Positions 1 through 58,497 of a stretch of 58,497 nucleotides of DNA are shown piece after piece. Both the position numbers and the translations under genes were made by a program. Every line of letters begins with the position of its first letter. Position 1 is the first letter of the stretch. Under the pieces are notes generated by a model that did not search any database, had not been told where the DNA came from, and worked only from the letters and a program-made list of their open reading frames with translations. The stretch is from Candidatus Dojkabacteria bacterium (GTDB lineage: Bacteria > Patescibacteriota > Dojkabacteria > J137). The stretch spans positions 1 to 58,497 of the forward strand of contig JANWZV010000001.1 in assembly GCA_025061805.1 (NCBI GenBank), in the 5' to 3' direction.

Positions 1-84
1 AAAAAAATATGTTAAATTAAATGAAAATAAATTAAAAAAAAAAATAAGTTAAATCAAAGTTGATTATTATATAGAATTAACATA

Positions 85-143
85 AATTAATTCAATCACT
101 AAAATTAATTCAAATAAAATAAGATATATAGCAATTAATTCAA
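85..143. repeat. Three exact copies of AATTAATTCAA (85-95, 103-113, 133-143) in non-coding DNA
   Basis: The exact 11-mer is read three times within 60 bp. No ORF covers the region. Confidence 0.8.
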
Positions 144-195
144 ATTTTACATAAAATGAAACTTCTAAAAAAAAAATAAAATTAGTAAAAAATCA

Positions 196-450
196 AAAAG
201 AAATAGAAAGAAGTAAAAAATAGAAAGAAGTAAAAAACAGAAAGAAATAGAAGAAATAGAAAGAAATAGAAAGAAGTAAAAAACAGAAGAAATAGAAAGA
301 AATAGAAGAAATAGAAAGAAATAGAAGAAATAGAAGAAATAGAAAGAAACAGAAGAAATAGAAAGAAATAGAAAGAAACATAAGAAATAGAAAGAAATAG
401 AAAGAAATAGAAAGAAATAGAAGAAATAGAAGAAATAGAAAGAAGTAAAT
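196..450. repeat. Degenerate tandem array of 9/10-bp units (AAAGAAATAG / AAGAAATAG, plus a 17-bp variant AAAGAAGTAAAAAAYAG), about 27 units
   Basis: Read directly, with units delimited by ATAG. The plus strand is almost free of C across the array. Track ORFs 165..458 and 193..381 are only F/L/S/Y translations of the repeat. Confidence 0.9.
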
Positions 451-999
451 AAAAACAAATAAATTTATATTCTTGTAGTTTGTTTCTTTCGTTTATTTTT
501 ATTAATACTGCATCAAGCCTTTATTATGTCCAAATTTTTCTATTTTTAATTGAAATTTTACACAAGACATTTTTATAAAAGTAACCAATTTTTAAAAAAA
601 CAAAAAAAAAATAACAAAAATAAAAAATCTTTTTGTAAAATATACTAAGAATTTTCATTTTATTTGGTTCTTGTCTCGTAAAATTTTTTTTTATGTTTTA
701 TTGGTTTATAATACATGAAATATTTTTTATATCTTTTCTCTTTATACTTATGAATTTATTTTTTATATTTTCATGCTTTATTATGTTATATAAGTTCAAA
801 TTTATTTTTTATTTCTGGATTACATTTTATAAACTTATATTCTATGTTTCTCTTGAATATCAATTTTCTAAAACATGAATTTTCGAAAATATTTGTTTCA
901 ATGTTCTAAAAAAGTATATTGTCTTAATTTTGCATTTTATGTTAATAAATAGATTTATCAAAATTGAATTTCAAACAATAATAATATAAAATCATAAGA

Positions 1000-1410
1000 A
1001 TGGAGAAAAAAATGAATACAAAATTCATTAAGATAAAAGATTTGAAAGAAGGAATGAAAATAAAAACTCTAAATGAAAGAGGTGAAATAGTTTTCAAGAA
1101 AGTAACAAAAATACGTAAGACCGAAGTAAGTAAAGAAGATAGATATGTTCTTTATTTTGATAATGGAACTATTTTGAGGTGTTCTGAGAATCATCCTATA
1201 ATGATTAACTATGAAGGAAATATAATAGAAAAATATCCTTTAATGATTTCCATAAATGATAAAATAGTTACAGATTCAAATGTATTTACAAGATTATTGA
1301 AAATAGAAAAAGATAATAACGATAAAGATTATTATGATATAGAGGTAGAGGAAACCAATACTTTTTTTTGTTCTTCGGAAGAAAGAGATGAGCAGATATT
1401 GACTCATAAC
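1000..1410 (+). other. Intein C-terminal fragment (blocks B, F, G; no block A) fused to the nrdA C-extein
   Basis: Block B is RCSENHPIM, block F is YYDIEVEETNTFF and block G is ILTHN, followed by +1 Ser at 1411. No Cys/Ser1 block A lies upstream. Confidence 0.75.
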
Positions 1411-3090
1411 TCTCAAGGCGGTGTAAGGGGTGGTGCTGGAACATTGTATTTTGTTATTTGGCATTATGAAATAGAAGATATGTTGGTTTTGAAAAACAAT
1501 AAAGGCACTGAAAACAATAGAATCCGTCATTTGGATTATGGTGTAATGATTTCCAGATTATTTTATGAGAGATTGATACAAAATAAAAACATAACTTTAT
1601 TTTCCCCTCATGAAAATAGTGAAATGTATGAGGCATTTTTTAATGACGAGAAAAAATTCAAGAAATTATATGAGCTTGCTGAAAAAAATCCAAACATAAG
1701 AAAAAAGACAATAAAAGCAAAGGATTTGTTTTCTCTACTTATGCAAGAAAGAAAAGATACGGGAAGAATATATATTTTGAATGTCGATCATGCAAATACA
1801 CATTCCTCTTTCATGGAAGACGTAGCTCCTATCAGAATGAGCAATTTATGTTTGGAAATAACCTTGCCGACTGTTCCTCTTAGGAATCCAGATTGCGGAT
1901 ATAAGAAGGTTTTCGTAAAAATTCACAAGGATAAGGTAAGTGATTATAAAAATTGGAGAAAGGAATTCAAGAATCTCATTCCGGAAGAAAAAGATATAAA
2001 AGAAAATTATATTACCATAGTCAATGATATAATAAACGAAAAAATAGATAAAGATAATTATGAATATTTTGAAGAAAAAATGATGGATCTGGAAAGCGGA
2101 TCCATAGCTTTATGTACTTTGTCTGCGATAAATTGGGGTAAAATAAACAAAAAAGAAGAGTTCGAAAAATATTGCAAACTTGCGGTAAGAGGATTGGATG
2201 CTTTGTTGTCTTATCAGGATTATCCATTATATGCGGCAGAAAACAATACGATGTGTTACAGGCCGCTAGGGATAGGTATTATAGGTTTTGCTCACTGGTT
2301 GGCAAAAAACGATATAAAATATACTGAACCGAATCTTGATCTTATAGATGAGTTTGCGGAAGCTTGGAGTTATTATCTCATAAAGGAAAGTGTCAATCTT
2401 GCAAAAGAGAAAGGACCTTGTTTGAAATATTACAACACGAAATACAGTAAGGGTATTTTGCCCATAGACACATATAAAAAAGAAGTCGATGAGTTGGTTC
2501 CTCATAAAGAAAGAATGAATTGGAAAGATCTTAGAGAAGAATTGAAGATATACGGAATAAGAAATGCAACTTTGATGGCTCTTATGCCATCCGAAAGCAG
2601 TAGTCAGTTGGCCAACGAAACAAACGGTATAGAACCGCCGAGGTCTTACGTTTCGGTTAAACAATCGAAGGAAGGTGTGTTAAAACAAGTTGTCCCTGAT
2701 TTCAAAAGATTGAAAAATAAATATGAATTACTCTGGGATCAAAAATCTCCTCAAGGTTACATAAAAATTTGCGCAGTACTGCAAAAATACATAGATCAAA
2801 CGATTTCAGCAAACACATCTTACAATCCCATGTTCTTCAAGGATGAAAAGATTCCCATGAGTGTGTTACTGAAAGATCTCATGATGTGTTACAGATATGG
2901 ATTGAAAACTTTGTATTATTTCAATACATATGACGGACAAGGCGAAATAGATGTAAATAAGCTATTGAAATCGAAAGAAAAAAAGAACTTGATCGTGAAT
3001 GAAATAGAAGAACAAATAAGAAATAATTATGAAGAAAATTCTAAAACTAATGCCGCTGAAGATGAGAAATGCGATTCTTGTGTTTTATAG
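1000..3090 (+). CDS. nrdA: Ribonucleoside-diphosphate reductase alpha subunit (class Ia NrdA), C-terminal ~560 aa only, preceded by a 137-aa intein C-fragment
   Basis: After ILTHN|S the sequence SQGGVRGGAGTLYFVIWHYEIEDMLVLKNNKG, SNLCLEI, IALCTLSAIN, LMPSESSSQ, NGIEPP and a C-terminal CDSC tail are colinear with E. coli/T4 NrdA from the active-site Cys loop onward. The N-terminal ~225 aa of NrdA are absent. Confidence 0.9.
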   Translation: MEKKMNTKFIKIKDLKEGMKIKTLNERGEIVFKKVTKIRKTEVSKEDRYVLYFDNGTILRCSENHPIMINYEGNIIEKYPLMISINDKIVTDSNVFTRLLKIEKDNNDKDYYDIEVEETNTFFCSSEERDEQILTHNSQGGVRGGAGTLYFVIWHYEIEDMLVLKNNKGTENNRIRHLDYGVMISRLFYERLIQNKNITLFSPHENSEMYEAFFNDEKKFKKLYELAEKNPNIRKKTIKAKDLFSLLMQERKDTGRIYILNVDHANTHSSFMEDVAPIRMSNLCLEITLPTVPLRNPDCGYKKVFVKIHKDKVSDYKNWRKEFKNLIPEEKDIKENYITIVNDIINEKIDKDNYEYFEEKMMDLESGSIALCTLSAINWGKINKKEEFEKYCKLAVRGLDALLSYQDYPLYAAENNTMCYRPLGIGIIGFAHWLAKNDIKYTEPNLDLIDEFAEAWSYYLIKESVNLAKEKGPCLKYYNTKYSKGILPIDTYKKEVDELVPHKERMNWKDLREELKIYGIRNATLMALMPSESSSQLANETNGIEPPRSYVSVKQSKEGVLKQVVPDFKRLKNKYELLWDQKSPQGYIKICAVLQKYIDQTISANTSYNPMFFKDEKIPMSVLLKDLMMCYRYGLKTLYYFNTYDGQGEIDVNKLLKSKEKKNLIVNEIEEQIRNNYEENSKTNAAEDEKCDSCVL

Positions 3091-3263
3091 AAATCGATAC
3101 TAGAGCATTATTTTTTTTATGATTCTCTAGATCTTTTGATCTGAAAATTTTCAAAAACAAAAAATCTAGACTGAAATTGAGGTTTTTTTTAAATCTCACG
3201 AAAAGATCATAGATATCTCGAAAGAACTTAGTTTTTTTGGATTTTTTAGTAAGAGGTTTTGGC

Positions 3264-4106
3264 TTATGAATGTATGATCCTTTCTATTTTTCTTATAAGT
3301 TCTTTTTCCTCTTTTTCCGAAATTAAACCATGTTGTGGCGTAAGATGCCATAAGTTTTTCAGATATAGAAGTTCGTTTTTGGAAAGAGTGACAGAGTTGT
3401 AAACATAGTCATACCAAGCTTGACATGTTACAGGAAACAATTTTTTTACCATTCCGAACATTTTTTCTGCGAGTAGTCTGATTTCTTCTTGGGAATTTTC
3501 ACTCATTCTCAAATGAATGAAATGAAGAAAATTATGCATATTTTGTACCCAATAAAATTGGGTATAAGATGACAAAGGCAAAACTATTCTCGCTACTTCC
3601 CTCGAAACAGGCTCTTCTAAGCTGTTGTCATAATTGAGTAATTTTTTGTATGTGTCGTAACAAAAATTGTTTACTTCCTCTATCTTTTTTATGATTTCTT
3701 CACTTTCCTTGAGAACTCTGTCGCTTGAATTTTGTTTATTTTCTTTCGATTGAGTTCTTATTCTCCTTTGTTCCGGAACATAAAAACTATCTTCTATTTC
3801 GGAATACCTCAGAGAATATTCGTTTGCAGAATGAGTCCTGTGTCTGAACATTTGTCTAGCAGTGAAGATAGGACATTTTATGTGAAACTTGAGAACTATC
3901 ATTTCGAATGGTGAAGTATGCCGGTGTTTCATCAGATATCTTATGAGTTTTTCATCATCTCTTTTTGTTTTCGTTCCTTTTCCATAAGAAACTCTTGCTG
4001 CTTGAACTACGGCCCAATCTCCTGGATTATCTTCAGTGGCTTGGGGCATAGTGTCTATTAATCTTACAAATCCTTTGTCCAAATATTTTTCTTCTAGATT
4101 TGTCAT
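3264..4106 (-). CDS. thyX: FAD-dependent thymidylate synthase ThyX
   Basis: RHRTHSANEYSLRYSE matches the ThyX signature RHRxxSxxxxSxR. Length is 280 aa. Confidence 0.9.
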   Translation of the reverse strand: MTNLEEKYLDKGFVRLIDTMPQATEDNPGDWAVVQAARVSYGKGTKTKRDDEKLIRYLMKHRHTSPFEMIVLKFHIKCPIFTARQMFRHRTHSANEYSLRYSEIEDSFYVPEQRRIRTQSKENKQNSSDRVLKESEEIIKKIEEVNNFCYDTYKKLLNYDNSLEEPVSREVARIVLPLSSYTQFYWVQNMHNFLHFIHLRMSENSQEEIRLLAEKMFGMVKKLFPVTCQAWYDYVYNSVTLSKNELLYLKNLWHLTPQHGLISEKEEKELIRKIERIIHS

Positions 4107-4239
4107 GATTAAATTATATTTTTCATTTTTTACAATGTCAAAATTTTTATGATCAAATATGTTTTTCTTTAATATGAATCAAAATAAAAATTTGAATTAA
4201 AAACATTTAATAATTTAAACCATATAAGGTAAAAAAAAA

Positions 4240-5064
4240 TTATTCGAAAAACAATTCTCCGTTTTCTTTATGTAATCTATCTTTTTCTTCCTCGTCGATT
4301 TGTCTACCAAAAGAAGGATTGTGACCGCTATCTATCAATATATTATCTTTTATAGATTGATTTCTTTTTTCCAAATGCAAAACACGAGTGAAAGCATTCG
4401 TTATGGCAGAAGTATAATAAGCGAACGGATTCGATGATTTGTTTTCGTCGAATTTTAAAGCAATGAGACATAATTGAGTAAGAGCAAAACCTTTCATTTC
4501 TTCTAAATACGTATAAGATCTCCAATTTCCTCTTTGACTGTATTTTTCGACCAGTTTCATGAACATTTTACCTAGATTGTCTGTTATTTTACCGTGTGTT
4601 TGACAAAAATATCCGTTTTCCAGATCGCCTTTCCAATGACTTCTACCAACTTCTTCTAGATAATTTTCTTTATAAAGATAATGCTTGAATGGTTTGAAAT
4701 TCAATTTCATGTTTTGATCATAGAAGTCTACGAATATGTTTTCTTTTTTGGAGTTTCTTTTTTGTATTTCCATTTCCTCCAACAAGTCATAATTTTTACT
4801 ATATTTTTTTCTTACTCTTTTTGTATAATCCTTGTACTCTTCTGGTATATGAGAGTCATCCATTACTCTTACTACTATATAATCCCTTTCTGGATTTTCT
4901 GATTTCTTTTTTTCTAGTAAAGTATTCAAATATTTAAAATTTAAATTTTTTTTATCTTCTATGATGAAGTCATAATTTTCGAATCTTTTTTCCTTAAAAA
5001 AACAAAACGATTTTTTGCTTTCGTCTATTTCTTTTAAAATGTTTTCGTTTGTTAAATATTTCAT
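4240..5064 (-). CDS. gp55-like late-transcription sigma factor with a large internal insertion
   Basis: The C-terminal half (LGKMFMKLVEKYSQRGNWRSYTYLEEMKGFALTQLCLIALKFDENKSSNPFAYYTSAITNAFTRVLHLEKRN) resembles the T4 gp55 core (..AEGLSKRFNFSGYT...[24 protein letters not shown]) recalled from memory. The N-terminus LTNENILKEID resembles gp55 NNKELLQAII. Confidence 0.5.
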   Translation of the reverse strand: MKYLTNENILKEIDESKKSFCFFKEKRFENYDFIIEDKKNLNFKYLNTLLEKKKSENPERDYIVVRVMDDSHIPEEYKDYTKRVRKKYSKNYDLLEEMEIQKRNSKKENIFVDFYDQNMKLNFKPFKHYLYKENYLEEVGRSHWKGDLENGYFCQTHGKITDNLGKMFMKLVEKYSQRGNWRSYTYLEEMKGFALTQLCLIALKFDENKSSNPFAYYTSAITNAFTRVLHLEKRNQSIKDNILIDSGHNPSFGRQIDEEEKDRLHKENGELFFE

Positions 5065-5075
5065 TTTATTATATT

Positions 5076-5597
5076 TTATAGTAATTCTTTATATTTTTCA
5101 AAAAATTTTTTTAATTCGAATATATAAAAAAATCTATCGTATTTAGATGAATACCATCTCAAATAAGTCAAATCCGTCAAGAAATTTTCATCGAAATTCA
5201 CGTTTTCCTTATCAACCAATACAAACCATCCTTGGTGGTTGAATTTCATACACAAGAACCATTTTTTTTCATTTGATATTTTTGAGATTTGCGAAATCCA
5301 ACCATTTTCGTTTTCTAGCAACGAAAAATGCTTTTCTTTAAATAATTTGAACCATTGAAAATCTTTGTACCATTTGCATTCGAAAACAAAATTTTTGAAT
5401 TTTTCCGGTGGAATAATATCTCCGGTGGAACTCAATATTTGTATTTCGTTCAATTTTTCTATTTTTTCTTGATTTTTTCCACCTGTAAGTAAACCAGAAC
5501 CGAATACCCTACCGAATTTTTCACCAAAAATTTCATCTAATATTCTTACCAACTCTCTTTCGCCGTTTTTTCCTTTTGTTTTTGATTTATTTTTCAT
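5076..5597 (-). CDS. Hjc-like PD-(D/E)XK Holliday-junction resolvase family protein
   Basis: KGKNGERELVRILDE..G..FGRVFGSG ... GDIIPP ... FVFECKWYKD follows the archaeal Hjc pattern KGxxxERxxxxxL..G..v.R...SG...DII....iE.K. Confidence 0.45.
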   Translation of the reverse strand: MKNKSKTKGKNGERELVRILDEIFGEKFGRVFGSGLLTGGKNQEKIEKLNEIQILSSTGDIIPPEKFKNFVFECKWYKDFQWFKLFKEKHFSLLENENGWISQISKISNEKKWFLCMKFNHQGWFVLVDKENVNFDENFLTDLTYLRWYSSKYDRFFYIFELKKFFEKYKELL

Positions 5598-5600
5598 CCG

Positions 5601-5610
5601 AAATATTTAT
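5601..5610 (-). promoter_or_regulatory. ATAAATATTT box, 3 nt upstream of the start at 5597
   Basis: The plus strand reads AAATATTTAT, and the reverse complement is the box. The spacer is CGG and then ATG. Confidence 0.35.
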
Positions 5611-5626
5611 TTATGACAAATATAAA

Positions 5627-5636
5627 ATAAATATTT
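5627..5636 (+). promoter_or_regulatory. ATAAATATTT box, 4 nt upstream of the portal ATG at 5641
   Basis: Exact 10-mer, back to back with the 5601-5610 box of the divergent gene. Confidence 0.35.
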
Positions 5637-5640
5637 GAAA

Positions 5641-8600
5641 ATGTCAAATTGGAAAAAGTATTTTCAAACTATAACTCTCGATAAGAAGATTTCAGCTTTA
5701 CAAAATCAACCAGATTCTCCTGCTTATGCAAATAAGTTTTCGTCTTATTTGCCGGAAATTTATTCTGGATCTTCCAACAGATTGGAAAGATATCAACAAT
5801 ATGATCAAATGGATCAAGATTCCGAGATAAACGCTAGTTTGGATACTATTGCAGATTTTGCTACGTCCGTGCCGGAAAACAGCAATCTTATATTTGAAAT
5901 AGTTTTCCTTGACAGTAGTTCTCCGACTCCGGTCGAAACGAACATAATAAAACAAGCATTGATAAAATGGTGCAAAATAAATAAATTTTCTTCAAGACTT
6001 TGGAGAATTTTCAGATCTACGATAAAATACGGAGATCAATTTTTCTTGAGAGATCCGGAAACTTTCGAGCTTCTTTGGATAGATCATTATAAGGTGCAAT
6101 CGGTAATAGTCAATCCGGCAAAAGGAAAGAAGCCGGAATATTATGTGATAAACGACTTAGATATAAATTTGCAAACCAAGGTCGCGACCTTGCCTAGGGA
6201 AAATGCAGTCAATATGATAAATTCCTTATATTATGTGAACAAACCACAAGGAGAACAGTTGCAACATACCTTGTATTATAATCAACCGAATGTCACTAGT
6301 TGGATCGGGAAATTCAGGGGTGTTTCCAATACTCCAAGATCTGAAATAGCAGTGAATGCCGATCATATAGTGCATTTTTCCTTAAGTGAAGGTTTGGATG
6401 CACTTTGGCCTTTCGGATCTTCTATTTTGGAAAGTGTTTTCAAGGTTTACAAACAAAAAGAGCTTTTGGAAGACGCGCTCATAATTTATAGAGTACAGAG
6501 AGCACCCGAACGAAGAGTTTTTTACATAGATGTAGGTAACATGCCTCCGCACAAAGCGATATCTTACGTAGAGAGGATAAAAAATGAAATACATCAAAGA
6601 AGAATACCTAACAAAACGGGAGGCGGTACATCGATATTGGACGCTTCTTATAATCCTCTTTGTCTTTCCTTGGATACTAAGATTCCTTTATTGAATAATA
6701 CAGAAAAAACAATTAGAGAGATAATCGACCATTATGAAAACAAAGGCGAAAATCTCTATACTTACTCAATCAATGAAAATACTTTGGAAGTTGAAGTCAG
6801 CAGGATAGTTTCGGCTAAAATCACTGGGAAAAACAAAAAACTCATGAGAATACATTTGGATAATTCGTGTTATGTTGATTGTACTCCGGATCATAGATTC
6901 ATAACCAGAGACGGCAAAGAAGTGAAAGCAGAAGAATTGACGATTGGCACCAGTCTTATGCCTTTTTATTTAAGAAAAAAAGAATTATCAAAAAATTGCA
7001 AAACGACTTATCTTCAGATTTATAATCCTTCGACAAATGAATGGAAATTTGTGCATCGATTGGTCAAGGACAATTATCCCATTAAAGATCATGTGTATAA
7101 TGAAAAATATAAGAATAAACCAAAAGAAGTCATTCATCATTTAGATTTCAATAGGTTTAATAATACCCCGGAAAATTTGGTTCTTATGAATTCTATAGAT
7201 CATTGGTTGCTCCATAGTGAAGCGGCAAAAAGTAAAGTTAATAGAGAAAAAATATCTTTGTTGAATAAAAGAAGATGGAAAGACGATAATTTCAGAAATT
7301 CTGTCATAGAAAAACAGAAAATAAGGTATTCTGAAAAAATGTTTTGTATTTTACAGAATGTTTTTTCGCAGAATTCGCAAAATCAAGAAAAGATTCTTTC
7401 TATACTGAACAAGAATAAAGAATTTATCGAGGAATTCAAGAAAATAAACAACAAGACAAAATGTGCCAACAAAGATTTTTCTGTTTTTACAAGAAGAAAT
7501 CTTATATGTTTGATAAATTGTTTCGGCTATGATAGTTGGAAAAAATTCAGAATCGAGCAAATCAAGGCAAAAAAAATAAGAAATTCGGTATTTTATCAAA
7601 ATTGTAATTTTGATGAACATACTAAAGATTTCATAAAGAATATAGTTTCTTCTTTTGATGAAGATTTTAGAATAAGGGATTTATTGGAGAAAATAAACCA
7701 AAATAAATCGTTTTTAGATTCTTGGAAAAATTCCAATAAGAAATTACATAAAAAATGTTTAGTCAAAAAAAGTTTCGATAAGTTTAATTATAAGCATCTT
7801 AGAACATTTGTCATTTCGAATGGTTATGCTAATTTTGACGAATTTAAGAAAAACGTTCTTCAGGATAGTCAATTGAACCATAAAATAACGAAAATAGAAT
7901 ATTTGGAAGGAGTGCATGATGTGGGAGATATACAGATAGATTCTCCTTCTGGTTCTCATTGGTTCGCCGTTTCTGCCGGAATATTTGTTCATAATTCTAT
8001 TTTGGAAGATTATTTCTTTCCTATAACGGCGGAAGGAAGAGGAAGCAAAGTTGAAACTTTGCCAGCCGGTGAAAATTTAGGTCAGATTGACGATTTGAGA
8101 TATTTTGATAACAAACTGAAAAGAGGTTTGAGAGTTCCTTCTTCATATCTTCCATCAGGTCCAGAAGATGGCCAGACTTCTTTCAACGATGGTAAGATAG
8201 GCAATGCTTATATTCAAGAATATAGATTTTCGAAATATGTGCAGAGGTTACAGAATTTGTTGCAACCTACCATAGATAAAGAATTTAAGTATTTTTTGAA
8301 AGTAAATGGAATAAATGTAGATACTTCTTCTTTCTATATTTGTTTCTGGCAACCGCAGAATTTCGGTAAATATAGACAACTTGAGACAGATGCGGCACAG
8401 ATACAGATATTTTCTTCACTTTCAGATGTACCTTGGTTGAGCAAAAGGTTTATAGCAAAAAGATATCTTGGATTAACTGATGACGAAATCATAGAAAATG
8501 AAAAACTCTGGTTAGAAGAGAATTCTGACACCCAGCAAGAAACTAAAAATCAAGACGAAAAAACCGACATGTTTGATAACGGCATGATGAATATGAACAC

Positions 8601-8760
8601 GAGGGACGAGGATATAATCAATAGGTTTGGAGAAGAAGATAATTTCGATGAAGAAAATGAAGAGGAAAATATCGTTGATAATACGGATAAAAATTTAGAA
8701 GATGATGAAATGAATGTTCCTGATACTCAAGAAAAGGAAAAACCTGGAGAAGACCAGTAA
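5641..8760 (+). CDS. Portal vertex protein (gp20-like) interrupted by an intein; acidic C-terminal tail
   Basis: RLERYQQYDQMDQDSEINASLDTIADFAT and, after the intein, SILEDYFFPITAEGRGSKVETLP resemble T4-type portal motifs. The track start at 5635 is TTG; the ATG at 5641 is preferred. Confidence 0.7.
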   Translation: MSNWKKYFQTITLDKKISALQNQPDSPAYANKFSSYLPEIYSGSSNRLERYQQYDQMDQDSEINASLDTIADFATSVPENSNLIFEIVFLDSSSPTPVETNIIKQALIKWCKINKFSSRLWRIFRSTIKYGDQFFLRDPETFELLWIDHYKVQSVIVNPAKGKKPEYYVINDLDINLQTKVATLPRENAVNMINSLYYVNKPQGEQLQHTLYYNQPNVTSWIGKFRGVSNTPRSEIAVNADHIVHFSLSEGLDALWPFGSSILESVFKVYKQKELLEDALIIYRVQRAPERRVFYIDVGNMPPHKAISYVERIKNEIHQRRIPNKTGGGTSILDASYNPLCLSLDTKIPLLNNTEKTIREIIDHYENKGENLYTYSINENTLEVEVSRIVSAKITGKNKKLMRIHLDNSCYVDCTPDHRFITRDGKEVKAEELTIGTSLMPFYLRKKELSKNCKTTYLQIYNPSTNEWKFVHRLVKDNYPIKDHVYNEKYKNKPKEVIHHLDFNRFNNTPENLVLMNSIDHWLLHSEAAKSKVNREKISLLNKRRWKDDNFRNSVIEKQKIRYSEKMFCILQNVFSQNSQNQEKILSILNKNKEFIEEFKKINNKTKCANKDFSVFTRRNLICLINCFGYDSWKKFRIEQIKAKKIRNSVFYQNCNFDEHTKDFIKNIVSSFDEDFRIRDLLEKINQNKSFLDSWKNSNKKLHKKCLVKKSFDKFNYKHLRTFVISNGYANFDEFKKNVLQDSQLNHKITKIEYLEGVHDVGDIQIDSPSGSHWFAVSAGIFVHNSILEDYFFPITAEGRGSKVETLPAGENLGQIDDLRYFDNKLKRGLRVPSSYLPSGPEDGQTSFNDGKIGNAYIQEYRFSKYVQRLQNLLQPTIDKEFKYFLKVNGINVDTSSFYICFWQPQNFGKYRQLETDAAQIQIFSSLSDVPWLSKRFIAKRYLGLTDDEIIENEKLWLEENSDTQQETKNQDEKTDMFDNGMMNMNTRDEDIINRFGEEDNFDEENEEENIVDNTDKNLEDDEMNVPDTQEKEKPGEDQ
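6661..7995 (+). mobile_element. Complete 445-aa intein with an HNH-type endonuclease domain, inserted in the portal gene
   Basis: It starts CLSLDTKIPLL (block A). Block B is DCTPDHRFIT. The HNH motif is VIHHLDFNRFNNTPENLVLMNSIDHWLLH. Block F is HDVGDIQIDSPSGSHWFAV and block G is IFVHN, followed by +1 Ser at 7996. It is in frame (1335 nt). Confidence 0.85.
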
Positions 8761-8797
8761 AAAATTAATTAGTTTTTTACCAAAAAAAATCTTTTTT

Positions 8798-8805
8798 TAT
8801 AAATA
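8798..8805 (+). promoter_or_regulatory. Exact T4-type late promoter consensus TATAAATA, 22 nt upstream of the ATG at 8828
   Basis: The exact 8-mer is read in the intergenic region after the portal gene. Confidence 0.35.
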
Positions 8806-8827
8806 ATAAAAAAGAAAAAAAGAAAAA

Positions 8828-9250
8828 ATGAAAGAAATCATAAAAATAAAAGAAGATATAGAAAAAATAGAAAGAAATTCAAACAACAACTTGATTGTTA
8901 AGGATGTTTTGAAACAATTTAAAGAAAGATTGAACAAGATTTTTAACGAGTATGTTTTTTACAATTCTTATTATGAAAATGAAAGAGGCGAAACCGAATA
9001 TAGATCTTGCTACGAGTGGAGCAAAAACATAAAAAATTTTAGGTTTACCTTGGGGTTTAGTTTGAATGACAATTATTATGGTGATATAGCTTTATCTATT
9101 GATTTTATAGATGAAAACGGGAATAATCATAATATCTTTTGTAAAAAGGATAGTTTTTCAAATACTAATTCAAATTTTAGTTTTAAGATAGAAGAATTTA
9201 TAAAAATCTATAAAAATAAAGTCAAAATTCTTAAATTCTTACTAAGATAA
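8828..9250 (+). CDS. Hypothetical protein
   Basis: 140-aa ORF with an ATG start. No motif recognised. Confidence 0.6.
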   Translation: MKEIIKIKEDIEKIERNSNNNLIVKDVLKQFKERLNKIFNEYVFYNSYYENERGETEYRSCYEWSKNIKNFRFTLGFSLNDNYYGDIALSIDFIDENGNNHNIFCKKDSFSNTNSNFSFKIEEFIKIYKNKVKILKFLLR

Positions 9251-9291
9251 AAATATTAAAAAAATTTTGTTTGTTTTATATCGAAAACGAT

Positions 9292-9582
9292 TTTCGCGCT
9301 TATTGCTTTTAGTCGCCGGATACGATATGAGCAACATTCAAAAGTGACTCGCTGTCACGCTGAACTGCTTACTGCAGTCGCGGCAGCGCCAGAATATGGC
9401 GCGTCTTTTGCCCGGCGTGGTGTTGTCCACGGAACCGCAACGGTTGCAAACGTAGCCATGCAGTCAGCGCACCAATTTCAGATGCGAGCGGCATGCGTTG
9501 TTGGTGCTGAATTTTCGCAGTAAGACGCGCAGTTTTATGGCTCGATATATAACCGTTATTGTGATTAAAAGCAATATATACC
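9292..9582 (-). mobile_element. GC-rich MITE-like element, copy 1: relic of an IS1595-family 5' end (zinc ribbon only) with imperfect terminal inverted repeats
   Basis: The core is 69/120 G+C (9361-9480, hand count) against AT-rich flanks. It is colinear with 51859-52156. Inverted repeats are 9300-9314 TTATTGCTTTTAGTC versus the reverse complement of 9563-9577, ATATTGCTTTTAATC (13/15). The minus-strand peptide is given under the pseudogene feature. Confidence 0.6.
9341..9538 (-). pseudogene. Decayed N-terminal zinc-ribbon fragment of an IS1595/ISXO2-type transposase
   Basis: The minus frame reads IKLRVLLRKFSTNNACRSHLKLVR*LHGYVCNRCGSVDNTTPGKRRAIFWRCRDCSKQFSVTASHF*. ATA sits at the start position (9536-9538). 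TGA sits at the conserved Trp position (9464-9466). The stop at 9338-9340 comes right after the ribbon, and no DDE domain follows. Confidence 0.6.
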
Positions 9583-9614
9583 AAATGTTTTTATCGAAAA
9601 TAAAAAAAGATATA

Positions 9615-10562
9615 TTAATTATCTAATGCTTGAATCATTTGGACCAAAATAGCCGAAAGATTTATTTCTGGATCAGCTACTATACTGTGATTTTTCATGC
9701 CTTCTAACAACAGTACCAAAGCCATTGCTTTTTTTTCGAAACTATTGAAACCTAATTTTTCCAAATTATTGTAGATAAATCTGAAAAATATTACATAATC
9801 GTTTTCTGATAAAAGATTTCCTATCAAATTTCTCCCTTCTTCTATTTTTTTATTCTTGAAACAATAAAAAATTCTAAAAAATTCTTCGTTTTCTTGTTCA
9901 TTTTTTATGTTTTTTAATGTTTTTCCGTCCCAGTTTTTTTGCAAATTGTTTATGATTTTTCTTAGATCTGGCCAAAATTTATTTACGTATTCACTTATGT
10001 TTGTAATTAGGTTTTCATCCAATTTTGCTCCTTCATTCAGAAGTATTTCTGCTGCTCTTTTTATACAATATTCTTTATCAAGAGATTTGAAGTTAAAATG
10101 TTGAAATCTGCTTTTCAGTGGAGGTATTATTTTGTTGCTGTAGTTTCCTGTTAAAATAAATCTACATATAGATACATAACTTTCTATTACGTTTCTTAGA
10201 GATAATTGGGCAGTTTGAGTCAATGAATCCGCCTCATCCAAAAGAATATACTTGAAATTTCCCATAGGCATGGTAGAAGCAAAGTTTATTATTATATCTC
10301 TTATGGTATCTATTCCTCTATTCGAGGAAGCATTTATAAATAAAATGTCGTTTTTGTCTATATTAAGTTCTTTGAATAGCAGTAAAGCTAAACTTGTCTT
10401 TCCTGTTCCTGGTGTTCCTGTTAGAAGCAAATTGGGAATTTGTTTATTTTTTATCCATTTGTAAACATTTTCTTTCAGTGTTTCATCGTTCCAAACGAAA
10501 TCCTCTATGGTTTTCGGTCTGTATTTTTCTACCCAAAGATAATTTTCTATCTTTTCTTTCAT
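9615..10562 (-). CDS. Clamp-loader AAA+ subunit (gp44 / RFC small-subunit-like)
   Basis: WVEKYRPKTIEDF, LLLTGTPGTGKTS (Walker A), ILLDEADSLT (Walker B) and KSRF. The start is trimmed to the ATG at 10562 (MKEKIENY), which removes the overlap with the divergent gene at 10633. Confidence 0.8.
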   Translation of the reverse strand: MKEKIENYLWVEKYRPKTIEDFVWNDETLKENVYKWIKNKQIPNLLLTGTPGTGKTSLALLLFKELNIDKNDILFINASSNRGIDTIRDIIINFASTMPMGNFKYILLDEADSLTQTAQLSLRNVIESYVSICRFILTGNYSNKIIPPLKSRFQHFNFKSLDKEYCIKRAAEILLNEGAKLDENLITNISEYVNKFWPDLRKIINNLQKNWDGKTLKNIKNEQENEEFFRIFYCFKNKKIEEGRNLIGNLLSENDYVIFFRFIYNNLEKLGFNSFEKKAMALVLLLEGMKNHSIVADPEINLSAILVQMIQALDN

Positions 10563-10632
10563 GGTTATATTTTTACTATAACATTTTACAAAATATTTTG
10601 TTTTTTTCAATAAATTATTATAAAATAATTTT

Positions 10633-11073
10633 ATGAATAAAAAAGAAAAAATAATAGAAATATTGAAGTCGGTGCATGATCCGGAAATTCCTATCAATAT
10701 ATATGATTTAGGATTAATTTATAATTTGTCTATAGAAGATGACAAAATAGACATTCTTATGACTTTAACTTCTCCAAATTGTCCTTCTGCGCAGGAAATT
10801 CCTGAAGAAATTGTAACTAAATTAAATTCAGAGTTTCCTGAAATGAAAATAAATATCAATATGACTTGGAACCCGCCATGGGATAAATCCAGAATGTCAG
10901 AAGAAGCAAGATTGGCATTGGATATGTTTGATTTAGAAATTCCATATCATCCGCCATATATCTATGATAATGATTTTATGTTTATCGATATACAAGATAT
11001 AGATGAAAACGAAATAGGTCAAAATTTTGAAGAAAATGTCTTTAATTTTGAAAGTGATAAATCAGACGAATAA
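10633..11073 (+). CDS. DUF59 / MIP18-family Fe-S cluster assembly protein (SufT/PaaD-like) with an acidic C-terminal extension
   Basis: VHDPEIPINIYDLGLIY ... LTSPNCP is the canonical DUF59 motif. Confidence 0.75.
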   Translation: MNKKEKIIEILKSVHDPEIPINIYDLGLIYNLSIEDDKIDILMTLTSPNCPSAQEIPEEIVTKLNSEFPEMKININMTWNPPWDKSRMSEEARLALDMFDLEIPYHPPYIYDNDFMFIDIQDIDENEIGQNFEENVFNFESDKSDE

Positions 11074-11099
11074 TCTTTTATGAAAAGAAAGGAAAAATC

Positions 11100-11396
11100 A
11101 TGTTGAAAAAGAATACACAAACCAATAAAAACAATAATGAAAACAATACAAAAAAGAATAATAAACATAATAAAGTCATGAATGATAATAAAAACAAAAC
11201 CATATTGTTCAAAAATATAAAGGATGCAGAGGATTATTTAAGAAATAAAACACAAAATATGAAAAAAAGAATAAATGAAAAGTGGGTAGGTTATTTGGTA
11301 GAAGCAGTACCAGAAGGTTATTTGGTTTATTATGAACACAATAGTAGTTTGTTTTTAAATAAAATAGAAGATCAGAAAATAAGGCATTGGGCATAA
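11100..11396 (+). CDS. Hypothetical protein, N/K-rich N-terminus
   Basis: 98-aa ORF. The RBS-like sequence aaaggaaaaatc precedes the ATG. Confidence 0.5.
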   Translation: MLKKNTQTNKNNNENNTKKNNKHNKVMNDNKNKTILFKNIKDAEDYLRNKTQNMKKRINEKWVGYLVEAVPEGYLVYYEHNSSLFLNKIEDQKIRHWA

Positions 11397-11420
11397 AAAT
11401 TTCATAATGTTTTTTTATGT

Positions 11421-12434
11421 TTATATGATATGTCTTTGTTCTTTCTTTAGAAGAAGAACAGAGGCAATGTTTTGCCAATTTTGTTTGTCAGTTAAATAAA
11501 TGGATGTCAATTTTCTCAACTCTCTCAATGAAAGAATTCTAAATTTTTCAAGATTTTGTTCAATAAAGATAAGAATATTTTCTTTATCTTCTTTTGTTAG
11601 GTTTTCATCGAATACGGTGTTGCTAAACACATATTTAATCCAAGAAAAAATTTCAATCTTTGTCCAAAGATTGAGATCCAAATAAAGGCTTCTGCTCATG
11701 AGAGCATTTAAGTGGGGGGCAATCTTGCTTTTGTTTTCTTCAATAATTTGTTGGAAATTAATATTCGATAAAAACATCATGCATCCTTCATAAACAAAGC
11801 TGTTGGGAATGTCTTCATTTTTTAGTGCATCGCTCATCCAAGAAATTTTTCTTCTTTTTCCTGTATCTAATCCAGATTTCAAAATATTCAAGGCATTTTC
11901 ATCAAATAGAATACTATCTGCATCATCCAAAATAATAATCTTTCCTTTATCCTTATAAGAATACATAAGTCTGTATAGATTAATGGACGTAATATGACCT
12001 TTGACTAGTACGTAATCTTCGTCTTCGATTTTGTTCAATTCATTTAGTTTATTGATTATGGAAAAGCTTTTTCCGATACCAGGGCTTCCGGTTACGATTA
12101 CCGAGTGAATATATCCGTTCACAACACCATTCGTTAGATTATCCAAAACATCAAACCTTCTTTTGATATCTTTGATCAATTCATCAATATTTTTATTATT
12201 GATCTTGTTTTTATCTTCGTTGTTGTTGATATAGTTTAAAATTCTTTTTGCATCTTTTTCGCTAATTAAAAGCCTAAATACGTGCTTCGGCATGAAAAGA
12301 GATGGTTCTCCGTTTACAGTGATAAACCAACCCTTTTTACCGAGTTTAGGGGGTGAAACAAGATAAACAAAATCTTCTTCATATTTCGTGGATTTATAAA
12401 ATCCAGAAATCTTAATTTTGATCTGATCCGTCAT
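11421..12434 (-). CDS. P-loop AAA-type ATPase of unknown role
   Basis: VTGSPGIGKSFS (Walker A) and IIILDDADS (Walker B). The track start at 12485 is TTG; the ATG at 12434 (MTDQIKIK) is preferred. Confidence 0.6.
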   Translation of the reverse strand: MTDQIKIKISGFYKSTKYEEDFVYLVSPPKLGKKGWFITVNGEPSLFMPKHVFRLLISEKDAKRILNYINNNEDKNKINNKNIDELIKDIKRRFDVLDNLTNGVVNGYIHSVIVTGSPGIGKSFSIINKLNELNKIEDEDYVLVKGHITSINLYRLMYSYKDKGKIIILDDADSILFDENALNILKSGLDTGKRRKISWMSDALKNEDIPNSFVYEGCMMFLSNINFQQIIEENKSKIAPHLNALMSRSLYLDLNLWTKIEIFSWIKYVFSNTVFDENLTKEDKENILIFIEQNLEKFRILSLRELRKLTSIYLTDKQNWQNIASVLLLKKEQRHII

Positions 12435-12565
12435 TAGCTTCTGTTTCCTTACATGATTTTTTATTTTAAGTTCTCTACAAATCAAGAGAATATTTTATGA
12501 GAGTATCACATATCTGAATTTCAATTTTTGCATGCCTCTGCTTTCGAAGTATAGAAGTTTTTTTC

Positions 12566-12594
12566 TTGACAAAAAGAAAAACCGATATACATTC
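12566..12594 (+). promoter_or_regulatory. Sigma70-like early promoter candidate (TTGACA, 16 nt, TACATT)
   Basis: TTGACA at 12566-12571 and TACATT at 12588-12593. The strong RBS aagggagaaggaga precedes the ATG at 12626. Confidence 0.4.
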
Positions 12595-12625
12595 AAATTT
12601 GTAATTAAGGGAGAAGGAGAAACAT

Positions 12626-13003
12626 ATGTATTCCAAGACAATGAAGCTGCATGTTATCCATCTAGGTGGAACATGCGAATATAATCGTGGTAGGAACTCT
12701 CGCGGCTGGACAATTCGGTTCCCGGGAGGTTATACAGCAAAGTATACAAATGATCAAGTAAATAATATCTCGGAACGGGAATTTCTTGATACGTTGCGAG
12801 ATAATGGGGTGGATATTTCTGGTGCTATTATTCTAGAAGATAAGAAGAGAAATTCTCCTCCAAGTAAGTATACCACGCGAGGCAGGGGTCGCCCAAGGAA
12901 GGGTTCTGAACCACGGGGGGAAATTACAAGAAAGATTTCGGTTAATGTAGAAACAAATGAAAATGTTACAATTCCTAATGATGTGAATATTCTAAGCGTT
13001 TGA
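12626..13003 (+). CDS. Small basic protein with an AT-hook (RGRGRPRKG); function unknown
   Basis: It has an AT-hook motif and visibly higher G+C than its neighbours. It has its own promoter-like and terminator signals and a TGA stop. Confidence 0.6.
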   Translation: MYSKTMKLHVIHLGGTCEYNRGRNSRGWTIRFPGGYTAKYTNDQVNNISEREFLDTLRDNGVDISGAIILEDKKRNSPPSKYTTRGRGRPRKGSEPRGEITRKISVNVETNENVTIPNDVNILSV

Positions 13004-13010
13004 TAACCAA

Positions 13011-13043
13011 AAGGAGATAGAAAAATTCTATCTCCTTTTTTTA
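13011..13043 (+). terminator. Rho-independent terminator
   Basis: AAGGAGATAG, a 7-nt loop, CTATCTCCTT, then a T-run. Confidence 0.75.
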
Positions 13044-13051
13044 ATAAAAAC

Positions 13052-13080
13052 TTGACAAGCTAGATTTTTTTGATATCTTT
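13052..13080 (+). promoter_or_regulatory. Second sigma70-like promoter candidate (TTGACA at 13052-13057)
   Basis: The -35 element is exact but the -10 is weak (ATCTTT or GATATC). It lies upstream of the ATG at 13104. Confidence 0.3.
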
Positions 13081-13103
13081 TTGCTTAAACGAAGAGGTCG
13101 TCT

Positions 13104-13634
13104 ATGTTCATTTGTGAAAATGTAACAGACGAAGGTGACGTTGAAGGAGAGAAGTCTGAAGACGACAAGAAGAGTTTTATTAAAATTCCAAAAACTTTAA
13201 AAAGAGATTTGTATTTTTTTGATATTACAAAGAAGATTGCAGAAAGTCAAAATGATCGTTTTGGCTATAAGTTTGCTGCCATGATTGTTCATAGGCACAA
13301 GGTTATTTCTGTAGGTACTAATCTAGAAAAAACACATCCGTTTGCTGCCAGATTTGGCAGAAACCAGGACTCTACTTTTTGGCACGCCGAGACACATGCA
13401 ATTTATAATGCTTATAAGAATGGCATAGATGACTCTATTTTTTCCAAATCAACAATGTATGTCGTAAGATTGAAGCTAAAGAATAATAAAGGACAAAAGC
13501 ACCAGATTTTGGGGCTTAGTAAGCCTTGTAAAGGTTGTATGAATTGTATTAATTTTTTCGGTATCAAGAAAATCGTATATTCTATCGATCAGGATAAGTA
13601 TGGCTATGGTTTTGATATCATAGAATGCAAGTGA
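13104..13634 (+). CDS. CMP/dCMP deaminase-family zinc enzyme (deoxycytidylate deaminase-like)
   Basis: WHAETHAI (HAE zinc/catalytic motif) and SKPCKGCMNC (PCxxC). Confidence 0.7.
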   Translation: MFICENVTDEGDVEGEKSEDDKKSFIKIPKTLKRDLYFFDITKKIAESQNDRFGYKFAAMIVHRHKVISVGTNLEKTHPFAARFGRNQDSTFWHAETHAIYNAYKNGIDDSIFSKSTMYVVRLKLKNNKGQKHQILGLSKPCKGCMNCINFFGIKKIVYSIDQDKYGYGFDIIECK

Positions 13635-13695
13635 TGATTTTATTATTCAGAAAAAGACTTATATTGAATTAAAACAAATAGTACTTTTTTTTATT

Positions 13696-14838
13696 CTATT
13701 CTTCTGTTTCATCGTAAGGCGAACCAAAGTCAACTTTTGGTTTTACAGCTTTGGACAGATAAATTTTCTCATCATATTCTTTAGAATATGAATCCGTATG
13801 TTTGTTTTTGTTGTTGATAAAAGATTCCAACGTTCTGTGTGGAGGAACGAATGGTTTTCTCCAAGCATATTCAATCCTTACCCACTTGGAGGCCTTTCTT
13901 CTGTATAATCCATATGGTTCGAAATCTGTTCTTAAAAAATAATCTCCTTCTGAAGGATTAGTTGGAAAGGATGTTCCTTTTCCTACTAAAATGGCTCCGT
14001 TCGGGGGTATACCATCACCGAAATGTAGATAAGGGGGATGTTTCGCATTATCTTCGCACGGGAACAAATACAGATGAGCATGATCATAATTTCTATAAGG
14101 AACAACACTGTTGGCTCGATTGAAAATTTCGTCTGATATATTTTGATCATTGCCGGGAGTATTTTTACCGGATACTATATCTTTGATTGTCAAATCAAGA
14201 GGATTTGTCGTTTCTGGTGTTAGAGATTCCAAACCATCTGATCCAAGAGGTGTTCTATTTAGTATATCAAAGAATTCTTGTTGATTTTGGATTGCCTTTA
14301 TTCTTGTTCTCCAAACATGGGTTCTCCATGTCATTGAATAACCTTCTGCTGCTCTTCCAGCATCTTCGACAACAAAATATTTGTTTATGGCAGGAGAATT
14401 TTTATCCAATAAGTCAGTATCTCTTAAATGTGGGAATTCCAAAACATCCCCACTCATTATTTTTCTTCCTATTTTTTCTATCATTTCGTTATAATGAAAA
14501 TATACTATCAATGTATCAGCAGTTAAGAATATTCCAAATTGTCTTAAATCCATATCGTTGTCGGAAACGGTATATATTCCATTAATATCATATATATCAG
14601 GATCATATTTTCTATCTCTGTTTTCTAGGAAAAACAAATCTTGTATCTGTAATTCTTCTTGTACTTCTTTTTCATTATAATTAGGCAAAGTTTGGTCATC
14701 AGTATCTTCTGATTTTACGCCGATAAACTTATGCACAAAAATATTTGTGCCTCCAATAAAGAAATATTCTCTTACCTGTCTATCAAAAAAATAATAATCT
14801 TGCGATTTTTCCGGTTTCCAGAATTTAATTCTTGGCAT
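13696..14838 (-). CDS. Hypothetical protein, probably virion-associated
   Basis: 380-aa ORF at the head of a minus-strand block of fibre-like genes, preceded by an ATAAATATTT box. No family recognised. Confidence 0.6.
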   Translation of the reverse strand: MPRIKFWKPEKSQDYYFFDRQVREYFFIGGTNIFVHKFIGVKSEDTDDQTLPNYNEKEVQEELQIQDLFFLENRDRKYDPDIYDINGIYTVSDNDMDLRQFGIFLTADTLIVYFHYNEMIEKIGRKIMSGDVLEFPHLRDTDLLDKNSPAINKYFVVEDAGRAAEGYSMTWRTHVWRTRIKAIQNQQEFFDILNRTPLGSDGLESLTPETTNPLDLTIKDIVSGKNTPGNDQNISDEIFNRANSVVPYRNYDHAHLYLFPCEDNAKHPPYLHFGDGIPPNGAILVGKGTSFPTNPSEGDYFLRTDFEPYGLYRRKASKWVRIEYAWRKPFVPPHRTLESFINNKNKHTDSYSKEYDEKIYLSKAVKPKVDFGSPYDETEE

Positions 14839-14841
14839 CCA

Positions 14842-14851
14842 AAATATTTAT
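14842..14851 (-). promoter_or_regulatory. ATAAATATTT box, 3 nt upstream of the start at 14838
   Basis: The plus strand reads AAATATTTAT. The spacer on the coding strand is TGG. Confidence 0.35.
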
Positions 14852-14877
14852 GTATTATTTTTTATTTTTATACGCAA

Positions 14878-15189
14878 ATGATAAATATTTTTATGAAATC
14901 AAAAAAAGTTGTATTAGATGAATTGGCTTTGTATTTTTTTCATCCTGATGATACTTTTCAAGATTTATCTAATGCTTTTTTCTATGATAAGGTAGTCTGG
15001 AAATCTGATTATAATCTTGAAAATTATCCAAAAAACGACCCTGTTTCCAAACACTTGGATTTTTTTCCTGATTCAATATTAGAAGATACAACAACTGGAA
15101 ATTATTATATATTAGGTTATGATGAATTATTTAAAATCAAGAAATTTTTAAACTCTATTGATTTTGATTCTTTGAAAGATAAGTTTTAA
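14878..15189 (+). CDS. Hypothetical protein
   Basis: The track ORF 14731..15189 overlaps the divergent gene. The ATG at 14878 (or 14893) avoids the overlap. Confidence 0.5.
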   Translation: MINIFMKSKKVVLDELALYFFHPDDTFQDLSNAFFYDKVVWKSDYNLENYPKNDPVSKHLDFFPDSILEDTTTGNYYILGYDELFKIKKFLNSIDFDSLKDKF

Positions 15190-15205
15190 AGTTTTATTGC
15201 TTCAA

Positions 15206-15790
15206 TTAACACATAGATATTCTTATGGTATATATGATCTCTATTTGTCTATTCAAGGATTTTTCTACAGGCGAAAAGATAGCATGTGTCAATAGTTTTT
15301 CTCTTTCTGGTGTTTGACCGTAACTTTTTATTCCTATTTCATCAAATACAAATGTATCTTCGGAATTTGTGTTGTCATCGAAAACGTTTTGTGAAGATGG
15401 CTCGTTTAATTCTAAAACACAATTTATGATGATATCTGTAAAAAGAGTCGATGGAACATGTTTTACTTTCACTTTATTTTTCAATGGATTTGTGTTGTTA
15501 GGATCAACTTCATCGACAATTTTTTCATATGTTTGATTGTATAGTTGTGCATCAAGACCAGATATGTTAGGAGGAAAATAAGTTATGGTTCCAGTTCCAG
15601 AAACTATACTTCCGCCATTTCCAAATACCATTTTTGATATGTATCCTTCTGGTTCTCTTGCTAAAGATTGTGCGATGGCGATACTCATATTTTCATAATG
15701 AATGGCATTTTTTGTTTCTAATATTGTTTTTTTGTCTTGAATATCTATTATTTTCAAAAAACCTTCTATTTTTGTGTTTGAAGTCAACAT
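15206..15790 (-). CDS. Hypothetical structural protein
   Basis: 194-aa ORF in the fibre block. The upstream sequence ATAAATATAA is a near match to the box. Confidence 0.55.
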   Translation of the reverse strand: MLTSNTKIEGFLKIIDIQDKKTILETKNAIHYENMSIAIAQSLAREPEGYISKMVFGNGGSIVSGTGTITYFPPNISGLDAQLYNQTYEKIVDEVDPNNTNPLKNKVKVKHVPSTLFTDIIINCVLELNEPSSQNVFDDNTNSEDTFVFDEIGIKSYGQTPEREKLLTHAIFSPVEKSLNRQIEIIYTIRISMC

Positions 15791-15823
15791 TTTTTTATAT
15801 TTATTATTGATTTTTTTTATTTT

Positions 15824-16867
15824 TTAAATATTTACCCAGGGCGAAACTATGTTGTAAGATGGAGTTACAATACCTGAAATGTATGTTGTTGCTCTTCTAT
15901 GAGAAAAAGTAACAGACGTATTTGGTAAAACAGGCTGACCATAAGGAAAATATGGATATGGATTGGCATGTTCGTCTATTAGTCTAAACCTAAATCTTAC
16001 AACAGATCCTCTTGCTCCGTTTATTGTTGTTCCAGATGAATATCTTATATCGATGAATACATCGTTCATAGAATAAGGCCCAGTACCTATGTTTATACCA
16101 TTAAACTGTGTTGTGTAAACATTTGTAATATTGTAATATCCACCAGATAGATTAGGAGATCCTGGATATGTTCCTGTCCATTCCAATCTATTAGCAGAAA
16201 AAATAACGGTTCCTATTCTATTTGTAAAAATGTTAGCCCAGTTTGCTGATTTTGCATTGCCTAAACCAGTTTGATTAAAGTTTATTATTATTTCTCCGCC
16301 AGAATTGAAAAAATATCTAGTTGAATTTTCATTTGGAAATATCACGTCTATTTCCGATTGTATGCCGTTGTTTGGGCTTACACCCCATTGTGTTGTTCTT
16401 GTTACAGTAATGACGTTGCTTGTAAGCGTAGTCGAATTCAATTTTGCTGCATTGTTTAAAAAATTGTTTCTATTATTGTTTATAAGTATAATTTCATTAT
16501 TGAAATTAAATGGATTAGAACCAGAATGTGCGGTTATAATTTGACCAGTTGATAAGGCACTAACTGGCGGCAAAGAAGTGACAGGAGTATTATTTCCGTA
16601 ATAATGTTGTAACATCGTGTACAACGAATTTCTTAAATTAATCCATGTTGTACTTGTTATTATACTTGATACTGATACCGGGCTTAATACTGGAACTGTT
16701 TGACCATACCCATAATTACCAAATCCTACTCCCCATAATGCAGCTACACGTAAATTTGCTGCGGCAGAAGAAGGATAAGGATTTAAACTATCTATATTTC
16801 CTATCGCCGAGTTTATATCATTCGCAAAAATAATATTTCCTGAAGCATAATTTGCTGGAAATGTCAT
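15824..16867 (-). CDS. Fibre-like structural protein (N/S/T/G-rich)
   Basis: The composition is typical of phage fibres. It lies directly downstream of 16871..18172. Confidence 0.5.
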   Translation of the reverse strand: MTFPANYASGNIIFANDINSAIGNIDSLNPYPSSAAANLRVAALWGVGFGNYGYGQTVPVLSPVSVSSIITSTTWINLRNSLYTMLQHYYGNNTPVTSLPPVSALSTGQIITAHSGSNPFNFNNEIILINNNRNNFLNNAAKLNSTTLTSNVITVTRTTQWGVSPNNGIQSEIDVIFPNENSTRYFFNSGGEIIINFNQTGLGNAKSANWANIFTNRIGTVIFSANRLEWTGTYPGSPNLSGGYYNITNVYTTQFNGINIGTGPYSMNDVFIDIRYSSGTTINGARGSVVRFRFRLIDEHANPYPYFPYGQPVLPNTSVTFSHRRATTYISGIVTPSYNIVSPWVNI

Positions 16868-16870
16868 TAA

Positions 16871-18172
16871 TTATTTTACTCCTACTACACATTCTATTAG
16901 TTCTATTTCTTCGCTATTTTTATCTTCTAAAGATCTTCCGAAAATAGATAAAATATTATTTTTGTTTTTATCATACACCATTGCAACTCCAGGTACGTGT
17001 GAACTGGTCAATCTATCTCCCTTTCTTACTTTTCCTATTACTTTTACTTTCACTCTACCCGTCAATGCAACATATGGATGTGTTTCGTCATTTCCTGCGG
17101 ATGAATTCATTCCATATGCATAATTATTCGAAATAACACCGAAAACATCTATGTCATATGGTTCTCTTGTTTTTTCTATTTCTTTTTCTCCACCAATCTT
17201 CACTAGATCACCTGGTTCAACAGGTTCAGAAGTTTCATATCTTTCTGCTAAGTCAGCATATGTTGCTTGCAATGTAGATCCGAGTGAAAGATTGAAGTTT
17301 CCAGTAAATGTTCCTCCTGTAGCTGTAATTCTAAATTTCTCTACTCCTCCAGTAGTAAATCCTATTGTATCAGAACCCGGTCTGTAAATACCAGTATCTG
17401 TATCAGCAGTGAAATAAATGCTGGGATTGGTAACAGTTCCATCTGCGAAACCAGCTATCAAATTATTAGAATTGTTGTTTATTATTGTAGATATATTTGA
17501 TGTAGAAACAACTGTATTCCAATTCGATCCATCTCTGAATTCCAATTGATCCAATGTCGAATTATATCTGAACATACCTACAACAGGAGTTGTCGGTCTT
17601 TGTCCAGTTGTTCCAACCGGTAGAGTTATCGATGTATTTCCATTTATTGTAAGAACTGAAGTAGATGTTGTATTTCCGGCATTGAATGTCGCAGATAATG
17701 ATCCACCCGCAGTTATTCCAAATTGATTTGTGCCGGGCCTAAAAAAACCTGTGTCCGTGTCTAAAGTGAAAAATCCACTTGGGGCAGTTACTGTTCCGTC
17801 TGCAAATCCAAAAGAATTTGGAGTCGGTGAATTTGATACAACAACTGGTCTCCAATTTGGAAAAGGTGTTAAAGTATTGTATATTGGATTATTATCTCTT
17901 ACGTATAATCCGTTGTTTGCTGGATTTAGCGGATCATTGAGATACCATAATTGACCAGTGGTTGGAGATCCAGAAACATTCGGATTTATTCCAGGAGGTT
18001 GTGGTGCAGCAAAATTTTCCAATAATCTGACGAAGTTTTCTGCAACAACTTCTCCATAATTTGACACGCCTCTTCCGAATAAAGTAAGATTAAAGGCAGT
18101 GTTATTGAATACGTTATTATTTAATACTAAAGCAAGGGTTCCGTTTGATAAATTTATTGGATATGAACTCAT
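16871..18172 (-). CDS. Tail-fibre-like protein with a conserved C-terminal module
   Basis: The N-terminus LTLFGRGVSNYGEVVAENFVRLLENFA...GQLWY and the C-terminus YADLAERYE..GDLV...VFGVIS...ALTGRVKVKVIGKVRKGDRL are patterns I recall from phage fibre/appendage proteins. The C-terminal module may be a chaperone or autoprocessing domain. Confidence 0.5.
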   Translation of the reverse strand: MSSYPINLSNGTLALVLNNNVFNNTAFNLTLFGRGVSNYGEVVAENFVRLLENFAAPQPPGINPNVSGSPTTGQLWYLNDPLNPANNGLYVRDNNPIYNTLTPFPNWRPVVVSNSPTPNSFGFADGTVTAPSGFFTLDTDTGFFRPGTNQFGITAGGSLSATFNAGNTTSTSVLTINGNTSITLPVGTTGQRPTTPVVGMFRYNSTLDQLEFRDGSNWNTVVSTSNISTIINNNSNNLIAGFADGTVTNPSIYFTADTDTGIYRPGSDTIGFTTGGVEKFRITATGGTFTGNFNLSLGSTLQATYADLAERYETSEPVEPGDLVKIGGEKEIEKTREPYDIDVFGVISNNYAYGMNSSAGNDETHPYVALTGRVKVKVIGKVRKGDRLTSSHVPGVAMVYDKNKNNILSIFGRSLEDKNSEEIELIECVVGVK

Positions 18173-18180
18173 TTTTTATA

Positions 18181-18188
18181 TATTTATA
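18181..18188 (-). promoter_or_regulatory. Exact TATAAATA (T4 late consensus) 8 nt upstream of the start at 18172
   Basis: The plus strand reads TATTTATA, and the reverse complement is TATAAATA. Confidence 0.4.
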
Positions 18189-18255
18189 AAAATATGTTGT
18201 TTTTTTATGATTTAATTTTTTGTTTCTTATAATTTTTTGTTTTTATGATAAAAAA

Positions 18256-18265
18256 ATAAATATTT
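18256..18265 (+). promoter_or_regulatory. ATAAATATTT box, 4 nt upstream of the ATG at 18270
   Basis: Exact 10-mer. Confidence 0.35.
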
Positions 18266-18269
18266 TTAA

Positions 18270-18554
18270 ATGAAAAACGAAGATGAATTAGAAAAAACTA
18301 TTGATGAAACCTTATCTTTCTATTTGCAGAGCATACCGGTAGAAAAAGTTCCAACAAAGTATGTAAAAAAAATAGAAGTAGAATTCGTTAATGGCAATAA
18401 GAAAATAATTCAAAGTGGTGGAAAAGAAAAATTCATGGAAAGTCTTATGGCAAAAAAAGTAAAAGAAAATATAATAAAAATAGATTTTGTTTTCGATTTC
18501 AAAAAATTAAGAGAAGACGTGGAAAAAGATTTCAACAAAATAGTTAAATTTTAG
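18270..18554 (+). CDS. Hypothetical protein
   Basis: 94-aa ORF. Confidence 0.55.
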   Translation: MKNEDELEKTIDETLSFYLQSIPVEKVPTKYVKKIEVEFVNGNKKIIQSGGKEKFMESLMAKKVKENIIKIDFVFDFKKLREDVEKDFNKIVKF

Positions 18555-18572
18555 ATCTCGAAAAAAAGTCAA

Positions 18573-18582
18573 ATAAATATTT
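18573..18582 (+). promoter_or_regulatory. ATAAATATTT box, 3 nt upstream of the ATG at 18586
   Basis: Exact 10-mer. Confidence 0.35.
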
Positions 18583-18585
18583 TTA

Positions 18586-19509
18586 ATGCAAGATATAATA
18601 AGAAAACCATTGGATTTTGATTTCATATTTCTATCATATAGAGAAAGTTGTGCAGATAAAAATTTTCTCGATCTAAAGAAAAAAGTACCTCATGCAAAAC
18701 GGGTTCATGGAGTAAAAGGATTTTCAGCTGCTCATAAAAAGGCAGCTAGTATCGCAAATACTGAATGGTTTTTTACAGTTGATGCCGATTCAATCATTTA
18801 CGAAGATTGGATAAAAAATTCAACAGTAAAAGTCCCATCATTCGATGGTTGTGTGTGTTGGAAAGCATATAATCCAATTTTGTTTTCTTCTTATGGTAAT
18901 GGTGGTTTGAAATTATGGAACAAAAAATTTTTAGAGGAATTAAGATCGCACGAAGACGTAGATGAAAAAAACAAACACCTAAAAATTGATTTTTGTTATG
19001 ATAATAGATATATTCATATAAATCAGTTGGCGGGAGAAACAGATCCTTTTCATTCTTCTCAAGCATCTTTTTCTTCTGGTTTTAGGGAAGGATTGAAATT
19101 AATAAAAGATGCTAGATTTGATACAAAGAATGATGTACATTCTTTACCAAAAGAAAACAAAGCTGCTTGGATAAAATGGACTAATTTAACTTTATTATTG
19201 GACAGACGCTTTTCTTCTTGGGGAAGTTTTGGGGCTAGATTTTCGACGTTAAATCTCTTAACTATAAAAAATTATAAAGAAACGTTTATAAATCAAATAG
19301 ATGATTTGTATTCTTTACAGGAAAAGTTAGAAAAAGAATTCGGAAAACCGTTTTCTAAAAAATGGTTAGAATATTATGAGTATATGGGCAAGTGTATAGA
19401 AAACATAACAGGAATAAGAATGTGTACTATAATAAGAGATTCTAGATCATCCAGTTTTCTTGAAGATTTTTTAAATTTTTATAAAAAAGAAGGTATAATA
19501 GATGTTTGA
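18586..19509 (+). CDS. Glycosyltransferase-like protein, paralog 1 of a three-member family
   Basis: FIFLSYRESCADKNF ... FFTVDADSII (DxD) ... YGNGGLKLWNK. These are shared with 19502..20197 and 25632..26600. Confidence 0.45.
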   Translation: MQDIIRKPLDFDFIFLSYRESCADKNFLDLKKKVPHAKRVHGVKGFSAAHKKAASIANTEWFFTVDADSIIYEDWIKNSTVKVPSFDGCVCWKAYNPILFSSYGNGGLKLWNKKFLEELRSHEDVDEKNKHLKIDFCYDNRYIHINQLAGETDPFHSSQASFSSGFREGLKLIKDARFDTKNDVHSLPKENKAAWIKWTNLTLLLDRRFSSWGSFGARFSTLNLLTIKNYKETFINQIDDLYSLQEKLEKEFGKPFSKKWLEYYEYMGKCIENITGIRMCTIIRDSRSSSFLEDFLNFYKKEGIIDV

Positions 19510-20197
19510 TATATTTTTTCTTTACAATAAAGAAAAAAATGCAGAAAAGAACTTCGAGATTATAAAAAAATTTTTTGATTGGGTGAGAGTAATTGAAAAT
19601 GCAAAAAGCATTGCAAATGCACATATAATCGCTGCCAAATTGTCGAAAACAAGCTGGTTTTATACAATAGATGCAGATAATATATTTTTGGAAGAGGGTA
19701 AAGAAATCATTTTTAGATATGATCCGTATAAAAGAATAAAAAATATTAATCATTTTTCTGTTATTGTTTTTAATTCTTGTAATTTTACTAATAGATGTGT
19801 TTATGGTTGGGGGGCGGTTAAATTATGGAAAAAAAACCATGTCATTGATTTTTTTCCTAGAAAATACATTGATTTTACCACTTCCTTTTCCATGAAAAAA
19901 GAGGATTCGGTATTATCTATTCATCATTATAATTTTGATCCGTTTAATACATGGAAAAGTGTTTTTAGAGAATATTTCAAATTAAAATATTCTTATGAAA
20001 TAAAGAAAACAAGTGTATTAGAAGAAAGAATAGAAATGTGGAAAAATTGCAATGAAAAATTCGATTATAAAAAATTTTATGTTGATGCAATTGATTTTGT
20101 AGATGAAATTTTTTCATGTAAAAATTATGATCAATATAAGGAATTGTTAAATAATTTTGAAAAATTGAAAGAAATATTTTTATCGAGAACAACATAA
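19502..20197 (+). CDS. Glycosyltransferase-like protein, paralog 2
   Basis: DIFFLYNKEKNAEKNF ... FYTIDADNIF ... YGWGAVKLWKK. It overlaps paralog 1 by 8 nt. Confidence 0.45.
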   Translation: MFDIFFLYNKEKNAEKNFEIIKKFFDWVRVIENAKSIANAHIIAAKLSKTSWFYTIDADNIFLEEGKEIIFRYDPYKRIKNINHFSVIVFNSCNFTNRCVYGWGAVKLWKKNHVIDFFPRKYIDFTTSFSMKKEDSVLSIHHYNFDPFNTWKSVFREYFKLKYSYEIKKTSVLEERIEMWKNCNEKFDYKKFYVDAIDFVDEIFSCKNYDQYKELLNNFEKLKEIFLSRTT

Positions 20198-20201
20198 AAT
20201 A

Positions 20202-20813
20202 ATGAACGAAAACGAACCAAAAGTATATGATAAGTTTAATATCAGAAAACTAGATAATGTGGATTTTTTTAATTATATAAAAAAACAAGATATAATAAAT
20301 GTTTCTATGTTATATTATTTTGTAATTAAACGATTTGATTATAAGTTCAGTGTGTTGGATATAGGATGTGGAAAATGCAGAGATTTGCAATTTTTTGAAT
20401 TTATGAATTGCGATGCATTGGGTATAGAAACAATAAAAAATAAAAATGAAAACTTGAGATTTTTCAATGTCGAATTACTTGATAAGCTCAATAACTTTGA
20501 AATTAATAAAAAATTTGATTTACTGTGGGCTAATACTACTTTCATTATTTTTAATTGTTATGAACTTATCGAAAATTTAAGAAAGTTTTCAAAATATCTG
20601 AAGAAACAAGGATATTTTTTTCTTAATTTTTATTTGGGAAATGGACCTAAAATAATAAAAAATAAATATTACTTGGATATCAATTTGGAATTAATGCGAA
20701 ATATATGTTCTATTGTTCCTGGTTTGTTCATTCTTGATTATTTGGAGTTCAGAGGAGAAGCTGACGAAAGGGATGATAACATTTGGGTGAATTTTTTATT
20801 AAGAAAATATTGA
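20202..20813 (+). CDS. Class I SAM-dependent methyltransferase
   Basis: VLDIGCGKCRD is motif I. Confidence 0.6.
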   Translation: MNENEPKVYDKFNIRKLDNVDFFNYIKKQDIINVSMLYYFVIKRFDYKFSVLDIGCGKCRDLQFFEFMNCDALGIETIKNKNENLRFFNVELLDKLNNFEINKKFDLLWANTTFIIFNCYELIENLRKFSKYLKKQGYFFLNFYLGNGPKIIKNKYYLDINLELMRNICSIVPGLFILDYLEFRGEADERDDNIWVNFLLRKY

Positions 20814-20844
20814 CTAATATATAAAATATGATAAATAGGATATT

Positions 20845-20880
20845 GGAAAGATGAAAGTTCGGAATGAATTTCATCTTTCC
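20845..20880 (+). promoter_or_regulatory. Perfect 12-bp stem-loop in the hsp20 leader
   Basis: GGAAAGATGAAA (20845-20856), a 12-nt loop, then TTTCATCTTTCC (20869-20880). No T-run follows. Confidence 0.5.
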
Positions 20881-20935
20881 ATGCTGCCCATCAGGGAGCT
20901 TCCTACTTTGCTTAAAAAAGAAAGGAGGAAAAAAC

Positions 20936-21358
20936 ATGTTAACAGAACTAAGAAACTTTAAAACCCCTTTGTTCATTGGTTTCGAAGATATACTAAATTT
21001 CATTGATAATTTAGAAAATCAAGTAAACAGTTATCCACCATATAATCTAGTAAAAACTGGTGATAATACTTGGGTGATAGAAGTTGCAGTGGCAGGATAT
21101 TCGGAAAAAGACATCAGCGTAGTTTATGAAAATGGTAAACTTCTAGTACAATCTGATGGCATAAATTCTAAAGAAGAGAACAGAGTATTCTTGCATAAGG
21201 GCATATCTAGTAAAAAATTTAAATTGTTTTGGAGACTTTCTGAATATGTCGAAGTTGAAGATTGCAAATTGCAAAATGGAATATTGACTATTCATCTGAA
21301 GAAAAATATTCCGGAACATTTGAAACCGAAAACAATAGAAATAAAGAGAATAAACTAA
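20936..21358 (+). CDS. ibpA: Small heat-shock protein, IbpA/IbpB (Hsp20) family
   Basis: SYPPYNLVK..., IEVAVAGYSEKDISV, GILTIHLKKNIPEHLKPKTIEI closely parallel E. coli IbpA. The strong SD aaaggagg precedes the ATG at 20936, and the track start at 20864 is rejected. Confidence 0.9.
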   Translation: MLTELRNFKTPLFIGFEDILNFIDNLENQVNSYPPYNLVKTGDNTWVIEVAVAGYSEKDISVVYENGKLLVQSDGINSKEENRVFLHKGISSKKFKLFWRLSEYVEVEDCKLQNGILTIHLKKNIPEHLKPKTIEIKRIN

Positions 21359-21375
21359 ATTTATAGAAAATAAAA

Positions 21376-21405
21376 GGGGAAGGGGGAATTGCCTTCCCCT
21401 TTTTG
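21376..21405 (+). terminator. Rho-independent terminator after hsp20
   Basis: GGGGAAGG, a loop, CCTTCCCC, then TTTTT. Confidence 0.75.
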
Positions 21406-21472
21406 TTTTGAATATATGATTAATTAAACGATTTTGATAATTTTTTATTTATGTGAAACATTCAAATAATGT

Positions 21473-21829
21473 TTAGAAATTCATTTTTTCTGTCTTTATT
21501 TTATTTACTTCTGTTACCAGTTCGTTGATCTTATCTATTAATTTTTTTTCTTTTTTTTCTAAACTGTTTACTTTTTTCTGTAGATTCTTTATTTCTCTTG
21601 ATTGTTCTCTCAATCTTTTTTCTAAAAGAGATACATAACCGGAGTTCGCCAGGTACAAAAGCTCGCCATTGTGTTCAATTATATATTGATGCTTGCTAGA
21701 TAATTTTAATCCAGAAATTTGATTTAATGATCTTTTTTCGAAGTCGAACAATGGGTTTATAGGTTGTTTATTGTTTTGAGATACATTTTTTTGTGAAGAA
21801 GAATATATTGTTTTTAATATGTTGTTCAT
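21473..21829 (-). CDS. Hypothetical coiled-coil protein
   Basis: 118-aa ORF with a K/E-rich heptad-like C-terminus. Confidence 0.55.
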   Translation of the reverse strand: MNNILKTIYSSSQKNVSQNNKQPINPLFDFEKRSLNQISGLKLSSKHQYIIEHNGELLYLANSGYVSLLEKRLREQSREIKNLQKKVNSLEKKEKKLIDKINELVTEVNKIKTEKMNF

Positions 21830-21989
21830 GTTTATTTCTTTTGATTTTCAATGAATAAATTTTTTGATGATGGTTCATAAAAGTTTTTTTTGCTATGAAT
21901 GTTCAAATACATACGATTTATCATTATCTTTCATATTTATGATCATTATGATCATTCTCAATTTGTTTTTGTGATTGTTTACAAAACGT

Positions 21990-22592
21990 CTATGATGATT
22001 TTTTCATGGAATTTATTGAAATATACTTCAGAACTTTTTCTTCGGATATTTTCAAATAATTTTCTAATGTAGAATCGTTGTTTATTTTTTCATCGCACAA
22101 TGATTTCAATTTTTCTATGTTTTCGGAATCATGTTCATCATTTAAAAATGATTCTTTTCTTGATATGAAAAACAATATTCCTCCATATTCTTTGATGAAT
22201 TTGCATTCGTTTTCGAATCTACAATCTGTTATTACAATATGTTGATTTTTATCATTTATGTTTTTTAGAATCTTTTTTTCTATAATATAGATCCAAATGT
22301 TTTCATCGAAATTTTTTCGGAATATATCAGTTCCTATTGTTTGTAGAGCTTTTCTCGGAGTAAAATCTTGTTTTAATTTAGAACTCCAGTATTCATCTTT
22401 TTGTTCTCTCCATATTCTTGATTTTGGTGTGTTTCCTTCCAATAAATTCATTTCCCATTCGAAAAGAATAGATGTTATTTTTTTCAAAGGTTCTGCAAAT
22501 GATAATTTAGTAAAATTATATTTTTTTTCTAGATAATTACCAAGAGTATCTTTGCCGGAATTTTTTTTACCAACTAAACCTAATAAAAACAT
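21990..22592 (-). CDS. Deoxynucleoside monophosphate kinase (T4 gp1-like)
   Basis: The N-terminal P-loop is LGLVGKKNSGKDT. Length is ~200 aa. Confidence 0.6.
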   Translation of the reverse strand: MFLLGLVGKKNSGKDTLGNYLEKKYNFTKLSFAEPLKKITSILFEWEMNLLEGNTPKSRIWREQKDEYWSSKLKQDFTPRKALQTIGTDIFRKNFDENIWIYIIEKKILKNINDKNQHIVITDCRFENECKFIKEYGGILFFISRKESFLNDEHDSENIEKLKSLCDEKINNDSTLENYLKISEEKVLKYISINSMKKSS

Positions 22593-22604
22593 ACTAAAAA
22601 TATT

Positions 22605-22853
22605 TTAGTTGATTGTAAATATTTTGTCAACTTTGATATATTCTGTTTTATTATTGCAATTATAAGAAACCAATATTTCTTTTATTACTGCGTTTATATT
22701 GTTTTTCCAAAAATTCAAAAATTTATGTATTCTATATAATTCAGGTAATTTATCTTCTGTTTGCCAAATAAATTCTTGGAGTATGTTGGTATATTGTGGG
22801 TTATAGTATATTACATTCAATGTGACTAAAATTTTATTCTTAATGATTATCAC
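22605..22853 (-). CDS. Usg-like family protein
   Basis: YYNPQYTNILQEFIWQTEDKLPELYRIHKFLNFW parallels the alphaproteobacterial Usg pattern (YrmPD...LQ.FvWQ.yD.aP.fP.L..FL.FW), recalled from memory. The start codon is GTG. Confidence 0.4.
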   Translation of the reverse strand: MIIIKNKILVTLNVIYYNPQYTNILQEFIWQTEDKLPELYRIHKFLNFWKNNINAVIKEILVSYNCNNKTEYIKVDKIFTIN

Positions 22854-22931
22854 ATAAATATTTATTAATCTCTACTAAATTTTATATTTTATTTTGTTAA
22901 AATCTTATGATTAGAACTATAATAAAAGAAA

Positions 22932-24299
22932 ATGCAAACAACGGAATTAAGAGAAATTTCATCTTCTTATATAGAAAAAATATACAAGGATTATGCCATC
23001 TATGTCTGCGAATCGAGAGCTATACCTAAAGTTTCTGATGGTCTAAAAGATGCTCTAAGAAAAGCCCATTGGATATTGAAAGATAAAAATAATGAAATAA
23101 AGACGCTTTCTTTAGTTGGAGAAATGATTTCTTCTGGGTTATATTTACATGGTGATGCTCCCGCTTCTGAGGCTATTTCTATGGCCGCGTCGCCTTTCAA
23201 TAACAACGTTCCATTGATAGAAGGAATAGGTAATTTCGGTACAAAAGTGACACCCAAAGATTTTGGTGCTCCCAGATATACCTACGTCAAAAGAAGTTTT
23301 TATGCACAAAAAATATTATATAATGACTTGGATCTTGTTCCTTTGAAAGAAAATTACGATGGATCAACTAAAGAACCTATAACTTTTTTACCTATACTTC
23401 CTTTAGTGTTGTTGAATGGTGTTTCTGGTATAGCAGTTGGTTGGAGCACTGAAATCTTGCCAAGATCTTTAAGTCAATTGATTGATGTTACCATTGCAGT
23501 TTTAAATGGTAATTTAAATAATGTCGATCTAAGCCCAAGATTTACTTATTTGGATGTTGATATTAAAAAAATATCAGAAAATTCTTACGAAATAAACGGA
23601 AAAATAGAAAGAAAAGAAAATGATGTTCTTGTCATCAGAGAAATACCACCGTATTCTAGTATAGAAAAAGTAAAAAAGAATTTGGATTTTCTCTTGGATT
23701 CGGATTTTATAAAAGATTGGAATGATTATTCTAGCGAAGAAATAAATATAGAAATTAAATTCAAAAAAGGAGATTTGAATAATTTTGATGATGATTTTTT
23801 ATTGAAAAAACTGAAACTTTCCGAGAAAGTAACAGAACGAATTGTTGTAATAGATTTCGATGGAAAAAAAATAAAACAATATAATGATCCATTGAGTCTT
23901 GTCATTGATTTTGTGAACTGGAGATTGGGTTTTTATAAATTTAGATTCGAAAAATTATTACGAGAAAAAGAGAGAGAAATATTTTATAATTTTTGTTTAT
24001 TGCAGTGTTTTGAAAGAAATCTAATAAAAAATTTCATAAAGTTTCATAATAAAAAAGAAATAATGAATTACATGAAGGAAGAATTACAAGAATTCGATCC
24101 GGATGATGAAATTTTGGAAAAAATAGTGAATTTGCCTACATATTTTTGGTCGAAGGAAAAAAAAGAGGAGATAGATAAAAAGATAGAACAAATGTTAAAT
24201 GATATAAACAATTACAAACATATATTGTCCAGTGATGAGAATTTAAAAAAAGAATATATAAAAGAGGTTATGGAAATAAGGAAAATAATAAAAAAATGA
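22932..24299 (+). CDS. DNA topoisomerase II, GyrA/ParC-like cleavage subunit (T4 gp52-like)
   Basis: SRAIPKVSDGLKDALRK (RxxPxxxDGLKPxxR) and the GAPRYTY catalytic Tyr loop. Confidence 0.75.
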   Translation: MQTTELREISSSYIEKIYKDYAIYVCESRAIPKVSDGLKDALRKAHWILKDKNNEIKTLSLVGEMISSGLYLHGDAPASEAISMAASPFNNNVPLIEGIGNFGTKVTPKDFGAPRYTYVKRSFYAQKILYNDLDLVPLKENYDGSTKEPITFLPILPLVLLNGVSGIAVGWSTEILPRSLSQLIDVTIAVLNGNLNNVDLSPRFTYLDVDIKKISENSYEINGKIERKENDVLVIREIPPYSSIEKVKKNLDFLLDSDFIKDWNDYSSEEINIEIKFKKGDLNNFDDDFLLKKLKLSEKVTERIVVIDFDGKKIKQYNDPLSLVIDFVNWRLGFYKFRFEKLLREKEREIFYNFCLLQCFERNLIKNFIKFHNKKEIMNYMKEELQEFDPDDEILEKIVNLPTYFWSKEKKEEIDKKIEQMLNDINNYKHILSSDENLKKEYIKEVMEIRKIIKK

Positions 24300-34081: not shown

Positions 34082-34168
34082 GCGGGAATGGCGGAACTGG
34101 CAGACGCGACAGACTCAAAATCTGTTGATCGAAAGATCGTGGGGGTTCAAGTCCCCCTTCCCGCACCA
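34082..34168 (+). tRNA. tRNA-Leu (anticodon CAA), type II with a long variable arm and an encoded CCA
   Basis: Hand-folded. Acceptor gcgggaa/ttcccgc. D stem gcg/cgc. Anticodon stem acaga/tctgt with loop ctCAAaa. Variable arm gatc-gaaa-gatc. T stem ggggg/ccccc with loop ttcaagt. The 3' end is ACCA. Confidence 0.9.
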
Positions 34169-34492
34169 AATATTGTTTTATACGAATTTTCAGTATTATA
34201 AAATTCTAGATTGTAAAAATAATGATCATATAATATGATTTTTGTTTTTTTTATTTTTTTCAATTATGAGTTTATTTTTTCTATATTTTGATTTTTTTTA
34301 TAAATGCGATAAATTGCAAATAATGAGCGTCTATTAAAAAAGTAGGGCTTTCGATATTTATTATTTGTCAAATTATCGACAATTTATAAGAAAATGAATT
34401 AACGAATATAATTTTATTTTTTTTTGATATCGTTCAAAACATGAACAAATTTTTTTTATTATAATAAATATTTGTTAAAAAGAGAAAAAAAC

Positions 34493-34987
34493 ATGGAAAA
34501 TAACTTTCAAAAATCAGTGAATGAAGTTTTTAAATTCTTGAAAAAAACAGCAGATAAATTGAACATAAGAACATTGGACGATTCTGATTTTTTGGATCAA
34601 GCAAGAAGAATAGTGAAAAATGAAATAGTATTGAAAAAAACATCTTCTCAAAAAATTTTAAAACCAATTATGAATCAATCTACGCCTGTTAGCACGAAGA
34701 TAGGATATTATCTTTCTTCTATAATTGAATCTTTGCCTCTTAGAGATAAAGTTTTATATATTATAGGGGCTAGAATACTGGATAAACTGGAAGAATATAA
34801 TTATAATAAAAATGTTGCTTATTTTTTGAATTCAGATGAAATAAACAAATTTTTAAAATTTATGTTTACTAGATTCAAAACACATATAGCAGAGTCTTTG
34901 AAAAATAATTATAAAAATTCATTGCTGAATGAAGAATATCAAAATATAGTAAGATGGACTAAAAGTTTTAATTTAAAAAAAAAGTAA
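34493..34987 (+). CDS. Hypothetical protein whose stop codon immediately follows an A_AAA_AAG slippery heptamer
   Basis: The ORF ends ..AAT TTA AAA AAA AAG TAA. The ATG at 34493 is preferred to the TTG at 34472. Confidence 0.6.
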   Translation: MENNFQKSVNEVFKFLKKTADKLNIRTLDDSDFLDQARRIVKNEIVLKKTSSQKILKPIMNQSTPVSTKIGYYLSSIIESLPLRDKVLYIIGARILDKLEEYNYNKNVAYFLNSDEINKFLKFMFTRFKTHIAESLKNNYKNSLLNEEYQNIVRWTKSFNLKKK

Positions 34988-35223
34988 AAGAGAGCGATAT
35001 AATTCTTAGAAATCCAGGTAGAGAATTAATACATTCTGTTTCTACACCATCAGAACAAACATATAAAAGATTAAAAAAAGATTTTTTTATCTTATATAGA
35101 AAAAATAAAGATATCACTCTAGAAGATTTGATACAATTTTCACTTGAATGGAAAGAACTATTTGATTTTAATCATGCATTAGCTTTCAATATTTTTGAAA
35201 GGCTAAAATTAAATTTTAAATAA
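34984..35223 (+). CDS. Start-less 79-codon open frame in the -1 phase, probably the C-terminal extension of the preceding ORF
   Basis: VKESDIILRNPGRELIHSVSTPSEQTYKRLKKDFFILYRKNKDITLEDLIQFSLEWKELFDFNHALAFNIFERLKLNFK* has no in-frame start near its 5' end. The -1 frame opens at 34972, exactly at the A9 run. Confidence 0.5.
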   Translation, partial: VKESDIILRNPGRELIHSVSTPSEQTYKRLKKDFFILYRKNKDITLEDLIQFSLEWKELFDFNHALAFNIFERLKLNFK

Positions 35224-35286
35224 CAAAAAATATTTTATTGACTCTAGATATATTATTCTTTAATATACAAAAAAAGGAGAAAAAAT

Positions 35287-36366
35287 ATGAATAGATTAGA
35301 AATGATAAGGGAAAAATTGAGAACCCAGCTTTCTCAAAAAGAAAGCATCGGGGGAGACAAGTCGGTTTATCCGTTTTGGAATTTGAATGATGGGGAATCA
35401 AGCGAAATACGATTCTTGCCGGATGGTAATCCAGATAATACTTTCTTTTGGATTGAAAAATCGGTAATCCGATTACCATTCAATGGCACAATAAATGGTC
35501 AAAATAATACGGATAAAGAAGTTTATGTTCAAGTTCCATGCATGGAAATGTATGGAAAGACCTGTCCTATATTGCAAGAAACAAAGCCATGGTGGAATGA
35601 TAGCGAGTTAAAAGAACTCGCAAGAGTTTACTGGAGGAAAAAGACATATCTTTTTCATGGTTTTATAGTGAAAGATGGTCTCAATGAAGAAAATCAACCA
35701 GAAAATCCTATAAGAAAGTTTATGATAAATGTATCTATTTTTGAAATCATCAAAAATACTCTAATGGATCCTGATATTGAAGATTTAGTTGTTGATTTTG
35801 AAAAAGGAAGAGATTTTAGAATTCAAAAAACAAAAAAAGGTCAACAATATTCTGATTACTCTACATCGAGATTTGTCATAAAAACAAGGCCTTTGTCTTC
35901 GAGAGAAAGGGAAGCTATCAATGAATATGGTTTGCCGGATTTAAGAACTTATCTTCCTCCGCAGCCTGACAATAAAACACTAAATGTTATCATGGATATG
36001 TTTCATGCTTCAGTGAATGGAGAAGCCTATGATTTCAATAAGTGGGGAGACTTTTATAAACCCATGAATTTCCAGGCACCGGATTTGATTCAAAATGAAA
36101 GCACGAAAAATAAATTGATCCAAATTAAATCGTTAAGTAAAAAAGATACAACTGAATTTGAAAACGTATCTTCAAAAAGAAAAAATATCGTAGAAAATGA
36201 ATCTCAAGAGGATGAAGAGTTTGAACACGATAAAGAAGTTGTTTCGGTTTCACCAGTCGTTGTAAAATCTAAAGTAGAAGATGAAAATGATACGAATAGT
36301 GTAGAAGAAGAAAAAACACGAAGAATATTGGAAATGATAAAAAGGGCAAAAAATAGACAATCATAA
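35287..36366 (+). CDS. Single-stranded DNA-binding protein (T4 gp32-like)
   Basis: SSEIRFLPDGNPDN compares with gp32 AVIRFLPSKND. It has a Cys cluster VPCMEMYGKTCP and an acidic, S/E/D-rich C-terminal tail. Confidence 0.65.
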   Translation: MNRLEMIREKLRTQLSQKESIGGDKSVYPFWNLNDGESSEIRFLPDGNPDNTFFWIEKSVIRLPFNGTINGQNNTDKEVYVQVPCMEMYGKTCPILQETKPWWNDSELKELARVYWRKKTYLFHGFIVKDGLNEENQPENPIRKFMINVSIFEIIKNTLMDPDIEDLVVDFEKGRDFRIQKTKKGQQYSDYSTSRFVIKTRPLSSREREAINEYGLPDLRTYLPPQPDNKTLNVIMDMFHASVNGEAYDFNKWGDFYKPMNFQAPDLIQNESTKNKLIQIKSLSKKDTTEFENVSSKRKNIVENESQEDEEFEHDKEVVSVSPVVVKSKVEDENDTNSVEEEKTRRILEMIKRAKNRQS

Positions 36367-36392
36367 GAACAAAAATTTATCATCATTCGAAA

Positions 36393-36418
36393 GGGCAGAT
36401 GAAAATCTGCCCTTTTTT
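36393..36418 (+). terminator. Rho-independent terminator after the SSB gene
   Basis: GGGCAGAT, gaaa, ATCTGCCC, then TTTTTT. Confidence 0.8.
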
Positions 36419-36436
36419 ATTTCATAAATAATATAT

Positions 36437-36625
36437 ATGAAAAAAATATTTTTGAATTTAAATATGAATTATCTGTTGGAAAAATATGAACCGACAAATA
36501 AAATATTATGGGGAAGGGCAAAAGCAGAAGCGAAAAAAAGGTTTAAGGTTTATCCCTCTGCGTATGCCAATGCATGGGCAGCAAAAAAATATAAAGAGTG
36601 GGGCGGAACCTGGAAAAAAGTTTGA
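36437..36625 (+). CDS. Small conserved hypothetical protein (motif YPSAYANAWAAKKYKEWGG)
   Basis: I recall seeing this motif in small phage/large-virus proteins. No function is known to me. Confidence 0.5.
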   Translation: MKKIFLNLNMNYLLEKYEPTNKILWGRAKAEAKKRFKVYPSAYANAWAAKKYKEWGGTWKKV

Positions 36626-36679
36626 AATATTAGCGCGATTTGTTGTTGATGTCTTTTAAAAAACAGTATTTTTTTGATA

Positions 36680-36689
36680 ATAAATATTT
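36680..36689 (+). promoter_or_regulatory. ATAAATATTT box, 10 nt upstream of the giant-ORF ATG at 36700
   Basis: Exact 10-mer. Confidence 0.35.
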
Positions 36690-36699
36690 TTTATAAAAA

Positions 36700-39600
36700 A
36701 TGTCAGAAGAAAACAAAAAAGTAATAAATCTCTTACCATCTACTTATAAAACGAGATTTTTGGAAAATTTATTTACGAATTCTTTTGATAATCTTTTTGA
36801 TAAAGGAAATAGCGAGTTTTTGGATGGTTTTATTGGTAAGATAACAAGTTATTACGAAAAAAATTCACAAAATTATATAAAAGAAAAAGATATCAATAGG
36901 ACAATATATCAATTTGAACCGATTGTAATTAGTAAAAACGGAAATAATGAGAATTTTAGTTTGTTTTATGAATGTTTCTTGAATTCAATAAAATTGAATG
37001 GTGGCTTCATAGAAAATCAAAACAGGTTATTTGAAAATTATTATTATTCTTGGTGTCCACCTATAGATATTGATAAATTTATGAATTTCAAAGAATACTT
37101 TTGGTTAAAAGATGGCCCGACATTCAGGTATGCTGGATATAAAATACATGAATATGTATCTAATGGAACAGATACCATATATAATTTTGATTTACCTTAT
37201 ATTAATCAGAATGAAATAATTGTTACTGTCGATGATGTGTTACAAAACCTAGGAGTGGATTACGTTATTCAGAATAGATCCGTAGTTTTTAATACTTCCC
37301 CTCCCGTAGACAGTAAAATAAAAATAATATCTTACAAGATCATAGGATATGAAATTTATGTTTCTGATGGTGTCAATAAAAAATATAAAGTTCCTCTGAT
37401 ATGTAAGAAAAAAGAGGATATTATAGTTTTCATAAACAATATATTGACTACTTCTGGTTTTTCCATAGTTGAAGAAAATGGAGAATTTTATGTTATTTTC
37501 GATAATCCTGTGATAGTTGGTTCAAATATAGAAATAATAGTATATAAAATATTGAATGTATTAGAAGATATTTTGGGTAGAAAGCACATAAAGGATATAA
37601 ATGGTTATTATTATTCTTCCAATATGAAAATAGTTTTTTCTTATAATGTTTTTCCTTCCGTATATAACTCTGGAGAATGGATAATAGAAGGAGTAGGCAG
37701 AGAAATAAGGCTTGCTTTTGATGGTACTGGATCAAGCTTGACTTCTGGATGGGATTTGTTTTTATGGGATAGTATAGCGTGGGATAATGATTTGTTCGTA
37801 AATTTTTATCCTCTTTCGGCGCTTATAAAAAGCGATATACCTGAATATGAAACAATAGAAAGAACATCCTTAAATAATAATCCATGGAGTAGAACCAATA
37901 GATGGTTCCATTATGATGTTCTGACTCCAGAAGATAGAAAGAAAGCTATACAAGCTAAAAGACCTATAATTGAATTTGAAAGAGATTTGGAACTTTATAA
38001 TTATGGGAGATATTTTAGGGGATTTGTTGATTTAGTGATTAACGATATGAAGGATCCCATAAATAGTTTTCTTAATGCTTTAAATGTAAATAAAATAAAT
38101 CCATATTGCATATCCGCGATTTCAATAAATTCTCCTGGTTCAGGATATACCAATTTAGGCGGAAATGGTGAAGTTGTGTGCAATGTTGTTGGCGGTACCG
38201 GAACTGCTGCTCAAGTAAAAGTAACTTTGACATCTGGGCAAGTTACAGCCGTACAATTAGTAACAAAAGGAGAATATACGACTATACCGGTCGGTCCTGT
38301 TACTGTGGACACTCTAGTGGGTGGCTCGGGCGCTAGTTTCAATGTTGAATACAATGAAATAAATACTTCTTTTTTCATAAAATCTTTGGTTTGGCCAAAT
38401 TCTTATCTAGGAGAATCCGAAATATTTTATGGAAACATCAAAATAAAAGATGGGATGAGAATTCTCGTTTTGAATAGTAATACATCGGATAAAAATAAAG
38501 TTTTCAAGGTAAGTGGAATAGCTGGCTTGGGTTCTCCTAATTTGCTTTTGGAAACCGATGGAATATTGACCAATGGTGATCCGTTCGAGGGAGAAATTCT
38601 TTATGTAAAGGATGGAATATTCAAAGAAAATGAATTTTATTTCGATGGAATATCTTGGAATATATCTCAAATTAAAAATTTTGGTAACCCTCCTTTGTTT
38701 CAATTATATGATGCGGATCCGATCAATAACTATGGTGTGAAATTGAATGATTCCGTAAGATATCCAAATAGTGATTTCAATGGAAATAAGATATTTTCTT
38801 ATGCTGAGGGAGAAGGAAAAAAAGATAAAGTATTAAATAAGAAACTTAAATATGACAAAAATGGTGAAATTGTTTTCGTTTTTAATTTAGTGACTGATAG
38901 ATATCAATATTCAGACGGAGAGATAAAAGGGTTTTATTTTTATAATAAATTAGGAAAGACAAAAGAAAAAGACGAGTTTTACAATTCTTGGCATAGAAAA
39001 AACAAGAAAAGTAAACAAAATTATTATAATAGATTGATTTCGGATGTCGATGGAATAAAAATATTTGAAGTAAATTGGAAAATAAACAAAATAGAAGAAA
39101 TTTACATAAACGGCAAGAAAGTAAATTATACTTATTTGATTGATACAAACAAAACAATAATAAATCTACAAAATTTGTTGGAAAAAAATGATATTATAGA
39201 AATTATATCCGTGTATGATGAAGATTCAAGAAATGGAAATTTTGAAATACCGCAGAATTTATCAAAAAATCCTAACTTTGAAGAAGTTACTTTTCTTTCC
39301 AAGACTAATTATGGTATTCATTTCAATGAAAATATTCAAGAAAACTTATCGACTGTAAAATTTGTAAATCCTGGACAATATTATAGTAAAAACAAATATC
39401 GAGATAGCGAAAAAAATTGGTCTTTTGGTGAACAAATAATACAAAACGAAGAGTCTATTTTGAAAGCTTCGTTGATTTTTTCAAAAAGTGAATTGAATAT
39501 TTTTGATTCTATAGATTATTTGTCTAGAGAATATAATAGATTTTTCAATAAATTTATTCAAAAATTAAATTATTTTTATACCGAAAATATATTGAATCAA

Positions 39601-42600
39601 TTGGATCCTCCGGGAAAATGGGTAGAAGAAATACTGAAAGAACTTAATAAAAATAAAACCAACGATTTTCCTTTTTATAGATCTCTTTTTGGAGATATTA
39701 ATAATTTTATTCCTCCGTCGTTGAGTTATTTGGGAATTTTACAAACTTATTATCCTATAAAATTTATAGATACTTCCTTACAAGAACCTCTGGAATTTAT
39801 ATTATGCCACGATGGAAGTTTAATAAAATCTTTTGGAGATTTTAGGGATGATGTAATTTTGGAATTGGAGATATTTCTATACAATTCTATAGAAAGTAAA
39901 TTCAAGAACGAAAATCTTTTTGAGTTTTCTATTTTTGATGTCTTGCCGGGAAAATGGAGAAAAACAGATTATAATATGAATGAAATAAATTCTATATTAT
40001 CGAGATATTTTGAGATATGGTGTTTGCAAAATAATATTTCTTATAGAAACAATGTTACTTATTCGGCTGATAATTATTGGTCGTTCAATTTTAGAAACGC
40101 AAAATCTACTCTAGGTGATGTTTTGAATGGTTCTTGGAGAGCAATATATCATTATTATTATGATACCGATAGACCACATCTATTTCCTTGGGAAATGTTA
40201 GGTTTTTCGGAAAAACCAGGATGGTGGGATTCCGAATATGGTCCTCCTCCTTATACTTCATTGAACTTGAAACTGTGGGAGGATTTAAGAGATGGCAGAA
40301 TAAGAAATGGGCCAAGAAAAGGCATAGATAAACGATTTGCTAGACCAGAATTATTGAAGATTCTACCGGTTGATGAACTGGGGAATCTATTGAATCCATT
40401 TGAAGCAAAAATTTTCGATAATTCTGTTTTATCCAATGATTTCAGTGAAGATTGGAAATTCGGAGATTATGGTCCGGTAGAAAATGCATGGAGAAGAACA
40501 AAATTTTATAGATTTGATTTGCTGAAACTTCTTCTTCTAACTAAACCCTTAAAATCAGTAGAGTTATTTTGGGACACCAAAAACATAAAAAGAATTTACA
40601 ACGATAAAGAAAAAACGAATCAATTGGTCAATATTCTTTATAAATCTAGGCCTAAACATGAATTGTATCAAGTCTTTGGGGAAAGAAATGATGTTCTTGG
40701 CTTGCAGAATATCATAACACATTATCTTGAAAAAGATTCGAAAGATATAAAAACTTTTTATGGGGATTTTATAAGAAACTTGAATGTAAAGTTGGGTTAT
40801 AGATTTGGTAGTTTCATAAATTCCGAATTTTTATCTGTTTTTTCAGAAACATACGGATTTTTACCAAAAGAAGATATAAATGTATTTTTATACGAAAGCA
40901 TACCTTTTAAAGAAACATTTTATTCCGGAATATTAGTAAGGAACTTAGGAAACAATATTTTTCAGGTTTTTGGATATGATGTTCTTGATCCGAATTTCAA
41001 GATCATTAAAGGATCTTCTTCCGGAAGAAAAAAAGATATTTCGATATTTTTAAATAATAATATTTTACCCAAAAAATGGAATCCTAATACTGAATATAAC
41101 GTCGGCGATTACGTTTATTACGAAAATGATGCTTATAAGGCAATAAAAGCACATAAATCTTCAAAAAATTTCGAAGATGATTTGAATAAATGGAAATTGC
41201 ATTCTGATACGGTAGAAAATATATTTTTCGTTGTTAATAAAAAATTAGATGTAGAAAAAGAACAAATAACGAAATTTGGTTATGGTAGTATTATTTTTGG
41301 TATTCAAGATTTGGTTGATTTCATTTTTGATTATGAAAGATACCTTCTACGCGAAGGTTGGATTTTCGATGAATATGTATTCAACGAAGAAACCGGCGAA
41401 GGAGTTATTTTTGATTTTGAATATTCGGTTAAAGAATTGTTGAAATGGATCATTTCAGAACCCCCGGTTAATTCTATATTTGCTATTTCTCCTTTTTCTA
41501 AAAAAGCAAGATTCAAAACAGATTTCGGATATATAAAATCAATAAATGATTATCTGAAAAGTAGGTATAGCATACTCAATAGAGATGGGTCGATAGTTAA
41601 TACGGAAAATTTCATAATTTTTAGATTGAATGATTTCTTTGAAATAGAAGCAAAAGAATTAAGCGAAGTTAATAATATTTATGGGTTAAGATTATTATTA
41701 AATTCTTTTGAGCATGCTTTTTATGTAAATAACAAAACAATATTTGGTGATATAATTTTTGATCCTTTATATAATCAAAGACAAAATAGATTGAAAATTT
41801 CTACTTTCAGAACAAAGAACTGGAATGGTAGAGTTACTTCTCCTGGATTCATAATAACCGAAAATACAATAAAGCCGAATTTCGATAAATCTGCGGATAA
41901 CTTCAGAAGGTTTTTTGACTTGAATAATCAAGTCGAAGATAAGAAATTAAGAGATTATGCAAACCATAATATAGCATATCAGTCTAGATCTTATCTTAGA
42001 AATTTAATTTTAAGTGATACCAGTCAGATAGATTTTTATAGGGGTTTGATAAGACAAAAAGGTTCTAGCAATTCTATCACTAAAATATTGAGGTCTAATT
42101 ACATTTCTAATTTTGCCAATTTTAAATTCTATGAAAATTGGGCTTTCAGAATAGGAGAATTTGGAAATTATGATGAAAAAAATAAGATAGAAATAAGCTA
42201 TCCTGTAAGTTTGAAAAAGAGTGATGTTCAATATTTCAAGTTTGATATAATAAACAAGGATACGTGGAAAACTCTCATTGATATATCTACCGGAGATTAT
42301 GATATAGAAATTTATGGGGAAAAATTAAAGAAATTGGATTTGGATTCAAAAAATGATGACATAATTTACGTTTATGATTTTAAATCTAAAAAATACAAAG
42401 TACAAAATGATTCTTTGATACAACCCATAATAATAAATGGTGGTTCCAATTTCGAACCAAATAAAAATTTCTTGGTCATTTATGATACCAAATATGCAGA
42501 TAAGACTGCAAAGTTTTTACTGTCTTCTAATTCATCTGGTCAAATTTCTTCCGTTGTTCTATATGAAGAAGGAGAATATAAAAGCGTAGATACGATAGGA

Positions 42601-45600
42601 TTTTTCGATATAACAGAAAATGAATTGAAAGGAGAAAATTGGCCAAATCAAGGAAGAGATTTTGTTCTAAGAATAAAATTCATAGAAACCAATGATGAGT
42701 TTATTTCGGTAAAGAATAAGTTATGGAAAATAAGACAAGAAGAAGATTATCCATTTTATGAAGATTATGAGTCTTCTTATAAATCCGTGGACAATGTTGA
42801 TTTCAGATTCATCCCGAATGCCGGATTTGTTCTAGAAAATGAAACAAATTATTCAGATTTTTACATCAATGATATCTTAAAGCCTATTGATTTTGAAAAT
42901 TTAGAAACTTTTACGCCTGATCTTTTGAATAATGTTCCTGTTTTTAGACCCGACGAGACTTTATGGATTTATTCTTCTCCTGGCAGCAATTCTTATTTCA
43001 ATGAAAATTATTTGGGAGATTGGACTGTTGCAAGAGTAGTCGATCAAAATTTCAAAATACATGCATACTTGGAAAGCGACCCTTCATTCAATTGTCCTTT
43101 GGTTGTCAATTCCATACCAAATGATTATGTCCAATATATCGGAAACGGTTCAAATACGACATTTTTGATACCTTTTATTTTCTATAAAAACTCAGATTTG
43201 GTTGTTTTGATAAACGGAAAAATATTAGATAATACCAATTATAATATAGTAGGAAACAATATAATATTCAATACTGCTCCTACAAACAATGCCAGAATAG
43301 AAATATCTAGAAAAGGACTTTGGATATATCAAACAGATGGAAGATTTAAAGGCTGGACTCAAGTTTTTTATTCAGGAAAATTCAATTTCAACCGTTTTGT
43401 TTCTATAGGGGAAGAACTTAAAAAAGATGTCAATATTGCCGATTATGTCATAGTTGCTTCGGGAATAGAATGTTTTAGATTTGGTTCTTTGGGTCAAAAT
43501 TATGTTCCAGGTGATATTCTTACGCTTTCAGGTGGTACTCTTGCTCCTGGAGGTAATCCGGCTACATTTAGAGTTAATAACGTATATACTACTTATGTTT
43601 CCTCTGTTTCTGTATTGTCCGGCGGTTCTGGATATCCACCTAACCAAACCTTCAATAACGTCAGATTAATAGGAGGACAGGGGGCCGAGGCACTTGTAAA
43701 TGTCACTACTGATGCCTTTGGATCTGTCTCTACTGTCTCGATATCAGGCAACAATTACGGTTCATATCAAGTCAATCCTCTTGGAAATATATGTACTTTG
43801 GATTTAACTCCTGGATCCGGCGCACAGATATTGGTGACAATGCAAGCATATACTTATGCAAACACGATAACGTTAGTTAACGGTGGAACCGGTTATTCGA
43901 TAGACGATGTTCTCGAAATAGTCGAGTCTTCTTCTTATTCCCTTGAACAAATAAGAATTGCTGTAACGGAAGTAGATCAATTCGGGTCGATAACAAAATT
44001 CCAGATAGTTTCTAGGGGTCAATTTATACCTTCTACTTTTCTTCCACAACCACTGTCTACGAATGTTGTGGCTCCTCCTTTCTCTAATGGATCCGGAGCT
44101 ACTTTCAATGTCACTTATGGAAATAATCCTCACGTTTTAAGAGATATAGATATTATTTTCCCGGGAAATTATATATCTGTTTCTACTTCGGTACCATATG
44201 CTCTTACGGGCGGTTCTGGCACAGGCGCTTCTGTTTTCGTGGAAATAAAGGAAGAAGGGTTTTTGATAGGATATGAAGAAAAGGTAAAACCAGGAGATTG
44301 GTTGGTATTTATTTCCAGAAAATGGCAGAGAACAGTTCCCAATCTCACGGATTATATAGTTATCAAGGCATCTAATTTGGAATTGGAATTCTTTGATCCG
44401 AATATTTTATCCAATTTGGTTCCAATAGATTTTTATACCTTAAGAGAAATAAAATTTGATACATACAACGATGTTTTGACAAATTATGTTTTGCCCAATA
44501 ATAATTCTAAAGCGTTTGTTTTGAATCTTAATTCGTTTTTGAACAATAATCTCAATTTATGGGGAGTTTTGAGATATAATGGAACGAATTGGTTGTTAGA
44601 TAGGGCACAGAATAAAAGAGTAAGGCATGATAGATATATATCTGGATTCATTTATGATAAAAATCAAAATATTGTAATTTCGGATGTTGAATATTATGAT
44701 CCTTATAATGGAAGATTATTAAGCGACATAAGAGAAAATGTAGATATATTTTCTGATGAAGATCCTGCTATTTATGGACAAGAAAGAAATTCTTGGCTTT
44801 ATGACAAAGTTGGTACTATTTGGTGGAATCTAAAAGAATATAGAATATTGGATTATGAACAATCCGATTCTTCGTATAGAAGAAAAAATTGGGGAAAACC
44901 AGTAAAAAACAGCAAAATAGAAGTATATGAATGGATAAGAAGTGACTTAAAACCGACAGAATTCAAAAATAGGCTAGAATCTTTCACAGAAAGAGATTTG
45001 TTTCCAGGAGAACCAGTATTCGAAGACAAATTCAACGAATCTTTTGAATTTGATCCCATTTTCAATAGGAGTATCAAGTATTACTATTTCTGGGTAAGAA
45101 AAAGACAAATAGTGAACGATAAGAAAAAATTAAGTATTAAACAAATTTCAGACTTGATAAACAACCCGAATATTTCTTTAAAGCCCTGGTTTGCAGGTAT
45201 ATCCAAAGATGGAATGATAATTTATGAACCAGGAAATGTATTAAGTGATGATACGATATTTCAGATAATATATACCAAAAACGAAAAAACAAAAGATTAT
45301 AATAATCATACACAATGGGTTTTGGTTCCTGAAAAAAGCGATACTTTCGATATTCCAAAAAGGCTTCTCAACAAATTGAGAGATTCTTTATGTGGTTTTG
45401 ACGATTATGGCGAAAAGAAAGAATTGTTCGAAACAAAAAGAAAAATATTGGATAATGTGACTATTTTGAATTCTGGTTCTGGTTATAACAACGGAAATTT
45501 CATTGCTACGGTTTCAGGTGGAACATTTATTGTTCCTGCAACGCTTAGTGTAACAGTAAGTGGCGGTCAAGTTGTTTCTTGTTCCATACTTAATCCAGGA

Positions 45601-48600
45601 TTATATTTGGTTCCTCCTCCTTCTCCTGTTTCCGTGACTGGTATACCAGGGGGTTCTGGAGCTTTATTTAATGTTTTGTTTTTAGAATTAAACAATCAAT
45701 ATGACATATGGATACCAAAATTAGTTCCTGATGAAAATTTAAGCGATGTGGAAAAATATGGAAATTTAATAAGACCAAGGCAGACATGGTTCAAAAACGT
45801 TTGTAAGGCCAGAAAAGAATATGTAGAAGTCATAAATTATATTTTGGGAAAATTGAATCTTTATAAAGATAGGCCTAATTGGGATTTAGGTATCAATCAA
45901 TCCGAGCCATATCCATTTGATATAAACAATCCTTTACCGAATCAAAAAGTAGTATCAGATTCCTTCGATTTATATAATAAAATCATAACAAATCAAATAG
46001 TATTAAATGATATCATTTTGATGCTTGGTAATCAGAATACAAAAGGTTTTTGGACACTTTGGAAATATGAGCAGAGTGGTTTAAAATTATTGGATTACCA
46101 AAAATATAATACTGTTGATTTTTATGAAATCATAGATTGGTATTCGCCTGAAGTGGATAAAAACAATGTTCCGATTATAATTTATCAAGATAATTTAGAA
46201 AGAGATTCTAAAACTGATACTTCTTTGCTCAATAAAATTGTAAAAGTAGAAAATGACGGATCAAATAAATGGGCATGGTATAAATTAAAAATCAACGAAT
46301 TAAATAATTTTTATTGGGAATTGGTTGCAAGAGAAAAATCGACAATTAAATTATCATCTAAATTCTACGAAAATTGCGGAAATATATTCGGTTTGTTTTT
46401 CAACAAAAATTACAATTCTTTTATTTATGGATTAAATTGGGATGAATTCGATTGGGACACATTTGAGTGGGATCCAATAAAGATAAATGTTCAGAATTCT
46501 ATGATTGGATTCGGCAAAGAGGTAGATAAAAGGAGTGGGATTTTAGAATTAAGAATTCTATTTGAATATTTAAACAACAATGTTTTGGATTTATCAGAAA
46601 TAAATTTGATGTTTTTCACGATGGTCAGGTTTGCTCATACTGAGCATAGTTATATTGATTGGGCATTCAAGACTAGTTTAGTAGATGTAGTTGGGTTCAA
46701 TCAAGAATTAAAACAAGATGCGATTATATATTTTGATATCAGCAAGAGCTTTTTGGATTTCTTCGATGAAGCAAAACCATATCATGTTAAGATAAAGGAT
46801 TTTATAAAATCTTTTTCTTTTGTGGATATTGCTAATTTTTATGTTACTGATTTCGATAAACCCGTATTTTTCGATATCGAAACAAAGGAATATAGAGTTT
46901 TGTCTGTTTTTGACCCCAATGATATTAAAATATTCGAAAGTCCTAAAAATCCAGGATTATTTTTCAATTTCTTGTTTTTGAATTTGTTCCTTAACAATCC
47001 AAGACAATCGCAGAGTTTTATTGTTTCTAACGTAAATCAGATTGTTTTTACTCTTCCTTTGGATATAATTGATGCTTCTTTGGTGGAAGTAAAAGTCAAT
47101 AATATATTGAAAACAATAAATGTGGATTTTTATGTCTCTCAAAACAATATAATATTCTTATATCCATTGAGCATAGGAGATGTCGTGGATGTAATAGAAA
47201 GACAGATACCTAAAGGATTACAAGGATTGGTTACTTCCAAAAATATATGGAATGACTGGTATTCTAATTACCTCGATAATCCAGAGTTAATAAGAACCTT
47301 AAAAATAAAAATTCTTTTTGATAGATTGTCTTGTATAGATTCCAATACACAATTCTTCTGGGATGAATTTGATTGGGATACAATAGTTTGGGATAATGCT
47401 CAAACATTGGTAAATCCTAATATAACAGATACTGTTTTCATCAATCTAAGCAATGGTGTTCAGATTTATGATTTGTCTTCGATTGTTCAAATAGATCAAA
47501 TATTGTGGCATCCTTATAATTTTTCTGAAATATATTACATTCATAACAATAATGAATCATTACTTCAAGATGATGATTATCAATTGTTTTATTTAGATTT
47601 GTATAATTTTACTGGAAATGGAACAAATACAACTTTTTCGGTCAATACGAAACAAAATATAACACCGCCTGTAATACAGGTTTTCGTTAATGGCGTGTTG
47701 CAAAATTACGTCACTGATTATGTTTTGGTTGGCAAAAATGTTGTTTTCAATGTTCCTCCACCAAATAATTCGATTATTTTAGTAAAAATATTGCCTAGAA
47801 TTATTCTAAACTTCTCTCCTTCCACTGGATCTTCTCTAAAGATAAAAAGAACTCTTGAATCTATGGAAAGAATATTGAAATATTATATTAATAAGGAAGG
47901 AAAGAAGTCAAAAATAGAAAAAAGATTGATACCGAGATGTGATTTTTACGGAACTGTAATAGAAGGCGAAGGTTTTGTAAAAAGTTTTGATTGGGATATG
48001 TTTGATTGGGATATTCCAGGATCTTGGGATGTTTCAACTATTTCTACTCTTTATTTTAATGATTTGATTTTGAGTGGTGGACAATTTTATGATAGTTATG
48101 ATTTCACTGGTGATGGTTCTACTTTATTGTTTTCTTTGAATCCGCCTCCTTCTGTTTTACCAAATACGAATACAAATAGTATAGTTTTTATAAATGGTGT
48201 CCTACAACAACCAAACATAGATTATTCTTTCTTTGGTAATAGCATAGTTTTCACGTTGCCTCCTCCCAATAATTCCGAAATAAAAGTTATAATAGCTCCG
48301 TTCTTACCGGCAAATACCAATATTTGGGATATAGTTGTAGATGGATACGAATTTGTCTCTCCATTATACGGACCCAATCAACCGGAGGAAAGAGTGAAAA
48401 TAAAGCCAAGATCGCCTGTAATAATGAAAACATTTACCGAATATTCTTTTGGTGATTTTCCGATTGAAATAATAAGACTGGAAGGTAATGCATCATCCAA
48501 TTTCGTGGAATTCAAGACATATCCTCAATCTATTGAAAGTATAATGGTATTTTATAATGAAAATCTCATTTTACCGCCTTTGTGGAATTTAGATTATTTG

Positions 48601-50694
48601 AATAAAAGAATAAACTTTTCGTTTGTTCCTCAGAATGGAGAAAAAATAGAAGTTCTTATATTCAATTGGGCGGGCACTGCCAAGAAAATAGCACAATATT
48701 CTAATTTCGGAACTACTAGTTCTAAATCTTTCGTTTATCCATCTGTGATATCGAATGTTTTATCTTATGTTACACTAAACGGCAATTTATTGAGTAATGT
48801 TTCTTCTTCTGTGTCGTCTGTAGTCAATAATACCACATCATGGAATGTTAATTTGAATGCAACTTATACTGGTTTGATAGATATCAATTCGTTCGATATT
48901 TCCAATGGTGAACAGGTTTATTTAATGAGAAGGGACGTTTTTATTGCCAATGGCGGCGTTCAGGCATTCAATATTTCACAAAACATAAACTTAAATGGAA
49001 ATTATTCTCAACTTTTCGTTTTCAAGAACGGAAAGAAAATAAGCGGCCCTATAATGAATTTTGGTATAGGCGATGGCATAAATGATGTTTTTCCGCTTTC
49101 TTATCCGGTTATAAATCCATCGGATGTCACTGTTTTCGTGGATAATGTTCTTATGGTACAAGGCGTAGATTATGAAGTTGGCAATATACCTCCCCCGCCA
49201 CCGCCAACAAATAAAACCGCAATTCAATTTTATCCCGGATCCATTCCTTCTCCGGGACAATTGGTTAAAATCATAACCAACAAGAACTATCATTATCAAT
49301 TCTTCTCTCCGAATCAAATAATTTTCAATGATCCTAATAATTTACTACTTCCGGGCGATGAAATCGTTGTATACTCTATTTCTAATTACGGGGATTCTAG
49401 TATCAAAAAAGAATCTTTTATCGGACAGAATCCTGCCATTTATCCTTTGTTCCAAACACCAATCACACCGAATCATGTAAATGTTTATGTGAATGGAAAA
49501 GAAAAAATATTAGGTTCTGATTATCTTTTGAATAATGATGGATTAGGGTGGGATTTGTTCTTTTGGGATCTTTTCTATACTTGGGATAATTCTCAATACA
49601 ACATACTGATTTTCAAGGATTTACATGTAGAATCAATAAATTTCACAGGCGATGGCGTAACTACGAATTTCTCCTTATCTTCTTTTGTTGATTTTCCTGT
49701 AGAAAGCATAGATGATTATTTGACCGTATATGTCAATGGTATTCTTCAAGAAAATAGTGTCGATTATAATATTGTTTTCATATCTCCGAACTTTTTTGTT
49801 TCTTTCTTAACTCCACCACCAAATAATTCTGTCATAACCATAAATTCTCATGCAAAAGTGGAAGCAATAACGTGGAATGATAGAATAGCAAAAGAGCCGA
49901 TATATTTCTTATGTTTTTCTGAAACAAGCAATAAAGAAAAAAATCCAAAAGATTGGGTATATTATAGGATAGATGAAGATCAAAGAATGAATCTTAGAGT
50001 CAGTTTGTTGCCCAATAATAATATTATTCTTATAAACGGAAATAAAAATATACCCATTCAATGGAGAGATAATAATGTTATAGATCAAGGATATTCATTA
50101 GATACATTTGGTAATAAAAAATATAATCCAGGTTTGATTTTAGTAGGAGAAGAATTGATTTCTTACGAAAAATTCGATTATGATACTATAAACGATGTTT
50201 ATATTTTAGAAGATCTTGTAAGATCAAAATATCAAACAGCTTTTGGCATAGAATATAAGACCATATCTGCTTCATATGCCGGAAACGGAAATCAAACGAT
50301 TTTTGCGACTCCTTCGTCAAGCTTTTTCAAGGTTTTCGTTGAGATTATAGAATTCGAATATGATTCATATGCAAATGATTTTAAACCCAAGAAAATAAAA
50401 ACTCTTAGGGAAAATATCGATTACACTGTCGCGACAAATACCATTATATTCACCAATCCACCACCTCTGCCTCAATCTGTTTCTTATCCTGTCAATATAA
50501 TAGTGACTTGTTTGATATATGATTGGACCAATTATAATTCTAGTCATTTGGGCGGAACAGAAGTCATTGCGCTACCAGAAAAATCAAGATTTAAAGAACA
50601 ATTTACGATAAATTGGGCAGATAATAAAGGACTACAATATAATGATACTTCTTTGACGAAGTTCTTGTTAGAGAATAAGGTTTTTATCATTTAA
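36700..50694 (+). CDS. Giant (4664 aa) modular virion structural/fibre-like protein
   Basis: Uninterrupted 13,995-nt ORF. It is built from at least 10 copies of an F/Y-x-G-D/N-G...F...V.VNG......DY......I.F...P module known from phage fibre N-termini, several G-G-S-G-Y modules and five W-D-rich motifs. Confidence 0.6.
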   Translation: MSEENKKVINLLPSTYKTRFLENLFTNSFDNLFDKGNSEFLDGFIGKITSYYEKNSQNYIKEKDINRTIYQFEPIVISKNGNNENFSLFYECFLNSIKLNGGFIENQNRLFENYYYSWCPPIDIDKFMNFKEYFWLKDGPTFRYAGYKIHEYVSNGTDTIYNFDLPYINQNEIIVTVDDVLQNLGVDYVIQNRSVVFNTSPPVDSKIKIISYKIIGYEIYVSDGVNKKYKVPLICKKKEDIIVFINNILTTSGFSIVEENGEFYVIFDNPVIVGSNIEIIVYKILNVLEDILGRKHIKDINGYYYSSNMKIVFSYNVFPSVYNSGEWIIEGVGREIRLAFDGTGSSLTSGWDLFLWDSIAWDNDLFVNFYPLSALIKSDIPEYETIERTSLNNNPWSRTNRWFHYDVLTPEDRKKAIQAKRPIIEFERDLELYNYGRYFRGFVDLVINDMKDPINSFLNALNVNKINPYCISAISINSPGSGYTNLGGNGEVVCNVVGGTGTAAQVKVTLTSGQVTAVQLVTKGEYTTIPVGPVTVDTLVGGSGASFNVEYNEINTSFFIKSLVWPNSYLGESEIFYGNIKIKDGMRILVLNSNTSDKNKVFKVSGIAGLGSPNLLLETDGILTNGDPFEGEILYVKDGIFKENEFYFDGISWNISQIKNFGNPPLFQLYDADPINNYGVKLNDSVRYPNSDFNGNKIFSYAEGEGKKDKVLNKKLKYDKNGEIVFVFNLVTDRYQYSDGEIKGFYFYNKLGKTKEKDEFYNSWHRKNKKSKQNYYNRLISDVDGIKIFEVNWKINKIEEIYINGKKVNYTYLIDTNKTIINLQNLLEKNDIIEIISVYDEDSRNGNFEIPQNLSKNPNFEEVTFLSKTNYGIHFNENIQENLSTVKFVNPGQYYSKNKYRDSEKNWSFGEQIIQNEESILKASLIFSKSELNIFDSIDYLSREYNRFFNKFIQKLNYFYTENILNQLDPPGKWVEEILKELNKNKTNDFPFYRSLFGDINNFIPPSLSYLGILQTYYPIKFIDTSLQEPLEFILCHDGSLIKSFGDFRDDVILELEIFLYNSIESKFKNENLFEFSIFDVLPGKWRKTDYNMNEINSILSRYFEIWCLQNNISYRNNVTYSADNYWSFNFRNAKSTLGDVLNGSWRAIYHYYYDTDRPHLFPWEMLGFSEKPGWWDSEYGPPPYTSLNLKLWEDLRDGRIRNGPRKGIDKRFARPELLKILPVDELGNLLNPFEAKIFDNSVLSNDFSEDWKFGDYGPVENAWRRTKFYRFDLLKLLLLTKPLKSVELFWDTKNIKRIYNDKEKTNQLVNILYKSRPKHELYQVFGERNDVLGLQNIITHYLEKDSKDIKTFYGDFIRNLNVKLGYRFGSFINSEFLSVFSETYGFLPKEDINVFLYESIPFKETFYSGILVRNLGNNIFQVFGYDVLDPNFKIIKGSSSGRKKDISIFLNNNILPKKWNPNTEYNVGDYVYYENDAYKAIKAHKSSKNFEDDLNKWKLHSDTVENIFFVVNKKLDVEKEQITKFGYGSIIFGIQDLVDFIFDYERYLLREGWIFDEYVFNEETGEGVIFDFEYSVKELLKWIISEPPVNSIFAISPFSKKARFKTDFGYIKSINDYLKSRYSILNRDGSIVNTENFIIFRLNDFFEIEAKELSEVNNIYGLRLLLNSFEHAFYVNNKTIFGDIIFDPLYNQRQNRLKISTFRTKNWNGRVTSPGFIITENTIKPNFDKSADNFRRFFDLNNQVEDKKLRDYANHNIAYQSRSYLRNLILSDTSQIDFYRGLIRQKGSSNSITKILRSNYISNFANFKFYENWAFRIGEFGNYDEKNKIEISYPVSLKKSDVQYFKFDIINKDTWKTLIDISTGDYDIEIYGEKLKKLDLDSKNDDIIYVYDFKSKKYKVQNDSLIQPIIINGGSNFEPNKNFLVIYDTKYADKTAKFLLSSNSSGQISSVVLYEEGEYKSVDTIGFFDITENELKGENWPNQGRDFVLRIKFIETNDEFISVKNKLWKIRQEEDYPFYEDYESSYKSVDNVDFRFIPNAGFVLENETNYSDFYINDILKPIDFENLETFTPDLLNNVPVFRPDETLWIYSSPGSNSYFNENYLGDWTVARVVDQNFKIHAYLESDPSFNCPLVVNSIPNDYVQYIGNGSNTTFLIPFIFYKNSDLVVLINGKILDNTNYNIVGNNIIFNTAPTNNARIEISRKGLWIYQTDGRFKGWTQVFYSGKFNFNRFVSIGEELKKDVNIADYVIVASGIECFRFGSLGQNYVPGDILTLSGGTLAPGGNPATFRVNNVYTTYVSSVSVLSGGSGYPPNQTFNNVRLIGGQGAEALVNVTTDAFGSVSTVSISGNNYGSYQVNPLGNICTLDLTPGSGAQILVTMQAYTYANTITLVNGGTGYSIDDVLEIVESSSYSLEQIRIAVTEVDQFGSITKFQIVSRGQFIPSTFLPQPLSTNVVAPPFSNGSGATFNVTYGNNPHVLRDIDIIFPGNYISVSTSVPYALTGGSGTGASVFVEIKEEGFLIGYEEKVKPGDWLVFISRKWQRTVPNLTDYIVIKASNLELEFFDPNILSNLVPIDFYTLREIKFDTYNDVLTNYVLPNNNSKAFVLNLNSFLNNNLNLWGVLRYNGTNWLLDRAQNKRVRHDRYISGFIYDKNQNIVISDVEYYDPYNGRLLSDIRENVDIFSDEDPAIYGQERNSWLYDKVGTIWWNLKEYRILDYEQSDSSYRRKNWGKPVKNSKIEVYEWIRSDLKPTEFKNRLESFTERDLFPGEPVFEDKFNESFEFDPIFNRSIKYYYFWVRKRQIVNDKKKLSIKQISDLINNPNISLKPWFAGISKDGMIIYEPGNVLSDDTIFQIIYTKNEKTKDYNNHTQWVLVPEKSDTFDIPKRLLNKLRDSLCGFDDYGEKKELFETKRKILDNVTILNSGSGYNNGNFIATVSGGTFIVPATLSVTVSGGQVVSCSILNPGLYLVPPPSPVSVTGIPGGSGALFNVLFLELNNQYDIWIPKLVPDENLSDVEKYGNLIRPRQTWFKNVCKARKEYVEVINYILGKLNLYKDRPNWDLGINQSEPYPFDINNPLPNQKVVSDSFDLYNKIITNQIVLNDIILMLGNQNTKGFWTLWKYEQSGLKLLDYQKYNTVDFYEIIDWYSPEVDKNNVPIIIYQDNLERDSKTDTSLLNKIVKVENDGSNKWAWYKLKINELNNFYWELVAREKSTIKLSSKFYENCGNIFGLFFNKNYNSFIYGLNWDEFDWDTFEWDPIKINVQNSMIGFGKEVDKRSGILELRILFEYLNNNVLDLSEINLMFFTMVRFAHTEHSYIDWAFKTSLVDVVGFNQELKQDAIIYFDISKSFLDFFDEAKPYHVKIKDFIKSFSFVDIANFYVTDFDKPVFFDIETKEYRVLSVFDPNDIKIFESPKNPGLFFNFLFLNLFLNNPRQSQSFIVSNVNQIVFTLPLDIIDASLVEVKVNNILKTINVDFYVSQNNIIFLYPLSIGDVVDVIERQIPKGLQGLVTSKNIWNDWYSNYLDNPELIRTLKIKILFDRLSCIDSNTQFFWDEFDWDTIVWDNAQTLVNPNITDTVFINLSNGVQIYDLSSIVQIDQILWHPYNFSEIYYIHNNNESLLQDDDYQLFYLDLYNFTGNGTNTTFSVNTKQNITPPVIQVFVNGVLQNYVTDYVLVGKNVVFNVPPPNNSIILVKILPRIILNFSPSTGSSLKIKRTLESMERILKYYINKEGKKSKIEKRLIPRCDFYGTVIEGEGFVKSFDWDMFDWDIPGSWDVSTISTLYFNDLILSGGQFYDSYDFTGDGSTLLFSLNPPPSVLPNTNTNSIVFINGVLQQPNIDYSFFGNSIVFTLPPPNNSEIKVIIAPFLPANTNIWDIVVDGYEFVSPLYGPNQPEERVKIKPRSPVIMKTFTEYSFGDFPIEIIRLEGNASSNFVEFKTYPQSIESIMVFYNENLILPPLWNLDYLNKRINFSFVPQNGEKIEVLIFNWAGTAKKIAQYSNFGTTSSKSFVYPSVISNVLSYVTLNGNLLSNVSSSVSSVVNNTTSWNVNLNATYTGLIDINSFDISNGEQVYLMRRDVFIANGGVQAFNISQNINLNGNYSQLFVFKNGKKISGPIMNFGIGDGINDVFPLSYPVINPSDVTVFVDNVLMVQGVDYEVGNIPPPPPPTNKTAIQFYPGSIPSPGQLVKIITNKNYHYQFFSPNQIIFNDPNNLLLPGDEIVVYSISNYGDSSIKKESFIGQNPAIYPLFQTPITPNHVNVYVNGKEKILGSDYLLNNDGLGWDLFFWDLFYTWDNSQYNILIFKDLHVESINFTGDGVTTNFSLSSFVDFPVESIDDYLTVYVNGILQENSVDYNIVFISPNFFVSFLTPPPNNSVITINSHAKVEAITWNDRIAKEPIYFLCFSETSNKEKNPKDWVYYRIDEDQRMNLRVSLLPNNNIILINGNKNIPIQWRDNNVIDQGYSLDTFGNKKYNPGLILVGEELISYEKFDYDTINDVYILEDLVRSKYQTAFGIEYKTISASYAGNGNQTIFATPSSSFFKVFVEIIEFEYDSYANDFKPKKIKTLRENIDYTVATNTIIFTNPPPLPQSVSYPVNIIVTCLIYDWTNYNSSHLGGTEVIALPEKSRFKEQFTINWADNKGLQYNDTSLTKFLLENKVFII

Positions 50695-51234
50695 GTAATT
50701 TAAAAAACTAGTTTTAAATTTCATGAATCTTTGATTGAAAATTTTATATTTTTTATTCCAATGATTCGAGTCATAATAATAAGATAAATTTTTATAATTG
50801 TATTCTCCCAATAATTTTTCCAGGCATAGTTCTTTTTCAAAAGATTTTATAAACCATGCGCTTATGTTACAGGATTTGACATCTAAATAAAAAACAGAAC
50901 AGGAATTTTCTATGAATTTTTTTATATTTTTTGTATTTTTTAGATTTTCTTCGAAAAATTCCATAGAAGTCAATAAACCATCTTCTAATTCTTGGGTATT
51001 TCTGTAGTATTCTAGAAAATTCAGCAAAAAGTTTTTGTTTTTCCAGTTATTGAACAATATTTTTTTGGATTTCATGTACTTCAGATAATTTTTTATTGTA
51101 TAAAAGGAATTTATGTTGTTTTCTATGAAAAACAAAGATAAAGAATTTATGTCTTTTATATATTTTTCTTTTTCGTTTTCTTTAAGATATAAGATGTTTT
51201 CTATCCAATAACTTATTTTTTCTATTTTTTTCAT
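50668..51234 (-). CDS. Hypothetical protein
   Basis: 188-aa ORF. It converges on the giant ORF and overlaps its end by 27 nt. Confidence 0.55.
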   Translation of the reverse strand: MKKIEKISYWIENILYLKENEKEKYIKDINSLSLFFIENNINSFYTIKNYLKYMKSKKILFNNWKNKNFLLNFLEYYRNTQELEDGLLTSMEFFEENLKNTKNIKKFIENSCSVFYLDVKSCNISAWFIKSFEKELCLEKLLGEYNYKNLSYYYDSNHWNKKYKIFNQRFMKFKTSFLNYLNDKNLIL

Positions 51235-51857
51235 ATTGAATTGTTTTTTCTCAATTCTTCAATTTCTTGTATTATCATTTTTTGTATATTTTTATCATTT
51301 ATTCCGAAAAATTCAAACAATTCATAATCTTCGTGTTTAGAAAGAAAAGTTTTCAAAAACAAGAGTAATTCTTCTTTAGAAGATAAGATTTTCGATTCTT
51401 TCAATAATGTCAATATTTTTAATTCTTTTTCTTTTTTATTGAAATTTATCCATCTTTTGTATGTTTTATTTTTTGGACATAGACAAATCATTAAGCTGAA
51501 TACAATATCTCTAAAATCTTCTTCTGAAGTTCTTGTACTTAATATTATGTTTTTATTGATCATATCATTTAGTAAAATTAAATTACGTATGTATTTTTTG
51601 TTTTCTAGGTTTGTTGGATTTGATAACCATTTTTGCAAAACTATTAATATTTCTAAAATATTTTCTTTTTTTTCTTCATCTATGGTATCAAGATAATATA
51701 TATCTTTTTTTGTTCTCATTATTTCGAACAATTCCCATATGTTCGTTTCATATTTTTTATTTTCGTCATTAGTTTCTTCAATATTGGATATTTTTTCAAA
51801 ATTTTTTTCTTTATCGTTGAATTTGAAAAATTCTTCGTTATTTTCTAATGTTTTCAT
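51231..51857 (-). CDS. Hypothetical protein
   Basis: 208-aa ORF. Its ATG (51855-51857) overlaps the stop of the zinc-ribbon ORF of GC-rich element copy 2. Confidence 0.6.
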   Translation of the reverse strand: MKTLENNEEFFKFNDKEKNFEKISNIEETNDENKKYETNIWELFEIMRTKKDIYYLDTIDEEKKENILEILIVLQKWLSNPTNLENKKYIRNLILLNDMINKNIILSTRTSEEDFRDIVFSLMICLCPKNKTYKRWINFNKKEKELKILTLLKESKILSSKEELLLFLKTFLSKHEDYELFEFFGINDKNIQKMIIQEIEELRKNNSI

Positions 51858-52096
51858 GTTTCGTGCTTATTATTTTCAGTCGTAAGACGCAACATGAACA
51901 ACGTTCGGAAGTGACCCATCGTGACGCTGAACTGCTTGCCGCATGCGCGGCAGCGCCAGAATTCGATGGGTTCTTTGACCGATGTGGCGTTGTCCATAGA
52001 TCCGCAACGGTAGCAAGCGGAGCCGATGCGGCCAGCACACCGATTCCAGGTGCGAGCGGCAGGCGTTGTTGGTGCTGAATTTTCGTAATAAGGCAC
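51854..52096 (-). CDS. 80-aa four-Cys zinc-ribbon ORF inside element copy 2; possibly expressed, status uncertain
   Basis: MPYYENSAPTTPAARTWNRCAGRIGSACYRCGSMDNATSVKEPIEFWRCRACGKQFSVTMGHF... has an intact CxxC...CxxC pair. Its TGA stop forms ATGA with the start of 51231..51857. Confidence 0.35.
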   Translation of the reverse strand: MPYYENSAPTTPAARTWNRCAGRIGSACYRCGSMDNATSVKEPIEFWRCRACGKQFSVTMGHFRTLFMLRLTTENNKHET

Positions 52097-52156
52097 GCAG
52101 CTTCATGGCTCAATGTATACATATAGCCGATATTGTGATTAAAAGCAATATATACC
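51859..52156 (-). mobile_element. GC-rich MITE-like element, copy 2 (IS1595-type zinc-ribbon relic)
   Basis: Colinear with 9292-9582, about three quarters identical. Inverted repeats are 51867-51881 TTATTATTTTCAGTC versus the reverse complement of 52137-52151, ATATTGCTTTTAATC (10/15). Confidence 0.6.
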
Positions 52157-52218
52157 GATATTATTGAAAAAATTTTTTGTACATAAAATAAATAAAAGTA
52201 AATAGGAGGTATACTTAT

Positions 52219-53100
52219 ATGGGAAGACCATTATCTGATAAATTCTTTGGTATATTCGATAGAAAAGTAGGACCGCAAGTATATCTGGATTCAGTTTGGA
52301 TACCTGGAGAACCTGCTCCATCTGGTTCTGGTTATATCATTTCTCAATCAGGAACAAGAAAATACATTGCAAGAAGCACAAATACAGGAGCAGAAGGTGT
52401 TGTTAGATTGGTAAATTCTTCATTAACCGAAAGTGGCCAAGCACTTTTGACAGTTTATCCAAAACTTTCGACAACCGGCGTTGGATTTTCTCTTCTTCCT
52501 GGAAATACTTTCTGGGTAAATTTCGCAAAAGTAGTAAATAAAGGCTCCAATTACTCAGTTGGAGATGTTTTGACCGTGTCTGGTGGAACATTTACAACAC
52601 CGGCAACTTTGACAGTAACACAAGTTTCTTCTTTGGGAGAAATAGAAAATTTCAATTTGACAACACAAGGAGATTATACAGTTATACCGACAAATATAAA
52701 TGATAATCCAGTTACTGGCGGTTTAGGTTCAGGGGCGACTTTTAAATTAGATTTTGGTGTCAATTCAGTGAGCTTCAGTGGAGGTTCTGGATTTCCAAAT
52801 GGAACATCATCTTTCGTTGCAGTCGTGAGACAACAAAACGGGAAAGGTTTTGGTACAATACTTATGGGTGATGTTTCTGGTGGTACCGTAACTACTCTAT
52901 ATGTTGCTTCTTCTGGTCATGGATATACTTCAGATGCTCCATCTTCTTTGGAAGTCGTGAGTTTTTATTCGGTCGGGCCACAAGAATTTGTCAAAACATT
53001 GACTGCAAAAAAAGTAAAAACATTCAACAACAAAACTTATATTTGGAATCCGCTTGGATTGGCAAATTATCCAAATAGTTGTTTGCTTTTGACCAGATAA
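52219..53100 (+). CDS. Structural protein built from the same G-G-S-G-Y/F modules as the giant ORF
   Basis: The strong SD ataggaggt precedes the ATG. VSGGTFTTPATLTVTQV...GGLGSGATFKLDF and SGGSGFPNG...SSGHGYTSD parallel modules in 36700..50694. Confidence 0.55.
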   Translation: MGRPLSDKFFGIFDRKVGPQVYLDSVWIPGEPAPSGSGYIISQSGTRKYIARSTNTGAEGVVRLVNSSLTESGQALLTVYPKLSTTGVGFSLLPGNTFWVNFAKVVNKGSNYSVGDVLTVSGGTFTTPATLTVTQVSSLGEIENFNLTTQGDYTVIPTNINDNPVTGGLGSGATFKLDFGVNSVSFSGGSGFPNGTSSFVAVVRQQNGKGFGTILMGDVSGGTVTTLYVASSGHGYTSDAPSSLEVVSFYSVGPQEFVKTLTAKKVKTFNNKTYIWNPLGLANYPNSCLLLTR

Positions 53101-53109
53101 TCATATATC

Positions 53110-53886
53110 ATGTTCAGAATAACACCAGAAATACTTGCCAAGACTATTTTACTAGCTTCCTATGGTATAATTAAACCAACTTATAATAGTGTTTTACCTG
53201 ATTCTGTTAAAAGAAGAATGCAATATATAATGTCTAGACCGGAATTTCAAAGAGAATATTTTAATATGATTAATAGGTTGAAAAATTTACCTCAATCTGT
53301 TATCAACAATATAGGAAGAAGATTCATACTTATTTTGGAAGATAAAAACATAAAATTCAAAATCTCTAATAAGTTGAACGAATCGATTTTAATGAAAAAT
53401 AGAAATTATAAAAACTGTTTTGTTATACCTCCTTTTTTAAAAGATATGAAAAAAGATATAAATTTGTTATATGAATATTATACTAAAGAAAAAAGATTAT
53501 CTCATTATTTGGCTTTGAAAAAAATAACAGAAAGTTATTCTTTCGTTGATTTAAAAAAATATAAATTATTGGAAGATGTAAAAGAAAAAAATTTCATTAG
53601 AAATTTTAAAAATTTCCTTTTGTATTTCTATGAATCTAATCCTAATATAAAGTTTGTAAAATTGAGGAAATTATTAAGTATTTTCAATCAATCCAATAAT
53701 GTTAATTTGGAGGAATCTGATATTATTGAATTGTTAAAAAACAACGATTTCGGTTTTATAGAAAACTTTGATGAAGAAAAAGGAATAATAGAGTTTAAAA
53801 GAATAGATCCAAAGAAAATAAAGAAAAGTAAGAAAGATAAAGTAAAACTTTTATCCAGAAAATATATCAAAAATAATCTAAATTGA
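53110..53886 (+). CDS. Hypothetical protein
   Basis: 258-aa ORF. Confidence 0.55.
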   Translation: MFRITPEILAKTILLASYGIIKPTYNSVLPDSVKRRMQYIMSRPEFQREYFNMINRLKNLPQSVINNIGRRFILILEDKNIKFKISNKLNESILMKNRNYKNCFVIPPFLKDMKKDINLLYEYYTKEKRLSHYLALKKITESYSFVDLKKYKLLEDVKEKNFIRNFKNFLLYFYESNPNIKFVKLRKLLSIFNQSNNVNLEESDIIELLKNNDFGFIENFDEEKGIIEFKRIDPKKIKKSKKDKVKLLSRKYIKNNLN

Positions 53887-54358
53887 TTTTTGTGATACTG
53901 TTCTCGTTGTAGATTTTTTTTATTTCTTGTATTATCTTGTTTTGTTTATCAAGATAAAAAATTTTCTTTGTTTCCAATATTTCTATTTTTTCATTGGAAC
54001 AATCTATTTTGTTTTTTTCTAATTTTATCAATCTATTGTTGTTTATTATGTCATATAATATAGAACCATAATCTTTATTAATTTCTAATATTTTTGTTAT
54101 TATATTTTGTTTATTGTTTTTTTCTATGTTTTCGACGATTATCAAAGCAAGAAGCGGATGATATATATTTTTGAAAACAATGACATTTTTTTTATAGATA
54201 TTATATCTTTTGTAGTAATGATCGTTGATTGACAATATGATATAATTGTTTATTAAAAGTCTGTTTTTTTCTTTTTTTACAAAAGGTAAATTTTCTTTTA
54301 AGATGACTTCTTTGAAATTTTCAATTATTATTTTTTCTATTTTTTGAAATCCATTCAT
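53867..54358 (-). CDS. Hypothetical protein
   Basis: 163-aa ORF. Confidence 0.5.
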   Translation of the reverse strand: MNGFQKIEKIIIENFKEVILKENLPFVKKEKNRLLINNYIILSINDHYYKRYNIYKKNVIVFKNIYHPLLALIIVENIEKNNKQNIITKILEINKDYGSILYDIINNNRLIKLEKNKIDCSNEKIEILETKKIFYLDKQNKIIQEIKKIYNENSITKINLDYF

Positions 54359-55013
54359 CCAGTTTTTTCTCCCACATTTCGTTATATATATAATAATTTT
54401 CTTCGTTTATTTCGAATATTTTCAAATCATAATCCCTGGAAACCATTATTATTAGTCCGTTTTTTATGTTTGTATTCAGTAATTTGTTGTGTGCATTTAT
54501 GTATGCGCAAACTTGTAAAAAATAATTTTTTATCATATCTTCGCTTTTTATTTTTTTTGATGATTTGAAATCTATAATTGTTTCTTTTCCTTTATATACA
54601 CCAACACAATCTATCGTTCCGGCATATTTTTTAGGAAAATATATAGTTTCTTCTAAACCCCATACTTCCTCCAGATTCTTTTCCAATATTTCATTTAAGA
54701 TTTTATTAGCCATATCATTGGATAGTTTATATATCAAATTCGTTTTATTATCATTTTTATAATCTTCTTTTTTTATATACTTTTCTATTTTTTCGTGTAT
54801 TAAAGAACCCAAATTCAACGATTCTTTTATAATTTGTTTTGCTTTTTCTTCTCCGACAGATTGTTTCCATTTTTTTAAATTTTCATTATTGTCGGTTTCT
54901 GATAAAATAGTTGTTACAGAAGGTAGTTTACCATCTTTTGTTAAATATATTCTTCTTTCACCTATGTTTGTTTTCATAAGAAAAGGGTATTGATATTTTT
55001 TTATTATTATCAT
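54321..55013 (-). CDS. PD-(D/E)XK (RecB/Cas4-like fold) exonuclease
   Basis: GSLIHEKIE ... GTIDCVGVYKGKETIIDFKSSKK ... YFLQVCAY gives the D...D/ExK and QxxxY motifs. Confidence 0.55.
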   Translation of the reverse strand: MIIIKKYQYPFLMKTNIGERRIYLTKDGKLPSVTTILSETDNNENLKKWKQSVGEEKAKQIIKESLNLGSLIHEKIEKYIKKEDYKNDNKTNLIYKLSNDMANKILNEILEKNLEEVWGLEETIYFPKKYAGTIDCVGVYKGKETIIDFKSSKKIKSEDMIKNYFLQVCAYINAHNKLLNTNIKNGLIIMVSRDYDLKIFEINEENYYIYNEMWEKKLDEWISKNRKNNN

Positions 55014-55945
55014 TTTATGATATTTTCAAACTTTTTTATAAAATTATCAATATTTTTTTCTGTTTTTACTTGAATATGGAAAGGGTGACTCAATTTATTC
55101 AATCCATAGTAGATATTATTTTTCTTAATTTCTATTCTCCAAGAATTTATTATGTGATAACAATAATGAAATTCTTCTTCTATGAATTCTTTGGTCAAAT
55201 GATACATTTTCCAGTTTGAATCATATGAAAAACAATTTAATTTCATCAATTTCACCACAGTACTCATGATATAATCCGTATCGGGTATATGCCTGCACAA
55301 ACTTTTGTATATTATTTTCTTCAATATTTCATAATTTATGAAAATTTGTTCACATAAATAGAAAAATTCTAGAACTTTTTTGCTTTTTTTGTTGAACCCA
55401 AATACTGCACTATATATATCTGGAAGGTCATTTTCCTCCCATAATTTTCTTCGGATTTTTTTATTATCATACTTTTCGTCCAGAAAAGTACATAAATTAG
55501 CCGTAAACCATAAATCAAATTTGTGTATATTATTCCAGTAATAGTCATCTAGTTTTTTTGTCCAAACTATGTCACTATCGGTTTTGATTGTATAGTCATA
55601 AGGTGTAAAACGATTTACAATATATTCAAAATAAAAATTTTTGTAATTATTATAAGTGATATTATTCGAAAAGAAAGAATCGAATTCTTCTTTTTTTATT
55701 TTTATTATTTTATCGAAATAGTTTTGATATTTTTTTGGTATTAGCTTTTCATCTTGTTCATATATTATTATTGATATTTTTTGTTTATTGAAAAAGTAAA
55801 AGGATAAAGATTGCAACAAGGCACACTTTAAGTATAAATTAAATTTATTATTTTTTTCATCTGATAATACGAAAGTAACTACTCCTTTACTTACCGCGTT
55901 GATATTTTCTTTTTCATCGTGAAAGAACTTGATTTCTTTCTGCAT
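55010..55945 (-). CDS. Glycosyltransferase-like protein (GT8-like, DxD)
   Basis: IKTDSDIVW is a DxD-type motif. It lies in a glycosyltransferase cluster. Confidence 0.35.
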   Translation of the reverse strand: MQKEIKFFHDEKENINAVSKGVVTFVLSDEKNNKFNLYLKCALLQSLSFYFFNKQKISIIIYEQDEKLIPKKYQNYFDKIIKIKKEEFDSFFSNNITYNNYKNFYFEYIVNRFTPYDYTIKTDSDIVWTKKLDDYYWNNIHKFDLWFTANLCTFLDEKYDNKKIRRKLWEENDLPDIYSAVFGFNKKSKKVLEFFYLCEQIFINYEILKKIIYKSLCRHIPDTDYIMSTVVKLMKLNCFSYDSNWKMYHLTKEFIEEEFHYCYHIINSWRIEIKKNNIYYGLNKLSHPFHIQVKTEKNIDNFIKKFENIIK

Positions 55946-55946
55946 T

Positions 55947-56750
55947 TCAGTTTTTGTTTAGTAAATGAAAGTCATTGAAAATTTTGATTTTATTTTCTTT
56001 ATTATTTAATATTGCAAATTTTTCGTTTATATTATCGATAGAATACGGTTGAAAATAATGATAGATTTCGAAAGGAAGAATAAATTCTTCTATAGGAATT
56101 TTTAAATTGTTGGATAGCAAAAATAAGGATAAAGAAAGAATCTTATCGAATCTTAACACATGATTGTTTTTGAATACATTATTGTCATTTATCATTTTTT
56201 TCTCGTTTGTTTCTTCATAAATAGTTTTTATGTTTTTCCAAAAATATTCTGAAATTTCATTTTTTTCCCAAAATAGTATAGTTCCATAAAAATAATGAAA
56301 ACCGTAAATCGACATATACAATTCTTCACTTCTAAAAAATTTTTTATTTTTGTTATTGAATATATTGTTATAACAAGCTTTTATATTTTGAAAACTTTTC
56401 AAGATTTTGTCTAAAAAATTGGAAAACACAAAATAATCACAATCTATAAGACATGTTTTATTAAAAGGAGTCAAATCATTGGAATATATTCTACATAAAT
56501 TAAACCACTTTTTGTTTTCTCTTAAATATTGTGCTTTTATTTTGTTTTGTTGTAACAAAACACAACTCGCGTTTTTTCTATTTCTTATGATTTTTGATAT
56601 TTCTTCATAATTTTCATCGTTAGTGACAATAACTAAAGGAGAATTTATGTAACATGTGTAATTTACGTAAAATTTCTTAAAAATGTTCAGATATTTTTTA
56701 CTGTTTACTTCGTCTATAACATATGTCATAAATCCATAATCTTTGTTCAT
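55947..56750 (-). CDS. Glycosyltransferase-like protein (GT8-like, DxD)
   Basis: YGFMTYVIDE..., CLIDCDYFVF. Confidence 0.4.
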   Translation of the reverse strand: MNKDYGFMTYVIDEVNSKKYLNIFKKFYVNYTCYINSPLVIVTNDENYEEISKIIRNRKNASCVLLQQNKIKAQYLRENKKWFNLCRIYSNDLTPFNKTCLIDCDYFVFSNFLDKILKSFQNIKACYNNIFNNKNKKFFRSEELYMSIYGFHYFYGTILFWEKNEISEYFWKNIKTIYEETNEKKMINDNNVFKNNHVLRFDKILSLSLFLLSNNLKIPIEEFILPFEIYHYFQPYSIDNINEKFAILNNKENKIKIFNDFHLLNKN

Positions 56751-56752
56751 TT

Positions 56753-57280
56753 TTATTTCGAATCTTCTTCTTTGTTGTTGTTTGAATCATCATTTTCGAA
56801 ATCATCGTTTTCATCGTCTTCTTGGGAAACATCTTCAATGATGTCTTTCAGATTTTCTTTGAGAGATTCCAACGTATCCACATACTTGGTATAATAATTG
56901 AAACAAATATTTTGATAGTATGTGTTGAAATACAACCAAAGATTCTTTGGATTTTTTACCAAAACTGGATTATCATAATGATCGAATATTATTATATTTT
57001 TATTCAATCTTTGTGAATATAAATAATTCAACAATTCGGTCGTCAGTAAGAATAATCTATTGTTCCATATTATGAATTTACTTTCTTCAAATTCTTTTTT
57101 CAATTCTTCTAGTGATTTTCTTTCATCGAAATATTTTCTTAATTTTAATGTATTTTTTATGTTTTCTCTTATGTTTAGGTCTATGTAAGAAAAAGTGCTA
57201 ATGGTCTCAATAGCGTTTTCTATATCGTTTTTCAATGATTTTTTTTTGTTTATCTTGTCTTCTTTATTCGTTTCAGTCAT
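56753..57280 (-). CDS. Hypothetical protein with an acidic C-terminal tail
   Basis: 175-aa ORF ending QEDDENDDFENDDSNNNKEEDSK. Confidence 0.55.
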   Translation of the reverse strand: MTETNKEDKINKKKSLKNDIENAIETISTFSYIDLNIRENIKNTLKLRKYFDERKSLEELKKEFEESKFIIWNNRLFLLTTELLNYLYSQRLNKNIIIFDHYDNPVLVKNPKNLWLYFNTYYQNICFNYYTKYVDTLESLKENLKDIIEDVSQEDDENDDFENDDSNNNKEEDSK

Positions 57281-57284
57281 TTTG

Positions 57285-57294
57285 AAATATTTAT
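57285..57294 (-). promoter_or_regulatory. ATAAATATTT box, 4 nt upstream of the start at 57280
   Basis: The plus strand reads AAATATTTAT. Confidence 0.35.
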
Positions 57295-57298
57295 TTTG

Positions 57299-58303
57299 TT
57301 AAAAATCGTAATTGTATTTCAGTGTTTCTCTGAATTCAGAAATTTTTTGACATTTTTTATCGTTTGTCATATCTAAAAAAGCCTGTTTTAGTGTTTCTAT
57401 GTTTATATTTGTGCATTCGTAATTCAAATTTTTCAAACAATCGTTATAATCATAACCATAAACCAAAAGATCATTGACACAAGATTTACAACCTTCGGGC
57501 AAAACAACCCATACATCGTCCCCAAAAATACCGTTTCTCCAAAATAGAGAATGAAAAATATTAGTATAAGTACAAATGCATAATATTTTTTTATCAGTAA
57601 GACCAGACAACTGTATTAATCCTCCTGTTACTCCGACGATATATTTACATTTTTGCATTATTGATAATGTTTCTTCGATTGTTATTTCTCCTACAAAACT
57701 TATTAAATTTTCATTTTTTATTTCCGGAATAACCTTTTTTGAAGAAAATTTTTCATTGATGTTTTTATGATCTTGGCTTTTTTCTCCTCCTACGAGAATT
57801 ACCGAATGTCCTAATTCGAAAAGAAAATTGATAAATTTTTTTAGTACGTCGCTGTTCCATTTTTTTGAATGAGAACGATAAGATACCGGAATTACAACAG
57901 AATTTTCCAAATTTATGTTTAAAGTTTTTTGTTTTATTTTATCCGATAAAACCTTGTTTTTCCATTTCCACAAACTTAAATACTTTTCTTCTATTATTTT
58001 TCCGAAAAAACTTAATGAACTGAAAATACTAAGATTTGTTCTAGGAACAAAATACTCATTTGGAAATATTTTTTTTATGGAAACCCATGGTGCCCAAGAA
58101 ACGAGTTCTTCGAATGGATGAATATACTTTTCGCTTATCCAATCCCTTATCAAAAAATCATATTGTGGAGGACAAGATACCCTGAAATTTTCTTCAAATA
58201 TATTTTCTATACCCCATTTTAAAACAGGCAAACTCATGATAGAATCACCTAATCCACCGTTTATCACGATATGAAAAAAATTTTTATATCCTAATAAATT
58301 CAT
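57299..58303 (-). CDS. Glycosyltransferase family 9 (heptosyltransferase-like)
   Basis: HIVINGGLGDSIMSLPVLK (GT9 N-terminal GLGD motif), VILVGGEKSQD and VGVTGGLIQLSGL. Confidence 0.6.
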   Translation of the reverse strand: MNLLGYKNFFHIVINGGLGDSIMSLPVLKWGIENIFEENFRVSCPPQYDFLIRDWISEKYIHPFEELVSWAPWVSIKKIFPNEYFVPRTNLSIFSSLSFFGKIIEEKYLSLWKWKNKVLSDKIKQKTLNINLENSVVIPVSYRSHSKKWNSDVLKKFINFLFELGHSVILVGGEKSQDHKNINEKFSSKKVIPEIKNENLISFVGEITIEETLSIMQKCKYIVGVTGGLIQLSGLTDKKILCICTYTNIFHSLFWRNGIFGDDVWVVLPEGCKSCVNDLLVYGYDYNDCLKNLNYECTNINIETLKQAFLDMTNDKKCQKISEFRETLKYNYDF

Positions 58304-58304
58304 T

Positions 58305-58497
58305 TTACTTTTCCGTTATTTTAAATTTTTCGAAATTTTCTATTAATTTTTTATGAAAAATTTCAGTACAAGTGAATCCTTCTCTTTCATCTATGAATTT
58401 TTTCCTATAACATTGATCGAACTCCCAGTTGTCGATATAAAAATCAGTTAAACAAAATCTGCAACCCGAATTTAAGAAATTTCCTCTATATAACGGA
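58305..58497 (-). CDS. 3' end of a CDS that runs off the window edge
   Basis: Hand translation on the minus strand is open from 58496 to the TAA at 58305-58307: ..NSGCRFCLTDFYIDNWEFDQCYRKKFIDEREGFTCTEIFHKKLIENFEKFKITEK*. It ends 1 nt before the next start. Confidence 0.45.
   Translation of the reverse strand, partial: PLYRGNFLNSGCRFCLTDFYIDNWEFDQCYRKKFIDEREGFTCTEIFHKKLIENFEKFKITEK

Follow-up and report, generated by a model that had tools for sequence, protein, structure and literature searches.

The plus-strand frame at positions 1012..3090 of the window (the whole stretch of DNA analysed, 58,497 nt) is probably the C-terminal half of an atypically split, intein-fractured class Ia nrdA gene, the product of which would be joined to a separately encoded N-terminal half by protein trans-splicing; we assign this reading a probability of about 0.8. 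The intein motifs are kept, the charges of the two intein fragments are complementary and the C-extein is constrained, which together speak for a functional half-gene that has a partner, and not for a remnant. From the C-half and from its relatives we infer the existence, sequence and place of the window's N-half, as well as splicing activity.

A predicted intein C-fragment opens the nrdA frame

The frame is open over 1000..3090 (plus strand, 696 aa), with stops in the same frame just 5' of it (TAA at 982-984), and has alternative ATGs at 1000 and 1012. The second is the probable true start, because a GGAG motif lies at 1002-1005 and because it matches Met1 of homologous C-half ORFs in a residue-for-residue alignment; from ATG 1012 the frame is intact for 692 aa. 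The aligned Lys-rich heads of the intein C-fragment (IntC) read MNTKFIKIKDLKEGMKIK in the window, MKTKLIKIKDLKPGMKIK in related locus L004 and MQTKVIEIKDIKVGDMIK in gp060 of Acinetobacter phage KARL-1. A contiguous nrdA reading into position 1000, with the full intein that the preliminary description had named as the opposing case, was not seen and was rejected on the in-frame stops upstream. Features assigned to the nrdA frame, all on the plus strand, were as follows.

1002..1005, plus: GGAG, Shine-Dalgarno-like motif 6 nt 5' of ATG 1012 (read from the sequence)
1012..1410, plus: putative IntC, 133 aa, head MNTKFIKIKDLKEGMKIK (family alignment of 44 unique members, Pfam, PDB profile, Foldseek)
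1180..1203, plus: block B, CSENHPIM, with Ser58-x-x-His61 (CSxNHPIM invariant in the 44 unique members)
1330..1368, plus: block F, YYDIEVEETNTFF, Asp109 kept (family alignment)
1396..1410, plus: block G, ILTHN, penultimate His132 and terminal Asn133 (LTHN invariant in the family)
1411..1413, plus: +1 Ser, first C-extein residue, equivalent to E. coli NrdA Ser293 (PDB alignment)
1411..3090, plus: NrdA C-extein, equivalent to E. coli residues 293-761, and stop (543 bits to E. coli NrdA; Pfam)
1840-1860, plus: SNLCLEI, kept NrdA motif
1888..2091, plus: insertion of ~68 aa in the C-extein, outside the intein, with no E. coli NrdA counterpart (alignment gap, query 160-227)
2107-2127, plus: ALCTLSA, kept NrdA motif
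2908-2928, plus: LYY, kept NrdA motif
3070-3087, plus: C-terminal CDSC (CxxC), kept NrdA motif

Pfam analysis of 1012-1410 matched Intein_splicing (E 2e-7; 31.4 bits against a curated cut-off of 35.8), and also Vint and Hint. A score under the cut-off is expected for such a domain, since block A is missing: IntC lacks only the first beta-strand (block A) of the intein, and no frame of the window, that of the nrdA ORF included, encodes block A. A five-sequence family profile compared with solved inteins matched Mja KlbA (1.6e-5), PI-PfuI and gp41-1. The AlphaFold model of IntC was of moderate confidence (pLDDT 67; core 70-82), and a Foldseek search of the PDB with it returned inteins or HINT domains for essentially all of the top ~25 matches (TM 0.44-0.59).

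Comparison with the related loci described below gave a tblastn E of 1e-72 for the window protein, with IntC identities of 44-55% to relatives and of 44-47% to KARL-1 and Shewanella phage Thanatos-2. The window IntC retains all motif residues with at least 95% conservation among the 44 unique family members. Block F begins YYDIEV and carries Asn in place of His, as do six relatives, including contiguous ones; the contiguous members that share the few deviations of this kind must splice to yield a working NrdA. The first 22 residues of IntC carry a charge of +3 (family mean +4.8), and the intein N-fragments (IntN) of the family have a mean of -5.6.

Taken as a sequence-based assignment, 1012..1410 was confirmed as most of a class 1 intein/HINT domain. 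The preliminary description had held that the residues leading up to and including ILTHN were not RNR, had placed blocks B, F and G as listed here, followed by Ser 1411 and SQGGVRGG, and had noted the lack of block A; the Pfam, PDB profile and Foldseek results agree with it on the first point, and the alignments on the others. The comparison with Hint/intein profiles that it had proposed for 1000..1410 was run on 1012-1410, with the three Pfam matches given above.

The NrdA part and the insertion site

From position 1411 the translation aligned with E. coli NrdA residues 293-740 (543 bits) and matched Pfam Ribonuc_red_lgC (E 3.5e-110). The class Ia RNR alpha residues of this part, namely Asn437/Cys439/Glu441, Cys462, Tyr730/Tyr731 and the C-terminal Cys pair, are all present. 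Insertions at the same place as the ~68-aa insertion of the window occur in NrdA of KARL-1 and of related locus L130. The ATP cone, the all-alpha domain and Cys225 of NrdA were not encoded in the ORF or elsewhere in the window, as determined by tblastn. Lacking Cys225 and the N-terminal domains, the C-extein would be incapable of acting alone; since it is nonetheless strongly conserved, with its catalytic residues intact, it appears to be under selection to work as an enzyme, for which it requires the N-half with Cys225.

The insertion point is between Cys292 and Ser293 (E. coli NrdA numbering), and about 292 aa of N-extein, the first third of the enzyme, are missing. In E. coli NrdA, residues 292-301 form the flexible loop 2, in which Gln294 and Arg298 relay specificity from the effector site to the active site (PMC4728125). 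By this alignment the predicted intein is at the first residue boundary of specificity loop 2, and an intein at the start of this allosteric-specificity loop would leave NrdA non-functional before splicing. The loop of the redox-active Cys225 and a missing part of ~225 aa, as given in the preliminary description, were both wrong, in that SQGGVRGG follows Cys292 at the start of loop 2 (PMC4728125).

Related nrdA intein loci are both contiguous and split

A tblastn search of GenBank phages with the ORF gave two records that matched into the intein part, those of Thanatos-2 and KARL-1, and scans of IMG/VR and JGI metagenomes gave 55 more loci with the nrdA intein at 41-55% identity. Classification of the total of 57 by script gave 13 contiguous loci, 36 split loci with both halves visible and 8 undecidable ones, these last having no visible N-half and, in every case, no more than 1,147 nt upstream.

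The contiguous members, Thanatos-2 and 12 metagenomic loci, are mini-inteins. Thanatos-2 nrdA reads ...AVKS/CLTPNTLV...VLTHN/CSQGG... (slashes mark the intein boundaries). Contiguous relatives read ...KSC/intein/SQGG..., so that NrdA is continuous without the intein. Most members use the register ...KSC/C...THN/S, as the window must; in KARL-1, Thanatos-2 and L130 it is shifted by one residue (..KS/C...THN/C). At the point where the other loci are split, contiguous members have a variable acidic loop, for example ...VEVIDEGDSDEME/KTKKIQIKDL....

In the 36 split loci, the N-half ORF ends 12-25 aa past the extein (median 19). The IntN begins with Cys and follows the consensus CVTPDTWVEVLDE with an acidic tail, or, as a pattern, C[VL]xP[DE]T[WY]VE[VI][LI][DE]E, often with such a tail; natural IntN of 12-13 aa were found in KARL-1, L088, L117 and L137, and also in the database proteins P0007 and P0009. 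The C-half ORFs start at the same residue as the window ORF, with M/V-K-T-K-K-I-Q-I-K-D-L. The halves lie on the same strand in every case (36/36), separated by 35-1,595 nt (median 1,127), and the gap exceeds 1,011 nt in 27 of the 36. It usually holds an endonuclease gene (Pfam DUF7487; PHROG 3339, "homing endonuclease"); in L137, L138 and L108, with gaps of 35, 159 and 665 nt, the endonuclease is absent or reduced. KARL-1 shows the split form as three genes in a row: gp058 comprises NrdA 1-291 and ends ...HS/CLTPDTKVEILV followed by a stop, gp059 encodes 299 aa, and gp060 begins like the window ORF. The window's own half is an IntC of 133 aa with block B, and the IntN length of 12-25 aa comes from relatives only.

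The upstream leader and the search for an N-half

Two features were assigned to the sequence 5' of the nrdA frame.

1..999, no strand: AT-rich non-coding leader, 16.6% GC (composition; stops in all frames)
197..444, plus: purine-rich tandem array, ~26 copies of a 9-10-nt unit, GAAATAGAAA (Tandem Repeats Finder and repeat-family search)

Composition and stops in all frames agree with the preliminary description that positions 1-999 have no coding capacity. Its further conclusion, that the N-extein cannot lie simply upstream, is unwarranted: only 1,011 nt are available 5' of the start, and 27 of the 36 split relatives have a larger gap, so the N-half may adjoin the window edge. The array at 197-444 is of a kind that breaks short-read assemblies, and could plausibly have broken this one. 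It is unusual among split relatives that the kilobase 5' of the nrdA start is non-coding and not an endonuclease gene.

Within the window, tblastn with three N-exteins gave no NrdA N-half (best E 0.066, at the level of noise), a six-frame pattern search for an ORF with a block-A-like motif no more than 45 aa from its stop gave no credible match, and tblastn with the endonucleases of relatives gave no remnant in 1-999. A junction-profile search of 5.8 billion proteins yielded 338 matches. Among the best 120 of these were at least eight further split N-halves (P0003-P0010, tails of 13-24 aa), and the window's partner was absent among these listed matches. Fourteen of them, those with coverage indicating an IntN tail, were inspected, and the Lys/Asn/Ile-rich composition expected for a 28% GC genome was found in none (0/14). 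A degenerate DNA pattern of the junction ...SC/C-x-x-P-[DE]-T... gave zero matches in genome contigs. Neither IMG/VR, JGI metagenome contigs, GenBank phages nor GTDB genome contigs contained the window's own sequence; in the metagenome and viral-contig scans the query was the C-fragment, and these scans speak only to that sequence. An N-terminal nrdA ORF with a short tail, as the preliminary description had proposed to look for, was thus present in 36 related loci, and the window's own partner was found neither in the window nor among the protein matches listed and the genome contigs scanned.

A second half-gene, terL

The terL ORF (32327..34024) reads VLHHN and then Thr-Thr inside the Walker-A loop, and was divided into two features.

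32327..32677, plus: putative TerL intein C-fragment, 117 aa, ending VLHHN before the +1 Thr in the Walker-A loop (Pfam, PDB, alignment with Atu_ph07 gp109)
32678..34024, plus: TerL C-extein with stop, beginning just past the Walker-A Lys (matches Terminase_6N, profile position 11 onward)

The preliminary description had reported that the architecture of nrdA recurs in terL at 32330, and this was borne out by the Pfam and PDB matches and by relatives. Compared with the PDB, the TerL IntC matched gp41-1 (6.6e-9), VidaL (2e-4) and CatC, the AceL/GOS-TerL consensus (1.9e-3), and the C-extein is 49-53% identical to jumbo-phage TerL. Agrobacterium phage Atu_ph07 has the same terL design in the adjoining genes gp110 and gp109: gp110 ends ...CGRQLGK/SVHKSTDITYNDKQ... 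and a stop, and the gp109 intein ends ...ILSHN/TTVAAAY. In IMG/VR locus L141 the terL halves are 1.2 kb apart, around a free-standing ORF of 412 aa.

TerL N-extein queries found TerL N-parts in every relative (E 1e-13 to 1e-55), and the same queries gave nothing better than E 0.26 in the whole 58-kb window. The TerL N-half is absent across the 32 kb upstream and 24 kb downstream of terL, and the Walker-A-bearing half is therefore at least 24 kb away. An ORF at 31796-32296 was considered as a divergent TerL N-half and rejected on its full-length match to the unrelated phrog_11279.

The window as a genome fragment

A minus-strand frame is open through the 3' end of the window. The glycosyltransferase gene at 57299-58303 has an exact copy on a 2.8-kb Logan contig (SRR15826902), which extends ~1.4 kb past the window end. 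Look-ups of the exact ThyX protein, and of NrdA from either start, gave no record. The closest relatives of NrdA and TerL are those of jumbo phages (290-490 kb), and the window represents only part of a jumbo-phage-like genome. A closed circular genome was rejected, since the gene that is cut at the 3' end gains no start codon when the two ends are joined. No nrdB was found in the 58.5-kb window. Rfam and tRNA scans of the window gave a sole match, a tRNA-Leu at 34082.

Placement of the halves and alternative explanations

Where the N-half lies admits two arrangements. In the first, it is just past the 5' end of the window, within a few kb and on the same strand, with the endonuclease replaced by the AT-rich spacer, and the apparent orphan state of nrdA is an artefact of the contig end. 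The same-strand proximity of the halves in all 36 relatives in which both are visible (35-1,595 nt, over 1,011 nt in 27), the short upstream sequence (no more than 1,147 nt) in all eight relatives without a visible N-half, the absent or reduced endonuclease of L137, L138 and L108, and a tandem array at 197-444 of the type that breaks short-read assemblies all count in favour of this arrangement. However, a 1-kb non-coding spacer occurs in no relative, large gaps being filled by an endonuclease ORF, and the absence of the TerL N-half for 32 kb upstream and 24 kb downstream indicates that this genome separates split halves at least once. Linked halves are a sub-case of the trans-splicing reading; given a functional split gene, we place them at a little under even odds, and dispersed halves correspondingly a little over.

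That the TerL N-half is at least 24 kb away makes dispersal of nrdA plausible, though it is no proof. A further and tentative proposal, which we consider doubtful as a whole, is that this low-GC, jumbo-phage-like genome keeps both nrdA and the gene of the essential packaging ATPase, terL, as unlinked halves tens of kb apart. Each pair would depend for its rejoining on an atypically split intein, the IntN of which is some dozen to a few dozen residues long, and the nrdA intein would belong to an undescribed family with natural IntN (12-13 aa) shorter than any yet characterised. If true, this would amount to a viral counterpart of the dispersed, DnaE-like trans-splicing of unlinked halves.

Several points stand against the trans-splicing reading: the partner was not found in the window, among the protein matches listed or in the genome contigs scanned, no endonuclease lies directly upstream, block F has Asn for His, and the Pfam score is sub-threshold. 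The lack of a directly upstream endonuclease is unlike most split relatives, although 3 of the 36 gaps are too short for one.

It is improbable that the ORF is a dead remnant, that is, a 5'-truncated pseudogene or the product of an assembly or recombination break, with no partner and with the phage using the host RNR. Neither an N-half nor nrdB is present in 58.5 kb, no coding sequence but a repeat array occupies the kilobase 5' of the start, and searches of the collections (among the matches listed; genome contigs) did not recover the partner. The window is, however, demonstrably incomplete. The ORF begins at exactly the residue at which 36 homologous C-half genes naturally start, and has its own GGAG, which a random truncation would not produce; the frame of 692 aa is intact, with intein and RNR catalytic residues kept. 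Moreover, the essential terL is in the same state, and no pseudogene is possible there in a viable phage.

Slightly less probable still is that the halves assemble non-covalently without splicing, the intein pieces serving as interaction tags: NrdA-a and NrdA-b of Aeromonas phage Aeh1 are fully active unspliced and have essential charged tails (PMC3045599), and the nrdA intein pieces are likewise charge-complementary, but residues needed only for splicing are invariant in the family and kept here (block B His, the terminal His-Asn and the +1 Ser/Cys, with Cys1 in the partners), contiguous members must splice to give a functional NrdA, a 133-aa domain left unspliced would occupy the very start of loop 2, in which Gln294 and Arg298 transmit specificity (PMC4728125), and the Aeh1 break is elsewhere, between Cys439 and Cys462 (PMC3045599).

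Proposed route to full-length NrdA

Under the trans-splicing reading, the partner would be a separate polypeptide encoded outside the 58.5-kb fragment. By analogy with the 36 split loci, it would comprise NrdA 1-292, ending ...KSC, and an IntN of ~12-25 aa that begins with Cys. The acidic IntN would be drawn to the Lys-rich head of IntC, and its beta-strand would insert and complete the HINT fold. Class 1 splicing could then proceed by an N-S acyl shift at Cys1, transesterification to Ser+1, cyclisation of Asn133 and an O-N shift. The predicted product is full-length NrdA with loop 2 intact (...KSC-SQGGVRGG...). These post-translational steps are proposed on the basis of the conserved motifs and of what is established for other split inteins.

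Comparison with known systems

Atypically split inteins and fractured phage genes, including nrdA at the Cys439 site, are already known. Natural inteins of the atypical class include AceL-TerL (IntN of 25 aa), GOS-TerL (37 aa), VidaL (~16 aa) and PolB16 OarG (15 aa), the last being described as the shortest characterised natural IntN (PMC11766414, PMC10189870, PMC13014065). The nrdA intein resembles AceL-TerL, GOS-TerL, VidaL and PolB16 in its large IntC with block B, its phage or metagenomic origin and its class 1 motifs, and its split relatives also in their very short IntN. It differs in host protein and site, here NrdA between Cys292 and Ser293, and the IntN of its relatives goes down to 12-13 aa, compared with 15 aa for the shortest characterised. 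The NrdA IntC did not retrieve 6dsl (CatC), 6vgv (VidaL) or 8cpn (PolB16) from the PDB. As judged from sequence, its likeness to the AceL-TerL type is architectural, with nothing specific beyond the HINT fold. Since there is no specific similarity, the nrdA intein would be like the atypical inteins in its working and would stand outside their sequence families. A split intein of AceL-TerL type with a tiny N-fragment, as proposed in the preliminary description, is thus upheld in architecture by the 36 split and 13 contiguous homologues, and not in specific similarity.

Cyanobacterial DnaE has the canonical split site and an IntN of ~100-120 aa. If the nrdA N-half is distant, as that of terL must be, the two systems would have in common unlinked halves rejoined by trans-splicing. 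DnaE is, however, cellular and canonically split, whereas nrdA here is viral and the distance of its halves only a possibility.

Fractured genes with an N-half, a free-standing homing endonuclease and a C-half were described by Dassa et al. (2009) and include NrdA-1 to NrdA-7 (PMC2677866). This three-gene, one-strand layout is shared by KARL-1, L004 and ~30 other nrdA relatives. The NrdA inteins of Dassa et al. are directly N-terminal to the thiyl-radical Cys439 (PMC2677866), whereas the relatives have their site at Cys292/Ser293 and are split after the first beta-strand; the middle gene of the relatives is of the DUF7487/PHROG 3339 type and not Vsr-like. The window does not show the layout, as the 1,011 nt 5' of the frame contain no endonuclease and no N-half.

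In Aeromonas phage Aeh1, the mobile endonuclease gene mobE has broken nrdA in two, and the protein pieces together regain function (PMC3045599). Unlike the gene described here, that of Aeh1 involves no intein or splicing, is split between Cys439 and Cys462, and has tails with no detectable homologues.

No description of an atypically split intein at NrdA Cys292/Ser293, or of inteins in the nrdA of KARL-1 or Thanatos, was found in the searchable literature, outside which are most subscription journals and the intein databases; the site itself is not yet described in that literature. Natural split inteins with a short IntN are sought in protein engineering because the short piece is accessible to peptide synthesis, and the searchable literature holds four examples (15-37 aa), none of them in RNR. 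The nrdA family is abundant (57 loci) and has an IntN of 12-25 aa, split as well as contiguous members, and the Cys1/Ser+1 pair. It could serve as a comparative set for why so short an IntN suffices. The value of the window itself is limited in this respect, as the IntN figures come from relatives. The terminase, encoded on this fragment too, likewise has a Walker-A motif that needs two halves rejoined, with the TerL N-half clearly not nearby, and two genes present as half-genes, possibly dispersed, in one jumbo-phage fragment would be unusual.

The closest named counterparts are KARL-1 and Thanatos-2, the inteins of which are of the same family as that of the window; KARL-1 is split at the same point and Thanatos-2 is contiguous. 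Both have a +1 Cys with the one-residue register shift, whereas the window has a +1 Ser. The two phages belong to the T4-like Straboviridae, have genomes of ~160 kb and carry nrdB beside nrdA, in contrast to the window, which is without nrdB. In their records, these genes are annotated as plain RNR fragments and a hypothetical protein.

Intein complement of the window

Since the portal intein is contiguous, the window contains three inteins in all: one is complete, and the other two are represented by their C-halves alone. In each of the three segments, the AT content was higher than in the host gene (a vertical bar in the sequences marks the extein/intein boundary).

Intein segments and their GC content
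1012-1410: intein C-fragment of nrdA; 25.1% GC, versus 32.7% in the host gene
6661-7995: intein of 445 aa (CLSLDTKI...GIFVHN|S), contiguous and bearing an HNH endonuclease domain, inside the T4-like portal gene (5635-8760); 28.8% GC, versus 35.5% in the host gene
32327-32677: intein C-fragment of terL; 24.8% GC, versus 33.7% in the host gene

The terL gene (32327-34024) opens with this 117-aa C-fragment, and the junction, ..VLHHN|TT.., lies in the Walker-A loop. The window lacks a TerL N-half (about 80 aa, with RQxGK at its end, followed by a short intein N-fragment, IntN), both in the 32 kb upstream of terL and in the 24 kb downstream of it. By contrast, the two terL halves are separated by 11 nt in Agrobacterium phage Atu_ph07 and by 1.2 kb in L141, an IMG/VR locus. 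Directly upstream of the C-half, a 166-aa ORF (31796-32296) matched phrog_11279 over its full length (E 1.6e-40); it holds the position taken by the TerL N-half in Atu_ph07.

Short IntN and insertion register in nrdA relatives

Among the relatives, IntN pieces of only 12-13 aa (CLTPDTKVEILV, CLTPETWVEVIEE, CVTPDSWVEVLDE, CVHPESIVEIIRE) were observed in Acinetobacter phage KARL-1 (L001, 2225-3121), loci L088, L117 and L137, and database proteins P0007 and P0009. These natural fragments are shorter than the 15-aa PolB16 fragment, the shortest characterised IntN according to papers from 2023-2026. The family occurs in two registers, offset by one residue: ..KS|C...THN|C, with a +1 Cys, in KARL-1, Shewanella phage Thanatos-2 (L002) and L130, versus ..KSC|C...THN|S, with a +1 Ser, in all other family loci. 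In L133 and L134 the junction reads ..LRCA|CLTPDM.

The nrdA gene of relatives was repeatedly broken, as in L004 (8208-13120) and similar loci. In these loci the thiyl-Cys site (SNLC|LTGDTKIEV...) is occupied by a second split intein, which is accompanied by an HNH gene, and another intein, the third, follows MPSE|C. In database protein P0001, an additional intein begins eight residues past the Cys292|Ser293-site intein (SQGGVRGG|CVGADSLV). The window NrdA itself has an insertion of about 68 aa in the barrel (1888-2091), just past the Cys439 strand and without an E. coli NrdA counterpart. This insertion is not intein-like, and insertions occur at the equivalent position in KARL-1 gp060 and L130.

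Ends of the contig

A purine-rich unit of 9-10 nt (GAAATAGAAA) is repeated in tandem about 26 times at positions 197-444, within a 1-kb non-coding stretch (1-999, 16.6% GC) at the contig end. Rfam gave no match for the repeat region, which may represent an origin or iteron-like element, the terminus of the genome or simply an assembly breakpoint.

A single 4,664-aa ORF (36700-50694) accounts for about one quarter of the window, and several glycosyltransferase-like genes lie at 55-58 kb; together, these features fit a jumbo-phage origin. The 3′ end of the window cuts a minus-strand gene (58310-58497). Logan contig SRR15826902_75707 (L140) encodes a glycosyltransferase identical to the one adjoining the cut gene and extends about 1.4 kb beyond the window, where it carries another gene of the GT9 family; the same phage was therefore present in that sequencing run.

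Follow-up and report, generated by a model that had tools for sequence, protein, structure and literature searches.

Two G+C-rich islands in an A+T-rich phage contig

The analysed window covers 58 kb of a 116,990-nt phage contig deposited at NCBI under a "Candidatus Dojkabacteria" MAG, and all copy counts given here apply to this window. Two short islands, hereafter copy A and copy B, provide its most G+C-rich 100-nt stretches (9282-9565 and 51849-52141 in a 100-nt scan, both peaking at 63% vs. 28.7% overall), and the 69 G+C previously counted among the 120 nt of 9361-9480 were recovered on recounting. Copy A lies between two convergent genes and copy B between two divergent ones, its end lying 4 nt before the start codon of ORF 51231-51857 on the minus strand. 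The features of both loci are as follows:

8828..9250, plus strand: neighbour of copy A, 140-aa ORF, convergent with the clamp-loader gene, 52% identical to a 137-aa ORF of L007
9272..9287, plus strand: left flanking imperfect direct repeat of copy A, TGTTTTATATCGAAAA, 7 nt off the element end
9295..9582, minus strand: copy A, whole relic, 288 bp, 50.0% G+C, aligned end to end with the synthetic deletion of L003
9295..9346, minus strand: right-end block of copy A, the parent's last ~52 nt, sharing 81% identity with the final 62 nt of the IS in L003
9295-9316, within the right-end block: right inverted repeat of copy A, CGCGCTTATTGCTTTTAGTCGC (plus-strand reading)
9347..9356, minus strand: deletion junction of copy A, GACAGCGAGT, the sole remaining copy of the parental 10-nt direct repeat CACGGCGGGC
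9347..9538, minus strand: pseudo-codons 1-64 of a transposase zinc ribbon in copy A (PF12760), 73% DNA identity to L003 over 190 nt
9561..9582, minus strand: left terminal inverted repeat of copy A, GGTATATATTGCTTTTAATCAC, matching the left end of L003, GGTAGTTATTGCTTTCAGTCAC, at 18/22 positions
9586..9600, plus strand: right flanking direct repeat of copy A, TGTTTTTATCGAAAA, 3 nt off the element end
9615..10562, minus strand: neighbour of copy A, AAA+ clamp-loader (RFC-like) gene
51862..52156, minus strand: copy B, whole relic, 295 bp, 50.8% G+C, orientation as copy A
51862..51883, minus strand: right terminal inverted repeat of copy B, CGTGCTTATTATTTTCAGTCGT (plus-strand reading)
51914..51923, minus strand: deletion junction of copy B, CACGATGGGT, position as in copy A
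51914..52106, minus strand: ribbon pseudogene of copy B, ATG kept at 52104-52106, 78% DNA identity to L003
52135..52156, minus strand: left terminal inverted repeat of copy B, same sequence as in copy A
52219..53100, plus strand: neighbour of copy B, 293-aa ORF, divergent from 51231-51857, with homologues in L089, L090 and L091

The same-orientation pairing of the two islands, put forward in the original prediction, is borne out by BLASTN (9292-9582 vs. 51859-52156, 78.5% identity over 298 nt, E = 1e-67), the identity of the two copies being 78.5-80%. Their longest identical run is located at the right end and spans 26 nt (TATTGTGATTAAAAGCAATATATACC), not the 23 nt that had been reported, and the 13/15 inverted repeat between 9300-9314 and 9563-9577 is present exactly as described. 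A search for further copies, as suggested at that time, returned no third copy in the window at either the DNA or the peptide level (BLASTN and peptide search). Read on the minus strand, copy A consists of the left end, a 5' leader, the ribbon pseudo-codons, the deletion junction and the right end. Copy B is unchanged in a second assembly of the same phage (L002). A spurious ORF of 94 aa was called on copy B by a gene finder.

The element ends (A 9295-9582, B 51862-52156) were set by comparison with two bacterial relatives, L031 and L003. The ends of L031, which starts with GG.... and finishes with ....CG, six bases outside the TATTGC core, are abutted by a clean 9-bp target duplication, TTGTTCCAT (the sole clean full-length example), and we therefore placed the phage element ends at the corresponding positions. 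The homology between A and B stops at the parental IS termini, beyond which their flanks are unrelated.

Zinc-ribbon remnants and their full-length IS1595-TnpB relatives

The minus-strand peptides are as outlined in the original prediction, and their assignment to an IS1595-type transposase ribbon is upheld by profile searches: the Pfam model Zn_ribbon_IS1595 (PF12760, gathering score 25.4) matches copy A with 35.0 bits when its TGA is read as W and copy B with 40.6 bits when its frameshift is repaired, the repaired peptides both spanning the whole 46-position model. The native reading frames of both copies are broken. All lesions named earlier for copy A were found again, i.e., ATA in place of ATG (9536-9538), TGA in place of a conserved Trp (9464-9466) and a frame that stops at 9338-9340 with no DDE domain, while in copy B one extra base (G on the plus strand, 52025) splits the ribbon over two frames. 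Both copies retain the four Cys and most residues of the motif, and the TGA of copy A falls exactly on the conserved Trp.

A HMMER search of 1.84 billion representative proteins yielded 610 matches (the best with 70% identity over residues 1-64), of which the top ones are transposase N-termini from visibly G+C-rich DNA that run on into a helix-turn-helix (HTH) and the start of a DDE domain. A word-indexed protein search with the repaired peptide returned nothing, i.e., no close homologue of a short ribbon-only protein in the database. Transposase homology in the phage copies ends at codon 64, with the ISXO2-like DDE domain (PF12762) absent and a tblastn search with the DDE domain of L031 giving no match in the window, which holds neither DDE nor TnpB sequence.

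The best HMMER match resides on a metagenomic contig (L003) within a 1165-bp IS that begins with the left end listed above and finishes with ...GTGACTGAAAGCAATAAGCGCG. Compared with this IS, the phage copies (minus strand) are 73-78% identical over the first 190 nt and 78-81% over the last 62 nt, and even the nearest parent is only 72-78% identical to them. The right end GACT.AAAGCAATAAGCGCG is common to the phage copies, L003, L004 and L012, and the right-end block of copy A is also conserved in L004, L012, L014 and L031. The full-length relatives that were to be sought have thus been found, with both ends and the first 64 codons matching at the DNA level. The closest genome loci belong to Crenalkalicoccus roseus, uncultured Acetobacteraceae, Geminicoccaceae and other Alphaproteobacteria, and the parents are G+C-rich (63-75% for six whole loci examined, 59-68% for the matched 5' region).

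Two 2.2-kb members (L014 and L031) encode a zinc ribbon plus DDE_Tnp_IS1595 transposase (PF12760, PF12762) and, directly downstream of it, a TnpB (OrfB_IS605 and TNB domain). The parental layout is thus a left inverted repeat, tnpA (zinc ribbon, HTH, IS1595 DDE), tnpB, a structured 3' RNA and a right inverted repeat within ~2.2 kb; L003 and L004 are themselves partly deleted. All 12 loci nearest the phage ribbon, two of these being additional contigs of the L004 element, contain tnpB, and none of the more distant IS1595 loci does. The parental 3' region covaries, with 23 compensated pairs vs. 9.0 +/- 2.1 in shuffles and 2-9 in slid controls, and the phage relics keep of it only the 3' strand of the main helix 8 together with helices 9 and 10, which are small terminal hairpins. 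A 12-nt repeat found both in the ribbon codons and beyond tnpB was also considered as a self-targeting TnpB guide; this was rejected, as L009, L011, L013, L014 and L031 show neither a match nor covariation, and the 3' copy of the repeat is one strand of a covarying RNA helix.

The 10-nt direct repeat CACGGCGGGC occurs twice in L003, at 778 and 1654, and joining this sequence at its two repeats produces a 311-nt construct that is collinear with A and B from end to end, both inverted repeats included. L012 carries the pair without change, and in L008 and L004 it differs by one or two mismatches. When a nucleotide profile of the short form was compared with 80 bacterial loci from GTDB genomes, the 5' and 3' matches were separate (1.17-2.2 kb apart), and the contiguous short form was seen in none of the 80. 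Comparison with the full-length relatives shows the deletion step and the structure of the parent: a deletion between two copies of a 10-12-nt direct repeat, one within ribbon codons 61-65 and one shortly ahead of the right end, took away the remainder of tnpA, tnpB as a whole and nearly the entire RNA scaffold. What was left amounts to ~290 bp and comprises the left end, a leader of 44 nt, 64 codons and the final ~60 nt. As the junction is the same in A and B, the deletion occurred once, before the two copies diverged.

Insertion, decay and competing explanations

Both sites are empty in related phages, as a check proposed with the original prediction had called for. In L007, the nearest phage relative (clamp loader 61% identical to that at site A), the convergent genes are 7 nt apart vs. 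364 nt here. At site B, the spacer between the divergent genes measures 88 nt in L089 and 83 nt in L090 and L091 vs. 361 nt here, and the gene order of L089 is that of site B (a giant ORF, two minus-strand ORFs and a homologue of the 293-aa ORF, with proteins 52% and 42% identical). These empty-site relatives are distant ones, with 42-61% amino-acid identity in the flanking genes, and their G+C content is 25-36%. Judged by gene order and spacing, the islands are to be regarded as inserted, not resident. We consider it highly probable (roughly 85%) that both represent the same MITE-like internal-deletion derivative of an IS1595-family IS, non-coding and decaying neutrally. The Pfam matches, the full-length relatives and the empty sites all support the original prediction of an internally deleted, non-autonomous IS1595 relic of foreign, G+C-rich origin.

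The substitutions tell against selection on a protein. Differences between A and B are spread over codon positions as 14/12/15, with 11 synonymous vs. 23 non-synonymous codon differences; since they are this even, there is no sign of protein-level selection between the copies, and the past selection that had been read from several synonymous differences is not supported. With L003 as outgroup, the lineage-specific changes are likewise flat over codon positions (A 6/6/8, B 4/4/3), and third positions are enriched only on the older, shared branch to the bacterial relative (7/4/15). The same polarization gives 23 GC>AT vs. 4 AT>GC changes specific to A and 17 vs. 3 specific to B, while six outgroups give 16 vs. 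1 for A, 8 vs. 1 for B and 19 vs. 3 for their shared stem. The deletion construct of L003 has 64.7% G+C, and in A and B the content has fallen to 50%. The common ancestor of A and B was thus already shifted toward A+T, which speaks for one entry into an A+T-rich genome and a later duplication. Taken together, these patterns indicate that both copies are drifting neutrally toward phage composition, probably after one acquisition. The high G+C of both copies had been taken to mean independent acquisition or ongoing constraint, but both are losing G+C and they share derived A+T changes.

Two independent acquisitions of the same element from a diverged pool of cellular MITEs, in place of duplication within the phage lineage, are nevertheless conceivable, though in our view unlikely. 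The distance between A and B (80% identity) is about that of B to the L003 IS (75%), the window is without a transposase, and viral sequences that bear MITEs often have two (59.7%, PMC11602168). On the other hand, A and B have a common deletion junction and an identical, derived, A+T-rich 26-nt left end, their shared stem carries the A+T-directed excess given above against six G+C-rich outgroups, and no cellular short form was found. Neither other short-form copies nor a cellular counterpart came to light in IMG/VR, JGI metagenomes, GTDB genomes or GenBank phages (exact and degenerate patterns; BLAST with copy A only). A BLASTN search of GenBank phages with copy A in "distant" mode had no match, nor did pattern searches with the 23-mer and with a ribbon pattern, or an IMG/VR search with a back-translated query. 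A pattern common to A, B, L003 and L004 was likewise without match in viral, genome and metagenome collections, as was a junction-specific pattern in metagenome and viral collections, these pattern scans being exact-match searches that miss diverged copies and the JGI collection being evidently without the sample of L004 itself. The short form is known only from the two copies in this phage, and a circulating MITE family would be conjectural.

As for the mode of movement of the short form, the foreign DNA in both copies starts and stops 0-3 nt from the parental IS termini, which makes a transposase acting in trans more likely than random capture. Most likely a transposase of the same family, encoded by the cell, mobilised the short form in trans during infection; the short form would have entered the A+T-rich phage lineage once and then have been copied to the second site. 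An abutting 8-9-bp target duplication is absent from both copies (6/9 matching positions in A, P = 0.035; 4/9 in B). The 9-bp TATCGAAAA pair at 9279-9287 and 9592-9600, originally offered as a possible target duplication of copy A, does exist and forms part of a longer, significant repeat, TGTTTT(A)TATCGAAAA, at 9272-9287 and 9586-9600 (16 and 15 nt, imperfect; its local alignment scores 12, with an empirical P of 0.0008 across all positions and of 0.003 across A+T-rich ones). However, it is offset from the element by 7 and 3 nt, hence not an abutting duplication, and copy B has no comparable flanking repeat. Standard DDE transposition does not explain this offset. The TATCGAAAA 9-mer is over-represented in the phage (10 occurrences vs. 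3.0 +/- 1.8); a role as a phage regulatory motif was rejected, the other eight occurrences being inside coding regions with no shared context.

These flanks bear upon a second alternative, in which a random host fragment was captured by illegitimate recombination and then segmentally duplicated, with no transposase involved. The missing abutting duplications would suit it, and the offset 16-nt repeat at A looks more like repair or slippage than like an 8-9-bp staggered cut. Yet neither random capture nor a segmental duplication carrying its flanks would be expected to leave both copies bounded 0-3 nt from the parental termini at both ends, the flanks of A and B are unrelated, and we regard such an origin as improbable.

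The islands might also be functional structured RNAs or cis-regulatory elements whose G+C is kept by selection, e.g., a bidirectional terminator at A, a leader or promoter of ORF 51231-51857 at B, or a remnant of a TnpB guide RNA. The folds are more stable than shuffled ones (z = -2.2 to -3.8 in all), with single-sequence values of -3.3 for A on the plus strand and -2.4 for B and a consensus value of -3.8 on the plus strand against column shuffles, a 12-bp long-range helix still pairs through two double changes, weak terminator-like hairpins occur on both strands of copy A, copy B lies 4 nt from a start codon, and the parental 3' region is a truly structured RNA, with the compensated pairs given above. 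Fold stability above shuffles is, however, expected from the built-in inverted repeats, and no RNA covariation exceeds chance, the signal that had been named as pointing to an RNA structure instead: the five compensatory pairs on the plus strand (vs. 3.5 +/- 1.6) were reached by 59/200 column shuffles and the six on the minus strand by 18/200, in a pair-count test that has no power on two sequences alone. Moreover, A and B are predicted to fold differently at minimum free energy, Rfam yields no match at gathering score and only chance-level ones at E <= 10, and substitutions are strongly A+T-biased in both copies. The terminator-like hairpins of A are absent from B, only one strand of the main parental helix is left in the relics, and related phages are without the element at both sites. 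A conserved RNA or regulatory function is thus very doubtful.

Hardly credible, finally, is a functional small zinc-ribbon protein made by recoding (UGA = Trp in A, +1 frameshift in B), as the four Cys, most motif residues and a TGA placed at the conserved Trp might invite, since the phage follows the standard code (two ORFs, of 1041 and 4664 aa, are unbroken under translation table 11, and genetic code 4, with TGA = Trp, was rejected because these long ORFs are intact), its only tRNA is Leu-CAA, copy A has ATA for ATG, the lesions differ between A and B, non-synonymous codon differences outnumber synonymous ones (23 vs. 11) with a flat codon-position profile, and the word-indexed protein search met with no close homologue of such a short, ribbon-only protein.

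A possible host link and comparison with known systems

By its portal gene the phage falls among distant T4-like and jumbo phages, with Agrobacterium phage Atu_ph07 and Sinorhizobium phage Phosso as best matches. We tentatively postulate, as one possibility, that the relics are a fossil of host range, i.e., that this 28% G+C T4-like phage replicates, or once replicated, in an Acetobacteraceae-like alphaproteobacterium of ~65-70% G+C carrying the IS1595-TnpB element, whose transposase would have mobilised the short form into, and then within, the phage genome. Such a reading fits the best portal matches, as these are low-G+C jumbo phages of Agrobacterium and Sinorhizobium. If true, it would amount to a MITE-based host link across a G+C gap of ~40 points. 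The relic itself is a weak but independent hint at a G+C-rich alphaproteobacterial host, in place of the candidate-phyla-radiation bacterium with which the phage was binned. For annotation, the two relics illustrate that G+C islands in A+T-rich phages, often suspected to be structured RNAs, need not be so.

With members of the IS1595 family the phage copies share a zinc ribbon above threshold and the terminal inverted repeats GG....TATTGCTTT.A.TCA. The ends appear to resemble the consensus of the ISNwi1 subgroup in ISfinder, ggnnatTAT, and the family-wide target duplication in ISfinder is 8 bp. Neither copy is an autonomous IS1595 element: the ribbon and the terminal inverted repeats are there, while the HTH, the DDE domain and an abutting duplication are not, and the two are best described as family derivatives. 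Small mobile elements of another kind are the mycobacteriophage elements MPME1 and MPME2, which are ~440 bp long, bounded by inverted repeats and located at variable sites in related phage genomes; these carry an intact small ORF and are near-identical between phages. The relics described here, in contrast, are diverged pseudogenes whose descent from a bacterial IS family is clear.

The parents call to mind the DDE-linked TnpBs (branches DDE-1 to DDE-6) of Altae-Tran et al. 2023 (PMC10691335), which are bounded by inverted repeats and for which the main text names IS630 alone as a DDE partner. As in the systems described there, tnpB follows directly upon the DDE transposase inside symmetrical inverted repeats, and its 3' end lies ~250-300 nt from the transposon end. 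Unlike them, the phage relics are without tnpB and retain just the last ~60 nt of the RNA region.

The closest comparison is with MITEs. At 288 and 295 bp, with both IS ends, an internal deletion and no transposase, and at sites that are filled here and empty in relatives, the two relics may be classed among them. They resemble the catalogued prokaryotic and viral elements in their size of ~290 bp, both IS ends, intact inverted repeats and lack of a transposase, and the viral ones in being intergenic, present as two copies per viral genome and missing from the corresponding sites of relatives. They differ in having no abutting duplication, in being only two and 80% identical, in having no cellular counterpart among the collections searched, in exceeding the median size of cellular MITEs (~104 bp, PMC11602168) with 64 codons still recognisable, and in the extreme composition gap between parents (59-68% G+C in the matched 5' region) and phage (28%). 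Elements of this kind are rare in viruses, as the original prediction held for lytic-type phages, yet already catalogued: Nadal-Molero et al. 2024 (PMC11602168) found them in 0.01% of viral genomes (0.2% in an earlier study), with 2,500 viral sequences carrying MITEs when degenerate copies are counted, of which the 59.7% quoted above carry two, and proposed their use in viral host assignment. Viral MITEs and their use in assigning hosts are already in the literature (PMC11602168), and the pair in this phage does not represent a new mechanism. The pair described here is an unusually well-resolved case of an uncommon, catalogued event with an extreme contrast in base composition, and allows both the birth and the death of a MITE to be followed cleanly, from a microhomology-mediated deletion through transfer to a virus and duplication to amelioration from ~65% to 50% G+C.

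Parental IS1595-TnpB elements and the deletion

The longer relatives of the phage relics form a subclade of IS1595-family elements in which a DDE transposase, TnpB and a covarying 3' RNA all lie within one pair of inverted repeats. Four such parental elements were delimited at bacterial loci:

L014, 2459-4696
L031, 2449-4655
L012, 1-2213
L008, 2458-4586

The tnpB gene is present at each of the 12 loci nearest to the phage ribbon and was absent from all the more distant IS1595 loci examined. The 3' RNA, a candidate guide-RNA scaffold, has 23 compensated pairs vs 9.0 +/- 2.1 in shuffles. Six branches of DDE-linked TnpB are given in PMC10691335, of which IS630 is the only one named in the main text.

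A direct repeat of 10-12 nt, GTCACGGCGGGC, occurs twice in each of two bacterial elements, once within ribbon codons 61-65 and again close to the right end, in the 3' strand of a helix of the covarying RNA:

L003 (metagenomic contig with a partly deleted IS), 778-787 and 1654-1663
L012, 224-235 and 2150-2161

With this pair of repeats the parental lineage is prone to the very deletion that the phage copies show; among more distant members the repeat match is neither kept nor covarying. In L003 another, diverged IS1595 transposase gene is represented by its N-terminal half (L003 4-585), which takes in the ribbon, the HTH and the beginning of the DDE domain. The IS follows immediately downstream, a nested or tandem arrangement on this donor-like contig.

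The phage and its possible hosts

The window is the genome of a T4-like phage that encodes a T4-type portal, a clamp loader and one giant ORF of 4664 aa. Its NCBI contig (116,990 nt) was deposited within a 'Candidatus Dojkabacteria' MAG, where it was probably placed by binning on low G+C. Both the IS relic and the best portal matches point towards alphaproteobacterial rather than Dojkabacteria hosts. Other features of the window are:

5635-8760, + strand, portal ORF of 1041 aa, matches to other portals
36700-50694, + strand, giant single ORF of 4664 aa, searched against Pfam
34082-34168, + strand, tRNA-Leu (CAA), Rfam match

Only two separate pieces of the portal ORF, ca. 60% of its length, match other portals, and its homologue in the related phage L007 is annotated as Portal_T4 + Intein_splicing + Portal_T4, so the phage portal probably harbors an intein. 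For the giant ORF, Pfam offers hints only (a faint Phage_T7_tail and a weak CBM_5_12), and it is kept in another related phage, L089 (4665 aa). The tRNA is the sole tRNA and the sole Rfam match across the window, and accounts for its third-highest G+C peak (54%).

Copy B and the adjoining ORFs

Relic copy B lies upstream of a 208-aa minus-strand ORF (51231-51857) and ends only 4 nt (51858-51861) from its conserved start codon, so the leader of this ORF has to be located inside the relic or on its far side, and the same may hold for the promoter. At the same place the L089 homologue has ca. 35 nt of native A+T-rich spacer. Automatic gene calling put an ORF of 94 aa over copy B (2620-2904 in L002, a second assembly of the same phage; window 51838-52122, minus strand). 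Its frame has no relation to that of the ribbon, an example of how G+C-rich relics generate spurious genes in A+T-rich genomes.

Flanks of copy A

The 9-mer TATCGAAAA occurs at 10 sites in the window (9279 to 46876) vs 3.0 +/- 1.8 expected, and none of 100 shuffles reached at least 10. Two of these sites flank relic copy A and the other eight are inside coding regions, seven of them antisense to + strand ORFs; no common context was found for these eight. The flanks of copy A form a significant imperfect direct repeat of 16/15 nt (9272-9287 and 9586-9600), set 7 and 3 nt off the element ends. It is longer than the 8-9 bp target duplications of the IS1595 family and, unlike them, offset rather than abutting.

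Follow-up and report, generated by a model that had tools for sequence, protein, structure and literature searches.

The stretch of DNA analysed here, which we call the window, is 58.5 kb of AT-rich phage sequence. Its genes include those for a large terminase, a portal protein, a single-strand DNA-binding protein, and a clamp loader, together with an open reading frame (ORF) of 4664 amino acids and one tRNA-Leu. The terminase is ~50% identical to jumbo-phage terminases of Agrobacterium, Sinorhizobium, and Pseudomonas. We also observed that the phage carries genes of the LPS-heptosyltransferase family. The product of the 208-aa gene next to the locus studied here is 100% identical to NCBI NZZ41_00200 of Candidatus Dojkabacteria bacterium, and a second window protein is identical to NZZ41_00240 of the same Candidatus Dojkabacteria NCBI MAG, where the contig measures 116,990 nt.

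The GC content of the window is 28.7%. Its GC-richest 290-nt stretches are two islands, copy 1 (50.0% GC) and copy 2 (50.8% GC), the features of which are listed in Table 1. Copy 2 sits between the divergent ORFs 51231..51857(-) and 52219..53100(+), and copy 1 sits between convergent genes; both are in intergenic DNA.

Table 1. Features of the two islands and of the gene adjoining copy 2 (IRL and IRR, left and right inverted repeats)
Feature	Coordinates	Strand	Basis
Copy 2, probable internally deleted MITE-like element of the IS1595 family, 295 nt	51862..52156	-	alignment with copy 1 and with the simulated L005 deletion product
Copy 1, same element, 288 nt	9295..9582	-	start codon ATA, two TGA codons, 14-nt terminal inverted repeat intact
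IRL GGTATATATTGCTTTTAATCAC, identical in both copies	52135..52156	-	matches the L005 IRL GGTTCCTATTGCTTTCGTTCAT and the L004/L014 IRL
Remnant of the transposase 5' untranslated region, with a 6-nt insertion (~52115-52120, GTATAC) relative to copy 1	52107..52134	-	alignments
Remnant of transposase codons 1-64 (Zn_ribbon_IS1595), frameshifted by the 1-nt insertion at 52025	51914..52106	-	PF12760 E=2.5e-10 after repair
Derived 1-nt insertion (G), breaks the ancestral frame	52025..52025	+	absent from copy 1, L004, and L005; present in L011
Deletion junction GTCACGATGGGT	51914..51925	-	corresponds to the 12-nt direct repeat GTCACGGCGGGC of L005, positions 224 and 2150
Right-end remnant, last ~52-53 nt of the parent IS (tnpB 3' end and IRR)	51862..51913	-	alignment to the L005/L014 right ends
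IRR, degraded in copy 2	51862-51883	-	within the right-end remnant
Mechanical 80-aa ORF, GTG start, TGA overlaps the next ATG; judged not a gene	51854..52096	-	17.4 bits versus cut-off 25.4
Phage gene, function unknown, 208 aa, directly downstream of copy 2; outside the element	51231..51857	-	no PHROG match

The two islands are copies of one element

We found that copy 1 and copy 2, which are on the same strand and separated by 42.3 kb, can be aligned over their full lengths. They are 80.2% identical when gapped columns are left out and 78.3% identical when every column is counted, and the sole indels in the alignment are one of 6 nt and one of 1 nt. No third copy was found within the window. 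The flanks of the two copies share no convincing homology beyond the element ends. An earlier description made from the letters of this DNA (the sequence-only reading) had taken the island for a second copy of an element at 9292-9582 and had placed it in the divergent region upstream of 52219(+), and the alignment and the ORF map bear out both statements. It had also put the element boundary 1 nt from a phage start codon. That distance is wrong: we set the boundaries by comparing inverted repeats with those of two relatives, L005 and L014, and this puts the end at 51862, 4 nt away.

A second public assembly from the same phage population, Logan SRR15826902_929 (L011), may share one sample with the present assembly. 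In 8786 nt of alignment the two show 13 SNPs and no gaps, and copy 2 is identical throughout.

Each copy holds a differently broken piece of an IS1595 transposase gene

When the extra base of copy 2 is removed, its peptide matches PF12760, the N-terminal transposase zinc ribbon, at 40.6 bits (cut-off 25.4), and the copy 1 peptide, read through TGA, matches it at 33.8 bits (E=3.3e-8). In an exhaustive HMMER search the nearest full-length proteins were IS1595 transposases; most matches of that search were unrelated multi-zinc-finger proteins, and six were informative. A word-indexed protein search with the repaired peptide as the query returned no candidate. The repaired copy 2 peptide aligns with IS1595 transposases such as P0034: where this protein reads MKLRAFLRKFSTDEACRSHLESVRWPHGPVCDRCG...FWRCRACGKQFSVTAG (the same stretch is also given as MKLRAFLRKFSTDEACRSHLESVRWPHGPVCDRCG...FWRCRACGKQFSVTAGTPMHGTHLPL), repaired copy 2 reads MKLRALLRKFSTNNACRSHLESVCWPHGSACYRCG...FWRCRACGKQFSVTMG.

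The homology stops abruptly after SVTxG, at codon 64. A tblastn search of the window with the L005 transposase matched residues 1-64 only, at both copies, and nothing else. The DDE catalytic domain (PF12762/NF033547) was absent by this search; therefore, the element is not an autonomous member of the IS1595 family. Neither a full-length transposase nor tnpB was found in the window.

Within this remnant the lesions differ between the copies. On the minus strand, copy 2 retains the ATG at 52106-52104 and a TGG codon, and copy 1 has ATA and TGA at those columns. The alignment with copy 1 and the relatives and the substitution analysis below agree with the sequence-only reading that the ancestral start and the Trp codon are intact in copy 2, that copy 2 has one extra nucleotide, that the zinc ribbon is of IS1595 type, and that the copies decayed independently. 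The same reading had raised the prospect that the indel was a sequencing error. We consider a simple assembly error unlikely; the second assembly, perhaps from the same sample, has the base as well. Recoding, in which the copy 1 TGA at the conserved Trp would be read as Trp, was also considered and set aside: where copy 1 has its second TGA, copy 2 has CGA (Arg), and each of the two TGA codons is a simple transition.

The island joins the two ends of an IS at a 12-nt repeat

An alignment-based genome scan identified relatives of the element in GC-rich Alphaproteobacteria. Over residues 1-64 the amino acid identity is 63% to L004, from Crenalkalicoccus roseus, and 58% to L005, from a Geminicoccaceae MAG; Acidiphilium and others reach ~44%. 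L005 is a 2214-nt contig with inverted repeats at both termini (GGTTCCTATTGCTTTCGTTCATGA ... TCATGACTGAAAGCAATAAGGGCG) and appears to be one whole IS. It encodes an IS1595 transposase (PF12760 and PF12762, NF033547) followed by TnpB (PF01385 and PF07282, NF040570). The end of the transposase gene and the start of tnpB share 4 nt, and the tnpB stop codon is within the right repeat. The pairing of transposase and tnpB is also present in L004/L013, and L005 has no Rfam match. In the literature that we searched, we found no description of a unit made of an IS1595-type DDE transposon and a tnpB with its stop codon in the right repeat. This parent type, which lies outside the window, was the most unusual item that we met. 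L014, a 773-nt IMG/VR contig, is a different deletion derivative in which transposase codon 44 is fused into tnpB; thus, internal deletions recur in this IS lineage.

Both ends of such an IS are present in the islands, whose terminal inverted repeats are homologous to those of L005 and L014. Members of the ISNwi1-like subgroup of IS1595 have ends of the form GGnnnnTAT (ISfinder classification). The distance from the IRL to the transposase ATG is 43 to 44 nt in L004, L005, and copy 1; it is 50 nt in copy 2 because of the extra 6 nt. When the right-end remnant was compared with the right ends of L005 and L014 by local alignment, none of 2000 shuffles scored as high, and the best match was L014 (CACTTCCGAATGTTGC...GACTGAAAGCAATAAGCGCG). 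Copy 1 retains a terminal inverted repeat of 14 nt that is 93% complementary (9301-9314/9563-9576).

The two ends meet at a sequence that is repeated in L005. The exact 12-mer GTCACGGCGGGC occurs there at position 224, in the codons for SVTAG (61-64), and at position 2150, 65 nt from the right end. Only three 12-mers are repeated in L005, and this one sits exactly at the junction of the phage copies. We simulated a deletion between the two repeats of L005; the product is 288 nt, the length of copy 1, and it is colinear with both copies. The sequence-only reading was correct about the zinc-ribbon origin of the island, and it missed both IS ends, the internal deletion junction, and the tnpB of the parent IS.

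Members of the IS1595 family produce a target-site duplication of 8 bp (ISfinder). We found none at copy 2 (flanking 8-mers TCATGTTT/GATATTAT), and none could be shown at copy 1 (flanking 8-mers ACGATTTT/AAATGTTT), where the sole flank repeat is a 9-mer, TATCGAAAA, displaced 7 and 9 nt from the boundaries. Decay since insertion could account for the missing duplication.

No close copy of the element was present in the protein or DNA collections searched. DNA searches of GenBank phages gave no match in either distant or near mode, and an exact-pattern search of IMG/VR gave 0 matches. Three metagenome matches to a 20-mer of the element were due to chance and fall in tape-measure-like and purC-like genes.

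Both copies have changed as neutral DNA under GC-to-AT pressure

Between the copies there are 39 differences in 191 aligned coding columns, spread over the three codon positions as 13/12/14. When changes were polarised with the outgroups, 28 were GC>AT and 2 were AT>GC. The NG86 (Nei-Gojobori) dN/dS between the copies is 0.54. In a neutral simulation with the observed mutation spectrum the median was 0.44 (5-95% range, 0.23-0.83), and the functional genes of L005 and L004 gave 0.21. The changes that both copies share relative to the outgroups are distributed differently over the codon positions (12/0/10), with second positions avoided, as would be expected of an earlier life as a working gene. 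There are 22 such shared substitutions relative to both outgroups, 11 of them GC>AT. The islands, at ~50% GC, are poorer in GC than the relatives (70%) and richer than the phage (29%), which is what a foreign insert that is being worn down should show.

One run of 26 nt, at the IRL, and one of 23 nt, in the coding part, are identical between the copies; both are slightly longer than a rough estimate for a uniform divergence of 20%. Parts of the element may be under constraint or may have undergone gene conversion.

The 80-aa ORF, which overlaps the next gene, is probably a by-product

The sequence-only reading held that copy 2 has an intact 80-aa zinc-ribbon ORF, opened by an ATG and translationally coupled to the downstream phage gene, and that it may be expressed as a small protein. 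Such an ORF does exist. It keeps both CxxC pairs, and its stop codon, TGA at 51856-51854, shares bases with the start codon of the 208-aa gene, ATG at 51857-51855, so that the two read ATGA. Against this, its start codon is GTG (52096-52094) rather than ATG, has no Shine-Dalgarno sequence, and lies in the wrong frame. Its first ~25 residues are out-of-frame nonsense, and without the inserted base it would not reach the ancestral frame; the unrepaired product scores below the PF12760 cut-off. Copy 1 has no counterpart of this ORF, and the even substitutions over codon positions fall within the neutral simulation, with no sign of coding constraint. A working small protein is thus highly improbable, and the ORF cannot be called intact. 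Coupling is not needed to explain the layout either. The ATGA overlap arises because the element landed 4 nt upstream of the start codon. Most genes of this phage are preceded by an AT-rich motif in place of a Shine-Dalgarno sequence; therefore, the absence of a Shine-Dalgarno sequence upstream of 51857 needs no special explanation. The 80-aa ORF and the ATGA overlap are most probably by-products of the landing site and the frameshift and not a functional unit. ORFs called inside the island (this one and a 94-aa call in one public assembly) should not be annotated as genes.

Origin of the island

Taken together, these observations indicate that the island is very probably a non-autonomous, MITE-like derivative of an IS1595-family element that landed twice in an AT-rich jumbo phage and is decaying neutrally. 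The parent would have been an IS in which a single pair of inverted repeats enclosed an IS1595 DDE transposase gene and, after it, tnpB. A deletion between direct repeats of 12 nt, one in transposase codons 61-64 (SVTAG) and the other ~65 nt from the right end in the 3' end of tnpB, would have removed ~1.9 kb. It would have left 288 nt made up of the left repeat, the 5' untranslated region, 64 codons, and the last ~53 nt with the right repeat. This mini-element encodes no transposase, and we infer that it was mobilised in trans by a full-length relative in the host cell, whose IS1595 transposase would have been available during infection. After landing in two intergenic sites of the AT-rich genome, both copies would have drifted neutrally under the strong GC-to-AT mutation pressure of the phage. 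In the course of this drift, copy 1 would have gained the ATA start and two TGA codons, and copy 2 would have gained the +1 insertion, the 6-nt insertion, and the degraded right repeat. This order of events and the lack of a present function are likewise inferred, whereas the homology, the two ends, the junction, the neutral pattern of substitutions, and the absence of a transposase from the window were observed directly.

That the same internal structure is found at two unrelated sites suggests either that the mini-element itself transposed or that it was inserted twice from a family in the host. It could also be proposed that two full-length IS were inserted and that each later underwent the same deletion between the 12-nt repeats, so that the mini-element never transposed. 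A deletion driven by microhomology could recur, and L014 is another deletion derivative from elsewhere. However, this course of events needs two identical deletions, and an insertion of 2.2 kb would be costlier to the phage. The 22 shared substitutions, half of which are GC>AT, fit instead a shared ancestor that had by then become a mini-element or had by then entered an AT-rich genome. Recurrent deletion is possible, but it is less parsimonious than transposition of the mini-element and, in our judgment, very unlikely.

We also asked whether the dead element has acquired a role in the phage, with copy 2 serving as a promoter or 5' leader for the operon of 51231..51857(-) and copy 1 perhaps as a terminator between its convergent neighbours. 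The position of copy 2, 4 nt upstream of a start codon and in the orientation of the old transposase promoter region, fits this proposal, as does the identity of the IRL between the copies (26/26). Through two GC>AT changes the right repeat of copy 2 has come to read AAAATAATAAG, a sequence similar to the AT-rich motif upstream of many phage genes, and two terminator-like hairpins are present in copy 1 only. However, a promoter scan of both strands of the element identified no sigma-70-like site, the changes in the right repeat fit the general GC>AT drift, and two terminator-like sites compare with 0.6 ± 0.9 expected in shuffles; chance and AT drift can produce such numbers. Co-option is therefore unlikely. 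One sigma-70-like promoter picked out by eye in the left end (TTGCTT-17-TATATG/TATATA, minus strand) was rejected because the promoter scan did not call it.

GC-rich islands in AT-rich genomes are often structured noncoding RNA genes, and the islands could be copies of one. In addition to their high GC content in an AT-rich genome, they have modest folding z-scores of -2.35 and -1.67, and RNAalifold gives 5 to 6 double changes that keep pairing, although with two sequences this comparison has almost no power. The minimum-free-energy structures nevertheless differ between the copies, and the "compensatory" pairs are equally many on both strands. The consensus structure was built from the same two sequences, which makes the control circular. 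The double changes inspected by eye (helix 7) are a G>A plus a C>T, as the mutation bias predicts. The Rfam 15 covariance models gave no match in the islands at the gathering threshold; the only match in the window was a tRNA at 34082-34165. Finally, colinear IS homology covers every part of the 288 nt. An RNA gene is extremely unlikely on these data.

A different role for RNA would follow from the parent IS. In IS200/IS605 elements, the right-end region encodes the 3' part of the guide-RNA (omega RNA) scaffold. If the parent was an IS1595-type DDE transposon with tnpB, transcripts of the phage copies that run from the left end through the right end would fuse a remnant of the guide scaffold to the phage flank, and a TnpB of the host might use this RNA. 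The flank of copy 2 would then be the start of the 208-aa gene. The host TnpB would either cut phage genomes without the insertion, and so keep the element in place, or target the phage itself. What is left of the parent right end is ~65 nt, short of a complete scaffold, and the window has no tnpB; we regard this idea as hardly credible.

For the preferred reading, a MITE-like element moved by a full-length relative, we looked for that relative and for an empty site. No cognate autonomous IS from the host of the phage was found; the nearest full-length relatives, at 58-63% amino acid identity, are in other bacteria. No phage relative with an empty site was found in GenBank phages, IMG/VR, or a large protein collection. 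The 293-aa and 208-aa neighbour proteins have no relatives in IMG/VR, and the large protein collection holds the 208-aa protein itself and one 99% variant only. A relative of the phage clamp loader (L018, 40% identity) has no island after its clamp-loader gene, but the gene order there differs, so this says little.

The element as a clue to the phage host

The relatives of the element and the affinities of the terminase point toward Proteobacteria, whereas the MAG is labelled Dojkabacteria. The element is a host clue, with its alphaproteobacterial relatives set against a Dojkabacteria bin. It is conceivable, though we hold it as a tentative and rather doubtful suggestion, that the real host of the phage is a GC-rich alphaproteobacterium and not the candidate-phylum bacterium of the bin. 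The related phages PA5oct and Atu_ph07 are far more AT-rich than their hosts; therefore, a GC-rich host is compatible with a phage as AT-rich as this one.

Comparison with known elements

The island shares with the IS1595 family (L004 and L005) a Zn_ribbon_IS1595 N terminus, 58-63% identical over 64 residues, and left and right inverted repeats around the core TATTGCTTT; in copy 1 the ATG also lies at the same distance from the left end. In contrast to its relatives, the phage element is without the DDE domain (PF12762) and the passenger tnpB, its GC content is 50% rather than 70%, and its frame is broken.

Its likeness to non-autonomous TnpB elements with a guide-RNA region is confined to the last ~65 nt of a tnpB-bearing IS, which comprise the right end and the 3' end of tnpB. 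Unlike those elements, it has a short piece of scaffold at most and no tnpB in the window, and unlike IS200/IS605, its parent is bounded by DDE-type inverted repeats and not by hairpin ends.

The closest comparison is with MITEs. Transposable elements are rare in phage genomes. MITEs in viral genomes ("vMITEs") are documented but rare, at ~0.01% of viral sequences (Nadal-Molero et al. 2024, PMC11602168). The phage element differs from them in that a target-site duplication was not found, in that only two phage copies are known, both of them old (20% diverged) and decaying, and in that an autonomous partner was not identified in the phage's own host. It resembles them in its small size (288-295 nt), in having no working transposase, in terminal inverted repeats that are homologous to those of an autonomous IS, in having more than one copy (two are known) with identical boundaries at unrelated intergenic sites, and in its location in a virus genome; its sequence, moreover, comes wholly from the two ends of an IS. 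By these sequence features the island can be classed as a MITE of IS1595-family descent. It would then be a known kind of element that reveals no new mechanism, and an unusually clear case of its kind, whose sequence shows the type of the parent, the microhomology of the deletion, and the neutral decay. The mutation bias of the phage can also be seen directly in this neutral insert, where GC>AT changes outnumber AT>GC changes by 28 to 2.

The parent-type insertion sequence and its deletion derivatives

The type of insertion sequence (IS) from which the mini-transposon derives carries two genes, an IS1595 DDE transposase and tnpB, a family of RNA-guided nucleases, which overlap by 4 nt. A single inverted-repeat pair encloses both genes, and the tnpB stop codon lies within the right repeat. 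Immediately ahead of that repeat, we noted by eye a subterminal hairpin that reads GTCATG-GTT-CATGAC in the complete Geminicoccaceae element (L005) and GTCGCC-TAC-GGTGAC in the deletion derivative (L014); the sequences differ, but pairing is kept. Our literature search found no description of IS1595 and TnpB as a single unit.

Coordinates of the features discussed
Feature	Location	Strand	Remark
Parent-type IS	L005:1-2214; L004:2958-5086; L014:2958-3730		L005, Geminicoccaceae MAG contig JAGRGG010000288.1; L004, Crenalkalicoccus roseus relative; L014, IMG/VR contig
Terminator-like hairpin	9344-9358	-	within copy 1, then T run
Terminator-like hairpin	9386-9402	+	within copy 1, then T run
Exact 9-mer TATCGAAAA	9279-9287 and 9592-9600		either side of copy 1
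Gene called in copy 2	L011:3620-3904 = window 51838-52122	-	94 aa; Logan assembly gene caller
Portal-protein ORF	5635-8760	+	1041 aa
Very long single ORF	36700-50694	+	4664 aa
GC-rich ORF	12626-13003	+	125 aa; third GC-richest spot of window, ~45% GC
Glyco_transf_9 (LPS heptosyltransferase) family genes	55947-58303	-	window
Upstream motif, examples	5598-5615, 14839-14856, 18568-18585, 36675-36699, 57281-57300		ahead of ORF starts

The two copies of the mini-transposon in the phage

Copy 1 contains two terminator-like hairpins, compared with 0.6 +/- 0.9 in shuffled sequences, while copy 2 contains none. Two convergent genes, 8828..9250(+) and 9615..10697(-), flank the hairpins of copy 1. We also observed that TATCGAAAA occurs on both sides of copy 1, and 1.35% of random flank pairs share an exact 9-mer. 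A simple target-site duplication was rejected as its origin, because the 9-mers are too distant from the element, lying 7 nt beyond the left boundary and 9 nt beyond the right. In copy 2, the gene called in the second assembly of this phage population (L011) is almost certainly spurious; its frame is unrelated to that of the transposase.

Unusual phage ORFs and the host

The portal-protein ORF, roughly double the normal length, matches an HNH endonuclease across residues 465-539, and this match suggests that the ORF carries an inserted homing element, either an intein or a fused endonuclease. For the 4664-aa ORF, the precomputed annotation gave only faint Phage_T7_tail and weak CBM_5_12 matches. 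The 125-aa ORF, which has a very strong Shine-Dalgarno sequence (gggagaaggagaaacatATG), is unrelated to the mini-transposon.

Relatives of the Glyco_transf_9 genes, at 62% identity, were found on short Logan contigs only. These genes, the affinities of the large terminase and the mini-transposon's alphaproteobacterial relatives jointly raise doubt about the binned host, Candidatus Dojkabacteria.

An upstream motif at gene starts

Most genes in the window lack a Shine-Dalgarno sequence, and in a few it is strong (e.g., 52219, 35287, and 12626). Within the 30 nt ahead of ORF starts, the hexamer TAAATA was present in 13 of 43 regions (0.9 expected), in most of them 12 to 14 nt ahead of the start codon, and many of these regions read ATAAATAT. 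Such a motif may point to very short leaders. It resembles the late promoter of phage T4, TATAAATA.
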